NCBI GenBank assembly: GCA_947302535.1
Contig: CAMYVX010000003.1
Span: 6,593 to 70,592 of the forward strand
Length of the DNA stretch: 64,000 nt
Direction of reading: 5' to 3'
DNA from: an uncultured Bacillales bacterium
GTDB lineage: Bacteria > Bacillota_I > Bacilli_A > RFN20 > CAG-826
Of the stretch, positions 1 to 64,000 are shown piece after piece; the first letter of the stretch is position 1, and the number at the start of each line of letters is the position of its first letter. The notes under the pieces are model-generated. The model was not told the DNA's origin. It searched no databases and saw nothing but the letters and a program-made list of their open reading frames with translations. A program made the translations under genes and the position numbers.

Positions 1-423
1 CTGCATGAGGATAGATATTGATACTTCTTTTTCTTGATTCGTCAAATAGTCCCTCGGCTTGTAATCTCTTTTTCAGCTTTTCGAGTTCTATAAGGATGCT
101 TCCTTGACCGACTTGATTCATCTCATAACAAAGTAATTGATAAGTACCACGAGGCGGATAAGCATCAATAGATGCTATTAGAATAACTTCGTCTCCGTTT
201 TTAGGAGTAAATATCAACTTACTAGCGTAGTTAGCAAACATCGCTACGGAAATCATGCACTCTTGGTCTTTTAATGAAAAATATAAGTGTCCACTAGGGC
301 CAGGTTTAAAATTTGATATTTCTCCGCGAACATAAATAAAACGCAAGTTCTCATCATTAGCAAGAACTTTCTTTATATAACGGTTAACTTCACTAACCGA
401 ATGAATTATTGGTTCTGGATCAA
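1..423 (-). CDS. xseA: Exodeoxyribonuclease VII large subunit, N-terminal part (gene continues beyond window start)
   Basis: Hand translation of minus strand from ATG at 423: MIDPEPIIHSVSEVNRYIKKVLANDENLRFIYVRGEISNFKPGPSGHLYFSLKDQ..., typical XseA N-terminus. It lies immediately downstream of nusB as in Bacillus. Confidence 0.6.
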
Positions 424-843
424 TCATTTTAAAACTTTATCTAAGATGGCGTTAACAAATTTGCCTTGTTTCTCTTCAACGTAGGTTTTTGTTAATTCCA
501 CTGCGGTATCAATGATGATACGTTTATCTTCTTTTTCTACTAAGTAGAAATGGACATAACTCACAATTAAAATAGCTTGAGTCAACAAAGGAAGGCGTTC
601 CCATTTCCAGTTTCTTAAGTACGGTGTAAATGCTTGGATGATAGATGAATACTTAGTTAAGGATTGATAGACCATATTTTTAATATATGGACTCACTTCT
701 TCATAAGGTCTTTCACATAGTTCGGCGCATAATTCACGAGCATCACGAACAGATTTATCATCACTAATAATAAAATCGGTTATCACATTATAAATAACCG
801 TCATGACTATAAAATTTTCTTGAGAACGACTCATTAATTCCAT
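424..843 (-). CDS. nusB: Transcription antitermination factor NusB
   Basis: 139-aa ORF of NusB size and sequence character, in the conserved asp23-nusB-xseA order. Confidence 0.7.
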   Translation of the reverse strand: MELMSRSQENFIVMTVIYNVITDFIISDDKSVRDARELCAELCERPYEEVSPYIKNMVYQSLTKYSSIIQAFTPYLRNWKWERLPLLTQAILIVSYVHFYLVEKEDKRIIIDTAVELTKTYVEEKQGKFVNAILDKVLK

Positions 844-1178
844 TAAATCAAAGACTCCACACGAACTTGAACATCAAAAGGAACGGTTTCAGTTGCAACA
901 AGTAAAGATTCATTAATACGGTCTTCAATACGACGGGTAACATCATGAATGTCAGCTTCTTTTTTCATATCGACAAAAACAGAAATATGGACGATACCAT
1001 GATGTATCGAGGTCCTTACCCCTCTTTTTAGTCTAAATTTAGCGCTTGCTGGAAGTCTTTTACTACTTCTAGAACATCCATCAATGTTATGAATGACATC
1101 CTCAACAAGGATATCAAAAACATGGCTAGCAATAGCTAATTTTCCTTTTTCTGAATCGATATAAACGTATTTGGCCAT
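843..1178 (-). CDS. Asp23/Gls24-family (alkaline shock protein-like) protein
   Basis: 111-aa ORF, position upstream of nusB equivalent to the yqhY homolog; Asp23-like composition. Confidence 0.6.
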   Translation of the reverse strand: MAKYVYIDSEKGKLAIASHVFDILVEDVIHNIDGCSRSSKRLPASAKFRLKRGVRTSIHHGIVHISVFVDMKKEADIHDVTRRIEDRINESLLVATETVPFDVQVRVESLI

Positions 1179-1290
1179 AAATAATCTCCGTCTTGTAGTA
1201 TATGAATTTCATTTAGAAGTTGCAACTAGATAAGGATATTAATATCCATATCCACTTCTTACCCATTATATATCATTAGTGTTCTAAACA

Positions 1291-1316
1291 AAATAAAAAG
1301 CCGAAATAATCGGCTT
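1291..1316 (-). terminator. Rho-independent terminator downstream of tkt
   Basis: Hairpin agccgaaataatcggct followed on the minus strand by a T-run. Confidence 0.5.
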
Positions 1317-1335
1317 AATATTGTTTTGTTTATGC

Positions 1336-3312
1336 TTATTTCCTAGCTTCTAAACAGATTTTCACTAAACGTTCAGCAGTGAAATCAAAGTGTTTAATGA
1401 CATCCTTAGCAGGAGCACTAGCGCCAAAGTTATCTAGACCCATATGGAATTTAGCAAATCTATCCCAACCGAAGGTTGAAAGCATTTCTACAGAAACACA
1501 TTTTTCTCTTGGTAAGCAAATAACTTCTTTTTGATAAGCTTCATCTTGATCAAGGAAGAGCTCCCAAGATGGCATAGATACCACTCTGACATCAATTCCT
1601 TGAGCAAGTAATATTTTTTGAGCTTCGATAGCTAAACTAACTTCGCTACCAGTTGCGATTAACACTAATTCAGCTTTCTTGTTTTCTTTAGAAATAACAT
1701 AAGCGCCTTTCGCTAATCCTTTATCACTACTACCTTCTAATAAAGGCAAGTTTTGACGAGAAAGAATTAAAGCAGTTGGACGAGAAGTACTCTTTAAAGC
1801 TTCATTCCAAGCTGCGTAAGTTTCTCTTTCATCAGCAGGACGAATGACACACATATTAGGAATACTTCTTAACATAGCTAATTGTTCAATTGGTTGATGT
1901 GTTGGACCATCTTCGCCTACGGCGATACTATCATGTGAGAATAAATAAATCGCAGGTAATTTACTTAAAGCCGCCATACGGATAGCTGCTTTCATATAAT
2001 CAGCAAAGACTAAGAAACAGCCAACGTATGTTCTTAAGCCACCATGTAAAAGCATACCATTTTGTGCTGAAGCCATCGCGAATTCACGAATGCCCCAGTT
2101 CACATTATGTCCATAACGAGTTGCTGGTTCAAAATTGACTCCACCATCAAGTTTAGTCATGACACTACCAGCGACGTCAGCAGAGCCGCCGATTAAGTTA
2201 GGTAGAGATAACATTAAAGCATTCAATGCTTTTCCGCTCGCAACACGGGTTGATGTAGCGCTTCCACTAGCGAAATCCGGAAGAACATTTGGAAGATATT
2301 TAGCGACATCGAGTTTTAAAGTTGCTTCATATCTTTCAAAATAGCCTTTATGTTTTTTAGCGTATTCTTCTAAATCTTTTTCGTATTGAGCGTAGGCTTC
2401 TTCGCCGCGTTTAATGAAAGTCTCCTTGAAGAGAGTTCTAACTTCTTCAGGAACAAAGAAATCTTCATGATCAAAGCCATAAACATCAACTTTAGCGTGT
2501 TTACCATCTTCTAATCCTAAAGGATTGCCATGGACTTTGCTTGTTCCTTGTTTGCTCGAACCATAACCAATAACAGTGTGGACAATAATTAAAGTTGGTT
2601 TATTTCTGCTTTTCTTAGCTTTGCAAATAGCTTTGTCAATGGATTCGATGTCATTACCATCTTCAACTTCTAAAACATCCCATTCACTAGCTAAGAATCT
2701 ATTTTTAACTTGTTCAGAGAAAGATAAATCTAATGCACCATCAAGTGTAACTTGATTAGCATCATATAAAAGAATTAACTTATTTAATTTTTGGTGTCCC
2801 GCTAAAGAGATAGCTTCTTGGGAAATACCTTCTTGTAAACAACCATCGCCACATAAAGCATATGTATAGTGATTGAATAAGGTTCCACCATCTTCATAGT
2901 TAGCTCTTAAACTTTCTTCCGCCATCGCCATACCAACGGCTTGAGCAATACCCTGACCTAAAGGTCCGCTAGTAGCATCAACGCCTTCAGTCCAATGATA
3001 TTCAGGATGTCCTGGGGTCAATGAACCTAATTGTCTAAATACTTTTAAATCATCAAGAGATACTTTGTATCCACATAAATGAAGCAAAGCATAAAGAAGA
3101 GATGAAGCGTGACCAGCAGATAAGACAAAGCGGTCACGATTAGCCCATTCTGGAACTTTTGGATTCGCTACTAAGTGCTTAGAAAATAAGGTATAGAGTA
3201 TAGGAGCGCTTCCTAAGGCCATACCTGGGTGACCAGAATTAGCTTTGTTAATCGCATCAATACATAAAGAACGAATTGTGCTTACCGCTAATGTGTCGAT
3301 TTGTTTGTTCAT
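1336..3312 (-). CDS. tkt: Transketolase
   Basis: 658 aa; N-terminal NSGHPGMALG thiamine-diphosphate motif; full-length transketolase architecture. Confidence 0.9.
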   Translation of the reverse strand: MNKQIDTLAVSTIRSLCIDAINKANSGHPGMALGSAPILYTLFSKHLVANPKVPEWANRDRFVLSAGHASSLLYALLHLCGYKVSLDDLKVFRQLGSLTPGHPEYHWTEGVDATSGPLGQGIAQAVGMAMAEESLRANYEDGGTLFNHYTYALCGDGCLQEGISQEAISLAGHQKLNKLILLYDANQVTLDGALDLSFSEQVKNRFLASEWDVLEVEDGNDIESIDKAICKAKKSRNKPTLIIVHTVIGYGSSKQGTSKVHGNPLGLEDGKHAKVDVYGFDHEDFFVPEEVRTLFKETFIKRGEEAYAQYEKDLEEYAKKHKGYFERYEATLKLDVAKYLPNVLPDFASGSATSTRVASGKALNALMLSLPNLIGGSADVAGSVMTKLDGGVNFEPATRYGHNVNWGIREFAMASAQNGMLLHGGLRTYVGCFLVFADYMKAAIRMAALSKLPAIYLFSHDSIAVGEDGPTHQPIEQLAMLRSIPNMCVIRPADERETYAAWNEALKSTSRPTALILSRQNLPLLEGSSDKGLAKGAYVISKENKKAELVLIATGSEVSLAIEAQKILLAQGIDVRVVSMPSWELFLDQDEAYQKEVICLPREKCVSVEMLSTFGWDRFAKFHMGLDNFGASAPAKDVIKHFDFTAERLVKICLEARK

Positions 3313-3378
3313 TTACTTTCTCCTTTTTAGTACATTGTTAGTACTTATTTAGTATTTATTATAAACTTTGTTTATAAA

Positions 3379-5106
3379 CTATTCTTTTACGACTTGAATA
3401 CCCAAGTCAATTAATTGTTGTTCATCCACGACTGCAGGTGCTCCTGACATTGGGCAGACAGCAGATAGATTCTTCGGGAAGGCAATAACATCACGAATGT
3501 TATCAGTGCCACCTAAAATCATGGTTAAACGGTCTAAACCAAAGGCCATACCAGCGTGTGGTGGAGTTCCATATTGGAAAGCATCCACAAAGAAGCCAAA
3601 TTTTCTTTTAATATCTTCTTCGGATAATCCTAAGATTTCGAAAATCTTCTTTTGGATATCTTGGTCGTAAATTCTTAAAGATCCACCACCAGCTTCGTAA
3701 CCATTAATAACAATGTCATAAGCATAGCTTAAAATCTTTGTGGGATCAGAATCTAGATATTTTAAATCTTCGTCTCTAGGACGTGTGAATGGGTGATGGG
3801 TAGATGTAATTGCATTAGATTCGATATCTCTTTCAAATAACGGGAAATCAATGACCCATAATAAATCGAAGGTATTAGGTTTAATTAAATCTAATTGACG
3901 GGCATATTGATTTCTTAAAGCTCCTAATAAAGGAGAGACTCTATTATATGGACCGGCGGCAATAATAATAATGTCATCGTTATGAGAATCAAACTCTTTG
4001 ATTAAAGCCGCTTTTTCCTCTTCTAGAAGGAATTTGGTGAAGGATCCGGTTAATTCCTCGTTCTCATTCTTAAGAATGCTTAAACCGCCTAAACCGAATT
4101 TTTTCGCTTCTAAAGTTAAATTATCTATAACTTTACGGCTAGTAATAGAGGCCACGTTATTAACGCAAATACCTTTAATAGCCTCAGCTTTTTGATAAGC
4201 TTCGAAAGTAGTATTTTTAAATACTTCTTTTAAATCATGTAATTCAAAACCAAAACGAGTATCTGGTTTATCGCTACCATATCTATCCATAGCTTGTTTA
4301 TATGGAAGTCTTCTTAAAGGAAGCTTTACTTCGTAATTAATTGTGTCTTTAAAGATTTTTGCAATTAATCCTTCCATCATAGTTAAGAATTGATCTTGAT
4401 CAAGGAAGCTAGTTTCGATATCAATTTGGGTAAAGTCAGGTTGACGGTCCGCTCTTAAATCTTCATCGCGGAAACAACGAGCAATTTGATAATATCTTTC
4501 TAGGCCACCAATCATTAATAATTGCTTAAAGATTTGTGGGCTTTGTGGAAGCGCGTAGAAAGAACCATGATGGATACGAGAAGGAACTAAATAATCCCTA
4601 GCGCCTTCTGGAGTTGACAAAGTCAAAATAGGTGTTTCCACTTCGATGAAACGTAAATTATCAAGATAATTGTGAACACTCATCTTAATGCGATGACGAA
4701 CATCGAGATAATTTTGCATCACTGGTCTTCTTAAATCAAGATAACGGTATTTAAGTCTAGTGTCTTCTAAAGCATCAGTTTCATCAGCGATGATTAATGG
4801 AGTAGTTTTCGCAGTATTAATCACTTCTATATTGTCCGCCACTACTTCAATTTCGCCAGTCTTAAGAGCCTTATTAGGAACATCTTTTTTCTTCACGGTA
4901 CCAGTAACATGGATAACGTATTCATTACGAATATCAGGGCAGTTAATAGAATCATTCACCAGCACCTGGACGATTCCAGAACGGTCTCTTAAATCAATGA
5001 ACATTAAGCTACCAAGATTTCTTTTTTTGCTAACCCAGCCAATGAGACTGACTTTTTGTTCAACGTTTTTAATTGATAAATCAGTGTTAAAACATGTACG
5101 ATTCAT
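3379..5106 (-). CDS. aspS: Aspartate--tRNA ligase
   Basis: 575 aa class II aaRS with N-terminal anticodon-binding OB fold; 11 bp downstream of hisS, the conserved hisS-aspS operon. Confidence 0.9.
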   Translation of the reverse strand: MNRTCFNTDLSIKNVEQKVSLIGWVSKKRNLGSLMFIDLRDRSGIVQVLVNDSINCPDIRNEYVIHVTGTVKKKDVPNKALKTGEIEVVADNIEVINTAKTTPLIIADETDALEDTRLKYRYLDLRRPVMQNYLDVRHRIKMSVHNYLDNLRFIEVETPILTLSTPEGARDYLVPSRIHHGSFYALPQSPQIFKQLLMIGGLERYYQIARCFRDEDLRADRQPDFTQIDIETSFLDQDQFLTMMEGLIAKIFKDTINYEVKLPLRRLPYKQAMDRYGSDKPDTRFGFELHDLKEVFKNTTFEAYQKAEAIKGICVNNVASITSRKVIDNLTLEAKKFGLGGLSILKNENEELTGSFTKFLLEEEKAALIKEFDSHNDDIIIIAAGPYNRVSPLLGALRNQYARQLDLIKPNTFDLLWVIDFPLFERDIESNAITSTHHPFTRPRDEDLKYLDSDPTKILSYAYDIVINGYEAGGGSLRIYDQDIQKKIFEILGLSEEDIKRKFGFFVDAFQYGTPPHAGMAFGLDRLTMILGGTDNIRDVIAFPKNLSAVCPMSGAPAVVDEQQLIDLGIQVVKE

Positions 5107-5117
5107 TTTTATTTCCT

Positions 5118-6404
5118 CTATTCTTCTTCGTTATTTAAAAATAATGTATCAACTTTTTCGATTAATTCATCGAAAGGAATTGTTAGTTGTTCTTTACTAG
5201 ATAAATTCTTTAAGACAACTTCCCTTTTATTCATTTCTTCTTCGCCGATGATCAAAGCAAATTTGGCTCTTTTCTTTTCTGCGCGCTTGAACATATTGGC
5301 GAGCTTAACGTCGTCCATACACATATCCACGCTGTAACCGCTAACGCGTAAAAGCAAAGCAGCTTTAGTTGCGTAACTTCTTGTTTCTTCACCTAAAGTC
5401 ATAACATAGAAATCAATCTCATCGTCTTCTAAAGAAGCTAAGCCGTCATCCTTTAAAACGGCGACAAGGCGTTCCACTCCAAAGGAGAATCCTACTCCAG
5501 GAAGATCTGGTCCACCTAATTCTTTAACGAGTTTATCATAGTGGCCACCCGCTCCAATCGCGCCATAATTCTTTCCGGCTTTGGAGGTGTAATGGAATTC
5601 AAAGACTGTATCGCTATAATAATCCAAACCTCTAACGAGAGTATCATCAATTTCATATTTGATGCCAAGTTCCTCTAAGGCAGATAAGACTTTGTTAAAT
5701 CTATCTCTACTCTTCTCGTTAATATATTTAGACATCTTAGGAGCGTCTTTTACAATCTCTTGATCGCCAGGAACCTTACAGTCTAAAATCCTTAAAGGAT
5801 TTAATACCAATCTTTCTTTACAATCAGAACACATATTACCAATATGCTTAGCAAAGAAAGCTTTTAAAGCTTCACGATAATTATTACGAGATTCTTCGTC
5901 TCCTAAAGTGTTAATTTTAATTGTTACATCTTCTAACCCTAGAGATTGAAGAATAACATACGCCATGGTGATAACTTCAACATCATTATATGGAGAATCA
6001 TGTCCCACACTTTCAACACCAAATTGATTGAATTGACGGTATCGACCAAGTTGTGGTCTTTCATAACGGAAGACAGGACCAACATAATATGATTTAACGG
6101 GTAATTCGTTTGTTAATAAAAGTTTATTTTGCACTAATAAACGCATAATACCTGCGGTAAATTCTGGACGTAAGGTGTTAGAACGACCACCATTATCAAG
6201 GAATGTGTACATTTCTTTTCTAACAATGTCGCTACTTTCACCAACTCCACGAACAAATAAATCACTATATTCTAAAACTGGAACTCTCACCTCTTTAAAA
6301 GCAAAAGTCTCTGCGATAGAAGCGGCTAATGATTCGACTTTTTGATATATTTTTGATTCATCATGAAGTACATCATGAGTACCTTTAACATTTTGAATAG
6401 CCAT
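5118..6404 (-). CDS. hisS: Histidine--tRNA ligase
   Basis: 428 aa class II aaRS; begins only 14 bp after rel, so probably co-transcribed. Confidence 0.9.
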   Translation of the reverse strand: MAIQNVKGTHDVLHDESKIYQKVESLAASIAETFAFKEVRVPVLEYSDLFVRGVGESSDIVRKEMYTFLDNGGRSNTLRPEFTAGIMRLLVQNKLLLTNELPVKSYYVGPVFRYERPQLGRYRQFNQFGVESVGHDSPYNDVEVITMAYVILQSLGLEDVTIKINTLGDEESRNNYREALKAFFAKHIGNMCSDCKERLVLNPLRILDCKVPGDQEIVKDAPKMSKYINEKSRDRFNKVLSALEELGIKYEIDDTLVRGLDYYSDTVFEFHYTSKAGKNYGAIGAGGHYDKLVKELGGPDLPGVGFSFGVERLVAVLKDDGLASLEDDEIDFYVMTLGEETRSYATKAALLLRVSGYSVDMCMDDVKLANMFKRAEKKRAKFALIIGEEEMNKREVVLKNLSSKEQLTIPFDELIEKVDTLFLNNEEE

Positions 6405-6418
6405 ATAATAATTCCTTT

Positions 6419-8635
6419 CTAATGGATTGTTCTTGTGACGTTATAGACACCAGTAATTCCTAGCAATGAATTACAAATATCTGTTAATCGTTTAGAGTCA
6501 CTCACTAATAATGTGATATTAAATGTGGAGGTAAGATTGCTTGGGTTAGCGCGAGCGTGAATAGAAGCTACAGTCACATGATTAGTGGACAACTTATTCA
6601 TAATATCAACGAGTAAATTGTTTCTATCACTAGCCTCCACAACGATGTCAACAGGATAAGTTGCAAATTCTAAATCATCTCTCCAATAAATATCGATTAA
6701 TCTTTGTTTTTCTTTAGCAATATTAGGGCAAGTCCTACGATGGACTGTTATGCCTTTACCTTTGGTAATATAGCCAACAATATCATCTCCAGGGATTGGA
6801 GTACAGCAATTAGCTAAACTAATAGCAATCTTACCTGCTCCCTTCGCATACACTGGACAAGTGTCTCCAGATTTGCTCTTTGCTCTTCCTTCAAAAGCAT
6901 GGAAGGTGAATTCTTTTTTAAGATGTAAATATTCAATGATAGATGCTGGAGTGGGTTTACGTCCTGAAACTCCGACGAATAAATCATCAACACTATTGCA
7001 TTCAAAGTAATCAAGAAGTTTATTATCATTAAGATAATTCATCATTTCTTCTTCATTGACTCCACGATCTTTGAAGGCATCTAAACAAGACTGCTTACCT
7101 TTAATGATTTTCTCGTCTCTTACTAATTCAGAATTCTTCCTAAGAATATATTTCTTAATACATGATTTAGCTTGACTGGTTTTAACAAATTCTAGCCATC
7201 CTTCGGAAGGTCCAGGAGAAGATTTGCTGGTCTTAATTTCCACCATATCTCCAGTCTTTAAAACTGTATTAAGTGGGACCATTTGCCCATTGACCAGTGC
7301 TCCCACGGTTGAATCACCCACCTTCGTATGAATACGATAAGCAAAATCAACAGGAGTTGAGCCTTGAGCTAATTCAATGACTTTACCCTTTGGTGTAAAG
7401 ACATAAACATTCGCATCAAAAATATCATGGGTCAAGTTCGCCATAAATTCGGAGGCGGATTCATTTTGATTATCTTGTGAGATGGAAACAAAGTCTCTGA
7501 ACCAGTGTAACTTATTTTCAATTTCCATCTGTTCTTGTTTGCTGTTATATCCAGTTCCTTCTTTATAAGCCCAGTGAGCCGCTACACCACCTTCGGCGAT
7601 TTCATCCATCTCTTTGGTTCTAATTTGAACTTCATAGAAGTTGCCATCACCAGAAATAATTGTGGTGTGTAAGGATTGATACATATTGGGTTTAGGCATA
7701 GCAATATAATCCTTAAATCTTCCAGGAAGAGGCTTATACACTTTATGAATTAAACCTAATATTTCATAGCAACGTATTTCTGTATCAGTAATGATTCTTA
7801 AGGCCAAGATATCATAGATATCATTAAATGAATGGCCTTTAAGGTACATTTTCGAATATATAGAATAGATGGACTTCACTCGAGAAGAGATTTCAAAAGG
7901 AATGTTCTTCTCAAAAAGAAGGTCCGCAATTTTCTTTTTTAAACCATCAAGAGATTTACTCAAAGTCTTTTCTTTCTTTGAAAGAAGCTTTACAACTTCA
8001 TTATATTTTTCTGGCTCTAAATAGCTAAGACAAATATTTTGCATCTCGTTTTTAATAGAATCTAAACCCAATCGATGAGCAATAGGAACAAAGACTTCCA
8101 TCGTTTCTTTGCATAAAGCAATTTGTCTTTCTGGTTTTAAAGAGGCTAGTGTTCTTAAATTATGTAAACGATCCGCGAGTTTAATCAAAATGACACGGAT
8201 GTCCTTCGCCATACCGATAAAGATTTTACGATGGTCTTGCGCTTCAAAATCTTCACTTTCAATTTTCGAAAGCTTTAATCTTTGGATTTTTGTTAATGAA
8301 TCCACTAAAAGGGCTACTTCTTTCCCCCACATCTTTTCGATCGTAGCGATAGAAGTATCAGTATCTTCCACTACATCATGAAGAAAAGCGGCAGCAATAG
8401 TTGCTGGTCCACACTTTAAAGAAGCACAAATATAAGCAACTTCAATCAAGTGATGATAGTAAGGTTCACCACTTTTTCTTAATTGTCCTTTATGTTTTTC
8501 GATGATGAAATCGTAAGCACGACGAATCATCTCTTTATCTTCTTTTTTAGTAATATAAGTTGAAAAAAGCTCCTCTACATCTTCATAAGTATGTAAAGGA
8601 TAGCCGCCATTAATTAAAACCTTTTTCTCTTGCAT
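6419..8635 (-). CDS. relA: Bifunctional (p)ppGpp synthetase/hydrolase (RelA/SpoT homolog)
   Basis: 738 aa; HD hydrolase motif (FLHDVVEDT), synthetase domain, TGS/ACT C-terminus. Confidence 0.9.
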   Translation of the reverse strand: MQEKKVLINGGYPLHTYEDVEELFSTYITKKEDKEMIRRAYDFIIEKHKGQLRKSGEPYYHHLIEVAYICASLKCGPATIAAAFLHDVVEDTDTSIATIEKMWGKEVALLVDSLTKIQRLKLSKIESEDFEAQDHRKIFIGMAKDIRVILIKLADRLHNLRTLASLKPERQIALCKETMEVFVPIAHRLGLDSIKNEMQNICLSYLEPEKYNEVVKLLSKKEKTLSKSLDGLKKKIADLLFEKNIPFEISSRVKSIYSIYSKMYLKGHSFNDIYDILALRIITDTEIRCYEILGLIHKVYKPLPGRFKDYIAMPKPNMYQSLHTTIISGDGNFYEVQIRTKEMDEIAEGGVAAHWAYKEGTGYNSKQEQMEIENKLHWFRDFVSISQDNQNESASEFMANLTHDIFDANVYVFTPKGKVIELAQGSTPVDFAYRIHTKVGDSTVGALVNGQMVPLNTVLKTGDMVEIKTSKSSPGPSEGWLEFVKTSQAKSCIKKYILRKNSELVRDEKIIKGKQSCLDAFKDRGVNEEEMMNYLNDNKLLDYFECNSVDDLFVGVSGRKPTPASIIEYLHLKKEFTFHAFEGRAKSKSGDTCPVYAKGAGKIAISLANCCTPIPGDDIVGYITKGKGITVHRRTCPNIAKEKQRLIDIYWRDDLEFATYPVDIVVEASDRNNLLVDIMNKLSTNHVTVASIHARANPSNLTSTFNITLLVSDSKRLTDICNSLLGITGVYNVTRTIH

Positions 8636-8719
8636 ATTTATATCTTAAATGTTTTTCTTTTTTTAATAAAGAAAATAATAGAATTAAGTGCAAAATGAAA
8701 TAGATATTACAAAGTATCT

Positions 8720-10501
8720 CTATTTCGCTTCATCGAATTGAAGGCGATATAACTTGTAATAATAACCCCTTTGTTTTAATAAGGTTTGATGAGTTCCTCT
8801 TTCCACTATTTCGCCCTTATTCAAGACGATGATTTGGTCGGCATTTTGTATGGTGGAAAGTCGATGGGCTACGACGAGCATCGTGCCAATGTTTTTGATT
8901 TTATCTAAGGAATCTTGAATCAAGACTTCTGTCTCGGTATCAATATTAGCGGTCGCTTCGTCAAGAATGAGGATTTGCGGTTTTACTAAAACAGTACGAG
9001 CAAAAGATAACAGTTGTCTTTGTCCTTGAGAATAGTTTTCTCCTCTTTCTTTTACTTCTTCGTCTAGTCCTTTTTTGCTTCTATTGATGAACGAATCAGC
9101 ATTCACGTATTTACAAACTTCCATAATCTCTTCGTCGCTATAGGATTCATCATGAAGAGTAATATTGCTTCTAATGGTGCCAGTAAATAAGAAAACATCT
9201 TGTAGCATTTGCCCAATCGCTCTTCTCAAAGAGTTGGTTTTTATATGTCTAATATCGATTTCATCGATAAGAATTTGTCCTTTTTGAATCTCGAAGTTTC
9301 GAACAATAAGACTAAGGATAGTTGTTTTACCAGCTCCTGTAGCTCCTAGAAAGGCAACGGTTTGTCTTGGTTCCACAACGAAAGAAACATCTTTTAAAAT
9401 CCATTCATTTTCTTTATAAGCAAACCACACATTTTTAAATTCAATCTTTCCTTCAAAGTGGTCAATATCAATCGCATCAGCTTCATCAATGAGTTCTGGT
9501 TCAATATCTAATAGATTGAATAGCTTCTCGCTAGCGGTCATAGCTCTTTGGATGTGACTAAGTTGATCAGCAATATTTTGAATAGGATTAAAGAAGCGTG
9601 ATAAATATAAATAGAAAGCCACTATTTCTCCAGGTCCTAGATTAAACCTCATACCATTTAAGAAGGTTAAGGCAATCGCGGAATAATAAATAAATGTGAT
9701 GCTTGGACGGTAAATCGCAAAAGCGATGACGACTTTATATTTAGTCTTTCTAATTAAATCGTTCTTCTCGTCGAATTCTTGTAATTTTCTCTTTTCTTGA
9801 TTGAAGATTTGCGTGATTTTCATACCAGAAAGATTCTCATTAAGGAAGGTATTTAGATCAGAAATATAAGTTCTTTCTTTACGGAACTGCTTCACAATTA
9901 TCTTCCTGAAGATATAAGAGATAACGAAGACCAAGGCTACTAAACCAGTGAGAATGAGGGTTAATTTCCATGATTTAAACATCATGATGGTAAAAGCACC
10001 AATGACTGTGGCAACATTCTTAATAAGATTTACTAATACGTTGGTAAATAAGTCTGACATTGAGGATGTATAATTAGCGACTCTAGTAACCAAAGAACCA
10101 ACAGGCATCTCGTTTAATTGATTCATTGATAAGCTCTCAATATGCTGAAATACTTGATAACGCATATTAAAGACAATTCTTTCCCCGCTTCTTAAAAGAA
10201 GACGGGTTTCAAAATAGCGACAAGCTTGGCTAATAATAGAAATGCCTAAATAACCGCCGGCAATACCAAATATCATCCACACTGTTGTGGCACTACCAGC
10301 ACTTACTTCATCTAGATAATCGATTTCGCTTTGTATTAATTGTGGGAATATCAATTCAATCGCGACATTAACAATCATTAAAAGCAAGGCAATGAAAAGA
10401 TAGAGCTTCTCCTTTCTAAAATAGGAGAAAGTTCTTCTAAATAATGTCATAGGAGGTATCTTACGATCGCTTAAAAGGGTTTGATTATCATCAGTGCTCA
10501 T
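8720..10501 (-). CDS. ABC transporter ATP-binding/permease protein (heterodimeric exporter subunit)
   Basis: 593 aa; six-TM domain plus NBD with Walker A GATGAGKTT and signature LSQGQRQ; no N-terminal C39 peptidase domain. Confidence 0.85.
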   Translation of the reverse strand: MSTDDNQTLLSDRKIPPMTLFRRTFSYFRKEKLYLFIALLLMIVNVAIELIFPQLIQSEIDYLDEVSAGSATTVWMIFGIAGGYLGISIISQACRYFETRLLLRSGERIVFNMRYQVFQHIESLSMNQLNEMPVGSLVTRVANYTSSMSDLFTNVLVNLIKNVATVIGAFTIMMFKSWKLTLILTGLVALVFVISYIFRKIIVKQFRKERTYISDLNTFLNENLSGMKITQIFNQEKRKLQEFDEKNDLIRKTKYKVVIAFAIYRPSITFIYYSAIALTFLNGMRFNLGPGEIVAFYLYLSRFFNPIQNIADQLSHIQRAMTASEKLFNLLDIEPELIDEADAIDIDHFEGKIEFKNVWFAYKENEWILKDVSFVVEPRQTVAFLGATGAGKTTILSLIVRNFEIQKGQILIDEIDIRHIKTNSLRRAIGQMLQDVFLFTGTIRSNITLHDESYSDEEIMEVCKYVNADSFINRSKKGLDEEVKERGENYSQGQRQLLSFARTVLVKPQILILDEATANIDTETEVLIQDSLDKIKNIGTMLVVAHRLSTIQNADQIIVLNKGEIVERGTHQTLLKQRGYYYKLYRLQFDEAK

Positions 10502-12315
10502 TATTTACCTCCTTCCTGTATTTCTCTTTCTAACTCTTGCAGAGTTACCATCTTCTTATAGGTTGGAGAAATCTTCATTAATTCATTATGACTAGCGAAG
10601 GCTTCAACTCTTCCTTCGTTAAAAACAAGAATACGATCTAACTTATTAACAGTGGAAACTCGAGAAGCCACGACTAAAGTGGTCTGGTCTTTTCTTTCGT
10701 TTCTAATGTTATTTAATATTTCTTCTTCGGTTTTGATATCAACCGCACTAACTGAATCATCAAGAATCAAAATGGGAGCTTTCTTTAAATAAGCTCGAGC
10801 AATAGAGATACGTTGTTTTTGTCCTCCCGAAAGAGTTATTCCTCTTTCTCCAGCTATGGTCTGATAATTATCTTTAAATTCAGATATATCGCGGTCAACA
10901 CCAGCAAATTTAGCCGCGGCTTTTACTTCTTCTAAACTTGTTTTTGTATCATAAAAAGCAATATTGTTATTAATCGTATCTCCAAATAAGAAATTATCTT
11001 GAGGAACATAAGAAACGTTATCTCTAAGCGAAGAGACTTTAATCTTCATTAAATCAACTCCGTCAATAAAGACCGTTCCTTCTTTAACGTTATATAAACG
11101 GAGCAAAATATTCACAAATGTGGTTTTACCACATCCAATCTTACCAACAATACCTATTTTTTCTCCTGGATGAATAGTTAAAGAGACATCTTTTAAGGAA
11201 TTATGTCCATCTTCTTCATCGGGATAAGCAAAGGAAAAATCTTTAAACGTGATTTCTCCTTTAGCGTTCACTAAGGTCACTGCGCCTTCTTCATCTTTAA
11301 TATCTTCAGGTGCATTTAAGAAATTAACGATTCTTTTTAACGAGGTACGATAGCGAGAATGCATACTAATAATTTGCCCCATAGCGATAAGTGGCCAAAT
11401 TAAAGCATCAAATAAATAGAAGAATTCCGCTAAATCGCCATTAGTCATAGTTACTGGATGACCAAATAAAGATATTTGGTTACCAGTCAAAGTCTTATAG
11501 ATTAAATAGCCTCCACCACCAAGAATAATAACAGCGATAAAAGCGATAATTAATTCGATGGAAATACTAAATATAGCCGAAAGATGGCCCATCTTAAAGT
11601 TAGCGTCTTGGCTACGCTCAGCTACTTTTCTAAAAGCAAATAATTGTTGATTTTCCTTTACGAAAGCCTTAATGACTCTAATTCCAGTAAAGTTTTCTTG
11701 AGTAAAGTCATATAAAGCATCGTAGCTATTTTGTCTTTCCATCCATCTAATAGAAGAGAATGTTTCAACTAAGAATCCCCAAACAATAATTAATAGTAAC
11801 GGGAATAAAACCACTAATGATAACTGCCACTGCGCCATAAACATTTTTACAAAAGCAAAAATAGTTAAGAATATAGCGTCAATAAACATGATGGTACCCC
11901 AGCCCAAATATTCTTCGATGGTTTCTAAATCATTAGTAAACCAGGCCATGACGGTGCCAACTTTATTCTCGCGATAATAAGTTAAAGAAAGCTTCTCCGC
12001 TTTGATGAACATGTCACGACGAATTAAACTTTCAATCTTATGCGAAGCATAGAAGATAGAAATTCTCCATAAGATTCTTCCTAATAACATGCAAGCACCA
12101 ATAATAAAGACACGGCGGACAATATCAAAAACACAATCTCTTAGGGTATCATTCCATCCTGTATCAATCGCCGTGGTAAAAGCTTGCACAACTTCATTGA
12201 TTTCACTACTTAATCTGATTTGGATCCAGTCCACCGCGATTAAAGCAGCGATACCAAAAAGAAAGAACAGAGAAAATCTTTTATAAAATGAAAACATGTA
12301 TTTACGTGGTTTCAT
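10501..12315 (-). CDS. ABC transporter ATP-binding/permease protein (heterodimeric exporter subunit)
   Basis: 604 aa; TMD plus NBD (GKIGCGKTT, LSGGQKQR); start/stop overlap with partner gene. Confidence 0.85.
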   Translation of the reverse strand: MKPRKYMFSFYKRFSLFFLFGIAALIAVDWIQIRLSSEINEVVQAFTTAIDTGWNDTLRDCVFDIVRRVFIIGACMLLGRILWRISIFYASHKIESLIRRDMFIKAEKLSLTYYRENKVGTVMAWFTNDLETIEEYLGWGTIMFIDAIFLTIFAFVKMFMAQWQLSLVVLFPLLLIIVWGFLVETFSSIRWMERQNSYDALYDFTQENFTGIRVIKAFVKENQQLFAFRKVAERSQDANFKMGHLSAIFSISIELIIAFIAVIILGGGGYLIYKTLTGNQISLFGHPVTMTNGDLAEFFYLFDALIWPLIAMGQIISMHSRYRTSLKRIVNFLNAPEDIKDEEGAVTLVNAKGEITFKDFSFAYPDEEDGHNSLKDVSLTIHPGEKIGIVGKIGCGKTTFVNILLRLYNVKEGTVFIDGVDLMKIKVSSLRDNVSYVPQDNFLFGDTINNNIAFYDTKTSLEEVKAAAKFAGVDRDISEFKDNYQTIAGERGITLSGGQKQRISIARAYLKKAPILILDDSVSAVDIKTEEEILNNIRNERKDQTTLVVASRVSTVNKLDRILVFNEGRVEAFASHNELMKISPTYKKMVTLQELEREIQEGGK

Positions 12316-12372
12316 GGTTAAATACTATAATTTTTATATAAAAAAGCAAAGAAGAAATTACAAAGTAATTAC

Positions 12373-13935
12373 TTAATTGTGCTTTTCATATTCATTAATT
12401 AAATACTCAATGCTGGTAAAGCCTTTATATTGACTGGTTCTTAAGTTTCCAGTGATATCTATATATTTATAACCTTGAAGGGAACTAGAAGAGATATTAA
12501 AGCCGGTTAATTTGCTACTTTGTCCAATCGGAGTTAATAAATGTTCACCATTGCGAGAAAACTTCAATGAAGGAACATAAACATTTTTAATTCTTAATAA
12601 AGGTCGAGGGAAGCCTTCCCCAAATGGGGAAAATGTTTCAATCAAACGATAATTATCTAAAGTAATCTCGGTTAAATAAAAGTCAATCGCTGCTTTTTCG
12701 ACTTTTTCTATTGGTTTACTCAAACAATATGAAAGGAAATGTTCTTTGAAGATATCAATTTTATCAACAGCTACCGAACAACCACCTGCTCCAGGATGAC
12801 CACCAAAAACAATGAGATCATCTTTTAAAGCGTCGAAGCATTCAACAATGCTAAATCCTTCAGGAGCACGAGCACTACCTTTATAAGATTCGCCACTCTT
12901 TTCTAAAGATAAAACGATTGTAGGTACATGATATTTATTTACTAAAGCTGTAGCAATTAGTCCTAACAGCCCTTCTTTAACATTACTGACATAAACGATG
13001 CCCTTATCTTTAAGTGTAAAATCATTAAGGGCTTCTGCAGCTTCTTTTGAAAGAATTTTTCTTTCTTCGTTTACTGCATTTATCCATTCGATGTAGTGTA
13101 ATAGTTCTTCTTTTTTACTCTCGACAAAATATTTGACTAAATTATTGATATCGTTTCCATCAATCATTCTTCCAATCGCATTGATCTTAGGAGCAATTTT
13201 CATACCGATTGTGGTCTCGTTAAATGGTTCCATTTCCTTTAATGCGTCGATAGTAAAGAATTCTCCATCCTTATAATTATTAATAACTAATCGTAGAAGA
13301 TTTCGATTATATTGCTTTAAGGGCATCATATCAGAAATTAAGGAAATTGAGGCTAGAATTGAGAGATATTTATCAAAATAGCCAAGAAATTCAATTGAAA
13401 ACATGAAAGCAACAAATCCAGCTGAAGTCGCTATTTCACCAAAGCAGGAATATTCTGGATGGATGATGTAATCAGCAGGGGGAAGCTCTTCTTGCAGACT
13501 ATGATGATCAAGAACAAGAACCTTAACATTATGTTTTTTTAATAGTTTTATTTGTTCTATAACGGCGACACCGTTATCGACACAGATGAGTAAATCAACT
13601 TTATTATCTATACATTCTTGCGCCTTTTTGAGGGTTAATCCATATCCATCATCATAACGGTTCGGTAAATAGTATTCTGCTTCCACATTCTTATAGCGGA
13701 GCATCTTCACTAATATCGATGTTCCCATCACTCCATCAGCGTCATAATCTCCATAAATGAATATCTTTCCTTTATTCTTTATAACTTCATCTAATAAGGC
13801 TTTAGCTTTTTCGATATCTTTAAAACGGTGAGCATAGGCAAAATTAGATTCATCAACATCTTGAATAAGGGATTGATAATCAGTTTCGTCAATATTGTAG
13901 TAATTTAATAAGCGAGTAAATAAATCTTTATTCAT
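12373..13935 (-). CDS. DHH/DHHA1 phosphoesterase, RecJ-like
   Basis: 520 aa; DHH motifs (DHH at about aa 143) and DHHA1 GGHPGAGG. Confidence 0.7.
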   Translation of the reverse strand: MNKDLFTRLLNYYNIDETDYQSLIQDVDESNFAYAHRFKDIEKAKALLDEVIKNKGKIFIYGDYDADGVMGTSILVKMLRYKNVEAEYYLPNRYDDGYGLTLKKAQECIDNKVDLLICVDNGVAVIEQIKLLKKHNVKVLVLDHHSLQEELPPADYIIHPEYSCFGEIATSAGFVAFMFSIEFLGYFDKYLSILASISLISDMMPLKQYNRNLLRLVINNYKDGEFFTIDALKEMEPFNETTIGMKIAPKINAIGRMIDGNDINNLVKYFVESKKEELLHYIEWINAVNEERKILSKEAAEALNDFTLKDKGIVYVSNVKEGLLGLIATALVNKYHVPTIVLSLEKSGESYKGSARAPEGFSIVECFDALKDDLIVFGGHPGAGGCSVAVDKIDIFKEHFLSYCLSKPIEKVEKAAIDFYLTEITLDNYRLIETFSPFGEGFPRPLLRIKNVYVPSLKFSRNGEHLLTPIGQSSKLTGFNISSSSLQGYKYIDITGNLRTSQYKGFTSIEYLINEYEKHN

Positions 13936-13974
13936 ATTTATATGATAAAGGCCACACTGAAGTGGCCTATATAA

Positions 13975-16677
13975 TTAGTCGTTAATACCAATGAAGATTG
14001 CTTCTTCAGGTTCTGCACCTTTATTAGCACGGACTGGTTTCTTATTCTTTCTTGGTTTGCGTTTTCTTTCGATGTTATCAAGTTTGAATTTAGCATAGAA
14101 GAAATTAGAAATAGGCACCAATAAGGTTGTAACGGCAATAAATGTAACGATACTAGAAATAGCTAGAGCTAAGAACATCCAGGATGTCACAATTGGACCA
14201 AAGCCAAAGAAGTCAATGGCGAGCCAGAAGATAAAGATGAATGAAGATAATGTTAAGGAGAACACTAAGGAGTTGGACTTATTCAAAAGTTCAGCGCGGT
14301 GTTCAGAAGAATTATCTCTTACTTTTTCTTCTAGAATCATATCTCTTTCTTTATTCATGATGGCAATTGCTAAAGCAAAAGCAAAGACACCAACGACAGG
14401 AACAAAGGCAAGAGTGTAAGAAGTGACAGGTAGTCTTACTAAAGCGAAGAATCCCCACATAAATGTCGCTGAAGCAAGGGCTAAGATATAAGCGCCTAAA
14501 CCACGAGACAAACGATATCTAAGGACTAAATAGAATCCAGCAACAGTAACACCAACTAAAGTTGCAAGAGCGGCTGGCCAAGCTACTGGAGAATCATTAC
14601 TATAAGTCTTAGTAACTTTCATAGAAATAGAATCGGTTTCATCATCAAAGCGATCAGAAACGACATATTCAATAGTCTCTTCGAGGCTAGCAAATTTTTC
14701 TACTTTATCATCATGTGTATAAATACCTTTATAGGAAGCTGGATCATAACTACCATCTAAGGTAACTAAGAATGTGTAATGTTCAATTGGATTCTCCTCA
14801 TCATCAGGATTTGGTTCACTCCAAGTATCTTTCTTCTCTAAAGAAGAAACAACATCGGAAAGTTTCTTCGCATCTTCTTCATCTTTTTCATAGAAAGAGA
14901 TTTGTTCAAGAACTTCTCTTACATCCGCTTCTTCAGTTAATCCACTATATTCGTTTGTGGTTTCAAAATAAATTTGTGAGTTGCCAACTTTGCTACCTTG
15001 AGCATAGATTTGGCCTTTATTAATAGCACCAAAGACAATACCTCCAACTAAGGAAGCCACAAATAAAGCGGCAAAGACAATACCAATTGGCTTCTTTTTC
15101 TTAGTGAAATCTTTATCGGCATATGCACCATAATAAGTTTGTTTTTCTTCTTTAGCTAAGTTAGGAACATGTTCACCATTAATACCAAAGACTTCGTATT
15201 TACCTTGTAAGCAAGTTGCATTAGTGGCTAACCACATCATACCTTTTAATAAGGTGACATTTAATAATAAGGAAGCTAAGCCACCAAAGACAGTAATAAC
15301 AGCAAAGGTTCTCATGGCTTGTCCGCCTAAAACATAGCAGAAGATACCAATAATCATTAAGACGACGTTAACGTCGACAATTGGAAGCAAGGATCTTCTA
15401 CTAGCTTCGCTATTGGCTTTCTTTAAGCTCCTACCACGATATGCTTCTTCTTTCATCTTGTGCATATAGATAATGCTACTTGTTAAAGAAGCAAAGGCCA
15501 CAGCAATTAAAGCAGCAACGGCAAATGTTGTAAATTCAGCATTGAATAAGATAGTTGCCCCGATAGCAGCAAAGATAGAAACAACTGCGTTAACAACAAT
15601 ACTTAAAGTAGATAGACGATAGAAAGCCACTAAGATAAAGGCAAGGATAATAAGAGCGGCAATCATAGCAATGAAAGTTTTGCTGAAGCTTAATCCACCT
15701 TCATTAACTAAGGTTTCATTCCAAGCACTAGCGCTCTTTGAGTATAAGTAAGTGACTTTATAATCTAATTCACCAGCGTTAATTAAATTAACGATATAAC
15801 GGGCTTGATTATAGCCGTATTCTTTTTCACTTAAATCAATATCACCGCTACTATCACGGTCCATATTAACCATGGAATAGAGTTTGTTATATTCTCCATC
15901 GTCATAATAGAAGGAGGTTTTGTTGCCATCCTCATCTTCACTTTCAGGAGTAATTTCGAATTTCATTAATAAGCGACTTGTCGCTGATTCTTTTTTCTCT
16001 TTCAAAGCATCAAAAGTACATTTTTCATCATCATAGTCATACCAAAGGTAGAAATAGCAATGATATTCAGTAACTTCTTCGCCATCATCTCCTTGAGAGG
16101 AAGTGGCTTCGCCAAATTCTGATTTCTTGCTATCATCGGCTAAGTCGTCTTCAGTTTCTTGGAGCATTTGTTTATAGTAAGAGTTTTCAACATCAACAGG
16201 TAAAACAACTGATGGGTAACCATTACTAGTAGTTTTCATAATAGCTTGTTCGCCACTTGGGAGGAAGGATGGGTTATCATCGTTATCAGATGTAGTTAAG
16301 ACAGTGTTATGGGCGTTACTTAAACCAAGAGAACCATTGAATGATAAATAGGTTCTAATATGTTCTAATTCTTCTTCACTATAGGATTTTAAAGTGACTT
16401 TAACAGTATCTTGATTTTGAGTCTCGACTTTATAGTTAGAAACTTTATAAATATCAAGTCTTTCAATCATCTTTTCGGCGATATAGTCGGCGCCTTTTTC
16501 TTCGCCCATTCCAATATCTTCACCGTTTTCGTCAACGTTAGTTACTCTAAAGGTCATCTCTGTACCGTTACTATATTCAATATTGAATTGAGATTTCACG
16601 AAAACAGAAACGAATGTTGTACCCACAAGTACAAGCGCGGTAACTGCGGTAATAATGTAAGCCCATAATCTACGCAT
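13975..16677 (-). CDS. secDF: Protein translocase subunit SecDF (fused)
   Basis: 900 aa; N-terminal TM, large periplasmic domain, two 6-TM bundles; fused SecD-SecF. Confidence 0.8.
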   Translation of the reverse strand: MRRLWAYIITAVTALVLVGTTFVSVFVKSQFNIEYSNGTEMTFRVTNVDENGEDIGMGEEKGADYIAEKMIERLDIYKVSNYKVETQNQDTVKVTLKSYSEEELEHIRTYLSFNGSLGLSNAHNTVLTTSDNDDNPSFLPSGEQAIMKTTSNGYPSVVLPVDVENSYYKQMLQETEDDLADDSKKSEFGEATSSQGDDGEEVTEYHCYFYLWYDYDDEKCTFDALKEKKESATSRLLMKFEITPESEDEDGNKTSFYYDDGEYNKLYSMVNMDRDSSGDIDLSEKEYGYNQARYIVNLINAGELDYKVTYLYSKSASAWNETLVNEGGLSFSKTFIAMIAALIILAFILVAFYRLSTLSIVVNAVVSIFAAIGATILFNAEFTTFAVAALIAVAFASLTSSIIYMHKMKEEAYRGRSLKKANSEASRRSLLPIVDVNVVLMIIGIFCYVLGGQAMRTFAVITVFGGLASLLLNVTLLKGMMWLATNATCLQGKYEVFGINGEHVPNLAKEEKQTYYGAYADKDFTKKKKPIGIVFAALFVASLVGGIVFGAINKGQIYAQGSKVGNSQIYFETTNEYSGLTEEADVREVLEQISFYEKDEEDAKKLSDVVSSLEKKDTWSEPNPDDEENPIEHYTFLVTLDGSYDPASYKGIYTHDDKVEKFASLEETIEYVVSDRFDDETDSISMKVTKTYSNDSPVAWPAALATLVGVTVAGFYLVLRYRLSRGLGAYILALASATFMWGFFALVRLPVTSYTLAFVPVVGVFAFALAIAIMNKERDMILEEKVRDNSSEHRAELLNKSNSLVFSLTLSSFIFIFWLAIDFFGFGPIVTSWMFLALAISSIVTFIAVTTLLVPISNFFYAKFKLDNIERKRKPRKNKKPVRANKGAEPEEAIFIGIND

Positions 16678-16773
16678 ATGTGTATCCTCCTAAGCGCATG
16701 AAAGCGCGTGCAAAAACACGTCTAGCAATAAATATACCTAACTTGAATATATATTTCAATATAAATTGAAAGG

Positions 16774-16800
16774 AAAAAATAAAACACCACCTTAATGGTG
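16774..16800 (-). terminator. Rho-independent terminator downstream of ruvB
   Basis: Hairpin caccaccttaatggtg followed on the minus strand by a T-run. Confidence 0.5.
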
Positions 16801-16816
16801 ATGTCATTATCTAACC

Positions 16817-17821
16817 TTAGAATAAGCTTTCTTGGAAACTGATTTTAAGATGTTTATATGCTTTTTCACTCGCCATTCTTCCACGAGGAGTACGATCAAT
16901 CATTCCTATTTGTAGTAAATATGGCTCGTATACATCTTCTAAATTGTTGATTTCTTCACCTATCGCGTTGGCTAAGGTGTCTAAGCCAACAGGACCACCA
17001 TGGAAGCGTTCAATTAATGTTCTTAAATAACGAATATCAACATCATCTAAACCAATACTATCAACCTTAAGAGCGGTTAAAGCATCAACGGCTATTTGAT
17101 ATGTAATCTCATCTTTGCCTTGGAAATTAGCAAAGTCACGGACACGTTTAAATAATCGGTTAGCAATACGTGGAGTTCCACGACTTCTCTTTGCTATTTC
17201 TTTAGCCGCTTCTTTGTCAATCTTTGTGGAGAATACTTTCGCTGTTCTTAAAACAATTTGTTCTATTTCTTCTACATCATAGAAATTAAGTTTTTCCATA
17301 ATGCCAAATCTCGCTCTTAAAGGAGAAGAGAGGTTACCCGCTCTTGTAGTTGCCCCAATTAAAGTAAATGGAGGGAGGTCTAAAGTTAAAGCGCGAGAGC
17401 CACTATCGCGGTTAATAATAACAGAAAATTTAAAGTCCTCCATCGCGGTATATAGCGCCTCTTCCACAACACGAGGAAGACGATGAATCTCATCGATGAA
17501 AAGGACATCTCCTGGCTCTAATTCCGCCAAAATAGCCGCTAAATCGCCGGTTTTTTCTAAAGATGGACCACTAGCAACGTGAATATGTGCATGCATTTCG
17601 TTAGCAATAACAAAAGCTAAAGTAGTCTTTCCTAATCCAGGAGGACCATAGAACAAAATATGATCAATTGGCTCTTCTCTATGTAATGCCGCACCAATAA
17701 AAACTTCAAGATTCTTTTTCAAATCTTTTTGTCCAACGTAACTCTTTAACGTTTGAGGTCTTAACGAATTCTCTTCTTCGCGGTCACTACTACTTAAATT
17801 GGCATCTAATAATCTTGACAT
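16817..17821 (-). CDS. ruvB: Holliday junction branch migration ATPase RuvB
   Basis: 334 aa; Walker A GPPGLGKTT; RuvB-specific winged-helix C-terminus. Confidence 0.9.
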   Translation of the reverse strand: MSRLLDANLSSSDREEENSLRPQTLKSYVGQKDLKKNLEVFIGAALHREEPIDHILFYGPPGLGKTTLAFVIANEMHAHIHVASGPSLEKTGDLAAILAELEPGDVLFIDEIHRLPRVVEEALYTAMEDFKFSVIINRDSGSRALTLDLPPFTLIGATTRAGNLSSPLRARFGIMEKLNFYDVEEIEQIVLRTAKVFSTKIDKEAAKEIAKRSRGTPRIANRLFKRVRDFANFQGKDEITYQIAVDALTALKVDSIGLDDVDIRYLRTLIERFHGGPVGLDTLANAIGEEINNLEDVYEPYLLQIGMIDRTPRGRMASEKAYKHLKISFQESLF

Positions 17822-17830
17822 ATTGACCTC

Positions 17831-18400
17831 CTACTTTTTCTTTTTCATATCGTTTAATTTTGAAAGCGCTTCTCTTAAAATTTCTTCTTCGTTAGCGTTA
17901 GGAAGATTGATATTTGCTAAGACACGGTCAATCGCCGCTCCTTTAAAGCCCATCGCTTTTAAGGCTTCATAAACATCTTCATAAATACCAGGATCGCCTT
18001 TATCGCCACCAGTTAATTCGCCTTTAAGATCAAGGATAATCTGAGCAGCAGCTTTTCCGCCAATACCAGGAAGTTTCTTTAAAAAAGCAACGTTATTTGA
18101 AGCAATAGCGTTAATCACTTGACTTGGAGAAGTCGCACTTAAAGCTGTAATCGCAGTTTTAGGTCCTAAACCTTTAACCTTTATTAAAGATAAAAATACC
18201 GCTTTTTCATCTAAGGAAGTAAAACCAACTAAATATTGTTCGTCTTCTCTAACAACATTATAAGTATATAAAACGATTTCTTCTCCAACTGTATAGTCAT
18301 CAATATGAGATACAAGGACTTGATAGCCGACATCATGGACATCAATAATCACTGTGTCTTTATCAATTAAAGCCACTTTTCCTTTTAGCATGTAAATCAT
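17831..18400 (-). CDS. ruvA: Holliday junction DNA helicase RuvA
   Basis: 189 aa; HhH motifs (GLGPKTA, GIGGKAA); immediately upstream of ruvB. Confidence 0.85.
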   Translation of the reverse strand: MIYMLKGKVALIDKDTVIIDVHDVGYQVLVSHIDDYTVGEEIVLYTYNVVREDEQYLVGFTSLDEKAVFLSLIKVKGLGPKTAITALSATSPSQVINAIASNNVAFLKKLPGIGGKAAAQIILDLKGELTGGDKGDPGIYEDVYEALKAMGFKGAAIDRVLANINLPNANEEEILREALSKLNDMKKKK

Positions 18401-18498
18401 TTGTCTACCTCCTTTATACGTTAACTAATATAAAAATAATAAGAACTAATAAGGCTAATAACGAGCCCACTAAAGATGAAACAATAATTAGTTCTTTC

Positions 18499-19242
18499 TT
18501 ATTTTTCATCCCTAATAAACTCCTCAGCTTCAGGGATAGGAACACGTTTATGTTCACTAATTCTATGTAAATAATTAATTCTATCTAAAACTTCTTTATT
18601 AACAATCTTTCCTAAAAGGAAATCATCTAAATCTTTATAAGTAATACCCATTTCTTTTTCATCAGTCTGGCCTTCAAATAGACCGGCGGATGGAACGCGT
18701 TCCGCTAAAAACAATGGAACACCTTTAATCTTTGCGGCTTCCACAACTTCTTTTTTCACTAATTTAGCAATAGGGAGTAAATCAGCTGCCCCATCTCCAT
18801 ATTTAGTAAAGTAGCCAGTATATCTTTCATCAGCATTATCAGTGCCTAGAACTAATAGATGATGTGTTTGTCCATAAGCATATAAAGTTGACATTCTCAT
18901 CCTCACTTTAAGGTTAGACAAGGAACCTTTATCAAGTTCTATTCCTTGTTCTTTAAAAGTTTTAACAAAGTTTTGGAATGTTTCACTTAGATCGATGACA
19001 TGATAATTTAAATCCAAAGCTTTGGCTAAGGCGATAGCGTCTTTTAAATCATCAGGATGAGAATCAATGGGCATCATAATACAGTGTAATTTGTCTTTAC
19101 CTACAGCTTCTTTGCTTAAGGCTGCGACCAAAGAAGAATCAACTCCACCAGAAAGCCCTAAAACATAGCCAGAGGCTTTAGTTTCAACTAAATAATTCTT
19201 TAAGAATTCTTCGATTCTATCTAAATATCTTTCTAGAGTCAT
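18499..19242 (-). CDS. nadE: NH3-dependent NAD+ synthetase
   Basis: 247 aa; PP-loop SGGVDSS. Confidence 0.85.
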   Translation of the reverse strand: MTLERYLDRIEEFLKNYLVETKASGYVLGLSGGVDSSLVAALSKEAVGKDKLHCIMMPIDSHPDDLKDAIALAKALDLNYHVIDLSETFQNFVKTFKEQGIELDKGSLSNLKVRMRMSTLYAYGQTHHLLVLGTDNADERYTGYFTKYGDGAADLLPIAKLVKKEVVEAAKIKGVPLFLAERVPSAGLFEGQTDEKEMGITYKDLDDFLLGKIVNKEVLDRINYLHRISEHKRVPIPEAEEFIRDEK

Positions 19243-19244
19243 AA

Positions 19245-20522
19245 CTACCTCACATAGTCAAAAGCAAAATCGCCTAAAATAACAGTATCTCCGTCAAGCG
19301 CTCCACGAGCTTCTAGTTCATCATCAATACCGATCTTTCTTAATTTAGTTAATAAGACCATCATACCTTCATCAGTAGAAATATTAGTCATCTTATAGAA
19401 GCGAAGAATCTTATCTCCAATAATCTCCCAAGTATGAGCGTCTCTTCTAATGATTTCATATTCTTTTTCTTCCTCTTCAAGTTCATATAATCTATGATCA
19501 AGTTTTTCTTCCTCTTCATCATATAAAGGAAATAGAGGTGTTTTTTCTAATAAATCAGCAATTTTATATAATAAAACATCAATATTCTCTTCAGTTAAAG
19601 CGGAGATAGGAATAATGTCTTCTTTAATGTGCTTCTTTAATTCTTTCAATCTTTCGTTTGCACCATCTTCATCCATCTTTGAAGCGACAAGAATATGAGG
19701 GCGATTAATTAGACCGAATCCATATGATTCTAGTTCTTTATTAATCACTAAATAATCGTTATATGGGTCTCTACCTGATTCACCCAAATCAATAACATGG
19801 ACAACAACACGACATCTTTCGATATGTCTTAAGAATTGTAGACCTAATCCTTTACCTTGATGAGCTCCTTCAATTAATCCAGGAAGATCCGCCATCACGA
19901 AAGAACGATTGTCTTTAGTAGTAACAACACCAAGATTAGGAATAATGGTTGTAAAAGGGTAATCAGCAATTTCTGGTTTAGCAGCAGAAACTACCGATAA
20001 TAATGTTGATTTACCAACACTTGGGAAACCAACTAAACCAACATCCGCTAATAGTTTTAATTCAAGAATTAAACGTTTTCTTTCGCCAGGTTCACCGTTT
20101 TCCGCAATTTTAGGAGCGCGATTTGTGGAAGATTTGAAGCAGTTATTACCTCTACCACCTCTACCACCTTTAGCCACACGAACAATTCTTCCATCTTCAT
20201 TTAAGTCAGCGATAAATTTATGTTCTTTTTCTTCGTAAATTACTGTACCAACAGGGACATCTAAAATAATATCTTCAGCGTATTTACCATATTGATTTTT
20301 ATTACCACCTCTTTCTCCATCTTTACCGATGAAGGTTTTACTATGGCGATAATTAAAGAGGGTGTTAATTTTGCTATTAGCTCTTAAGTAGATAGAAGCA
20401 CCACGGCCTCCATTACCTCCAGCAGGTCCACCATTAGGTAAGAACTTTTCACGTAAAAAAGCAATAGCGCCATCTCCGCCTTTTCCACTTCTTACCTCAA
20501 TAACGACACGATCAATAAACAT
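19245..20522 (-). CDS. obg: GTPase Obg
   Basis: 425 aa; N-terminal Gly-rich Obg fold, G domain (GFPSVGKST), C-terminal OCT domain. Confidence 0.9.
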   Translation of the reverse strand: MFIDRVVIEVRSGKGGDGAIAFLREKFLPNGGPAGGNGGRGASIYLRANSKINTLFNYRHSKTFIGKDGERGGNKNQYGKYAEDIILDVPVGTVIYEEKEHKFIADLNEDGRIVRVAKGGRGGRGNNCFKSSTNRAPKIAENGEPGERKRLILELKLLADVGLVGFPSVGKSTLLSVVSAAKPEIADYPFTTIIPNLGVVTTKDNRSFVMADLPGLIEGAHQGKGLGLQFLRHIERCRVVVHVIDLGESGRDPYNDYLVINKELESYGFGLINRPHILVASKMDEDGANERLKELKKHIKEDIIPISALTEENIDVLLYKIADLLEKTPLFPLYDEEEEKLDHRLYELEEEEKEYEIIRRDAHTWEIIGDKILRFYKMTNISTDEGMMVLLTKLRKIGIDDELEARGALDGDTVILGDFAFDYVR

Positions 20523-20550
20523 AAAATACCTAGAATTATTATAAAATAAT

Positions 20551-20583
20551 TAAAAGAAAAAGACCACTTTAATTTAGTGGTCT
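20551..20583 (-). terminator. Rho-independent terminator downstream of rpmA
   Basis: Hairpin agaccactttaatttagtggtct followed on the minus strand by a T-run. Confidence 0.6.
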
Positions 20584-20602
20584 TATCGTACAATTCTTTA
20601 AT

Positions 20603-20887
20603 CTAGTCGCTAACAACAACTTTAACAGCCTTGCGATCTTTACCAACGCGGTAATATTTCACAATACCGTTAGCGGTAGCAAAAATAGTATCATCTTTAC
20701 CAATTTTGGTATTTTCACCTGGATAAATTCTAGTTCCTCTTTGACGATAGATAATGGAACCAGAATGGCACCATTGACCATCTGCCACTTTGGCGCCTAA
20801 ACGACGACCAGCAGAATCACGTCCGTTTTTTGTGGAACCGACACCTTTTTTAGAAGCAAAGAGTTGTAAATTTAATTTAAACATCAT
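20603..20887 (-). CDS. rpmA: 50S ribosomal protein L27 with Prp-cleavable N-terminal extension
   Basis: The track ORF starts at an upstream GTG; likely start is ATG at 20887 or 20884 ([15 protein letters not shown]...), preceded by gaaaggg. The [10 protein letters not shown] extension is the classic Prp cleavage site. Confidence 0.85.
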
Positions 20888-20904
20888 AATTGAATACACC
20901 CTTT

Positions 20905-21210
20905 CTATAAAATTTGAATTTTGACGAACTTCTTATTGCTCTCTTCAACAGTTTGAAGTGAGGTAATGATTGTTTCAATCACTACTTCGTCATGAGCGGA
21001 AATATCTTCTAGTACTTTGATTTTTACATGTCCTTCTTCAAAAAGAATTTCATAATTGTCTAAATCGTGAAGATTATTAAGACCTCCGGTGATGATAGCG
21101 CTGACTCCAGCACACACTAGATCTTTGCCATATTCATCACTATGAGCGTGACCTTTTATTTCTAAGCAAGTCACTTTCTTTCCGTCTTTTTTGATTAATA
21201 TATTAATCAT
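20905..21210 (-). CDS. prp: Ribosomal-processing cysteine protease Prp
   Basis: 101 aa between rplU and rpmA; His/Cys dyad context [19 protein letters not shown]. Confidence 0.8.
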
Positions 21211-21212
21211 GA

Positions 21213-21521
21213 TTAAGCATTAATGGCTTCGATAAGTAAGCAAGTATATGGTTGACGATGACCAATGGTCTTATGTTCATTGGCTTTGCTCTTATACTTG
21301 TAGACGCGAATCTTTCTTGCTTTGCCTTGCTTAACAACTTTAGCTGTGACGGTGGCACCTTTAACATATGGTGTTCCCACTTCTGTTGATTTGTCAGCAA
21401 CTAATAAAACTTTATCAAGGGTAACAACGGATTCAACTTCAGCATCTAATTTTTCAACGAAAATCTTAGAGCCAACTTCCACACGGACTTGTTTACCGCC
21501 AGTTTCAACAATAGCGTACAT
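21213..21521 (-). CDS. rplU: 50S ribosomal protein L21
   Basis: 102 aa; [11 protein letters not shown] start typical of L21. Confidence 0.9.
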
Positions 21522-21713
21522 AATGTCCCTCCTTTTTATAGATTCACTAATGACTCGCTATTAAGGTAACCGAAGTTTTTATAGAACCTTTTCTATGCGG
21601 TTGTAGCTAGTGAGGCGACAACGCTAGTAATATAACAAAAGTTATAAATAATAATCAACTAAAATTTTTAATTAATTAAACAAAGAGGCTAAAAAAGTCC
21701 GTGCAAATACTCT

Positions 21714-22388
21714 TTATTTCGGTTGATATATCGAATAATCTTCATTAGAAATTACAATAGATGTTATAACCTTCAAATTTAATCTTTTTGCCTCATAAGA
21801 TAATTGATTCAAAAAAACAATATCACTTTGAGAATGATCTGGATTTTCTCCTGGATGATTATGGATTAAATAGAAATTCTTGCAATTATGTCTTAAAACT
21901 GAGGCTAAAATCGGCTGAGTTGACGCTGGCATATCGCTTTCAGAACCAATAAATATCTCTTTTTCAAAGACCATCTTATACTGAGCATCCACACCAATTA
22001 GCATTAACCTCTCTTGTGTTTCTTTACTCAATACATCTTTGTAACGTAAATAAAGATATTCACTATCGACTTTCCTTTTGTTTAATGCAAGGTTATCTTC
22101 TTCATAAGTTATTCTTCGCATCAGTTCAAAAATAGCAGCTAGTTTAATTGCACTCACTTTTCCCAAACCTCTATAAGCAAGAAGGTCTTGATAATCCAGT
22201 TTTGCTAATTCTTTCATCCCATGATGATCATCAATAAGATGAAATGCGATTTCTAAAGCGGAATAATTACTAACACCTTGATTAATAATGATGGCTAATA
22301 ATTCATAATCCGCTAATTGTTCAATTCCTAAACGATAAGCTTTTTCTCTTGGCCTATTGTAGATAGGTATATCTTTAATCTTACCCAT
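21714..22388 (-). CDS. radC: RadC-like JAMM-domain protein (UPF0758)
   Basis: 224 aa; HhH N-terminus, JAMM motif HNHPG region. Confidence 0.75.
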   Translation of the reverse strand: MGKIKDIPIYNRPREKAYRLGIEQLADYELLAIIINQGVSNYSALEIAFHLIDDHHGMKELAKLDYQDLLAYRGLGKVSAIKLAAIFELMRRITYEEDNLALNKRKVDSEYLYLRYKDVLSKETQERLMLIGVDAQYKMVFEKEIFIGSESDMPASTQPILASVLRHNCKNFYLIHNHPGENPDHSQSDIVFLNQLSYEAKRLNLKVITSIVISNEDYSIYQPK

Positions 22389-22391
22389 TAT

Positions 22392-22616
22392 TTAATTCCA
22401 TGAGAAACGCCATCCACCAGGAATTTGTGCCGTTCCTTTTTTAGAGCGGTAAAGTTGATAAACAACTACTACCATAACAGCGATAATAGCAATCGACATG
22501 ACCGATGCTACCGTAATCGCTTCTCCCACAGATGTTTGTTTCATTTCTTTTTCATTTAAAAGTCTATAGTTCATAAATAGTCCTCCTAATATTTGTAAGA
22601 GGGCAAAAACGAGCAA
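22392..22616 (-). CDS. Small membrane protein, unknown function
   Basis: 74-aa ORF with two hydrophobic segments, tightly packed between radC and the valS terminator. Confidence 0.35.
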   Translation of the reverse strand: MLVFALLQILGGLFMNYRLLNEKEMKQTSVGEAITVASVMSIAIIAVMVVVVYQLYRSKKGTAQIPGGWRFSWN

Positions 22617-22646
22617 AATTGTAAAAAGAATTTCATGATGTTTTTA

Positions 22647-22677
22647 AGAAAAAGAAAAAGGAGTCTTTGACTCCTTA
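22647..22677 (-). terminator. Rho-independent terminator downstream of valS
   Basis: Hairpin aaggagtctttgactcctt plus a T-run on the minus strand. Confidence 0.6.
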
Positions 22678-22694
22678 ATCTATAAAATATTTTA

Positions 22695-25271
22695 TTATAG
22701 AGAAGCTAACTTCTTCTTAAGTTCTTCTAAGACAAGACGATGTTTGGCTAATTTTTCCTTTTCTAGTTCCACTTTATCTTTAGGAGCTTTAGCTAAGAAG
22801 TTCTCATTACCAAGCATCTTTTCGCCACGCATTATTTCATTTTCTTCCAAGGCAATGTCTTTTTCTAGTTTGGCTCTTAGTTCACCACTATCAACATTGC
22901 TATAAATAGTCATTTGTCCAAGAGGATAGTTCTTGATTTCTCCTTGCTTGTTTTGTAAATCGCCAAGTTTAGAGAAAGTAAACCTTTCTAGATAAACATT
23001 AAAGTCTTCAAATAATGTTTTATTAGTTTTTAAGCTTAATTCTAATTTAGCATTAGGTGCTAATTTGTTAAGAATCTTATAATTACGAACATCTTTAATT
23101 AAATCAAATAAGAATTCGACTTCTTCATCGTGTTCTTTATCAATTAATTGAGGATGATATTTTGGATAAGATTCAAGCATGATGGAATCTAAATGTTTAG
23201 GAAGATTCAAATATAATTCTTCAGCAATAAATGGGGTATAAGGATAAATCAAAAGAATAATATTCTTTAAGCAGTGATATAAAACGTGATAAGTTGCGTT
23301 TTTCTTTCTTTCATCATCGCTAGATAAAGCCACTTTAGACATTTCTAGATATTGAGAGCAGAAATCATCATAAACGAAATTATATAAATGCGTACTAGCG
23401 GCGTTGAAGTCATATTTTTCCATATTGCTTTCAACATTCCTAATTGTTTCTTCTAAACGATTAACAATCCAATGGTCCATGCTTGATAAGCACACCATCT
23501 TTTCTTCATTAAAATCGCTTGGTAAAACGCTTAAAACATAACGCGCGCTGTTCCATATCTTATTTAAATAGTTCGCGCTAGAGACGACCTTTTCTTCGAT
23601 ATATCTCATATCTTGTCCTGGAGTGGAATTAGTAGTTAAGAAGTATCTTAAAGCATCCGCTCCATAAGTATCGATAACCGCAATTGGATCAACGCCATTA
23701 CCTAAGGTCTTAGACATTTTTCTACCTTTTTCGTCTCTTACTAATCCATGGATAACGACTTTCTTAAATGGTATAGACTTTGTCATCTCTAAAGATTGGA
23801 AAATCATTCTTGAGACCCAGAAGAAAATAATGTCATATCCTGTCACTAAAACATCAGTGGGGAAATAGCGTTTAAAATCTTCGCTACTAGTATTAGGCCA
23901 ACCGAGTGTTGAAAACGGCCATAAAGCAGAAGAGAACCAGGTATCAAGAACATCTTCTTCTTGAATGTAATTCTCCATATCCTTAGGAGGTTCAATAGAA
24001 ACAATGCAATCACCTGAATCTTTATGGTAATAAGCAGGTATACGATGTCCCCACCATAATTGACGAGAAATACACCAATCATCAACTTTTTCCATCCATT
24101 GGCTAAACACCTTAGCAAAACGAGGTGGAATAAAGTTTACTTTATTTTTGCCTTTTTGATTAGATAAAGCTTGGTCCGCTAATGGGCGCATTTTTACAAA
24201 CCATTGTTTGGAAAGCATTGGTTCCACAACAGCATTACTTCTTTCAGAATGTCCCACTGGGTGAACAATTTCTTCCATCTTCACAAAGTTACCATCTTTT
24301 TTAATATTCTCAATCAATGCTTCGCGGCATTCAAAACGGTCCATACCTTGATAGACACCACACTTTTCATTCATAGTGGCGTCTTTATTAAAGATAATTG
24401 GTTTTGGGAAATGATATTTTTCGCCAATTAGGAAGTCGTTCGGATCGTGAGCTGGCGTACACTTCATAGCACCTGTACCAAAACTTAAATCAACATATTC
24501 ATCAGCGATGATAGGTAAAACATCTCCGTTCGCTGGATTAATAACCTTCATTCCTACATATTTGCTGTAGCGTCTATCCTTAGGATTCACCACTACACAA
24601 ACGTCACCAAACATGGTTTCTGGACGTGTTGTAGCGACGATTAATTTCTCATTACTATCAACAATTGGATAGGAGAAATAATACATGTAGCCTTTATCAT
24701 CTTGGTGAATTACTTCCACATTAGAAAGGGCGGTTTTTTGTACCGGATCCCAGTTAATAATTCTTTCTCCGCGATAAATAAGTCCCTTATTATATAAATC
24801 CACAAATACAGTTCTAACAGCGAAATTAAGTCCTTCATCAAGAGTGAATCTTTCTCTTGAATAATCTAAAGCAAGACCCATTTGTTTCCACTGTTCATGG
24901 ATGTTATTAGCGTATTCTTCTTTCCATTCCCAAGCGGTCTTGAGGAAGTCTTCTCTACTAATTTTCGTTACATCCACGCCATTTTTACGGAGTTTTTCCA
25001 TAACTTTGGCTTGAGTAGCAATACCAGCATGGTCCATTCCAGGAAGATATAAAGTATCAAATCCTTGCATCTTTTTATAGCGGATAATGATGTCTTGAAT
25101 CGTTGTATCCCAAGCGTGACCAAGATGTAATTTTCCAGTAACGTTTGGTGGAGGAATAACAATGGTAAACGGCTTTTTAGAAATATCTCCAGCTTTAAAA
25201 TAACCTTTATTTTTCCAAAGCTCATATTTACCTTTTTCAACTTCTTTTGGATTATAACGTTTTTCTAGCAT
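22695..25271 (-). CDS. valS: Valine--tRNA ligase
   Basis: 858 aa; HIGH (HLGHAW) and KMSKS (KMSKTLGN) motifs, editing domain, C-terminal coiled coil. Confidence 0.95.
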   Translation of the reverse strand: MLEKRYNPKEVEKGKYELWKNKGYFKAGDISKKPFTIVIPPPNVTGKLHLGHAWDTTIQDIIIRYKKMQGFDTLYLPGMDHAGIATQAKVMEKLRKNGVDVTKISREDFLKTAWEWKEEYANNIHEQWKQMGLALDYSRERFTLDEGLNFAVRTVFVDLYNKGLIYRGERIINWDPVQKTALSNVEVIHQDDKGYMYYFSYPIVDSNEKLIVATTRPETMFGDVCVVVNPKDRRYSKYVGMKVINPANGDVLPIIADEYVDLSFGTGAMKCTPAHDPNDFLIGEKYHFPKPIIFNKDATMNEKCGVYQGMDRFECREALIENIKKDGNFVKMEEIVHPVGHSERSNAVVEPMLSKQWFVKMRPLADQALSNQKGKNKVNFIPPRFAKVFSQWMEKVDDWCISRQLWWGHRIPAYYHKDSGDCIVSIEPPKDMENYIQEEDVLDTWFSSALWPFSTLGWPNTSSEDFKRYFPTDVLVTGYDIIFFWVSRMIFQSLEMTKSIPFKKVVIHGLVRDEKGRKMSKTLGNGVDPIAVIDTYGADALRYFLTTNSTPGQDMRYIEEKVVSSANYLNKIWNSARYVLSVLPSDFNEEKMVCLSSMDHWIVNRLEETIRNVESNMEKYDFNAASTHLYNFVYDDFCSQYLEMSKVALSSDDERKKNATYHVLYHCLKNIILLIYPYTPFIAEELYLNLPKHLDSIMLESYPKYHPQLIDKEHDEEVEFLFDLIKDVRNYKILNKLAPNAKLELSLKTNKTLFEDFNVYLERFTFSKLGDLQNKQGEIKNYPLGQMTIYSNVDSGELRAKLEKDIALEENEIMRGEKMLGNENFLAKAPKDKVELEKEKLAKHRLVLEELKKKLASL

Positions 25272-25490
25272 AATCTTTCCTCCAAAAATAAAACGTCCTC
25301 TCTAAGGACGCTATACGCGCGGTACCACCTTAGTTCACTTATTCAGTGCACTTCATTAACCTATTTCGCTAGGCAGCTATCCTCCAAAGCGACCTTCGCT
25401 TATTCTTTTAGCCAAGCTTCCACCATCCTCGGCTCTCTAGATAAAAGAGATAAGTTACTCCTCTTCTTCAACGGAACAAATAAATTATAG
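25272..25490 (-). promoter_or_regulatory. T-box leader (tRNA-sensing riboswitch) of valS
   Basis: Minus-strand sequence contains the T-box core AACTAAGGTGGTACCGCGCG. It is followed by a terminator hairpin CGTCCTTAGAGAGGACG plus TTTTATTTTT just upstream of the valS start. Confidence 0.75.
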
Positions 25491-25492
25491 AT

Positions 25493-26074
25493 TTATTGGA
25501 CTATCTTTTCAATTGCTTGTTTTAAGGAAGTTAGTGTTCTAGTTTCTTTACTTGAAACGTAATAAACGTTTTCCTTATTAATATCAAGCTCTTTGAGCCT
25601 TTTGTCCACTAAGGCTTTTTCTTTTTGATTGACCTTATCAATTTTTGTAATAACAATGAAATATTTCTTATTGTTTTGTTTTAAGTAAGACAGTATCTCT
25701 AAATCGTTATCAGAAAAATCACGACGCGAATCAATTAATAGAAGTACTAAAGCTAATCTAGAGGCTTCTAATAAATAAGAATTCATCATCTTGGCGAATA
25801 ATTCATCAAGATCAATTCCACCTTTAGCATAGCCATATCCAGGAGCGTCTACTAAATAAAAGGTATGGTCAATGTCATAATAATTTAGCAAACGTGTATG
25901 TCCTGGTTTGGAGGAGGTAAAAGCAAGTTGGTTTCTTGAACACAAAGCATTAATTAATGAAGATTTACCAACATTACTTTTACCCACAATTAAAACTTCT
26001 TTATATCCCGCTTGTGGAGCGTCGGATATACCAGTTGCAGATTTTATAAAAGTGACATTTTTATAATTAAGCAT
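25493..26074 (-). CDS. engB: Ribosome biogenesis GTP-binding protein EngB/YihA
   Basis: 193 aa; G1 GKSNVGKSS; overlaps the lon stop by 8 nt, matching the Bacillus lonA-ysxC arrangement. Confidence 0.85.
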   Translation of the reverse strand: MLNYKNVTFIKSATGISDAPQAGYKEVLIVGKSNVGKSSLINALCSRNQLAFTSSKPGHTRLLNYYDIDHTFYLVDAPGYGYAKGGIDLDELFAKMMNSYLLEASRLALVLLLIDSRRDFSDNDLEILSYLKQNNKKYFIVITKIDKVNQKEKALVDKRLKELDINKENVYYVSSKETRTLTSLKQAIEKIVQ

Positions 26075-28403
26075 CTTTCCTTAATAAGGCCACTTCTACA
26101 GCGTCCGCGACAGAAGTCATATAAATGATTTTTAAAGATTTTTTAACTTCCTTTGGAAGTTCATCCACATCTTTTGCGTTTTCTTTAGGAACGACAATAG
26201 TCTTAATGCCGCTTCTTAAAGCCGCTAAAGATTTTTCTCTTAATCCACCAATTGGAAGAGCATTTCCTCTTAAAGAAACTTCACCCGTCATAGCGACATT
26301 AGGATTAACTGGAGTATGAGATAAAGAAGAGATAATCGCTGTTGTAATAGCGACACCTGCGCTAGGTCCGTCCTTTGGAACTGCTCCTTCTGGAACATGG
26401 ATATGAATATCGTTATCCATGAATAAATCAGGATTAACGTTAAATCTTTCTGCATTAGCTTTGACGTAGTCTAAAGCAATGGAAGCACTTTCTTTCATAA
26501 CATTGCCTAAGTTACCAGTCAAAACAAGCGCTCCCTTACCTTTGAAGTAATTAACTTCAATTGGAAGAATATCTCCGCCATATTCGGTATATGCTAAACC
26601 AGTAACAACACCGATTTGGGGTTCTTTTTCTTTTTGTGAATCTTCAAAGATTGGTGTTTTTAAATATTCACGAATCTTCTTTTCATCAATATCGATATGC
26701 TCGATACTTGGATCTTTAACAATTGCAACAGCAACTTTTCTTAAGCAAGAAGCAATCTTTCTTTCTAAATCACGAACACCAGCTTCACGTGTATAGTGAC
26801 GAATAATAAATTTGATTGCATCATCGCTAAATGAAGCTTGTCCTTCTTTTAGACCATTAACTTCGATTTGCTTTTTCACTAAGTGTTGCTTAGCAATTTG
26901 TACTTTTTCTAGTTCTGTATAAGAAGAAAGTTGAATTAATTCTAAACGATCTCTTAATGGACCAGGAATTTGGTCTAAATAGTTAGCGGTACAAATAAAT
27001 AAGACATCGCTTAAATCATATGGTTCTTCCATATAATTATCGTTAAAAGCGTTATTTTGTTCTGGATCAAGGACTTCTAAAAGCGCACTGGCGGGGTCGC
27101 CCTTATAAGAAGAAGCTAATTTATCAACTTCATCTAAAAGGAAGACAGGGTTAGTAACACCGGCTTTTCTCATTCCTTGAATGATTCTTCCTGGTAAAGA
27201 ACCTACATAAGTTCTTCTATGTCCACGAATTTCCGCTTCATCAGAAATACCACCCAAAGAAGCTTTAAAGAATTTTCTTCCTAAAGCGCGAGCAATGGAT
27301 TTACCTAAACTGGTTTTCCCAGTTCCTGGAGGACCAAAGAAACAAAGAATTGGAGACTTTAAATTACCTGTTAATTTTTTAACAGCTAAATATTCAACAA
27401 TTCTCTTCTTAGGTTCTTCTAAACCATAATGGTCTTCATCAAGAATCTTTTCGACATTCTTTAAATCGTTATTATCTTCAGTTTTTTGCCACCACGGAAC
27501 ATTCATGATGACATCTAAATAAGATTGGATAAGAGCAGCTTCTAAAGAACCTCCTGGCATCATTTCCATCTTTTTAATCTCAGCTTTCACTTTAGCTTTG
27601 ACATGTTCTGGATAAGGATTCTTTTCTAGTTTCTCTAAGATGGTATCAGGATCATTAGATGAATTAGCGTCTTCCCCTAATTCTTTCTTAATAGCTTTAA
27701 GCTTTTCTCTTAAATAGTATTCTTTTTGCGACTTTTCAGTTGATTCTCTAATGGTGTTATTGATATCACGATCAATTTGTTCTTTTTGGTTTTCACCATT
27801 AAGTAAAGTAACAACATAAGGGACTAATAAGTCAATAGAATCAATTTCTAAAGCTTTTTGCTTTTGTTCTTTATTAATCTTTAAAATGCTTACTAAATTA
27901 TAACTTAAAGTTATAGGCGATGTAGATTTACCCACCACATTAGCCACACTTCTAGGCATCATTTGAATGACACTTGGAGATTTATCTAAAGCCTCTCTAA
28001 TAGAGCGGACATAGACGTCTTTAACATCATCTGCAGGCTCTTCTAAATTGGAGATTTCGCCTTTGGCGATATAATAGCCATTCGCATCAGGAGCGATGAT
28101 ATGAGAGAGTTTAACTCTTTCAACGACTTCGATACGGATTTTAAGTTTATCTCCACGATCCGTAATAGCGACAATACGGCATAAAGCGCCGGTTTCAAAA
28201 ACTTCTTCGCTAGTTGGATGTTCAGGAGCTTCGTCTTTTTGACAAGTCGAGAAGAACAAGGAATCAGTTTCATCTCTACTAGCCTTAATCGCGGCGATGG
28301 AAAAATCACGACTCGCATCAATTAGTTGTTGCGTTTCTGGAAATAACACCATGCTTCTTGTGATAAGAAGAGGTAAGGTTAAGGATTGTGTCTTTTCAGG
28401 CAT
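26067..28403 (-). CDS. lon: ATP-dependent Lon protease
   Basis: 778 aa; LON N-domain, AAA+ (GPPGTGKTS), protease domain with catalytic Ser in PKDGPSAG. Confidence 0.9.
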   Translation of the reverse strand: MPEKTQSLTLPLLITRSMVLFPETQQLIDASRDFSIAAIKASRDETDSLFFSTCQKDEAPEHPTSEEVFETGALCRIVAITDRGDKLKIRIEVVERVKLSHIIAPDANGYYIAKGEISNLEEPADDVKDVYVRSIREALDKSPSVIQMMPRSVANVVGKSTSPITLSYNLVSILKINKEQKQKALEIDSIDLLVPYVVTLLNGENQKEQIDRDINNTIRESTEKSQKEYYLREKLKAIKKELGEDANSSNDPDTILEKLEKNPYPEHVKAKVKAEIKKMEMMPGGSLEAALIQSYLDVIMNVPWWQKTEDNNDLKNVEKILDEDHYGLEEPKKRIVEYLAVKKLTGNLKSPILCFFGPPGTGKTSLGKSIARALGRKFFKASLGGISDEAEIRGHRRTYVGSLPGRIIQGMRKAGVTNPVFLLDEVDKLASSYKGDPASALLEVLDPEQNNAFNDNYMEEPYDLSDVLFICTANYLDQIPGPLRDRLELIQLSSYTELEKVQIAKQHLVKKQIEVNGLKEGQASFSDDAIKFIIRHYTREAGVRDLERKIASCLRKVAVAIVKDPSIEHIDIDEKKIREYLKTPIFEDSQKEKEPQIGVVTGLAYTEYGGDILPIEVNYFKGKGALVLTGNLGNVMKESASIALDYVKANAERFNVNPDLFMDNDIHIHVPEGAVPKDGPSAGVAITTAIISSLSHTPVNPNVAMTGEVSLRGNALPIGGLREKSLAALRSGIKTIVVPKENAKDVDELPKEVKKSLKIIYMTSVADAVEVALLRKDA

Positions 28404-28428
28404 ATAATATCCTCCTTTAACTAGTTAA

Positions 28429-29697
28429 TTAGTTATTTTCTTTTAAGAGTTTTTCAACTTTTTGTAATTTTAAGTTATCAGCAAAGGCACCCATATTTTG
28501 TGCTAAGGCTTTCTTCACGTCTTCTAACTTCATCTTGTATTGTTCAGCAAGTTTCTTCATTTCTGCTTCAATATCAGCTTTATTGACTTCGATTTTTTCA
28601 ACTTCAGCAATCTTATTGATTAAGAAATAGTTACTCACTTCTTTTAAAGCGTCTTTTTTAATTTGAGCGACGAATTCTTCTTCTTTTTGTCCCACTAAAG
28701 AAAGGTATTGTTCTAAAGTCAATCCAGATTGAGAGATTCTATTTTCTAAATCTTTCTTTCTACTTTCCACTTGAGCATCAATAATTTCTTCTGGAACATC
28801 AACTGTGCTGGTCTTAAGGATTTCTTCAATAAGATCCGCCATAAATTTATCGTTAATTTCTTTTTCTTTCGCGCTCTCTAATTCTTTTTGTTTATGAGCT
28901 TTGAGTTCTTCTAAAGTATTAACGTCTTTAATAGATAATTCTTTAACAAATTCATCGTTTAATTCAGGCAATTTCTTGGCTTTCACTTCGTGAATATCAC
29001 ATCCAAAAACAGCATCTTTGCCTTTTAATTCTGGAGTGTAGTTTTCTGGGAATTTGACTTTAACATCAACGTGTTCGCCAGCTTTTTTACCCACTAATTG
29101 TTCTTCGAAGCCAGGAATGAAGGAATTGCTACCAAGTTCTAATTCATAGTTTTCAGCAGAACCACCTTCAAATTCTTTATCATCGACGCGGCCTTTGAAA
29201 TCCATAACGACGACATCGCCTAAAGCGCTTTCGCCTTCTTTAATCGCTAAAGAAGCGTTTTCTTTTAATAAATCATCTAAAGCTTTCTTAACTTCTGCTT
29301 CGCTAACTTTCGCACTTCCTTTTTTCACTTTTAATCCTTTATAGGTACCTAAAGTAACTTCTGGCTCAGTGACGATAACGAATTTTAATTCTAAATCGGT
29401 ATCACTGATCTTAGTAACATCAACCTTTGGTTGAGCATGTGGATTAATGCCTTCCTTAATAATTTCTTCATAAGCTTTTGGTAAGACTTCGTTGACAGCT
29501 TCTTCTAAGACTTTGCCTTGATCAACGCGAGATCTCACTAATTGTTCTGGAGCTTTGCCTGGTCTAAATCCATCGATTTTGATTTTGCTAGCTTCTTTAT
29601 CAAATGCTTTCTTTTGAGCAGCTTTCCATGTTTCCACATCAACACTCACTAATACTTCAACATGAGAATGTTCTAATTTTTTAATTTTCTTTTCCAT
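28429..29697 (-). CDS. tig: Trigger factor
   Basis: 422 aa; ribosome-binding N-domain, FKBP-type PPIase, C-terminal arm; upstream of lon. Confidence 0.9.
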   Translation of the reverse strand: MEKKIKKLEHSHVEVLVSVDVETWKAAQKKAFDKEASKIKIDGFRPGKAPEQLVRSRVDQGKVLEEAVNEVLPKAYEEIIKEGINPHAQPKVDVTKISDTDLELKFVIVTEPEVTLGTYKGLKVKKGSAKVSEAEVKKALDDLLKENASLAIKEGESALGDVVVMDFKGRVDDKEFEGGSAENYELELGSNSFIPGFEEQLVGKKAGEHVDVKVKFPENYTPELKGKDAVFGCDIHEVKAKKLPELNDEFVKELSIKDVNTLEELKAHKQKELESAKEKEINDKFMADLIEEILKTSTVDVPEEIIDAQVESRKKDLENRISQSGLTLEQYLSLVGQKEEEFVAQIKKDALKEVSNYFLINKIAEVEKIEVNKADIEAEMKKLAEQYKMKLEDVKKALAQNMGAFADNLKLQKVEKLLKENN

Positions 29698-29796
29698 ATT
29701 TAATGGTCCTCCTAAATAAAACGTGCGTCATAGATTATAAACTAAACGCACGTATCAACGCAAGTAAAACGCACACACAAATGTGCATATGTAAAA

Positions 29797-30708
29797 CTAA
29801 AAGTTTTGACAAGCCTCTTCTATCTCATCAATCAGTCTTTCAACATCCTCTAATTCCACACCCATCTCTAAACAGCGAGAGGCTAAATCAATATCTGGTT
29901 CGCTTTTTAAATAACGATGGGCTTCTTCAATTAACGCCACTATCATTTCTTGGGTGTATTCGTGATCATAAACAGGGTAGTTATATATAATATAAGTGGC
30001 ATGTAACTGCATCGCTGTTTCTAATAAAGAAGGATTCTTAAAAAGAGCGGTTAATCTATTGGTGAAATAATTGAATTCGTCTCCAGTAAAAGGTTGTTCT
30101 AATTCTTTTGGGATAACTTCAAGTATTTCTCCTTTATGGTTGAATTTCACTTTTTTATCAATCTCTTTGCTAACAAATACTAGCAAGGTAAAGGAACGAA
30201 CTGATTGGACCTTATGATAAATCATAAGATTGCATAAAGTATCATAAAAAGGAATAATATCTCTATTTCTTGCAATATCTAGTGCAGGGACAACATCATC
30301 AATATTCGAGGATTTCAATAACCCATTTAGTTCTTCGTTAGTAATTCCTTTTTCTTCTGTAAGTCTCTTTCTTTCTTCGGCCCGTATATAATTTGGTAAA
30401 GAAGCGAGTAATTCTTCGACTTCCTGGCTTTCATACGGAAGGTTTTTGTAATATTCAAGTTCAGTAAATGCTTCATCAAAATATCCTAATGTACAAAGGA
30501 GTTCTAAATGTATTTTTATAAGGATAGAGAGTCTAGTTTCAAGTATTTTTCGATGACGATGAATAACAAGAATTGCCTCATCTCCACGGTTAAGCGCGGT
30601 CAAAGCTGCAATACGATAAAATAAGTCGGTCGCAGTTTCACTTTTTTCAGTTAGTTTAACAACCAATTCATATTGTTTTTTATCCATCAAACTTTTTAAA
30701 CTGTCCAT
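29797..30708 (-). CDS. Hypothetical helical (TPR-like) protein, possibly YsoA-like
   Basis: 303 aa all-helical composition; position upstream of tig as ysoA in Bacillus. No motif recognised. Confidence 0.45.
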   Translation of the reverse strand: MDSLKSLMDKKQYELVVKLTEKSETATDLFYRIAALTALNRGDEAILVIHRHRKILETRLSILIKIHLELLCTLGYFDEAFTELEYYKNLPYESQEVEELLASLPNYIRAEERKRLTEEKGITNEELNGLLKSSNIDDVVPALDIARNRDIIPFYDTLCNLMIYHKVQSVRSFTLLVFVSKEIDKKVKFNHKGEILEVIPKELEQPFTGDEFNYFTNRLTALFKNPSLLETAMQLHATYIIYNYPVYDHEYTQEMIVALIEEAHRYLKSEPDIDLASRCLEMGVELEDVERLIDEIEEACQNF

Positions 30709-30986
30709 ATATTAGTATTTTGTTAGTAATAAATTAGTAGTTATTAATATTTTATATTAAATTGCGTAGGTTAACTTTTTTTGAGCATTTTTATATATAA
30801 CCTTCGAAGTTCAACGAATAATCTCTATTTAAAATCGCAATTAATGCAATTTTGACAAACTGTTTTAACGGTGATTATTCACACTACTACACCTCTAATT
30901 TACTAACTATTTTCCTCCTTTGTGGCTATATTATATCATGTTTATTTCCTCTTAACGCGAATATATATAAGGAGTATAATTCTCGT

Positions 30987-31625
30987 ATGCTAAGAAAAGA
31001 CATTGATCAGTTTTTATCTACACTACCAAGTGACGTTACTCTAGTCGCGGCTACTAAGTATGTCGACTCCACTACTATGAGAGAAATGTTTGCTCATCAC
31101 ATAACTAACTTTGGAGAAAATAGAGTTGATTCTTTTTTATCAAAGTATAACGAGCTCAAAGATTTGCCAATAAAATGGCATTTTATCGGTCACCTGCAAC
31201 GAAATAAAGCTAAACATGTAATTAATCAGATTGATTATTTACATTCCTTAGATAGCCTTTCTTTAGCGGACCTAATTAATAAGCACCGTTCCACTCCTTT
31301 AAAGTGCTTTATCGAAGTCTCTATCAATCATGAAGAAAGTAAGAATGGTGTATTAATAGAAGACTTATCAAATTTCTTTTCCTCAGTTATTAAATATCCA
31401 AACATTGAAATAGTCGGATTGATGATGATGACAATATCATCCTCTTCTTCAGAAGAAAAAAGAGAGCAATTCCATAAATTAGTAATTATAAAACAAGAAC
31501 TAGAAAACAAGTTCAATACAAGAATCCCTTATCTATCCATGGGTATGAGTGATGATTATCAAGAAGCTCTTAAAGAAGGAGCCACTCATATTCGATTAGG
31601 AAGAATACTATTCAGTGATAAATAG
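30987..31625 (+). CDS. yggS: PLP homeostasis protein YggS family
   Basis: Start placed at internal ATG 30987 (RBS aaggagt 8 nt upstream; 213 aa, typical YggS length) rather than the ORF-track start 30852; VTLVAATKYV Lys context. Confidence 0.8.
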   Translation: MLRKDIDQFLSTLPSDVTLVAATKYVDSTTMREMFAHHITNFGENRVDSFLSKYNELKDLPIKWHFIGHLQRNKAKHVINQIDYLHSLDSLSLADLINKHRSTPLKCFIEVSINHEESKNGVLIEDLSNFFSSVIKYPNIEIVGLMMMTISSSSSEEKREQFHKLVIIKQELENKFNTRIPYLSMGMSDDYQEALKEGATHIRLGRILFSDK

Positions 31626-31696
31626 TCAGTAAAGAATATCTTTTGATATTTTTTCTTGACCATTTTATATATAATAAAGTCTCAAAAGGGTAGCGC

Positions 31697-32347
31697 ATGA
31701 AAATACTTATTGGCGAGAATAATCGCGAACTTCTTCATACCCTCCAAAGGGGATTAGACCACTATCAAATGACCTCTGATATTGTTTTTGATGGGGTCCA
31801 AACATTAGAAAAGTATTCAAATAATAAATATGATTTATTACTTCTTGATGATTCTTTAGCAAGGATATCCGGAAATGATGTTAGTAAAGAAATAAGAGAG
31901 AATAATAAAACCATTTCTCTTATCATCATGAGTAATCAAAGTGAAATTAGTGAAAACATACTTCTATCCAATTCGCATGTTGATGATTTTATCACTAAAC
32001 CATTTAAGCTCATCCAACTTGTAGAAACTATCAATCTATTAACTGCCTTAAAAGGGAAAGGAAAAGATATCCATCTAGGGGATTTCCTTATCAAACAGAA
32101 TTACCTAGAACTAGAAAAAGATTCTTCGGCAAAGATTATCTTACATGAATATTACATTATTTCTTCATTAGAAGAAAAATCATATATAACCCACGAAGAG
32201 TTATTAAAAAGATGTCCTAAAATTCAAAAGGGAAGATTGGAATTATTCATCAAAACTATCAATATTAAACTCCATAACATCGGTTCATCATATGAAATAA
32301 CTTTCGAAAAAGGGAAAGGATTCAAATTGGCAAAAATTCATGATTAA
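31697..32347 (+). CDS. OmpR-family response regulator with atypical receiver (Asp-Asp pair replaced by Asn-Asn)
   Basis: 216 aa; receiver has LLLLDD (acceptor Asp), S at the Thr87 position and TKPF Lys, but N-terminal GENN where the E-D-D acid pocket is expected. C-terminal winged helix. Confidence 0.8.
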   Translation: MKILIGENNRELLHTLQRGLDHYQMTSDIVFDGVQTLEKYSNNKYDLLLLDDSLARISGNDVSKEIRENNKTISLIIMSNQSEISENILLSNSHVDDFITKPFKLIQLVETINLLTALKGKGKDIHLGDFLIKQNYLELEKDSSAKIILHEYYIISSLEEKSYITHEELLKRCPKIQKGRLELFIKTINIKLHNIGSSYEITFEKGKGFKLAKIHD

Positions 32348-33569
32348 AAAACTACGTTTCAAATTTATCTTATATTCGGTATTATCGGTTTTTGCTTTAC
32401 TTGTTCTCATTCTCAGCACGATTAATATCGTGAATTTCAATATGGTGGCTTCTGATGCTGATAATATAACTCAAATGATCGCGGATCATGATGGCGGATT
32501 TGAGCCCAATAAAGAAAGGGAACCTAGACCCGGAAGTATGGGTCCAGATTCACCTGATACTCCGATGAGTACTAGATATTTCACTGTTCGTCTTAGTAAA
32601 AACGAAGATATTGCCTATGAGCTCATCCATTACAATATCTCTGCTTTAAGTAAAGAGACTTGCTTAAAATGGGCCGAAGAGTTATCAAAGAACAAAGCTA
32701 AGACTGGGTGGAAAGATTTCTCTTACCGCTATCGTCTTTATGACGATAAAAATAACAAAGATGTCTCTTACGTCACTGTTATTGATCAAGGAAGAGAATT
32801 GTTACCATCTTTACGCGTTCTTATCGCTTCAGTTATTGGAGGAGTAAGTGGAACACTGATTACCTTCTTAGCCATTCTTCTAGTCTCTAAAAAGTTCATT
32901 AAACCAATTGAAGATACTTATCATAAACAACAACGCTTTGTTGCCGATGCTTCCTATGAATTAAAAACTCCTTTAACTATCATCTCCATGAATAATGAAA
33001 TATTAGAACTTGAACAAGGAGAAAATGAAGAATGTAAAGCTATCTCTAAAGAGATTAAACATTTAAACAAAGTATTAGATAATCTTGCTAACTTAGCTTT
33101 ATTAGATGGAACGCTTCCAGAAAAGATAAATAAAAATAACTTTGTTATTTCTGACTCTGTTAATCAAATCGCAGAAAAATACATCTCTTCATTTAATAAG
33201 TTACATAAGAAATTAGATGTAAATATTGTCCCTGATTTAGTCTATAAAGGCGATAAAGATATGATTATGCAATTAATCGATATTCTTTTAGATAACGCTT
33301 TAAAATATTCAACTAGCGAGGCTTCCTTAGATCTTCGTAGAGAAGATGAAAGAATTATCATCATTCAAACCAATGATAGAAAAGACATTAAAGACGGGCC
33401 ATTAGATATCGTCTTTGAAAAATTCTATCGTTTTGAAGCTGACCGTAATAGCAAAGTCGATGGCAGCGGTCTTGGTTTATCCATCGCTAAAGATATTGTA
33501 AATCTTCATAAAGGTCGTATTTACGCGAAAGGAAATGAAGGCAAGTTCATCATCAAAGTTGAACTTTAA
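32340..33569 (+). CDS. Sensor histidine kinase-like protein with H-box His replaced by Tyr
   Basis: 409 aa; two TM segments flanking a ~130-aa extracytoplasmic domain; H-box reads ADASYELKTPL (consensus S-H-E-L-R-T-P-L); N box LLDNALKYS and G2 GSGLGLSIAK present; 8-nt overlap with the RR gene. Confidence 0.8.
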   Translation: MIKKLRFKFILYSVLSVFALLVLILSTINIVNFNMVASDADNITQMIADHDGGFEPNKEREPRPGSMGPDSPDTPMSTRYFTVRLSKNEDIAYELIHYNISALSKETCLKWAEELSKNKAKTGWKDFSYRYRLYDDKNNKDVSYVTVIDQGRELLPSLRVLIASVIGGVSGTLITFLAILLVSKKFIKPIEDTYHKQQRFVADASYELKTPLTIISMNNEILELEQGENEECKAISKEIKHLNKVLDNLANLALLDGTLPEKINKNNFVISDSVNQIAEKYISSFNKLHKKLDVNIVPDLVYKGDKDMIMQLIDILLDNALKYSTSEASLDLRREDERIIIIQTNDRKDIKDGPLDIVFEKFYRFEADRNSKVDGSGLGLSIAKDIVNLHKGRIYAKGNEGKFIIKVEL

Positions 33570-33596
33570 TATCAATATTAAAAGAAAGGAATAGGC

Positions 33597-34319
33597 ATGT
33601 CAGACGCGATCACAGTCATGAAACGTGTGGAACTTAAATATATCTTGTCTAAACAGCAGACAGATTATTTAATCGAGCATTTAAAAGGACATATGGAAGT
33701 TGATCAATATGGCTTAACTTCTATTGCCTCGCTTTATTATGATACGCCTGACTATCGTTTAATTCGTACCTCAATAGAAAAACCGAAGTTTAAAGAAAAG
33801 ATCCGCCTTAGGTCTTATGGTCTAGCTACAGAAAAAAGTAACGTCTATCTTGAATTAAAAAGGAAATATGATGGAATCGTTTATAAACGACGAGCGGAAA
33901 CGACTATTCCTGCAGTTAAAGCCTTCTTCAACGGAGAAGGAGATATATGCGCTAATGGGCAGATAGCCAAAGAAATTACTTATTTCCGAGATTATTATAA
34001 AAATCTAGTCCCCTCATGCTTAATCATATACGATCGAACCGCTTATATAGAAAAAGAAGGGGACTTAAGGCTCACCATCGATGCTCGTCCTAGATATCGA
34101 GTTGAAGACTTAGTATTAACTAAAGATATGGAAGGAATACCACTTTTACCAGAAGGGTGTTGTATCCTCGAAGTTAAAGTACAACAGGCTTTGCCTCTAT
34201 GGCTTATCAAGATATTTAAAGAAGCAGATATTAAAATCAATACTTTTTCTAAGTATGGAGAAGCATATAAACAACAAATGAACAAATTAGTTTCAGAAAG
34301 GATTATCAATTATGTTTGA
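33597..34319 (+). CDS. VTC-domain (polyphosphate polymerase / triphosphate-tunnel-like) protein
   Basis: 240 aa; N-terminal RVELKYIL...LYYDTPDY pattern characteristic of bacterial VTC-domain proteins; basic residues throughout. Confidence 0.7.
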   Translation: MSDAITVMKRVELKYILSKQQTDYLIEHLKGHMEVDQYGLTSIASLYYDTPDYRLIRTSIEKPKFKEKIRLRSYGLATEKSNVYLELKRKYDGIVYKRRAETTIPAVKAFFNGEGDICANGQIAKEITYFRDYYKNLVPSCLIIYDRTAYIEKEGDLRLTIDARPRYRVEDLVLTKDMEGIPLLPEGCCILEVKVQQALPLWLIKIFKEADIKINTFSKYGEAYKQQMNKLVSERIINYV

Positions 34320-35004
34320 ATCAGTATTCGCTAATAACACCGACGTCGCACTCGTATTTGCGATGGCAGGAATTGCCGTAGTTATTGGTATCTTATCAAC
34401 CTTCTTATTCTCTTTAAGAATTCGTTCTACCGCCGGGTTCTTTGTAACAGCATGTTTATTACCGCTTGTTGTCTCACTTGCTATTTGCTTAGTAGGAGCC
34501 TTCTTACAAGGAGCCACCAGTGTGACAGCAAGAATAGTAACTATCGCTGTGGCTTTAGGATTAATTAGATTTAGAAGCGCTCAAGGAAAAGCGGAAGAAT
34601 TATTAGCCCTTTTATCAAGTGTTGTAATTGGTCTAATCCTTGGATTAGGTTTCCTCCTTTTAGGTGCTATATTTGGTATTGCTATTCCTATAGTCTTCTT
34701 ATTGGTTAGTTATTTACCATTCTTTGAACACAAAAGATTTGCTAGAGAAAAATTATTAAAGATTACTATCCCTGAATCTTTAGATTATTCTGATGTCTTT
34801 ACTGCTACTTTTGATCACTATTTAAAAGAAGTCGAATTAGTGGAAGTTAAGACTACTGGTATGGGTTCTATGTTTAAACTCTCATATCGAGTCGTTATGA
34901 AAAACCAAAAAGAAGAAAAAGAAATGATTGATGAACTCCGTATTAAAAACGGTAATTTAGAGATCTCTTTAGTCCCATATAGTGAACCTCTTGGAAAACT
35001 ATAA
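34312..35004 (+). CDS. DUF4956-family membrane protein (usual partner of bacterial VTC proteins)
   Basis: 230 aa; four N-terminal TM helices plus soluble C-terminal domain; 8-nt overlap with the VTC gene. Confidence 0.65.
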   Translation: MFESVFANNTDVALVFAMAGIAVVIGILSTFLFSLRIRSTAGFFVTACLLPLVVSLAICLVGAFLQGATSVTARIVTIAVALGLIRFRSAQGKAEELLALLSSVVIGLILGLGFLLLGAIFGIAIPIVFLLVSYLPFFEHKRFAREKLLKITIPESLDYSDVFTATFDHYLKEVELVEVKTTGMGSMFKLSYRVVMKNQKEEKEMIDELRIKNGNLEISLVPYSEPLGKL

Positions 35005-35018
35005 TAGGAGGTAATTTT

Positions 35019-36695
35019 ATGAAAAAAAGCCTATTTTTAGCCACTTCTTTACTTTTAACATCCCTTTTAGCGGGTTGTGGCTGTAACGCTAATTCAAGCA
35101 AAAGTAATGACGATGATGATAGCCAAACAGTCGATGTCGTCACACCAGACGAAGATATGTTTGGTGACGCTGATAAAAAGATTATTGATTCCGTTGATAC
35201 CGTAATTACTTTAAGCGATAGCGGTGCTGATATTTCTGGAAGCACAAGTGGAGCTTCCTATTCTTCAAATCTCGTTACTATCTCTTCTCCAGGGTATTTT
35301 GAAATAACTGGAAGTAGTAACAGTGTCACCATTCTCGTTAATGATTCTTCAAAGAAAGGTAATATCTATCTTCTTTTAAACGGGGTCTCTATTACTTCAT
35401 CTAGTAAGGCTTGTATCCTCATTAATTCCGCGGATAAAGTTCTTATCCAACCAAAAGAAGGAACAATTAATAAGTTAACTAGCACTTTTACTAGTTCTTA
35501 TTCCTATGGATCTACTAATGTGGACGCAACCGTCTATTCTCGCGATACAATAACATTCTCTGGAAACGGAGATTTAACCGTTACCGGACAATTAAAGGCC
35601 GTTGAATCTAAAGATGATATGCGTATATATGGAGATGGAGGTTTTATCTTTACTTCTAATAAGGATAAATGTTTAAACATCAACGATTCAGTTCGTATCG
35701 GTGGTAATCCTGGTGTATATGTGAACGGAAATGAAGACGGCATTCATGTTGAAAATTCTAGTGGGGATAGTTTCTTCTATATGGAATCTGGCACATTAAC
35801 CATTAATGCTTCATATGACGGTATTGATGTTTCTACAGAGGCCACAACTTTCTCTGGCTATACGAAATTAGTCGCAGGAACAATAGATATTGTTACTACT
35901 TCAACTTCTTCAAGTGCATCAAGAAAAGGAATTAAATGTTTAGGCGATATCTATGTTGGCAAAATGGATATCACCATTAACTCTAAGGATGATGGCTTCC
36001 ATAGCGGCGCTTCTATTTCCTTTACTGATGGAACTTATGATATTTCAAGCGGAGATGACGCTATTCATGCGGATAATACTTTCCATATGTCCGGAGGAGC
36101 AGCCGTTGTCAATAAAGCTTCTGAGGGCGTTGAAAGTAATCATGTTGATATCGTTGGAGGCTCTCTTACTATTTATTCCTCTGACGACGGTATAAACGCT
36201 TCTAAAAAGATAGATGAATCACCAACAATCAAAGTTACTGGTGGCTATTTAGATATTACGGTTGGTTCTGGGGATGTTGATGGTATTGATTCTAATGGTA
36301 CCTTCACTCAAACAGGAGGCGTTGTTATTACTAGAGGCGCTCCTAATTCTACAGGCGGAACCGCCACTGGTATTGATACTGATGGCGGTATCAATCTTAG
36401 TGGAGGCACATTTATTTGTGTTGGCCCATATGAAGGAACTTTAACCAAAGACAGTGGAGTTTATGGATTTGGTTTAGGTACAACTACTGGTGGACCTGGT
36501 GGAGGTCCCGGAGGACCAAAAAGAGCTAGCAGTATTACCTTAACTAGCGGTACTTGGACCGTTTCAGGAATTGATATTAGTTTTGCTATTACAGGAAACT
36601 ATTACGGTATCAGTGTTTATTCTTCTGATTTCTCAAGTGGATCAACTTATACCGTTTCTAGCGGTTCTTCTTCCTATTCAGGAACAGCCTCATAA
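35019..36695 (+). CDS. Secreted lipoprotein with repetitive Ser/Gly/Thr/Asp-rich beta-rich domain (carbohydrate-binding-domain-like)
   Basis: 558 aa; lipobox LLAGCGC; recurring GxDxxGxxT-type segments; GGPGGGPGGP low-complexity stretch; RBS taggagg. Confidence 0.65.
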   Translation: MKKSLFLATSLLLTSLLAGCGCNANSSKSNDDDDSQTVDVVTPDEDMFGDADKKIIDSVDTVITLSDSGADISGSTSGASYSSNLVTISSPGYFEITGSSNSVTILVNDSSKKGNIYLLLNGVSITSSSKACILINSADKVLIQPKEGTINKLTSTFTSSYSYGSTNVDATVYSRDTITFSGNGDLTVTGQLKAVESKDDMRIYGDGGFIFTSNKDKCLNINDSVRIGGNPGVYVNGNEDGIHVENSSGDSFFYMESGTLTINASYDGIDVSTEATTFSGYTKLVAGTIDIVTTSTSSSASRKGIKCLGDIYVGKMDITINSKDDGFHSGASISFTDGTYDISSGDDAIHADNTFHMSGGAAVVNKASEGVESNHVDIVGGSLTIYSSDDGINASKKIDESPTIKVTGGYLDITVGSGDVDGIDSNGTFTQTGGVVITRGAPNSTGGTATGIDTDGGINLSGGTFICVGPYEGTLTKDSGVYGFGLGTTTGGPGGGPGGPKRASSITLTSGTWTVSGIDISFAITGNYYGISVYSSDFSSGSTYTVSSGSSSYSGTAS

Positions 36696-36711
36696 AATAA
36701 ACAAAAACATG

Positions 36712-36742
36712 ACAAAAGCGCTCATTTTGAGCGCTTTTTTGT
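36712..36742. terminator. Bidirectional rho-independent terminator
   Basis: Hairpin aaagcgctcattttgagcgcttt flanked by an A-run and a T-run; sits between convergent genes. Confidence 0.7.
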
Positions 36743-36744
36743 GA

Positions 36745-36960
36745 TTATTTGATTATTTCTTCTTCTTTAATGTTATAACGGAATGATGGGCATTCTCCTC
36801 CAACTTGGAGGGTATAAATCACTTCGTTATTTTCATTTAATTTCACTTCGTAGATATATCCAGGACACACTCCGTCTTTTTTATCTTTAAAGCGGACAAA
36901 GTCGCCAAGATGATATTTACTATGAATAACTATCTTGTTCTTTTTCTTTTTAAAGCACAT
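36745..36960 (-). CDS. Small hypothetical protein
   Basis: 71-aa ORF, Lys-rich N-terminus; no family recognised. Confidence 0.35.
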   Translation of the reverse strand: MCFKKKKNKIVIHSKYHLGDFVRFKDKKDGVCPGYIYEVKLNENNEVIYTLQVGGECPSFRYNIKEEEIIK

Positions 36961-37550
36961 TATGCATTAATGTTTTTACCATCTAAAGCGAGATAAAAAT
37001 TGACTCTTGTTGCTTGATGATAAGGAATAACCCAAAGAACACCAAAACCGAAGCAAAGCATACCAACGATATACCAGCCTAAGAAACTTAAATCTAAAAT
37101 GAATAATTCAAATTTATGGCCGTACATCATTTGTCTAGATTTTTCATGAGCTTGTCTCCAATCAAGTGAAGGATCTTCTAAAAGAAGATATTGGCTCATG
37201 GAATAGGAATAGGATTTAACAATTCCAGGAATGACAAATAAAAGTGACCATAACATAATGAAAATCATTTCTAAGAAACCCAATAAGAAAGAATCTTGGA
37301 ATCTTTCAGAAAAGGCAGAAAAGACATCATTAATAAGAGGTTCTTGTTTCTTGTGAAGTTTAACAAAGTATTTTATTAAACCATAGGTAAGTGGCCCCAC
37401 TAAAAGGAAGAAACCAATAATGGTATAAACTGATAAGGATAATAATAAATTAGAAATTAAGCACATTAGCAACGCTAATAGCCATGGTTCAGCAAAAATA
37501 TGAATTAATTCATTTCTTGCTTGTTGTTTTAAATATGGACGATCAATCAT
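36960..37550 (-). CDS. Integral membrane protein (possibly DUF975-like)
   Basis: 196 aa; four or five predicted TM helices; overlaps the P-type ATPase stop. Confidence 0.4.
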   Translation of the reverse strand: MIDRPYLKQQARNELIHIFAEPWLLALLMCLISNLLLSLSVYTIIGFFLLVGPLTYGLIKYFVKLHKKQEPLINDVFSAFSERFQDSFLLGFLEMIFIMLWSLLFVIPGIVKSYSYSMSQYLLLEDPSLDWRQAHEKSRQMMYGHKFELFILDLSFLGWYIVGMLCFGFGVLWVIPYHQATRVNFYLALDGKNINA

Positions 37551-40224
37551 CGACTTTTAATCCCCTTTCTTTTAATTGTTCAACTTCTAAAGCATATTTT
37601 CTTTCTAACCCTTTGTTAATAGCCCTTAATAAGACAATATAAATTGGAAGAGCAATAACAAAGAAGATTAATATGACTAAGAAGTTATAACCGTTACTGA
37701 AGAAACTTTGTACCGCACTGGAATTCCATGGTTGGAAGAATTCACGGACAATTGGCCAGTTACCAATACTATCTTTACCACCTGCATCAATTACTGCTTG
37801 TGGAGTTCTAAAATGGCTTGGTGGTAATGGTTGGCCCATTAAGAATGTTGTTGGTAGCATCATTGATAAACCAATACCAGTAAAGGCGACGCCTCCTAAA
37901 ACGAACCATCTCCATTTATTAAATGGAATACACATAGCAACGGTAACAATAACACCGGCCATGACGAGCATAAGAGTCATTAATGAATGAGCGTCAGTTT
38001 CGCTGATATGAGGTGCATAAATACCAGTGACAACTTCTTTATAGAAGAGAACGTGGTTCACACCCATTGTGTGAATAATAACAGGAATAACAATTGCTAA
38101 AGCCGCTAATAATCCACTTGCTAGAGCTTTACGAGCAATGTTATCAATAAACTTACCTCTAATTGGTAATTTCGCTCCTTCAAGAGATAACAAGAAGCCG
38201 CCAGTACCAATAACTGTAGATTCTAATAAATAAGCGTTTTCCACTGTGTACCACATTTGACCTTTCTTAAATGGAATTAAGGCAAATGCTAAAGTGATAA
38301 TAGCAATAGTCTTCATTAAGAAGAGGATAGAAGTTCTTTGGATGTTATTAATAACCCTTCTTCCTTGTCCCACAACTTCTTTTAGGTGTGAGAAATCATT
38401 ATCAAGTAAAACGACATCGCTACAACTCTTAGCAGCGTCTGTAGCTTTCGCGAATGTAATAGAGGAATCGGCCTTTCTTAACGCTAAGATATCGTTAACA
38501 CCGTCTCCAGTCATCGCCACTTTATGGCCTTCACTTTGTAAAGCTTCCACTAAAGCTGCTTTTTGTTCAGGAGAAACACGAGCAAAGATTGTATATTCTT
38601 TGGCAACTTCTTTAACTTTTTCTAAAGGCATACCCTCTAAGGAAATAGCCTTATCCGCATTTTGAATACCACATGTTTCCGCAATTTTAGAAACAGTTAA
38701 TGGGTTATCACCGGAAATAACTTTGACGTTCACCGCATTATCACGGAAGAATTTTAGTGTTTCAGGCGCGGACGCTCTTATTTGATCTTCAATAACAAAG
38801 AACGCTAATAAATCATCATTGAGTTTAAAAGCGATAACACGTTTACCTTCTTTAGCTTTTTCTTCAACAAAGGCTAAACGTTTATCATTCTTTTCTAAAA
38901 GGTATTCAGGTGCACCTAATGTTAAGGTATCACCATTTTCATAAATTAAACCACTAGATTTCTTTTCACTAGAGAATGGTAAATATTGTTTAAATTTAAC
39001 ATCTTTATTTTCACCAAATGCATTAAATAATGCATCAGCGGTTTGGTTTCTATTGTCCATCGCTCCAAGAAGGTTTTTAATATGATCATAAATATCTTCT
39101 AAGTGAGCAAATCTTTCCACGTGCACTAATTTCATCGTGCCATCGGTTAATGTACCAGTTTTATCTAAACAGATAGTATCAACACGAGAAAGATTCTCTA
39201 AAGAGTATAACTGTTGAATTAAGGTATTTTGTCTAGACAAGGAGGCAATAGAAATCATTAATGTGACAGAAGTAGTAAGAATTAAACCAGATGGAATAAT
39301 GCCAATAGCGAAACTACCCGCTGTAATCATGATTCTCGCCCACGTAACTGGACTATCTAAGGTAAGAGTCATACCATCCCATATTTCGGGCACAGAACCA
39401 GTTTTATTAATCTTATAGACCAATGTTCCGATAATTGTAGCGGTCACAATTAATAAAACGATAGACAGAACCTTTAAAATTTTAGTAATATCGCTCATTA
39501 ACTCTGATTTATGAGAGCCAACACTTTTAACTTTTCTTTGAAGTTCAGATACATAAGTATCTTGACCAACTTTTTCAACACGTGCTTTGGCTTTTCCAAC
39601 AATAATCGCAGAACCAGAATAAACTAAATCTCCTGGCATCTTTTTGACATGATCAGCTTCACCAGTAAGCATAGATTCGTCGACATGTAAGTTACCTTCA
39701 AGAACAATCATGTCGCAAACAGCTTGTTCACCCGCTTTTAAGCAAACGACATCATCAGTAACAATAGAAGCAGATTCAATTTCTTCTTCTTTACCGTTAC
39801 GAATAACTCTAGACTTCATAGAAGTCACAATCTTAAGTTTATTTAAAACATTACGGGAATGAATCTCTTGAATTGTTCCTACAGTCACATTCATTAATAA
39901 AGGAATTAAGAATATGAATTTTGAGAAACCAAAATGCTTATCAATAACATCTTGATTGCCTGTGCTACTTAAATAAATAATGAAGACTAAAAAGATAATC
40001 GCGATAATGAAAAGCAAGCAGTTAAATAATGTAAAAACATTATCAAAGATAATCTTACCGATACTTTTGGTTTGAGTATCTTTAACAACGTTGACATATC
40101 CTTTGGCTTTTCTTTCATTCACCTGTTCGTCATTTAAACCAAAATCAGGTTTACTTTCAACACGATCAAGAGCTTCTTTCTCTAAAATCTTAGCCATAGT
40201 AATACTCTCCTTTGATGAAGTCAT
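37543..40224 (-). CDS. Cation-transporting P-type ATPase (P2-like)
   Basis: 893 aa; phosphorylation motif CLDKTGTLT, hinge TGDGVNDILALRKAD, ten predicted TM segments. Confidence 0.9.
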   Translation of the reverse strand: MTSSKESITMAKILEKEALDRVESKPDFGLNDEQVNERKAKGYVNVVKDTQTKSIGKIIFDNVFTLFNCLLFIIAIIFLVFIIYLSSTGNQDVIDKHFGFSKFIFLIPLLMNVTVGTIQEIHSRNVLNKLKIVTSMKSRVIRNGKEEEIESASIVTDDVVCLKAGEQAVCDMIVLEGNLHVDESMLTGEADHVKKMPGDLVYSGSAIIVGKAKARVEKVGQDTYVSELQRKVKSVGSHKSELMSDITKILKVLSIVLLIVTATIIGTLVYKINKTGSVPEIWDGMTLTLDSPVTWARIMITAGSFAIGIIPSGLILTTSVTLMISIASLSRQNTLIQQLYSLENLSRVDTICLDKTGTLTDGTMKLVHVERFAHLEDIYDHIKNLLGAMDNRNQTADALFNAFGENKDVKFKQYLPFSSEKKSSGLIYENGDTLTLGAPEYLLEKNDKRLAFVEEKAKEGKRVIAFKLNDDLLAFFVIEDQIRASAPETLKFFRDNAVNVKVISGDNPLTVSKIAETCGIQNADKAISLEGMPLEKVKEVAKEYTIFARVSPEQKAALVEALQSEGHKVAMTGDGVNDILALRKADSSITFAKATDAAKSCSDVVLLDNDFSHLKEVVGQGRRVINNIQRTSILFLMKTIAIITLAFALIPFKKGQMWYTVENAYLLESTVIGTGGFLLSLEGAKLPIRGKFIDNIARKALASGLLAALAIVIPVIIHTMGVNHVLFYKEVVTGIYAPHISETDAHSLMTLMLVMAGVIVTVAMCIPFNKWRWFVLGGVAFTGIGLSMMLPTTFLMGQPLPPSHFRTPQAVIDAGGKDSIGNWPIVREFFQPWNSSAVQSFFSNGYNFLVILIFFVIALPIYIVLLRAINKGLERKYALEVEQLKERGLKVDD

Positions 40225-40280
40225 TCATCAGTTTAGTCTATTATACATCATTATTTATATAATGCTCAATATTAATAAAG

Positions 40281-40312
40281 CAAAAGAAAAGACCCAACCT
40301 TCCGGTTAGGCC
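40281..40312 (-). terminator. Probable terminator downstream of lipoprotein gene
   Basis: Imperfect hairpin gacccaaccttccggttaggcc followed by a T-run on the minus strand. Confidence 0.35.
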
Positions 40313-40338
40313 TTATATTCTTAATTTAAATGATTAAA

Positions 40339-40770
40339 TTAGTCGGACCATTTTAAGGTCATTTCTTCTTCGTATTTAATGCCGTTAACTTCTCCAGAAG
40401 CGCTTGTTTTGGTGACATAACCATATTTATCGAATTCGACATAGCCTTTTAAGCCTTCATCTTCGGCTTCGATTTTGAAACCATCACCAACATAATAAGT
40501 CGCACCCTTTTTTTCGGCAACAGCATAAACGTCGATCTTATAGCCTACGGCAAAAGCTTTTAATTCATCGCCTTCATAGGTTGCGCTATCTTCAACTTTC
40601 GCATCACCCATTTTGACATAACCGCTAACTTCGACTTTTTTGTATTCGTGCTTTTCAATTTTTTCAACTTCAGCTTTGAAATCTGCAAAGGAGACTTTCT
40701 TTAAGTTGGAGCAGCCAACTAACATTGTGGTAGCAGCGAGACCAAGAATAATTTTGTTAAAAACTTTCAT
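40339..40770 (-). CDS. Lipoprotein, unknown function
   Basis: 143 aa; signal peptide with lipobox MLVGCSN. Confidence 0.6.
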   Translation of the reverse strand: MKVFNKIILGLAATTMLVGCSNLKKVSFADFKAEVEKIEKHEYKKVEVSGYVKMGDAKVEDSATYEGDELKAFAVGYKIDVYAVAEKKGATYYVGDGFKIEAEDEGLKGYVEFDKYGYVTKTSASGEVNGIKYEEEMTLKWSD

Positions 40771-40874
40771 TGTGTTTTTATCCTCCGCTTTTTATTATCT
40801 CATACAAATATCTTTTTTCAACAAAAAAATACTTTTCTTTAGAACGTTGCTAGAAAAGTCTTGAATCTAGAGCA

Positions 40875-42341
40875 TTATTTATCGATTTTATTGATATCTT
40901 CGTTTATTTCGTCGACCTCTTCACTCAAATGATGAGTGACAGAGGATATGGCTTCTCCGATTGCCTCACGGATGTTATTAATGCCAAACACGCCATTATG
41001 TTTAAGATAGTAATCTTTTCTTTTGCCTTTCAAGCCACGAATACCGATGATAATAACAGCAACAGAAACATAGAAAGAATAAACACTAACAAAGATGCCA
41101 ATGATTGTGGAAGTCACTCTTAAGGCTTCGCTCTCTAAAGAGAAGGAAAGCATCACTATTGTTTTTGCTAAAGTAAAGATTGATATTAGAATATCAATAT
41201 AAGCATTAACTAAAAACATTGGTTCGATATTCTCTTTAGCAAACTTATAACTCTTAGCGCCGATAAATATCTTGAAAAAAGCCCAAGGGACAAATACACC
41301 AAACGCCACGAAAGCTTTTGTGTCGTTATAATCAAGTTTTTGGAAAGCTTGAACGCCAAAAATAGAACTTAATACACCATAGGCAATCAAGAGAATGGCG
41401 GTATAGATAAGCAATTGATGCTTCTTAACAAATTGTTTGTATGGATCTTCTTCTCTTCTTTCGATTTGTTTCTTTTTAAAGAAAGATGGGATTTTAATAA
41501 GAAGAATAATCAAGTATAAAATGGCAAAGGTACCATAAATATCAGGGAATTGGAATGAAAGTACAGTTGATATAACAAGCAAGATGAAGCATGAGAAAAC
41601 ACTAAACCAGAAAGGAATATCGTGTTGGATAAGCACTTGTTTAGTGTGCTCTAGGTTATTTCTTAAATCGAATGCCTCGTCATCAACCCCAGAATAATAA
41701 GTAGCGATTGAAAAATAGAGATTCTGCATCAAAAGAATCATGCCTAAGATAATCTCAATAACGCTTAAGATTAGATAAACATCGCTAAGTCCCAATAGAC
41801 CATCACGAGTAACAACATTTAAACTGTTACCCATAATCTTAAAATTACTTAAAAAGTAAAATAAGAAAATAATGAACAAGTATAAGGTAATGTTAGCGTA
41901 GTGATTTCTAAAACCAATATAACCAGTATCTCCTTGTTTCATTAATTTATTAAAATAAATTACGATAAAGATGCGGAAACAAATAGCCATAAAGACTAAA
42001 GAAAGATTAACGAGAGCTAGCCAGTTATCCGTTCCAACTGGGAATGCCACCGTCAAGAAAAGCACTGTTAAAACAAATAAAGGATTGACCGCCAATTCAT
42101 AACGGGCAAGTTTTTTACAAAACTTCGCTGGTTCGATCTTCTTTTTTAGCATAATAGCCCATCTTAAATTCATTATTCCTTCGAATAAAGCTGAGAAAGA
42201 GAAAATGGTATATGGCAAACCATAAATCCCTAACTTATTAGGAAAGAAATGCTGGGTAAGAAAAAGCGGCACCATAGCAAACGAGAATATGGATACGATT
42301 AATAAGAATCTATATGCCCTCTTATCGAAACTTAATTTCAT
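40875..42341 (-). CDS. Polytopic membrane protein, unknown function
   Basis: 488 aa with at least ten hydrophobic segments; no catalytic motif recognised. Confidence 0.5.
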   Translation of the reverse strand: MKLSFDKRAYRFLLIVSIFSFAMVPLFLTQHFFPNKLGIYGLPYTIFSFSALFEGIMNLRWAIMLKKKIEPAKFCKKLARYELAVNPLFVLTVLFLTVAFPVGTDNWLALVNLSLVFMAICFRIFIVIYFNKLMKQGDTGYIGFRNHYANITLYLFIIFLFYFLSNFKIMGNSLNVVTRDGLLGLSDVYLILSVIEIILGMILLMQNLYFSIATYYSGVDDEAFDLRNNLEHTKQVLIQHDIPFWFSVFSCFILLVISTVLSFQFPDIYGTFAILYLIILLIKIPSFFKKKQIERREEDPYKQFVKKHQLLIYTAILLIAYGVLSSIFGVQAFQKLDYNDTKAFVAFGVFVPWAFFKIFIGAKSYKFAKENIEPMFLVNAYIDILISIFTLAKTIVMLSFSLESEALRVTSTIIGIFVSVYSFYVSVAVIIIGIRGLKGKRKDYYLKHNGVFGINNIREAIGEAISSVTHHLSEEVDEINEDINKIDK

Positions 42342-42481
42342 GTTTGTTATTTTAATAAGAAGAGACGAAAAGTCAAAGCGAAAATAATGTGCGTATACGT
42401 AAAAAAACGGTTATTTTATACATATTTAACTACTAGTTTTCTACTAACTACAAAATGTAATACTATGTATTAAAAATAATT

Positions 42482-42508
42482 TTAGCACTTGCACTTGTAG
42501 AGTGCTAA
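42482..42508. promoter_or_regulatory. CIRCE operator (HrcA binding site) overlapping the clpB promoter
   Basis: TTAGCACTT-N9-GAGTGCTAA matches consensus TTAGCACTC-N9-GAGTGCTAA at 17 of 18; followed by TGTTACAAT extended -10 and RBS aaggagg. Confidence 0.8.
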
Positions 42509-42555
42509 TTTTGTGTTACAATATAATTGCTTGAAGGCAGAAGGAGGTATATTTT

Positions 42556-44673
42556 ATGAACATGAATCAAATGCCTGATTATGAAAATGATAAAGATGTC
42601 CTTCAAAAATTTGGTCGTAACATTAATGAAGAAGTCAAGAAAGGGAAGATCGACCCAGTCATCGGACGTGACGAAGAAATAAGAAAGATTATCGAAATAC
42701 TCGCACGCAAAACCAAGAACAACGTTATTCTTTTAGGTGAACCTGGTGTTGGTAAAACCGCAATTCTTGAAGGTTTAGCGGAACGTATCGTTAAAAACGA
42801 TGTCCCCACTATTCTTAAAGATAAAACTATTTATGAATTGGATATGGGCGCTCTTGTTGCGGGTGCTAAATATCGTGGTGAATTTGAAGAAAGGCTAAAG
42901 GCAGTTTTAAATAAGATCAAAGAATCAGAAGGAAAGATTATTCTTTTCATTGATGAAATCCATCTAATTGTGGGAGCCGGTCGTACTGATGGAGCTCTTG
43001 ATGCTTCTAATATGTTAAAGCCTATGCTAGCTAGAGGTGAAATCGATTGTATCGGTGCCACTACTCTAAAAGAGTATCGTGAATATATTGAAAAAGATAG
43101 GGCCCTAGAAAGAAGATTCCAACCTGTTCTAGTTAATGAACCTAGTGTAGAAGATACTGTCACTATTCTTAGAGGCTTAAAGAACCGCTTTGAATCTTTC
43201 CATGGTGTCAAAATCCTTGATAGCGCTCTTATCGCAGCTGCTACTTTATCTAATAGATACCTTACCAGCAGATTCCTTCCCGATAAGGCTATCGACTTGG
43301 TCGACGAAGCTTGTGCTTCTATTAAAGTGGAACTAGCTTCTATGCCCGCTAGTTTAGATGACTTACAAAGAAAGATCCGTCAATTAGAAATTGAAAAAGT
43401 CGCTATCGCTAAGGAAACGGATAATGTTTCTAAGGCTCGTTTAGAAGATATTGAAAAAGAGTTAGTCTCTTTAAAAGAGAAAGAAAAAACTCTTCACGAT
43501 AAATGGCAAAAAGAAAAAGAAGAAATCTTACATATTCAAAAATGTAAGGAAGAACTCGAAAAAGCTCGTTTTGATCTTGAAGTGGCTTTGTCTAATTCTG
43601 AATACGAAAAAGCGGGTCAACTTAAATATAAGACTATCCCTGAACTAGAGAAGGCTTTAAAACAAGAAGATAACGAAACCACCAAAGGTGAGAAACTCTT
43701 ATCTCAAGTTGTTGATGAAGAAGAAATCGCTAAGATTATCTCTAAACAAACTAATATTCCACTATCTAAGATCGAACAAGGTGATAGAGAAAAGGTTTTA
43801 AATTTAAAACAAACTCTCAGTAAACGTGTTATCGGTCAAGACGAAGCCTTAACTTTAGTTAGTGATGCGATTATCCGTCAAAGAGCGGGTATTAAAGATA
43901 CAAATAGACCAATCGGCTCGTTCCTTTTCCTTGGTCCTACTGGCGTCGGTAAAACCGAAGTCGCTAAGGCGCTCGCGGAATCCTTATTCGATTCTGAATC
44001 TCATATTATTAGAATTGATATGTCGGAATATATGGAGAAGTATTCTACTTCCCGTCTTATCGGTGCTCCTCCAGGATATGTTGGCTATGAAGAAGGCGGC
44101 CAATTAACAGAAAAAGTAAGAAGAAGTCCATATAGTATCGTCTTATTCGATGAAATCGAAAAAGCGCATCCAGAAGTCTTTAACTTATTATTACAAATGC
44201 TTGATGATGGTCGTTTAACCGACTCTCAAGGACGTGTTGTTGATTTTAGAAACACTATTATCATTATGACTTCTAATTTAGGAAGCGAGTATTTACTTAA
44301 TAATGAGAGAGATAAAGTAGAAACTTTACTCCATCAAACCTTTAAACCTGAATTCTTAAATCGTATTGATGAGATTGTTTACTTCTCTCCTCTTTCTAAA
44401 AAAGTACAAGGTAAAGTTGTTGATAAACTCCTCAATATTCTAAAGAATAGACTTGCAGAATCTCATATTGAAATCAGTTACTCCGATAAGCTCAAGAACT
44501 ATATTTTAGAGAATGCTTATTCTCCAATCTATGGAGCGCGTCCTATTAAACGTTTCATTCAAAATAAGATTGAGACCGCGATCGCAAATGCGATTGTCGC
44601 AAATAAGATGGCGCAAGGTCATCACTATCTCATCGATATTGAAGAAGACATCATTATCAAAGAAACAAAATAG
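42556..44673 (+). CDS. clpB: Chaperone ClpB lacking the N-terminal domain
   Basis: 705 aa; two AAA+ modules ([18 protein letters not shown]) with coiled-coil middle domain between them; no ~150-aa N-domain. Confidence 0.9.
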
Positions 44674-44682
44674 AAAAATAAG

Positions 44683-44714
44683 AACCTCTTGGTTATCTAA
44701 GAGGCTCTTTTTTA
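44683..44714 (+). terminator. Rho-independent terminator downstream of clpB
   Basis: Hairpin cctcttggttatctaagagg followed by ctcttttttat. Confidence 0.65.
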
Positions 44715-44843
44715 TACTAAATTATCTACTAGTTTTATACTAATAATGCTTTCTTTACTTAGTAACTACTTTCCGCTTTCTTTAAAGCATGGGAAGAAGT
44801 CATGTTCACCATAATGACTTAGTGGTTCCGTTTACTAATTTCA

Positions 44844-45785
44844 TTATTTAGTAAACTCCTCTATAGATATATATCTATCTCCTGAATCAGGAAGAAGAAC
44901 AACAATGTTTTTTTCTTTGTTTTCTACGCGCTGGCATAATGCAAGTGCAGCTTTATATGCGGCTCCAGAAGATATTCCCACTAGTAAACCTTCCTTAGTA
45001 GCTAACTCTCTAGCGCCATCATACGCATTTTCGTTACTCACAGCGATGATTTCGTCATAAATCGACTTATCTAACGTTTTTGGCGCAAATCCCGCTCCAA
45101 TGCCCTGAATTTTGTGTTTTCCGGCTATTCCTGTAGATAAGAAGGCACTAGATTCTGGCTCTACTCCCACAATTTTGATCTTTGGATTCTTTTCTTTTAG
45201 GTATTTTCCGACTCCAGAAATAGTTCCACCAGTTCCAATGCCGGCCACAAAGATATCAATCTTACCATCAATATCAGAATATAATTCTGGTCCAGTAGTT
45301 AAATAATGAATCATAGGGTTAGAAGGATTTTCAAATTGCGATGGGATAAAGGAATTAGGATATTGTTCTTTAAGTTCATTTGCTTTAGCAATAGCCCCTT
45401 TCATCCCTAAAGAAGAATCGCTTAATACTACTTCCGCTCCATAGGCTTTCATAAAGTTAATGCGTTCCACTGACATATTAGAAGGCATAACGATAATAGC
45501 TTTATAGCCTCTAATCGCACACATTAAAGCTAAACCGATACCAGTATTCCCACTAGTGGGTTCGATAATCACAGTGTTTTGATTTATCAAGCCTTTATTT
45601 TCCGCGTCATCAATCATCGCCTTAGCAATTCTATCTTTGACACTACCTCCAGGATTAAAGAATTCAACCTTAGCAAAAAGCTTGGCTTTAAAGTGATAGG
45701 TATTTTTAATGTTCTTTAATTGCACTAAAGGAGTTTTTCCTATCAACTCATCAACGGAATTATAAATCTTCATATGTCTCACCAA
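44844..45785 (-). CDS. cysK: Cysteine synthase A (O-acetylserine sulfhydrylase)
   Basis: 313 aa; PLP lysine context and G-T-G-G-T loop (GIGTGGTISG); true start may be the second Met (MKIYNS). Confidence 0.9.
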   Translation of the reverse strand: MVRHMKIYNSVDELIGKTPLVQLKNIKNTYHFKAKLFAKVEFFNPGGSVKDRIAKAMIDDAENKGLINQNTVIIEPTSGNTGIGLALMCAIRGYKAIIVMPSNMSVERINFMKAYGAEVVLSDSSLGMKGAIAKANELKEQYPNSFIPSQFENPSNPMIHYLTTGPELYSDIDGKIDIFVAGIGTGGTISGVGKYLKEKNPKIKIVGVEPESSAFLSTGIAGKHKIQGIGAGFAPKTLDKSIYDEIIAVSNENAYDGARELATKEGLLVGISSGAAYKAALALCQRVENKEKNIVVLLPDSGDRYISIEEFTK

Positions 45786-45819
45786 CCTATAGAGAAATTA
45801 TACAAATAATTTAATCTAA

Positions 45820-45847
45820 GCAAAAGAAAAACGCTTGCTAGAAGCGT
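45820..45847 (-). terminator. Rho-independent terminator downstream of lipoprotein gene
   Basis: Hairpin acgcttgctagaagcgt plus a T-run on the minus strand. Confidence 0.5.
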
Positions 45848-45871
45848 CATTCCTTAATTAATCAGAGAGAA

Positions 45872-46981
45872 TTAGTCTTTGTTATAAATCAAATTATAGA
45901 TGATATCCATGCCATAGATTCTCGAGAAATCGTTATAGCATTCTTTAAGCGCGCTATTCTCGGTAGCGGTTTTTTCAATAAACGCTTGAGCGTTAATATC
46001 AGTGGAATTCATCTTTAAGCCAGTAAAGAATGCTTCAAATAATAGTCTAACCCTATCTTTGCTCATGGATTTAGCTTTATAGAAAGTATCATTGATAAAC
46101 CAAGACCAAGCATCAATACGTACTTCTGTTCCATCATCTAAATAAGAATAGCCATCAGGGTGAGTAGCGTCTTTATATAGACGAGTAGAAGAAGAAACGC
46201 AGAATTTTCTCCATTCCTTAATGCTGTTATTCACTACTTCGACATAATCATATTCAATAACGTATGGTTCTCTCATGTATGTGAGTTCGTGTTCGTCATT
46301 ATCAGTTTTCATCCTCATCATATAAGTAGGAGAAGCACTATTCATATCGTAATCAAGATCCATGTGGATATACCAAACTGTATGTCTAGTCTCCGCACCT
46401 TTACTTAAATTAATATTGAAAGAAACATCCGCGGTAATAAAATCAGTATCGTCAATATCAATATCTATTGATAAACCAAAGGAATAGTTGACTTTATTCT
46501 CCTCTTTTCCGTCTAATATCTCTCCAGTATTTAAATCAAAATAAATAACACCAGTGATATCGTAATAATACTTAGTTCCTAAGGAGTAGTTATCCCCAAC
46601 CTTATCTAAGACCGCATTTAAATAACGGAATTGAATCATTGGCGGTTGGTCATATGAAAGTCCTTCAATGCTGTGGCCTCTAATATCTTGATCAGTAAAA
46701 GTAGAAAGGATAGTGTCTAAGGCTACTGGATCATCATCAATTTTGCTTGCTTGGCCACCAGCATCTTCACCTTCATAAGCGCGATTAAGTCTATTGCCTC
46801 CAGAATATTTCTGGAAAGAAGTATCCACCCCTTTAAAAGCGTATTTCACTTTCTCTAATTTGCTTGTTGGTGTGGAAGGTGTGGGACTAGGAGTATCTCC
46901 GCCTTCGTTTTTATTACCACCACAACCAGTAAGTAGCAAAGAAAGAGTCATAAAAGCATAAGCAAATGGTTTCTTTTTCAT
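45872..46981 (-). CDS. Lipoprotein, unknown function
   Basis: Start moved to ATG 46981 (MKKKPFAYAFMTLSLLLTGCGG lipobox; RBS ggagg). The ORF-track 5' extension to 47086 would overlap the upstream gene. Confidence 0.6.
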   Translation of the reverse strand: MKKKPFAYAFMTLSLLLTGCGGNKNEGGDTPSPTPSTPTSKLEKVKYAFKGVDTSFQKYSGGNRLNRAYEGEDAGGQASKIDDDPVALDTILSTFTDQDIRGHSIEGLSYDQPPMIQFRYLNAVLDKVGDNYSLGTKYYYDITGVIYFDLNTGEILDGKEENKVNYSFGLSIDIDIDDTDFITADVSFNINLSKGAETRHTVWYIHMDLDYDMNSASPTYMMRMKTDNDEHELTYMREPYVIEYDYVEVVNNSIKEWRKFCVSSSTRLYKDATHPDGYSYLDDGTEVRIDAWSWFINDTFYKAKSMSKDRVRLLFEAFFTGLKMNSTDINAQAFIEKTATENSALKECYNDFSRIYGMDIIYNLIYNKD

Positions 46982-47075
46982 AAATTGCCTCCAAGGGAAT
47001 GTTCTAACTTCATAATAACAAATAAATAAGTAATAAACAAAAAAAGAAAAGAACGAATTAAAAGATTCGCTCCTT

Positions 47076-48407
47076 CTAGATATCACTCACTTCCCCTAAA
47101 TAATAAGAATTAAGCCATGTTTCTCTATCTTTAAGCCAATTAATTAAATAATCAACTTGACCGTCAAAACTCTTAATCTTCATGACCGCGCTTGGCTCAC
47201 GATTAATCTTTTTAGAAAAGATTTTCCATCTAGTAAAGTTCTCCAGGAAGTCATCGTGATAGGTTTCTCTCATATAATCGATATGCTCAATTGTTTCATC
47301 AATATAGTCTTTGATAGTAAAGAATCTTTCTTTAACCATATCATTAAACCAAGAACACTCTCTTAATAAGAGATACCAGCTATGTTGTTGCATATATCCT
47401 TGGAAATAATCATTACCAACATAGGTATACTTATTTGAACTAAACTTACTATCTTTATTATCACTATCGGCGTTGCCGCTTGATAAATCAAAATCCCAGA
47501 CTGGGCCAAAATGTAACTTACCACCTTTAGGTTTAGTGTAATAAAAGCTACCCCAGCCAACATCAAGGTTCTTAAATACTTCTTCTACGAGATAGGCATC
47601 AATCATAGATGGTAAATCAATTAAAGAAGATATTTCATCTTTATTACCACTTTGAATGGCATAGTAACAGTCATTCATATAACTCTTAAGAAAATTAAGT
47701 TGTGATTTATTAACATAATCAGATTTAACTTCATATGTTTCATAATCATCAGTTTCAATAACATCTTCCTTCGCGTTCTTATCAAGTTCTAAAAGATAGC
47801 CAATATCATCTTGCTCACCACTATCATCGATATCAACACGGTTCTTATTCACTTGGATTTGATCACACAGTTCATAAACACCTTGATATTTATCATTAAG
47901 ATAAAGTTGAACAAAACTAGAAGAAGAAACAAAAGGTAAATTGCCTAACTTATAAGCGAAATAAAAGGCGGCATCACTTCTTAATAAAGACTTGTCGCAG
48001 TGGAGTGCAAGTAAAGTCCAAGATTTAGCTTTTCCTTTGCCTTGACCTAATGGCTGATATTTTTCATTAAATTTAATACGATAAGACTTCTTCTCGGTTC
48101 CACTCCAAGAGTAGTTACCTCTACCTCTAATACCTAAAGATAAATCTTTATCATCATATTTTCCGGCGTTATCAATGTTCATTAAGGCATTAACATAGAC
48201 TTCCTTAGAATTAATAGGAGCCCCGCCTTCAGTGTTGATTGAAAATTTAGGTAAGCCCACTATTTCCTCTTCTTCCTCTTCAGGAATTGGGTCGAAAATC
48301 TCTTCTTCTTTTTCTTCCTCGCTAGATGGGTCTACTTCCTTTTTTGAACAACTTGTAAAAAGAAGAGAAGATAACAATAAAAGCAAAAAGAATTTATTTT
48401 CTTTCAT
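47076..48407 (-). CDS. CotH-kinase-family lipoprotein
   Basis: 443 aa; lipobox LLFTSCS; CotH motifs IRGRGNYS...KKSYRIKF and YYTKPKGGKLHFGPVWDFDLSSG; acidic low-complexity linker after the lipobox. Confidence 0.7.
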   Translation of the reverse strand: MKENKFFLLLLLSSLLFTSCSKKEVDPSSEEEKEEEIFDPIPEEEEEEIVGLPKFSINTEGGAPINSKEVYVNALMNIDNAGKYDDKDLSLGIRGRGNYSWSGTEKKSYRIKFNEKYQPLGQGKGKAKSWTLLALHCDKSLLRSDAAFYFAYKLGNLPFVSSSSFVQLYLNDKYQGVYELCDQIQVNKNRVDIDDSGEQDDIGYLLELDKNAKEDVIETDDYETYEVKSDYVNKSQLNFLKSYMNDCYYAIQSGNKDEISSLIDLPSMIDAYLVEEVFKNLDVGWGSFYYTKPKGGKLHFGPVWDFDLSSGNADSDNKDSKFSSNKYTYVGNDYFQGYMQQHSWYLLLRECSWFNDMVKERFFTIKDYIDETIEHIDYMRETYHDDFLENFTRWKIFSKKINREPSAVMKIKSFDGQVDYLINWLKDRETWLNSYYLGEVSDI

Positions 48408-48882
48408 CTTCTCTTAACTCCATCATATTGATGTGACAGTATCCATGAGGATTCTTATCTAAATATTTTTGATGATATTCTTCCGCTAAAAAGTATTTAT
48501 TTAAAGGTAAGATTTCAATCTTATGATTAACTAGATTAATAGAGTGAAAATAAGATAAAATCTTATCATTATCCATATCATCTAGATAATAAATACCGCT
48601 TCGATATTGGATTCCTTCATCTGCTCCTTGTTTATTTAAGGAAAAAGGATCCACCACTCTTAGATATAATTCAAGTAGTTTTTCTAAAGAAATAATATTT
48701 TCATCATAATCTATTTTGACAGTTTCAGAAGCATCATCTAATCCACTTTTTAGATCTAAATAAGTAGGATTATCCAAGTGACCATTCGCGTAACCAGAAC
48801 AAGTAGAAATAACTCCCTTAACTAAAGAGAAATATTTTTCTACTCCCCAGAAACATCCACCTGCAAAATAAATCGTCTTCAT
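48394..48882 (-). CDS. msrA: Peptide methionine sulfoxide reductase MsrA
   Basis: 162 aa; catalytic GGCFWG motif at the N-terminus; no signal peptide; 14-nt overlap with the CotH-like gene. Confidence 0.9.
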   Translation of the reverse strand: MKTIYFAGGCFWGVEKYFSLVKGVISTCSGYANGHLDNPTYLDLKSGLDDASETVKIDYDENIISLEKLLELYLRVVDPFSLNKQGADEGIQYRSGIYYLDDMDNDKILSYFHSINLVNHKIEILPLNKYFLAEEYHQKYLDKNPHGYCHINMMELREDERK

Positions 48883-48920
48883 AATGAGATATTATGGACC
48901 AACTTATTTTAATAAGCAAA

Positions 48921-49262
48921 TTATGCATATAAAAGAATTAACAAAGTAAATAATTGACTATGAGTTAAAAACCCATCGATCTCATAACGATAAGGACCAC
49001 AGTAGTCTCTAATCTTACCGTTCTCTACTTCAGCGATATATGGGCCACAATATCTTCTTAGTCTTCTACCATCAAATTCTAAAATATAAGGCCCACAATA
49101 TTGTCTAGCTCTATTCCCTTCAATCTCGTAGCGGTAGGCTCCACAATATTCTCTTATTTTATAACCATTTATTTCATATCTATATGGCCCACAATATTCC
49201 CTAATACGATTACCATCAATCTCTAGAATATAGCGACCACAATATTCTCTTACTCTTGCCAT
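48921..49262 (-). CDS. Small protein of six tandem 16-aa Cys-containing repeats plus hydrophobic C-terminal tail
   Basis: 113 aa; repeats (R/K)IREYCGPYRYEI(D/E)G(N), one Cys each, six in total; C-terminus LFTLLILLYA hydrophobic. Confidence 0.5.
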   Translation of the reverse strand: MARVREYCGRYILEIDGNRIREYCGPYRYEINGYKIREYCGAYRYEIEGNRARQYCGPYILEFDGRRLRRYCGPYIAEVENGKIRDYCGPYRYEIDGFLTHSQLFTLLILLYA

Positions 49263-49319
49263 AATAAAAATCTAGCACACTTTGCTTATTTTACGAAAAT
49301 AATTTAATTATATTGACAG

Positions 49320-52300
49320 TTATTTCTCTTCTTTTCTTTGGAAATAGAAGTATCCAACAACACCTGTTACCGCTAATAAAGAGATAGCAATAATAATGCT
49401 TAAAGATTCACTATTAGAGGTATCAATAATCGGATTCAAAATATGAGAATTAGAAATAACATAATCCCCATTAGAATATGTAATAGTTTTTCCTAAATGA
49501 GTAGCCCAAGCTTGTAATCTAGTTCTTGCTGTAGAGATGACATAATCGCTAGAAGTCATAAATGTTTCTCTTTGAGCAGCAGTCAAACCTTCAAAATACC
49601 CTTTAGCCACACTAAACTTTGTTTCACATTGATTATTTGTATCTTCATACATAATGTAGTTAGCAACATTTAATGCAGTTTCATTACCTGATTCTACTTT
49701 CTTATATATTTCAGTTGTATTACCTGTTGTCGCGTTTGTTGCATAACAACTAAAGATAGAAGGATTGTTATTATAGTTCGATCTAATTTGTCCTCTGTTA
49801 GAGGAGGCTGTAGCTTCAATGCGAGTAACACCATCAGTGATAGTAATGACGAAAGCACCGTTGATGTCATTGTTCTTTTGAGTTTTCAAGTGGTTAGCAT
49901 TAGAAGAAGCGGCGTACAAGAATCCACTACCTGTACTTAAACCAAATGATCCACTTGGTGCGCTAGAGATACCAGAAGTACTAGTTAAAGTTAATTGCTG
50001 AGGAACGTATTCTCCAGTGGTCCATGAAATTGTATTATTTGATTTTGTAACAGAAACAGCACCACGGTTAGAATTTCTTTGCTCATCACTAAGCGCTAAA
50101 TTATTACCGCTATCAGCAATAATAATCATATCTCCAATTTCTAAATCTGAAGCATCTGTCACTTTATTCCAGCTTGCTGTTCCAGTAGGAGTCTCGTAAG
50201 CTTTTCTTTGCACTTGAACAACTAAAGTTGTTTGTAATTCAGAATAAGTGATATTGAATTCTTTATTGGTTAATGAGCCACCACTAGCAGCGTCATTATA
50301 AGTGAATTGATACCCATTATTAGCGAATGTAAAACCTGTTACTTCGTTACCTAAGTTATCTTCGACATAAATATCACTAGTAGAAATACTATCTCCAGGA
50401 TGAAATGTCTTATTAACTGAAGCATAAATCGCGGTGATCTCCGCTGATAAAATTGTAATTGTATAAGTTGCGGTCTTTGTTACTGCATTTTCTGTATAAG
50501 TAACAGTGACTGTCTTATCGCCCACTGTGGACATATTAGGAGTAGAGACATTACTCGGTGTCACTATATCTTCGGTCCCGTTCTCATAATGGGCGGTAAC
50601 CACTAAACCAGAATAGTCAAAAGTATCACCACTATAGAATTCAGTTTGAACATTAGAAGTATTCAAAGTGATACTAGTTAAAGGTGAGGTTCCGGCTGAT
50701 TCAGTGGAATAATAGACCACCACTGAAGTGAACCCACAAGTTCCTCCAATAGTAGCTGATATAACATTAGCCCCATTAGTTGGAGTGACAGTTACTGTTG
50801 TGGTAGAAGCACTCGCACTAGCATTTGTCCAAGTGCTATTACCCAATGCACTAGCATAGTTATTTGATGTTGCAGTAAAAACAATACTCGTAATTGTGTA
50901 ATTAGTCGCAGGAGTAATTTGCAAAGCATTACCAGTATAGAAACGAGATGAGGTTCTATTATTTGCATCTCCGCCTAGATAGTTATTAGCGGCAGTTTTA
51001 CTGCTATCAGTTCTAATAGCTTCCATCGTGGCATAAGAATGACTCCAAGTGACAGAATTTGCTGTCGGATTAGCGTCATATGATGCAATAGCAAGATTCC
51101 AAGTGAAATCACCAGTGGATGAACCTCCTCCACCACCTCCACCAGAAGAATCAGCAACACTGATAGAGGCTGAAGCTGATTTATTACTGTTATAGGTTGA
51201 AGTCGCTGTAACTGTGCAACTACCTTTAGCTTTTGCAGTCACAACACCACTACTAGAGACAGTAGCAACGTTAGTATTAGATGAAGTCCAGTTCACAGTG
51301 GTAGGCGCACCATTAGATACATTAACAGTCGCACTTAAAGTGCCAGAGGTTGTCCCATTTAAGTCAAGACTTAATGAGGAAGGAGAAACACTAACCGAAT
51401 TAACTCTTGGCTCTGAAGAACCTCCTCCCCAAATATCATCGGCATAACCGCTATTGTCAATAAATGGGTTTCTATTACCTTGATAAGTAGCAACTTGTTC
51501 GTTTCTTCTTTGTTCAATCTCATCAACTGGATCAGAAGTATTCCAGCTCAAAAGCATTTCTAAAGCTTTGGCTTCTGTAGATTGATTTGTAATTTTAGTT
51601 AAAGATAATAAGGAAGTAGAGAAATAAGATGAGCTTCCACTTCCGTTCGTAGTTCCATGACTACCAAATAAAGTTGTGACACTATATGAATTATAATGTA
51701 GATACACGTATAAGATAATACGGGCAACATCTCCCTTTTTCGAATCTAATGGTTCAAAAGTACCGCCAGAATTGTAGCCACCTAGAGCATAGGTTGCATT
51801 GGTCCCAAACTTAGCATAAACCTTATAAGAATCTCTATTTGAAATTTCACCGTATTCATTATTGCTACGAGTAGAATTTAATCTCACTTCAGCAGGACGA
51901 AGATGATGCATATCTGCACCACCACCAGTTGTTCCCCACATTTGTGTGCCACTTGTATTAACAGAGTTAGATTGGCACCAACAGTGTTCTCTATTATATC
52001 CACCAGTTGTGCTTCCTGCGGTGGCAGACCAAGCATCAGGCCACTTCACTCCTGAATAAAATTCATAGATATAACCAGATTGCGCAACACCATTCTCATA
52101 ATAACGGTCAGTGTTCTTTTGATAACCATTTGATCCGTTATCATCATAACTTGTGTAATAACGATGTGTTGAAGTGATTAAATCATGTAACTGGGCCGCT
52201 AATTGGGTCCCACTAGTCGCGGTAATCGAATTGTAATAAGTACTGGCGTCAGTAGAATAATTACCAATAGCTTGAGCCTTTTCTATGTTTTTAGCTTTGC

Positions 52301-52376
52301 TAAAAGAAACGGCTAGACCGATAACTAAAGAGGCGCCTAAAAAAGCCACCATGATTTTACTAAAAAGATTTTTCAT
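49320..52376 (-). CDS. Surface-anchored extracellular nuclease (Endonuclease I/EndA family) fused to Ig-like (Big_2-type) domains
   Basis: 1018 aa; signal peptide; EndA-family motifs NREHCWCQS, DMHHLRPAEVRLNSTRSNNEYG, KGDVARIILYVY, YQGNRNPFID; Gly7 linker; Thr/Ser-rich Ig-like repeats; C-terminal TM helix followed by RKEEK. Confidence 0.7.
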   Translation of the reverse strand: MKNLFSKIMVAFLGASLVIGLAVSFSKAKNIEKAQAIGNYSTDASTYYNSITATSGTQLAAQLHDLITSTHRYYTSYDDNGSNGYQKNTDRYYENGVAQSGYIYEFYSGVKWPDAWSATAGSTTGGYNREHCWCQSNSVNTSGTQMWGTTGGGADMHHLRPAEVRLNSTRSNNEYGEISNRDSYKVYAKFGTNATYALGGYNSGGTFEPLDSKKGDVARIILYVYLHYNSYSVTTLFGSHGTTNGSGSSSYFSTSLLSLTKITNQSTEAKALEMLLSWNTSDPVDEIEQRRNEQVATYQGNRNPFIDNSGYADDIWGGGSSEPRVNSVSVSPSSLSLDLNGTTSGTLSATVNVSNGAPTTVNWTSSNTNVATVSSSGVVTAKAKGSCTVTATSTYNSNKSASASISVADSSGGGGGGGSSTGDFTWNLAIASYDANPTANSVTWSHSYATMEAIRTDSSKTAANNYLGGDANNRTSSRFYTGNALQITPATNYTITSIVFTATSNNYASALGNSTWTNASASASTTTVTVTPTNGANVISATIGGTCGFTSVVVYYSTESAGTSPLTSITLNTSNVQTEFYSGDTFDYSGLVVTAHYENGTEDIVTPSNVSTPNMSTVGDKTVTVTYTENAVTKTATYTITILSAEITAIYASVNKTFHPGDSISTSDIYVEDNLGNEVTGFTFANNGYQFTYNDAASGGSLTNKEFNITYSELQTTLVVQVQRKAYETPTGTASWNKVTDASDLEIGDMIIIADSGNNLALSDEQRNSNRGAVSVTKSNNTISWTTGEYVPQQLTLTSTSGISSAPSGSFGLSTGSGFLYAASSNANHLKTQKNNDINGAFVITITDGVTRIEATASSNRGQIRSNYNNNPSIFSCYATNATTGNTTEIYKKVESGNETALNVANYIMYEDTNNQCETKFSVAKGYFEGLTAAQRETFMTSSDYVISTARTRLQAWATHLGKTITYSNGDYVISNSHILNPIIDTSNSESLSIIIAISLLAVTGVVGYFYFQRKEEK

Positions 52377-52741
52377 AAGATTTCCTCAGTTCGTAATGAA
52401 CTTTAAAGAAGAGATATTCCCTACGCTTGGTCAGAGTATCAACAGAAATATCTAATCTCAAACTACCACTAGGGTAGCCACGGTCATCTAACGTTCATAT
52501 AAATTAGACTTAGGCTTACTTTTGGTAAGTCACAAATACTTACTGGTGATAGATAAATCTATTCTTGTTCTCCGCATAGGAGGGAAAGGAAACCAATAGT
52601 ATTTGCCCGAACACATCAATTCTTCATTTATTTATAAAGTATGCACGGGACATTGATGTGTTGAGGTTGATTCTCCTCTTTAAAATTCATTAAAAGGGAA
52701 AAGGGACCCTTAGTTTCCCAAAGGTCCCTAATTATTAATAA

Positions 52742-55700
52742 TTATTTTTCTTCTTTTCTTTTTCTAAAGAAGAAGTAAGCACCAACGGCAGTTGCACTAA
52801 GCATAGAAATAACTACGATCAATGAAACAGCGTTATTAGTGTTCATAGAAACACCGACAAGGCTAATGCTTGTTGGAGCAGAACCTAGAGGTTTAAGTTC
52901 CTTCATGAAGGCAGTCATTCCGTGTTTTTGGACACAGACTTCATAAGTCTTCATCATTCTTTCAATACAAGCTTCACCACTGTCATCAGAATATTGTGCA
53001 GTTGCATACTTAATCAAGTTCTTTGCGTACGCTTCTTCAGCGGAACCTAAAGCGGCAGCTTCGGACTTAAATGTATTATATGCAGTTGAACATGCTGACC
53101 ATGCATCATCTAATCCTTTTGTGCAGTTTTCAGTTTCATCCATTGCAGCATTAAATGCTTGAGCGAAGGCTACTGCAACTCTTTGAGCAGCTTTGTGTGA
53201 TGCGTTATTAGCTATATTTTCTGAACCACTAACAGTGTTAACAACAATTTCTTTAACATAAATGGCTTTAGAAGAACTGTTAACCCAATCAATGGAAATA
53301 GTTCCAGATTTGCCACCTAAATCGAAAGTGTAAGCAGTATTTGTGTTGGTGATTGTTTGAGCTGATCCATAAGCAGTTCCACCGACACTAACTTGAACTG
53401 TTGCATTGATGCTATTAGCACCAGATGTATAAACAGTTACAGAATCAACTGTTCCGCTAAATGCGGATGATTGTAATGAAACAACTGAGTATGGATGTGT
53501 TCCAGAACCAAATTGTTGTCCTTTTGTAGCATCATAGCCAAAATATGGCGTTCCATCATCTGTGCCAGACATGGTCCATAATTTTTCGCTAATTGTCCAG
53601 TCACCAGCAGCACTCCAAGCTTTTGCTGTGAATGTATGATCCCAAGAATCTGTTAAACTAGCATTAACAGCGTTAATTGTTTGAGTAACAGTAACAGCTA
53701 CAGATGAAGAAGAAATTCCACCGTATTCGACATGTAATGATTTGCCATCATCTTCGGTCACAAATGTGTATGGAAGTGAAGTAATTTCTTTGCTTCCTAC
53801 ATATAATTCATAATCACCAAATGTAATGTAATCGGCATCACCATTATTCTTCTCGTAGTTAACTTCCCAAGTATCATCGATATTAGATGGGATAGTTGCG
53901 CCGGAGAAGACATCAAAAGCAGATGCGCTCCAATTAACTTCAGTAACTGCACTAGCAATGACACTAAATGTCACGCTGGCAGAATCTGATTTGCTGTTAG
54001 AATCAGTAACAGAACATTGAAGTGTAACACTACCAGCAGCGCTACCACTTAGGGTAACTGTTGCACTTGATCCACCACTTGAAATAGAAGCATAGCTTCC
54101 GCCTGATGTGATTGACCAAGAATATGAATATGGACTTGTTCCACCTTCAACAGATGCTGTAACAGTTGTTGTTTTTCCAGTATACAAAGTTACTGAATTT
54201 GGCAATGTAACAACTGGGTTACCAGAAACTGTTAAGACAAATGTTTGATATTTGCTTGAATCAGCGGTTGATGTACATTTCAAGGTGATTGTACCTTCGG
54301 TACTACCGGCTTCGACAATATCAGCCTCAAATGTATAGTCATTATTGACTGTATTGCTTAAGACAGTCCATTCATATGTTTGAACTGCATCAGCAGGCAA
54401 AATGGTAACTCCAATTTCTGACATATCAAATAATTCAGTTGTTGCCACTTTTCCAGTATTAGAAGCAATTGTTAAACTGCTAACAGGAGCATTAGCAACA
54501 CTAATTGAGTAGGTTGCTGTTTTTGTAATACCACCTTCAGTGTATTTGGCATAAATGGTATGACCATCATGAGCAGCGTGTGTCATGGTAACACCAGACA
54601 TACTTGTCCCTTCAGCAGAATCTAGGTGGAATGTTGTGCTACCAGTAACAGCTTTTGGACTATCAATTGTGTAACTTGCAGTTACAGTTCCACCAAATGA
54701 GAATGTTTCTCCACTAGCGAACGAAGTCTTGTAATCACCGGAAAGAGCAATTGAACTTAATTCGTTTTGAGGTGGAATATAAGCAAACATGTAAACATCG
54801 CCAACACCACTATCTGTCTTGTAGTTTCTCATATCGTGATAACTTGTGTTCATTCTCCAAACACGGCCACTACCAGTAGAAGATGTACATGTGAAGAGGA
54901 TGTATTTGTTGTCTTTGATAGAAGCACTGAATGTTGAAGCATTAGCTTCAGTGTCAAAAGCGTCGTTGCCATTTGAAGTTCCGGTGAATTTCAAGTACTG
55001 ATCACCACATTTAATTTTCCATCCAGATGATGATGAACCTTTTAAAGTAAGAACCATGGCTTCAGTAGAAACGAGTGTACTACCAGAAGCAACACCGTTT
55101 GAAATTGTTGTTGCAGCTGTCTTTGCAGTTAAAGCAACGTGATTGCTAGAAATAGCAGTGTCAACATAATATGTTCCAGAAGTTTCATAAACTAATACAA
55201 ATGTTGTGTCTTCGACTAAGTTAGCAACACTTGTAACGATTGTGTATGTTGTTACTTCTTGATAAACAGCAGTAACTGTTGTAGCACCACTAATAGTTAC
55301 AGTAGCACCTTCGGCGTATTCAACGCCTCCAACACTCCATTTCTTAAATGAATAACCGCTTGAAGCTGTAAATCCTGCAGTAGCAAATGTTACTAATGTG
55401 TATGAACCACCATAAACATTGTTTACAACATAGTTGCTACCTGTTCCGTGATCACCATGAATATAGGTCACTGTATATTTTGCATCTTCAGTCCAGTATG
55501 CAGTATATTCGATATCATCGCCTACTGCTGGTGATTCGTCTCCTGCATCATATAAGGTATTACCACCATCGCTACTCCAACCATCAAACGAATAGTGCGT
55601 TTTTGTACCTGGAGATGGGAATTCGAATTTTTCTCCATCTTCTACGCTCATATCAGCAATAGAGGCACCTCCATCACTATCAAAAGATACTGTCCAATAG

Positions 55701-56641
55701 GTAACACTGTCATCTAGTGCGGTCACCACTAAATCGACATAGACAGAAGTTTGAGTATTACCGGAAATTCTAAATGTTTCAGATCCGGACGTATTACCTT
55801 TTCCTGTAACAGTAAATGAACCAGAACCACTTGAGCATGTAGCAGAACTGCTTACTGTAAAGAGGCCAGATGTTCCGCTTTGGTGAGCAATATTGACTTT
55901 TTGGTCAGTTGCACCAGATGGATTTAAGGTTACAGAAACTGTTTTGGCTGTAAGGTCGCTAGATCCAATTGACAATGCGTTTTGAGATGCAGCACCACCT
56001 AAGGTAATTCCAGTTAATGGTGTCGATCCAGCAGTATAAACTTTAATGGATTTTAAATACGTCCTATATTTTTTGGCAGTTGTATCGACCTTAATCGAAG
56101 TAAGTGTTGTCGATCCATCCCAGGCAAGCTCTTTATCAGCAAACGAACCAGAGGTTGAACCAGTAGTATATGTTGTATATCCTGTACCACTTGTTGCGCC
56201 ATTCAATGACAATTTGATAGTTTTGCCAGTGTCATTTGCCGCAGCTAATTCAAAAACGACCTTTGTTGCCTTGACTTGTCCAGTTGATGACAAATTGAGC
56301 GTTAAAACACCGGCATAGTTGCCAGAGCCAAGTTTAACACCGCAGTTAGATTTGCCTTGATAAACATACGACGCTGTGACACTCGAAACATAAGAATTAC
56401 CACTACTAACAATGTCAGCTAGAGCGGTTTTTGCTGCTGTTCCATCGCTAGAATTGCCGCTATCCTTAAGCGTAATTGTATAAGCCAGGGAATCTGCAGC
56501 ATGTACTGGAGTAGCTTCTTTGCCACTACTAGCAAAAGCAACACCAACACCTACAGCCATCGCTAAGCCGACAAAAGCTATAGCGATTTTTGTAAATAAT
56601 TTATTCATAAATCTAAATCTCCTTTCAATAAAAGTCTCCAA
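52742..56641 (-). CDS. Large surface-anchored protein with Listeria-Bacteroides-type (Flg_new) and Ig-like repeats
   Basis: 1299 aa; signal peptide paralogous to the nuclease gene (MNKLFTKIAIAFVGLAMAVG vs MKNLFSKIMVAFLGASLVIG); YSFDGWS Flg_new motif; C-terminal TM helix plus RKRKEEK; followed by terminator hairpin gggacc...ggtccc. Confidence 0.65.
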   Translation of the reverse strand: METFIERRFRFMNKLFTKIAIAFVGLAMAVGVGVAFASSGKEATPVHAADSLAYTITLKDSGNSSDGTAAKTALADIVSSGNSYVSSVTASYVYQGKSNCGVKLGSGNYAGVLTLNLSSTGQVKATKVVFELAAANDTGKTIKLSLNGATSGTGYTTYTTGSTSGSFADKELAWDGSTTLTSIKVDTTAKKYRTYLKSIKVYTAGSTPLTGITLGGAASQNALSIGSSDLTAKTVSVTLNPSGATDQKVNIAHQSGTSGLFTVSSSATCSSGSGSFTVTGKGNTSGSETFRISGNTQTSVYVDLVVTALDDSVTYWTVSFDSDGGASIADMSVEDGEKFEFPSPGTKTHYSFDGWSSDGGNTLYDAGDESPAVGDDIEYTAYWTEDAKYTVTYIHGDHGTGSNYVVNNVYGGSYTLVTFATAGFTASSGYSFKKWSVGGVEYAEGATVTISGATTVTAVYQEVTTYTIVTSVANLVEDTTFVLVYETSGTYYVDTAISSNHVALTAKTAATTISNGVASGSTLVSTEAMVLTLKGSSSSGWKIKCGDQYLKFTGTSNGNDAFDTEANASTFSASIKDNKYILFTCTSSTGSGRVWRMNTSYHDMRNYKTDSGVGDVYMFAYIPPQNELSSIALSGDYKTSFASGETFSFGGTVTASYTIDSPKAVTGSTTFHLDSAEGTSMSGVTMTHAAHDGHTIYAKYTEGGITKTATYSISVANAPVSSLTIASNTGKVATTELFDMSEIGVTILPADAVQTYEWTVLSNTVNNDYTFEADIVEAGSTEGTITLKCTSTADSSKYQTFVLTVSGNPVVTLPNSVTLYTGKTTTVTASVEGGTSPYSYSWSITSGGSYASISSGGSSATVTLSGSAAGSVTLQCSVTDSNSKSDSASVTFSVIASAVTEVNWSASAFDVFSGATIPSNIDDTWEVNYEKNNGDADYITFGDYELYVGSKEITSLPYTFVTEDDGKSLHVEYGGISSSSVAVTVTQTINAVNASLTDSWDHTFTAKAWSAAGDWTISEKLWTMSGTDDGTPYFGYDATKGQQFGSGTHPYSVVSLQSSAFSGTVDSVTVYTSGANSINATVQVSVGGTAYGSAQTITNTNTAYTFDLGGKSGTISIDWVNSSSKAIYVKEIVVNTVSGSENIANNASHKAAQRVAVAFAQAFNAAMDETENCTKGLDDAWSACSTAYNTFKSEAAALGSAEEAYAKNLIKYATAQYSDDSGEACIERMMKTYEVCVQKHGMTAFMKELKPLGSAPTSISLVGVSMNTNNAVSLIVVISMLSATAVGAYFFFRKRKEEK

Positions 56642-56930
56642 ACCCGTTTTGGTTATTTAGGTTTGTGAGTATGAATAAATATTTGATTAGAACATCAATT
56701 GGTAGGCTTCCAATTACAGCCTATAAGATGACTAATCGAAAATTGTTTGCTCGTTACCTTTTCGAGGGGTAACTCGCAAGATTTGAAAGAAGGTATCTAC
56801 TAAAGAATTATGCATCTATTCTTTAACGATAACTTTTTCAATCAAAGCGTGACGCGGTTTTTGACCTTCTGACCACCAGTCTCACACCTCACACTTATGC
56901 GTATATAATACAAAGAAGAAGAAGAAGAAG

Positions 56931-56957
56931 CAAGCACTCAGTTATATAGAGTGCTAA
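56931..56957. promoter_or_regulatory. CIRCE-like inverted repeat in divergent intergenic region
   Basis: CAAGCACTC-AGTTATATA-GAGTGCTAA, 16 of 18 to the CIRCE consensus; right half is followed by AAGCACTC giving a nested palindrome; overlaps the predicted -35 of the minus-strand promoter. Confidence 0.45.
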
Positions 56958-57203
56958 AGCACTCTAAAAAGTTTGATTATCGTCTTGTTTGATGAAAAAA
57001 TAGGTTCAGTTATAGTAGAAAGAATATGCAATAATTTTTTATCCTACTTAACCAAAATTCAAACAAACATAATAAAAGCTGTTTCCTTTAGAGGCATCAA
57101 TGAAAACTGTCTTTTTAAATATTAATATACAAATAAAATATTAATTTTATTATTTAGGATTGTGTATGATTACAAACAATAATTTAAAGGAGGGTTTTAA
57201 ATT

Positions 57204-57809
57204 ATGAAGAAAATATCACTATTACTTGCCACTTCCGCTCTTAGTGTTATCGCTGTTGGTGCGGTATTAGCAACAAACTATAGTAATGGCGCTCCATTTG
57301 CTAAAGCGGAAAAAAGAAGTGAGAGCGATCCATACACTATCACTATTGACTCAACTAAAAAGGAATTCCATACTGGTGGATTTGATATTAAAACCGAATT
57401 AGGAAACACTATTAGTTTTTCTTCTAATGGTGTTGTTAATCCTTCTACTAGAGAATTAGTTAGTGGCGGTGATGGCTTATATGTTTATAACGATGTTACT
57501 TATTCTGGCCATGACGAAGTTTTAGATAACTTAATCACCAGCATCACTTCTGTTACTGTTGAATTCACCAACAACGATACTGAAAATCCACTATCTATTT
57601 ATGCAGAGACTGATTATTATGATGAAAACGAGCCTAGTAAATATAGCTTTGATTATTATATTTTCTATGATGATGTTGATGAGATTGAAATTGAAAGCGG
57701 TGTAACGTGTGAATTCACCGGAGACAATCTCCCTACAGCTTTTACCATCAATACTGATTCAAACGAAATATCCATTTCTAAAATCACCATCACATATCTA
57801 TGTGCATAG
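57204..57809 (+). CDS. Secreted/anchored protein, family shared with 59297..60679
   Basis: 201 aa; N-terminal signal/anchor; conserved EPYTITIDS block shared with the 460-aa paralog; RBS aaggagg. Confidence 0.55.
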   Translation: MKKISLLLATSALSVIAVGAVLATNYSNGAPFAKAEKRSESDPYTITIDSTKKEFHTGGFDIKTELGNTISFSSNGVVNPSTRELVSGGDGLYVYNDVTYSGHDEVLDNLITSITSVTVEFTNNDTENPLSIYAETDYYDENEPSKYSFDYYIFYDDVDEIEIESGVTCEFTGDNLPTAFTINTDSNEISISKITITYLCA

Positions 57810-57828
57810 TAAAATAGAGTTAAGATTG

Positions 57829-57856
57829 AAAGTCGACAAACAAGGTCGGCTTTTTT
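57829..57856. terminator. Bidirectional terminator between convergent genes
   Basis: Hairpin aagtcgacaaacaaggtcggctt plus a T-run. Confidence 0.55.
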
Positions 57857-57888
57857 GTTTAACGCTATTTTGGTTTTAATATGTTCTA

Positions 57889-58902
57889 TCATTTAATAAA
57901 CTTATTAATTTCTTCTTCAGTAGGCAAGTATTGTTCGATTGCATAGGATGTCACTCCTATCGGGGCATTGCTAGATTTTAAAGACCACTCAACAGAATAC
58001 CTGTCTTTGTTTTTACATAATAGCAAGCCAATCGTAGGATTATCACCTTCTTGTTTAAGTATTTCATCGATAGCGGTAATGTAAAACTGAAGCTGCCCTA
58101 TATATGATGGGTCAAAATCAGTGTTTTTAAGTTCTACAACAACAAAACACTTTAAACTCAAGTGATAAAACAAAAGATCGATATAGTAATCCTTGTGGCC
58201 AGTACTAATTCGATATTGATTGCCAACGAAAGAAAACCCTTTTCCAAGCTCTAATATGACTGTCTTTATACGTTCAACCATCCTTTTTTCGATGGCTGTT
58301 TCTATCATCTTTTCAGATAGTCCATTAATCTCAAAAATGTAAGGATCTTTTAATAAATCCATTGCCAGTTCACTTTGTTTAAGTGGCAAGTTTTTATCAA
58401 AATTAGCAAGTTTTCTAGTATTAATGCCTTGCCTTTCAAATAGTTGTAAATCAATTTGGTGATTGAGAACAATATAGCTCCACCCATTTTCAAAACATTT
58501 GTTGGCATACCAGATTCTTTTGTCTGTATTTTCTATTTTGTCTATTAATAGACAATTAAAAGACCATGGCAATTTTGCCAATGCCGTTGGCAAATTTGAT
58601 AAATCTAAATAAGATTCATAAAATTTCTTCATTCGTGAAAGATTTCTTGGCGAAAAACCTGTATTGTTTGGATAATCTATTTTCAAAGACATGGATAAAG
58701 TATTGATAAAATTAGAACCATATTTTTGATTTTCGCTTATCACTTTCCCAATTCTAAAATACAAACAAATAAGTTCCATGTTGGCATCACTCAACATTTT
58801 ATTTCTTGTTAGTACAATGTCTTTTTTGATGTCTTTAACTAATTTCATCATTTGATCTAAATCAATTGTATCTGCTACTTTTTTCATTAATAAAACCTCC
58901 AA
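57889..58902 (-). CDS. YhcG-like PD-(D/E)xK nuclease-domain protein (DUF1016 family)
   Basis: 337 aa; C-terminal IDLLFYH...VVVELK PD-(D/E)xK signature typical of DUF1016/YhcG proteins. Confidence 0.65.
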   Translation of the reverse strand: MEVLLMKKVADTIDLDQMMKLVKDIKKDIVLTRNKMLSDANMELICLYFRIGKVISENQKYGSNFINTLSMSLKIDYPNNTGFSPRNLSRMKKFYESYLDLSNLPTALAKLPWSFNCLLIDKIENTDKRIWYANKCFENGWSYIVLNHQIDLQLFERQGINTRKLANFDKNLPLKQSELAMDLLKDPYIFEINGLSEKMIETAIEKRMVERIKTVILELGKGFSFVGNQYRISTGHKDYYIDLLFYHLSLKCFVVVELKNTDFDPSYIGQLQFYITAIDEILKQEGDNPTIGLLLCKNKDRYSVEWSLKSSNAPIGVTSYAIEQYLPTEEEINKFIK

Positions 58903-59296
58903 ATCTTCATTTTCGTGTCACTCTTGAAATGATGAGGACTACTGTCAAATTCGTTTTTCATTCGTATTAATATGGTGTTTTTTGGGTAGAAAACAAAAAA
59001 CCATCCAATCAAAACACCTTTTTCAAGATAACAAAACTATTTAAATAGTTTCTACCTTTGATGGTGTTACATTTGATACTGGATGGACTTTAAATAATTA
59101 AGTTCAACAGGTGTGTGGTAAAATGATGCCTTGTTCCACACTTAGGTGCCCTAACACTCACGGCACAATAGTCATATGCACTAAGCATATGATCAAAATT
59201 ACTATAACAAATTGTGCGAGTTATGTATAGTATTCTCTCGCATATTGTGGAAAAAATGTGAATGAATAAATCTAGTGCCTTGAAAACAAAAAATAA

Positions 59297-60679
59297 TTAT
59301 CTATAGACAACTTTCATTCTCTTAATCCAAATATTGTGTTTTTTGATGTTGTCTGGGTCTCGGTACTCATTAGGAACATAAAATTCAGCCTTATCAGATG
59401 TGAAGTTCGTCCAAACAACCTTACTCATAGCCTTATTTCCATCTGTTTTATCTTTTAAACCGCTGTATGTTGTAAGCGTTCCGTTTGTTGTTTCAAATTG
59501 ATCAATTCCAACTGGGTCGGATTGTGAAGGTTGATCCATATTCATATAGAAGATAACTGCTTGAATTTTGTCTGGATTAAATGGTTCACAATTGCCGTGG
59601 CCTTTGCGATCAACATTTAATTCAAGATGGGTCAAGTAATTACCCCTATTGAAATGTTGTGCAATAAATAATTCGTTAACATTGTCTGTTAGCGCTGTTG
59701 GGAAAGATGTTTTATCATCTTTCACGCTGTTGAGTGGATAATACTTGTTATTCTTGTTTTTTACATAAGTAGTTAATTTATCGCCTGAAGTGTCTACACC
59801 TTGGTCAAATAATTCTGTTTCAGCTTCTTCAAATTCTGCCACATAAACATAGGATTGATTTGGTTCTGAGGTGAACGTTATATCGAAATCTCTACTTACA
59901 ATTTCTTCACTGCCATTTAAATGCCAACCTTGGAATGATGCAAAATACTCAGTTTCATAATTGGTGAGTGGATTGGCGTGAATTGTGATTTGAGTTCCAT
60001 TGGTCACAATTTGTTCGTTGCTTCCATAGCCTTCGATTGAAACAGTTCCATAACTTTCGTTTGTGGAAGAGACTTTTACTAAGTTTTTAAGATTGGAACA
60101 ACTAAAATAAAATTTGACTGATGTGACTTCTAAACGATATGAATATGCCATGTTTTCGTTTAATTTCATAGAAATATAATTTCCATGACTTTGGCTACTA
60201 GGAATATCTATTGAATAAGTTTGAACCGATGTTGCACCAATTATCTTGTCAGCGCTATAAACTGAACTTGTTTGTTTTGGGTCAATCCTTGTTTCTGTTC
60301 TAAGAGTTGCGGCGGTTGGACTTGAACCTCCATAGACATAAGCGCTTATATCGATTTTATATAGGCCAGTCATAGCAGTTTCGTTTTTTAAATACCCAAT
60401 ATTTCTTTGCCAATAAAAAACATCTTCACCAATAAAATTAACTGAATTGGTAACAAATGTGACATCGTTACCAAGACCTGTTTTGAATATGCCTCGATAA
60501 ACATCGCCATCTTGAACAAAATTAGATCTATTCGATGCGTTAATTGTTAATGTGTATGGTTCGTTCTCAGCATTTGTAAATGAAGAAAAACCCGATTTGT
60601 TTGATAATAAGGCAACTGAAGCAAAAACTCCAATAGCCATTGTGCTAGTTAATAAGAGGGTCACACTTTTCTTTTGCAT
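59297..60679 (-). CDS. Secreted/anchored protein, paralog family of 57204..57809
   Basis: 460 aa; N-terminal signal/anchor and EPYTLTINAS block. Confidence 0.55.
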   Translation of the reverse strand: MQKKSVTLLLTSTMAIGVFASVALLSNKSGFSSFTNAENEPYTLTINASNRSNFVQDGDVYRGIFKTGLGNDVTFVTNSVNFIGEDVFYWQRNIGYLKNETAMTGLYKIDISAYVYGGSSPTAATLRTETRIDPKQTSSVYSADKIIGATSVQTYSIDIPSSQSHGNYISMKLNENMAYSYRLEVTSVKFYFSCSNLKNLVKVSSTNESYGTVSIEGYGSNEQIVTNGTQITIHANPLTNYETEYFASFQGWHLNGSEEIVSRDFDITFTSEPNQSYVYVAEFEEAETELFDQGVDTSGDKLTTYVKNKNNKYYPLNSVKDDKTSFPTALTDNVNELFIAQHFNRGNYLTHLELNVDRKGHGNCEPFNPDKIQAVIFYMNMDQPSQSDPVGIDQFETTNGTLTTYSGLKDKTDGNKAMSKVVWTNFTSDKAEFYVPNEYRDPDNIKKHNIWIKRMKVVYR

Positions 60680-60893
60680 AAAAATACCTCTCCACTCAAA
60701 AAGTTATTTATCATTATATGCCTATGCGTGTCAAAGTGTCACAGTTTTTTAAAGAATCCTTAATACCTAAGTATCAAGGATTGGTTATCAACATGGAATG
60801 ATTTACCTTCTTTAATACAATGTCCCTCAGGTATCTCATTTTGTCCCTGAGCCTCTTTTGAAGAACACATTTTATCCCTCTTATTTTTTCAGC

Positions 60894-62174
60894 CTAGTTT
60901 TTTAAAGATGAGAGGGGAACAACATAAACTCCATCCGGGCGTTTATACGCGGCATTTGATAATCCACAAATAATGCACAATGATTTAGCTGGCTTACCAC
61001 CATGATCCGTTATTTCTTTATTTATTTTAAGCAGTTTATTTGCTGCCGAGTCAATTTGATTGGCGCCCAATTTAATTTCTATTGCACACCACTCGCCATC
61101 ATCAAGTTCAATAACGGCATCAATTTCGTTATTAGAATAATCTTGGTAATGAAACAATTCAGCGTTGAATGTTTCAGCATAAATCCTTAAATCTCTTTCA
61201 ACAAGAGCTTCAAACATAAAACCAAATGTATCTAAATCTGATATTAATTTTGTGGTATTTAAGTTTAGAGCAGCACATGCTAAAGCAGGGTCACAAAAAT
61301 GTCTTTTTTCTCCTTGTTTAATTCTTAATGAAGAACGAATCTTTGGGCTGAAAGGTTTTTGATTTTCTAATAGAAATAAGCGTGATAATGAATTCAAATA
61401 TTTGTTTATTGTTTCGTCACTAACAATACTTTTATCCGTTGCTGATATGTCTTTTGATAAAGATAAATTGGTTATTGTTGTAGATTCGTTTCTTGCTAAC
61501 GATCTTAGAAGAAGATTAATCTTACTGGTCTCGTATCTAACGTCCTCATCAAGTTTTTGGATATCCTCAAATAATACACTTTTGAGGTATCCTTTTGGAA
61601 GAATGCCTGCTTTCTCTTTCGAAACACCAATATTGTCTGGCCAACCACCCCTAACAATCAAATATGCAATTGTTTCCAAATCTACATCACCAGTTAACAG
61701 AGTTTGATTAAAAGAATTATCACAGATTTCTTTTAAAGAAACTTTGCCATTAGAATCTCCTGACTCATATAGGCTCATAGTATGCATACGTATCCCGATG
61801 ATTCTTCCAGTTCCTGAATGTAATACACCTTTCCTAACAGGAGTTGATGAACCCGTTAAGATATATTGACCTTTATGATTTGTCTCATCCACTTTCATTC
61901 TTACAGCATCCCACAATGGAGGAACTTCTTGCCATTCGTCTATAAGACGAGGAAAATCACCATTTAAGACTTTTATTGGATCCATTTCTGCGAGTCTTCT
62001 ATTACTGAAATTGTTAGAAGGATCGCCTACATAATAGTAAGAGGTAGAGTGAAAAGAAGAAGTCCAAGTCTTTCCGCACCATTTAGGCCCTTCTATGCAA
62101 ATCGCCTTAGCTAAACCAAGGTACTCATTTATCTTATCATCAATTAATCTTGGTTTATAATTGTCTTTATTCAT
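60894..62174 (-). CDS. AAA+ ATPase with DUF4143 domain (COG1373 family)
   Basis: 426 aa; P-loop GPKWCGKTW, IDEWQEVPPLW...YILTGSS, HSGTGRIIGIRMHTMSLYE, the family-typical blocks. Confidence 0.8.
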   Translation of the reverse strand: MNKDNYKPRLIDDKINEYLGLAKAICIEGPKWCGKTWTSSFHSTSYYYVGDPSNNFSNRRLAEMDPIKVLNGDFPRLIDEWQEVPPLWDAVRMKVDETNHKGQYILTGSSTPVRKGVLHSGTGRIIGIRMHTMSLYESGDSNGKVSLKEICDNSFNQTLLTGDVDLETIAYLIVRGGWPDNIGVSKEKAGILPKGYLKSVLFEDIQKLDEDVRYETSKINLLLRSLARNESTTITNLSLSKDISATDKSIVSDETINKYLNSLSRLFLLENQKPFSPKIRSSLRIKQGEKRHFCDPALACAALNLNTTKLISDLDTFGFMFEALVERDLRIYAETFNAELFHYQDYSNNEIDAVIELDDGEWCAIEIKLGANQIDSAANKLLKINKEITDHGGKPAKSLCIICGLSNAAYKRPDGVYVVPLSSLKN

Positions 62175-62444
62175 ACAATCGACCTCCTGTCAAGATAATT
62201 CTATTTTACGCATATTTAAAAATATATTACAAGAAACTTGGAAACATTTTGCACTTTTACTTGGAAACTTTTTGCACTTTTACTTGGAAACTTTTTCAAA
62301 TAAAAATAGTCATTGTTTTTTATAAAAAAGTCAGAAATTTCGTTCGTTTCTGACTAGATATCCAGATGTCTAAGTACTACGAAAATAATACAAGGAACAC
62401 TTTTTGATAAGTGGTAACACTTTTTAAATGTTAACACGAATAAA

Positions 62445-62744
62445 TTATCTATTCTTGGTCCATTGACGTTGACATTTTTTGCATTCGTAATGAACGGTTT
62501 CATGCCCATCTGCAAAACGTTCACTCCAGAACATAATGTCATCATATCCAGCGCCACATTGAGGACAATTATTTTCAGTTGAACATATTAAACCTCCACC
62601 GGATATCGCATTTAACTGTTCGTCGGTTAATTCCACGCCTTGTTCTTTAGCTAATGACAACAATTCTTCGTGACTTTTACACGCTTTTACTCTAGCGATT
62701 TGTTCATCAGTTAAACCTTTTAATAATTCTTGTTTCATGTTCAA
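62445..62744 (-). CDS. Nif11-type leader peptide precursor with double-Gly cleavage motif and Cys-rich core
   Basis: 99 aa; leader ...ELLSLAKEQGVELTDEQLNAISGGG matches the Nif11-like leader pattern; 47-48 aa core with CPQCG ... CKKCQ plus a fifth Cys. Confidence 0.6.
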   Translation of the reverse strand: MNMKQELLKGLTDEQIARVKACKSHEELLSLAKEQGVELTDEQLNAISGGGLICSTENNCPQCGAGYDDIMFWSERFADGHETVHYECKKCQRQWTKNR

Positions 62745-62955
62745 AGTTCTCCTTTATCGAATCTACTTTATCACAAGTCTTGCCACAAAAGTGTCACAGA
62801 AATTAATTGAATAAAAAGGATTCAAGAAATCCTTACTCTATCTCAATGAGTCCCTTGTTCGATTTTAACACATCGCAAGTGAATTCGTTAATTTTGTCAT
62901 CAATTCGCAAGCAAAACTCGTGCACCTAAATAAAGCATCGCACAAGTGCGTGCAA

Positions 62956-63285
62956 TTAAGCGAAGCAATAATCAATTTTTGTTTTTGTAATCAATACCGC
63001 ATCGGTATTAATTATCTTTTTGAGTCTTTCGCTTAATAATCTCACTTCATTCTCATCAATTCCGATAATTATGATTCTTAAGCTTGTCTCGGTTGTGTAA
63101 CCCTTACCATGTTTATAACCACCGGTTTGAGTTAATAAAGAGAAATTAATCTTTTTTGTATGGCAAATATCACAAAGGATATTCTTAAAATCCTCAACAC
63201 TAAGAATTTCTTCATAAGAATCCTTATCTTTGATGCCGATATAAATCTCGTATTTTATGCCACTATTAAACTTTAAATCTTCCAT
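62956..63285 (-). CDS. Small hypothetical protein, tandem paralog A
   Basis: 109 aa; shares NFSLL..GGY, IIG.D and AVLI.K.K blocks with the adjacent 105-aa ORF. Confidence 0.45.
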   Translation of the reverse strand: MEDLKFNSGIKYEIYIGIKDKDSYEEILSVEDFKNILCDICHTKKINFSLLTQTGGYKHGKGYTTETSLRIIIIGIDENEVRLLSERLKKIINTDAVLITKTKIDYCFA

Positions 63286-63288
63286 AAT

Positions 63289-63606
63289 TTATACTATTTC
63301 TTTTTGAAGCTTGTTTTTAACGATCAAAACAGCTTCTTGATTCATATACATTTTGAAGGCTTTGGCTAAGCTAATAATCTTTTCATCATCAGAACCAATA
63401 ATCGTGACACAGACACCATTTTCAGAGACATAATTGCCGCTTTCATATGAATAACCACCATTAAGTCTCAACAAAGAAAAATTGGCTTCTTTTTTTGAGA
63501 AAAAACCAACAATAGTCTTGCTTAGTTCTTCATCATTAACAATTTCGTTATTAAGATATGGATCATTGCATCCAACGATTATTTGATATTCAACATCCTG
63601 ATTCAT
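63289..63606 (-). CDS. Small hypothetical protein, tandem paralog B
   Basis: 105 aa paralog of 62956..63285; 3-nt gap to paralog A; no SD, pyrimidine tract upstream. Confidence 0.45.
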   Translation of the reverse strand: MNQDVEYQIIVGCNDPYLNNEIVNDEELSKTIVGFFSKKEANFSLLRLNGGYSYESGNYVSENGVCVTIIGSDDEKIISLAKAFKMYMNQEAVLIVKNKLQKEIV

Positions 63607-63730
63607 GTTTTAATTTTATAGGTGGAGGAGAGGAGGAGCAAGCACTTTGTGCTAAAGGTCACTATTATACATGTTTAATGCTTAACTCTATACATTGCAT
63701 GAAGTTCCGCGACATTTTTAATTTTGTCCT

Positions 63731-63766
63731 TTAATATAATAAAAGGATATACTTATAGTATATCCT
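63731..63766 (-). terminator. Rho-independent terminator downstream of partial gene at window end
   Basis: Hairpin aggatatacttatagtatatcct followed on the minus strand by TTTTATTATATT. Confidence 0.55.
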
Positions 63767-63899
63767 TAGCCTACTTTTTGGTGCCCCTTGCCAGAGTCGG
63801 ACTAGCGTCAAAGCATTACCATTGCTCCGTACTACCGTTGTACTAAAGGGGCATAACGCAAGAATTATAAATATAAAGAAGAGTAATATCAAGAAAAAG

Positions 63900-64000
63900 T
63901 TAGTCAACAAGTTTACCTTTTAAATCATAAACGGAAGCTTCTTGAATAAGGGCCTTAACTTTTTCTCCTATTTTTAATTCTTTATTCTTACTCTCAACAT
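63900..64000 (-). CDS. C-terminal fragment of a gene continuing past the window end (possibly TRAM domain of a MiaB-like methylthiotransferase)
   Basis: Open frame ...VESKNKELKIGEKVKALIQEASVYDLKGKLVD-stop. The IGxKVxxxI.EA...L.G.LV pattern resembles a TRAM domain C-terminus. Fragment only. Confidence 0.3.
   Translation of the reverse strand, partial: VESKNKELKIGEKVKALIQEASVYDLKGKLVD

Follow-up and report, generated by a model that had tools for sequence, protein, structure and literature searches.

The gene located at 62445-62738 on the minus strand of the 64-kb stretch of DNA analysed here (the window) encodes a 97-aa peptide in which a 48-aa Nif11-like leader, ending in an invariant Gly-Gly, is fused to a 49-aa core with five Cys that is predicted to fold as a TFIIS/TFS-type zinc ribbon. 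It belongs to a large, hypervariable and apparently undescribed family found in uncultured rumen Bacilli, and some related genomes, including three that carry the orthologue of this peptide, harbour at another locus a conserved operon encoding a radical-SAM (rSAM)/SPASM enzyme, a HlyD-like stub, a C39-peptidase ABC exporter and a second ABC subunit. In the absence of experimental data for any member, and since the presence of this machinery is inferred from relatives with 91% nucleotide identity or less, the most likely reading (probability around 0.7) is that of a precursor cleaved by a C39-peptidase exporter (PCAT), giving rise to an exported, metal-stabilised mini-protein which is probably also modified at its conserved N-proximal Cys.

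The existence of the open reading frame, noted in a preliminary description as extending from 62445 to 62744, was confirmed, although translation almost certainly starts at the ATG at 62738 (MKQELLKGL...) rather than at the TTG at 62744, since a GGAG is present 10 nt upstream of the ATG and only 4 nt before the TTG, and all the homologues start with MK[QEK]ELLKGL. The leader thus ends in ...AISGG, and the 51 residues previously assigned to it included two from the TTG start plus the third Gly. The core (GLICSTENNCPQCG...CKKCQRQWTKNR) contains CPQC and CKKC motifs 24 residues apart. The gene is not a chance ORF: more than 200 homologues were found, with E values down to 1e-54, full-length orthologues of 96-97 aa were present in 12 representative genomes, none of them as part of a larger protein, and dN/dS among orthologues was 0.33. 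The features of the region, which has the layout of a self-contained cassette, are listed in Table 1.

Table 1. Features of the precursor gene and its flanking sequences (positions in the window).
Feature	Position	Strand	Characteristics and basis
Upstream hairpin	62808..62834	-	AAGGATT-TCTTG-AATCCTT followed by a T-rich tail; acts as a terminator or insulator immediately upstream of the precursor's promoter; read from the sequence; array paralogs show the same hairpin-then-motif layout
Family-specific promoter or operator motif	62780..62798	-	TGTGACAC-TTT-TGTGGCAA; tandem TGTGRCA repeats 11 nt apart, the first being a -35-like GTGACA; function as a promoter inferred
Extended -10-like element	62767..62775	-	TGTGATAAA; also a third copy of the TGTGA repeat; position conserved in the anchored alignment of 164 upstream regions; inferred
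Ribosome-binding site	62747..62755	-	AAAGGAGAA; most conserved upstream block among paralogs
Leader coding region (aa 1-48)	62595..62738	-	MKQELLKGLTDEQIARVKACKSHEELLSLAKEQGVELTDEQLNAISGG; Nif11-like double-glycine leader
Core coding region (aa 49-97)	62448..62594	-	GLICSTENNCPQCGAGYDDIMFWSERFADGHETVHYECKKCQRQWTKNR; N-proximal Cys52 and CPQC...CKKC predicted zinc-ribbon domain
Stop codon	62445..62447	-	TAA
Conserved 3' untranslated region	62366..62444	-	Repeated AAAAAGTGTT(A/C)C units; function unknown
Intrinsic-terminator-like hairpin	62320..62354	-	GTCAGAAA-(9 nt)-TTTCTGAC followed by TTTTTTATAA; ends the monocistronic precursor transcript; read from the sequence

Profile searches with the leader gave significant E values for PF07862 (1.1e-4; 22.8 bits against a gathering score of 23.8), TIGR03798 (4.4e-3; 17.2 bits against 32.3) and TIGR01847 (0.023; 15.3 bits against 15.7), in all cases below the curated cut-offs. 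Of 97 relatives, 80 matched Nif11 with E<=0.01 (best 7.5e-7), and 13 of the 120 relatives listed carry a precomputed PF07862 hit, whereas ten relatives compared with TIGR03798 scored 27.4 bits or less, or gave no hit at all. The stretch ELTDEQLNAISGG closely matches the published N11P/NHLP motif 2, ELSDEELEAVAGG / ELSDEQLDAVAGG (PMC2887384), and Ile at -4 and Leu at -7 and -12 are present relative to the inferred cleavage site, in agreement with what would be expected for double-glycine leaders. These results support the assignment to Nif11-type leaders made in the preliminary description.

The core gave a match to PF01096 (19.0 bits, E=1.3e-3), below the gathering score of 21, and to TIGR01384 (20.5 bits against 64.75). 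Residues 57-97 were modelled by AlphaFold2 as three strands with pLDDT of 84-90, and Foldseek matched the model to the zinc ribbons of RPA12, Rpb9, C11 and NrdR, with rmsd of 2.2-2.4 A over 43-46 residues and probability 1.00. In addition, phmmer matched the T. celer TFS ribbon with E=5.6e-4. C58, C61, C86 and C89 are the candidate metal ligands in this predicted fold. The earlier suggestion of a new core class also holds as far as we can tell, since no curated family covers it and no paper describing the family was found in literature searches that left out most subscription journals.

At least 538 clusters at 50% identity were identified with E<=1e-10, and single MAGs carried up to 14 paralogs in the stretches analysed. 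Mean identity was around 75% for the leaders and 32% for the cores, and nucleotide homology between the window gene and paralogs stops at about 62592-62617, i.e. at the leader/core boundary. L5, L9, Q13, L37, E40, Q41, G47, G48, C58 and C89 were invariant. Of 130 unique precursors, 125 have 5-7 Cys in the core, 124 have two or more CxxC, and all have the first Cys at core positions 1-5. No relative was found in IMG/VR, so the family does not appear to be phage-borne.

The gene had previously been considered an orphan, but this seems to be true only locally. No rSAM or LanM homologue, C39 transporter or further precursor was found in the window, in which only 1.3 kb of sequence is visible upstream of the gene, and the ABC exporters at 8720-12315 have ABC_membrane and ABC_tran domains only and, as already pointed out in the preliminary description, no C39; the PCAT of L001 (related loci are numbered L001 onwards) aligns with them only from residue 153. 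However, L001/L002 carry 12 zinc-ribbon precursors around an rSAM/SPASM gene (16 leader matches in the whole 20-kb locus), followed by a 130-aa HlyD-like stub, a C39-ABC and a second ABC. The C39-ABC scored 819.5 bits with TIGR03796 (cut-off 853.3) and 7e-31 with Peptidase_C39, and the second ABC 655 bits with TIGR03797 (cut-off 709.4); these are the best hits, although just below cut-off. The same operon is present in L044, L053, L054, L055 and L058, and three of these loci come from genomes that also carry the orthologue of this peptide: RGIG9687 (L009 and L044), SRR873606_bin.85 (L011 and L053) and ruminal_MAG_116 (L014 and L054). These are only 3 of the 12 orthologue-bearing MAGs, although retrieval of loci was biased toward precursor patterns and MAGs are incomplete.

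The rSAM enzyme is highly conserved (77-84% identity over more than 120 clusters) and its nearest solved relatives are the RiPP maturases SkfB and SuiB. NCBIfam and Pfam gave only generic Radical_SAM and SPASM matches, the names in the source databases being also generic, while scores with named families were far below their cut-offs (StsB, 78.3 bits against 625; PapB, 64 against 340; rSAM_nif11_3, 62.6 against 725).

A further connection between precursors and machinery is provided by the motif TGTGRCAC-N3-TGTGRCAA, located 41 nt before the ATG of the window gene. This was the only match in the window even when two mismatches were allowed (0.08 expected). In related loci there are 91 unique sites, of which 71 are followed by a family precursor 38-42 nt downstream, including the precursor that heads the rSAM operon in L053.

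Based on these data, we propose that the helical leader is recognised by machinery encoded at another locus, and that a 464-aa rSAM/SPASM enzyme with a leader-binding-type N-terminal domain modifies the core, most likely through a thioether-type cross-link from the conserved Cys located within its first five residues (Cys52 in this case). The C39-peptidase ABC exporter of the NHLP/Nif11 type, together with the second ABC subunit and the HlyD-like stub, would cut after Gly48 and export the 49-aa product. Outside the cell, the CPxCG...CxxC core would fold as a TFIIS/TFS-like zinc ribbon held by a metal (Zn or Fe), which is plausible in the reducing rumen, or alternatively by disulfides, and would act as a diffusible antagonistic or competitive peptide. 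The cleavage site, export, modification chemistry, metal binding and activity are inferred.

Comparison with known systems reveals similarities and differences. As in Nif11-derived leader peptides such as those of prochlorosins (Haft, Basu & Mitchell 2010, PMC2887384), there is a helical leader ending in the ELxDEQLxAxxGG motif, with Gly-Gly marking the end of conservation, hypervariable Cys-containing cores, many paralogs per genome, often far from the single maturase, and association with the TIGR03794/03796/03797-type exporter, the last two observed in relatives. Here, however, the leader has 48 aa rather than about 69 and matches only positions 21-50, approximately, of the 68 in the TIGR03798 model, the maturase is an rSAM/SPASM enzyme and not LanM or a cyclodehydratase, the cores are predicted zinc-ribbon domains of about 47 aa rather than short Ser/Thr/Cys/Gly-rich stretches, and the hosts are non-photosynthetic rumen Bacilli. 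With rSAM/SPASM thioether RiPPs (sactipeptides and ranthipeptides: SkfA/SkfB, thermocellin/CteB, freyrasin/PapB, SCIFF) the family shares Cys-bearing cores, genetic linkage in relatives to a maturase combining an N-terminal peptide-binding-type domain, a radical-SAM domain and a SPASM domain, of which SkfB is the nearest solved relative by sequence and by predicted fold, and a peptidase-ABC transporter, by which those RiPPs are often exported. It differs in that the maturase matches no named family and the cores carry a canonical CPxCG...CxxC metal-knuckle architecture predicted to fold autonomously. With class II double-glycine-leader bacteriocins and their PCAT exporters (ComA/LagD/PCAT1-type) it shares the LxxxEQLxxIxGG cleavage region and, in relatives, a C39-ABC exporter with the QxxxxECG active-site motif, but the leader is much longer and Nif11-like, an rSAM lies in the operon, and the cargo is a predicted zinc ribbon rather than an amphipathic or hydrophobic peptide. 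Finally, with the TFIIS/TFS/Rpb9/RPA12 C-terminal ribbon and the NrdR N-terminal ribbon it shares the CxxC-N24-CxxC spacing and the predicted three-stranded fold, along with the pattern R.AD...TV.YEC..C in the case of RPA12. Nevertheless, the acidic hairpin (DE) that reaches the RNA polymerase active site is not conserved (RFADGHE in the window, RDANGHE or RDAKGHE in orthologues), other family members resemble other ribbon types (TFIIB, YjdM, IS1595), and the context is secretion, not transcription.

Leader-guided peptide natural products are normally short and unstructured, and gain their shape from enzymatic cross-links, while here a Nif11/double-glycine leader is attached to a domain predicted to fold autonomously and diversified into hundreds of sequence clusters. 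If the peptides are secreted as predicted, zinc ribbons would have been recruited as an extracellular, evolvable scaffold, PCAT exporters would handle metal-knuckle mini-proteins, and an abundant uncultured rumen lineage would invest heavily in an uncharacterised chemical arsenal. It could be tentatively considered that the family represents a new class of ribosomal natural product, in which one conserved rSAM/SPASM enzyme and one PCAT exporter service a genome-wide, co-regulated library of hypervariable zinc-ribbon mini-proteins, as a rumen-Bacilli analogue of the prochlorosin system with folded, metal-binding cargo. Even more speculative, and of low probability given the below cut-off similarity, is the idea that TFS/TFIIS-like members such as this one might act on the RNA polymerase of competitors, for example methanogenic archaea.

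Among the alternatives, the one that best withstands the data, although doubtful, is that the peptide is cleaved and exported by the PCAT but remains unmodified, the mature product being just a metal- or disulfide-stabilised zinc ribbon. In L044, L053, L054, L055 and L058 the gene immediately 5' of the rSAM is a precursor with a short, single-Cys core, a variant leader (KACDDVNDLLQLAKDEG) and a conserved [HK]RKI[DE]S tail, and the enzyme may therefore act only on that class. Besides, the zinc-ribbon core is predicted to fold on its own, and large arrays such as L003-L006 lie more than 10 kb from any rSAM. On the other hand, in L001/L002 the rSAM is embedded among zinc-ribbon precursors only, with no short-core gene, all classes share the leader (about 75% identity) and the GG-(G/A)-C-(S/T) N-terminal core segment, and the N-proximal Cys is retained in every orthologue even when its position shifts (GGCLLSS versus GGGLLCS), a pattern that suggests a functional fifth Cys beyond the four metal ligands.

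It is less likely that the product is a signalling peptide or pheromone, sensed by the producer population or regulating the partner-switching module next to the operon. The operon is flanked by SpoIIE-type phosphatase, STAS and anti-sigma-kinase genes, the family motif also precedes a STAS gene in locus L049, and this particular core is conserved across 12 representative genomes rather than being hypervariable. However, the number of hypervariable paralogs per genome is typical of antagonism or combinatorial libraries, not of a single cognate signal, and no receptor kinase is consistently adjacent. An intracellular, uncleaved protein, such as a nucleic-acid-binding or transcription-related factor, appears very unlikely in spite of the resemblance to TFS/TFIIS/RPA12 ribbons and the JGI names of some relatives ('RNA polymerase subunit M/TFIIS' or 'RNA-binding Zn-ribbon protein'), given that Gly-Gly is invariant exactly where conservation ends, the genes are embedded in rSAM/C39-ABC operons, the C-terminal halves are hypervariable, AlphaFold2 shows a disordered linker at residues 46-54 with no packing between leader and ribbon, and similarity to the TFIIS family is below cut-off, with no conservation of the acidic hairpin. 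Least likely is a decaying relic left behind by recombination, which could be suggested by the single copy located in a variable region next to a tRNA-Thr gene, a DUF4143 ATPase and a YhcG nuclease, with no local partners, but is at odds with the intact ORF and its accompanying signals, the dN/dS value, and the conservation of the same 485-nt module at 84-91% in 12 other representative genomes despite differing flanks.

Those orthologue alignments run from 62366/62367 to about 62800-62848, the furthest limit corresponding to L007, L011 and L013, and apart from the tRNA-Thr nothing was detected with Rfam in or near the gene. With respect to the neighbours, the preliminary description had correctly identified a DUF4143 ATPase (DUF4143/AAA_14) and two paralogous ORFs, which are of 105 and 109 aa and 33% identical. 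A tblastn search with these proteins against 59 related loci found no copy beside any family member, and they were therefore rejected as immunity or maturation genes; only the secreted 460-aa protein is syntenic, in L010, L014, L016 and L017.

The ORF of the preliminary description was confirmed on the minus strand, although its start had to be corrected. The mechanical ORF begins at a TTG that lies only 4 nt after the GGAG of a strong Shine-Dalgarno sequence (AAAGGAGAA), whereas an ATG lies 10 nt after the GGAG and every homologue begins MK[QEK]ELLKGL. The product is therefore 97 aa long and consists of a 48-aa leader, MKQELLKGLTDEQIARVKACKSHEELLSLAKEQGVELTDEQLNAISGG, and a 49-aa core, GLICSTENNCPQCGAGYDDIMFWSERFADGHETVHYECKKCQRQWTKNR, with five Cys: one N-proximal Cys, plus CPQC and CKKC separated by 24 residues. 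A hairpin with a T-run follows the gene and a second hairpin precedes its promoter region, so that the gene looks like a monocistronic cassette. The statements made in the preliminary description about the genomic context are also correct: the two ABC exporters of the window have no C39 domain, nothing in the window resembles an rSAM maturase or a PCAT N-terminus, and the flanking genes encode a DUF4143/AAA_14 ATPase and two paralogs of 105 and 109 aa that are 33% identical. The coordinates of these and other features are collected below.

Coordinates of the features discussed in the text, in the window and in related loci (L numbers)
Sequence	Feature	Coordinates	Strand
Window	ORF from the TTG (62744)	62445-62744	minus
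Window	Precursor gene from the ATG (62738)	62445-62738	
Window	Shine-Dalgarno sequence AAAGGAGAA	62747-62755	
Window	Hairpin with T-run following the gene	62354-62320	minus
Window	Hairpin preceding the promoter region	62834-62808	
Window	Gly-Gly boundary	62595	
Window	End of nucleotide similarity to paralogs	62592-62617	
Window	Promoter motif TGTGRCAC-N3-TGTGRCAA	62780-62798	minus
Window	3' untranslated region conserved in orthologues	62366-62444	
Window	Repeated AACACTTTTT units in the 3' untranslated region	62396-62405 and 62416-62425	
Window	485-nt module shared by orthologous loci	62366-62848	
Window	Three tandem 23-nt direct repeats	62233-62299	
Window	DUF4143/AAA_14 ATPase gene	60894-62174	minus
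Window	Tandem paralogous ORFs (109 and 105 aa)	62956-63606	minus
Window	tRNA-Thr(GGT)	63779-63852	
Window	Secreted 460-aa protein gene	59297-60679	minus
Window	Region rich in secreted or surface proteins	57889-58902, 52742-56641, 57204-57809, 59297-60679	minus, minus, plus, minus
Window	Two ABC exporters	8720-12315	
Window	T-box leader	25301-25480	minus
Window	Ribosomal protein L21 leader	21540-21612	minus
L053	Promoter motif before the first gene of the rSAM operon	9941-9959	
L049	Promoter motif before a STAS gene	7766-7784	
L021, L022, L056	Promoter motif before a 390-aa HipA_C-like gene	15668 (L021), 19669 (L022), 9267 (L056)	
L044, L053, L054, L055, L058	Short-core precursor directly upstream of the rSAM gene	2059-2259 (L044), 10001-10195 (L053), 9992-10192 (L054), 9164-9361 (L055), 10001-10174 (L058)	
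L001, L053, L055	Partner-switching set flanking the rSAM/PCAT operon	6657-8702 and 19046-20300 (L001), 16459-16752 (L053), 15611-15901 (L055)	

The gene belongs to a large family. A word-indexed search returned 201 homologues of 60-118 aa (most of them 85-105 aa), with E-values down to 1.5e-54, and a profile search of 1.84 billion cluster representatives found 538 clusters (50% identity) at E<=1e-10 and 3340 at E<=1e-3, most of the top hits covering the full length. In an alignment of 97 sequences, L5, L9, Q13, L37, E40, Q41, G47, G48, C58 and C89 were invariant, while C20, P59, C61 and C86 were at least 90% conserved. We extracted 130 unique precursors with a recognisable GG boundary from related loci. 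The leader was 48 aa long in 126 of them and the median core length was 47 aa; 125 had 5-7 core Cys, 124 had two or more CxxC, and the first core Cys was always located within core positions 1-5. For the 121 of these with a 48-aa leader and a core of at least 30 aa, mean pairwise identity was 0.75 for leaders and 0.32 for cores, and in 84 the first knuckle was CPxCG. At the nucleotide level, similarity between the window gene and its paralogs stopped exactly at the Gly-Gly boundary. A conserved leader, an invariant Gly-Gly and a hypervariable core are the signature of leader-guided, exported peptides as defined for the NHLP/N11P families (PMC2887384).

The window peptide hit three leader profiles, in all cases below the curated cut-off: Pfam Nif11 (PF07862; 22.8 bits against 23.8, E=1.1e-4), TIGR03798 (17.2 bits against 32.3, E=4.4e-3) and the bacteriocin double-glycine signal TIGR01847 (15.3 bits against 15.7, E=0.023). 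Eighty of 97 relatives hit Nif11 at E<=0.01, but none of ten relatives reached the TIGR03798 cut-off, the maximum being 27.4 bits, and all matches covered only model positions about 21-50 of 68. The stretch before the cleavage site, ELTDEQLNAISGG, is nearly the published 'motif 2', which is ELSDEELEAVAGG for N11P and ELSDEQLDAVAGG for NHLP (PMC2887384), and it has hydrophobic residues at -4, -7 and -12. Our reading is that this is a shortened, divergent member of the Nif11/NHLP leader clan that sits at or just outside the curated family boundaries. One relative has been labelled by NCBI as a 'Nif11-like leader peptide family natural product precursor'.

With respect to the core, individual members among the 97 sequences hit many zinc-ribbon Pfam families: TFIIB (25 members), IS1595 (20), YjdM (17), TFIIS (17), Cas12f TNB (12), PaaD (11) and Lar (10). 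The window core itself scored 19.0 bits on TFIIS_C against a GA of 21, and by phmmer against PDB sequences it matched the Thermococcus celer TFS ribbon at E=5.6e-4 and RPA12 at 1.9e-3, sharing with RPA12 the pattern R.AD...TV.YEC..C. AlphaFold2, run with the family alignment, gave low confidence for the leader (three helices), a disordered linker at residues 46-54, and pLDDT 84-90 for residues 57-97, predicted to fold as a three-stranded sheet. The best PDB matches obtained with Foldseek were the C-terminal ribbons of RPA12, Rpb9 and C11 and the NrdR ribbon, at rmsd 2.2-2.4 A over 43-46 residues with probability 1.00. The 'zinc-ribbon-like' character proposed in the preliminary description is thus supported by sequence profiles and by predicted fold.

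The gene had also been described as an orphan, but this holds only locally. L001 and L002, two gut-type metagenome contigs, carry 12 zinc-ribbon precursors on both sides of a 465-aa radical-SAM/SPASM gene, and 16 leader matches occur in the whole 20-kb L001 locus. Downstream are a 130-aa membrane protein with a weak match to the N-terminus of TIGR03794 (HlyD-like), a C39-peptidase ABC transporter (TIGR03796, 819.5 bits; Peptidase_C39, 7e-31; active-site context QLEALECGAASL), a second ABC subunit (TIGR03797, 655 bits), and STAS and anti-sigma-kinase genes, while a SpoIIE phosphatase and a TetR gene lie upstream. The rSAM/PCAT operon is flanked by a partner-switching set, made up of a SpoIIE-type PP2C phosphatase, a STAS antagonist, an HATPase_c_2 anti-sigma kinase and a STAS-APH fusion, with a TetR gene also present, which hints at stress- or signal-gated production.

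A scan of representative genomes returned 53 loci, nearly all from uncultured rumen 'Erysipelotrichaceae/Bacillales/Bacilli' MAGs. Analysis of these loci by tblastn showed that large arrays of 7-14 precursors lie far from any maturase (for example L003-L006 and L019-L022, L025, L031 and L036), and that the same rSAM / 130-aa / C39-ABC / ABC2 operon occurs in L044, L053, L054, L055 and L058, at 75-78% (rSAM) and 78-86% (PCAT) identity to L001. Twelve representative genomes carry a 96-97-aa orthologue of the window peptide (81-90% identity by tblastn) as a singleton or near-singleton. Three of those twelve also yielded the rSAM operon on another contig: RGIG9687 (L009 and L044), SRR873606_bin.85 (L011 and L053) and ruminal_MAG_116 (L014 and L054). 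Retrieval of loci was biased toward precursor patterns and MAGs are fragmentary, and the presence of the operon in the organism studied here is extrapolated from relatives at 91% nt identity or less. Lower-bound counts per MAG reach 12-14 precursors. Family precursors or leader fragments were also found on short contigs binned to unrelated phyla, L043 (labelled Candidatus Saccharibacteria) and L059 (labelled Coriobacteriaceae), most likely as a result of mis-binning, though horizontal transfer is possible.

The rSAM is strikingly conserved, with more than 120 clusters at 77-84% identity and 463-466 aa, and it has no specific name. Its nearest solved relatives are the RiPP maturases SkfB and SuiB, both by sequence (E=4.4e-10 and E=1.1e-5, respectively) and by predicted fold in Foldseek comparisons (9.3e-12 and 1.1e-10). 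Its first roughly 85 residues form a confidently predicted separate domain, in a position that, by inference, matches the peptide-recognition domains of such enzymes.

A shared promoter motif ties the singleton to this system. Nucleotide similarity between the window gene and its paralogs extends about 65 nt upstream of the ATG, and when 164 unique upstream regions were aligned, anchored on the ATG, the conserved elements were the RBS and, further upstream, TGTGRCAC-N3-TGTGRCAA followed by TGTGATAA. In the window the motif lies 41 nt before the ATG and is the only match in 64 kb, even with two mismatches allowed (expected 0.08). In the related loci there are 91 unique exact sites, of which 71 are followed by a family precursor at 38-42 nt, and a further 12 were counted as misses only because an alternative upstream ATG or a slightly variant leader defeated our pattern. 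The motif also precedes the short-core precursor that heads the rSAM operon in L053, a STAS gene in L049, and a 390-aa HipA_C-like gene in L021, L022 and L056 (homologue in L001), although L001 and L002 lack the motif. The first repeat is spaced 17-18 nt from the -10-like element, so it can serve as a -35 (GTGACA), and the conserved second repeat in the spacer suggests a regulator site. This part is inference, but it argues that the window gene is expressed together with the dispersed family and its machinery, and the distribution of the motif suggests a dedicated regulon. The 3' untranslated region of the precursor is also conserved in orthologues, and its repeated AACACTTTTT units resemble the reverse complement of the promoter motif.

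Selection was analyzed across the window and 11 ungapped orthologues. For the whole gene, dN was 0.069 and dS 0.210 (dN/dS 0.33); the values were 0.088 and 0.344 (0.26) for the leader, and 0.051 and 0.104 (0.50) for the core. Synonymous divergence is therefore three times lower in the core than in the leader, which might be explained by gene conversion of leaders by paralogs or by nucleotide-level constraint on the core. The ribbon from CPQCG to the C-terminus is almost invariant. The N-proximal Cys is always present, but its position shifts (GGCLLSS versus GGGLLCS), and this points to a role for a fifth Cys that does not depend on the ribbon fold. Most orthologues have a sixth Cys (CQCQW) at residue 91, where the window has Arg.

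Established knowledge of double-glycine leaders and peptidase-containing ABC transporters, together with the linkage found in relatives, makes cleavage after Gly48 and export the most likely fate of the peptide, with a probability that we put at about 0.7-0.8 in the absence of experimental work on any member. Whether the rSAM modifies this peptide is less certain, and modification can only be proposed tentatively. In favour of modification, the rSAM of L001/L002 sits among zinc-ribbon precursors only, and all classes share the leader and the GG-(G/A)-C-(S/T)-(S/T/V) start of the core. Against modification, in five other loci (L044, L053, L054, L055 and L058) the gene immediately upstream of the rSAM encodes a distinct short-core class, examples being ACSDSTEDSKKDHKRYDK and GCSDSTANKNKIRKIES, with one Cys, a polar, acidic linker, a variant leader (KACDDVNDLLQLAKDEG) and a recurrent [HK]RKI[DE]S tail, or GPINNPF in some other short-core members. 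That class is probably the enzyme's primary substrate, and it may be the only one. The chemistry is a guess, a thioether from the N-proximal Cys being suggested by analogy with SkfB-like enzymes. The CPxCG knuckles and the strictly anaerobic habitat favour a metal-bound ribbon over disulfides, but this too is inference. As for the role of the product, paralog hypervariability favours an antagonistic, bacteriocin-like one, while the conservation of this particular core across 12 genomes leaves room for a signalling or other conserved function.

The system works like the N11P/prochlorosin paradigm, with one maturase, one PCAT and many dispersed hypervariable precursors, but differs from it in the maturase class, in the shortened leader and, above all, in the core, which is predicted to be a folded zinc-ribbon domain. 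It also resembles sacti- and ranthipeptide systems in its enzyme type; however, the maturase matches no named family and the cores are unlike any described class. No curated NCBIfam or Pfam model covers the full-length family, and we found no paper combining these features in searches that did not extend to subscription-only literature. Nif11-like, GG-leader, PCAT-exported precursors are already known, and NCBI has labelled one member as such, whereas the zinc-ribbon core class, its scale, its unnamed conserved rSAM and its dedicated promoter motif appear undescribed.

The genes next to the precursor are irrelevant to it. Neither the DUF4143 ATPase nor the 105/109-aa pair has a homologue in any of the 59 related loci, and orthologous loci share only the 485-nt module, at 84-91% nt identity, plus the secreted 460-aa protein gene in four cases. 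The module therefore sits in a variable region next to tRNA-Thr. The 105-aa protein gave faint hits to PF23780 (S-adenosylmethionine lyase family, E=1.8e-3) and phrog_16022 (E=4.7e-4), and the pair may be mobile or phage-derived cargo. Just upstream of the ATPase gene there are three tandem 23-nt direct repeats (ACTTGGAAAC(A/T)TTTTGCACTTTT), which may be operator or iteron-like sites and are not present beside orthologues of the peptide. The region around the peptide is rich in secreted or surface proteins, including a 1299-aa protein with a Listeria-Bacteroides repeat and a PKD domain, and 201-aa and 460-aa proteins with signal-like N-termini and no Pfam match; a YhcG/DUF1016 PDDEXK nuclease is also present, all of which is consistent with a variable island. 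Elsewhere in the window, Rfam detected a T-box leader (96.2 bits) and a ribosomal protein L21 leader (36.7 bits), ordinary Firmicutes-type cis-regulators that are unrelated to the precursor gene.
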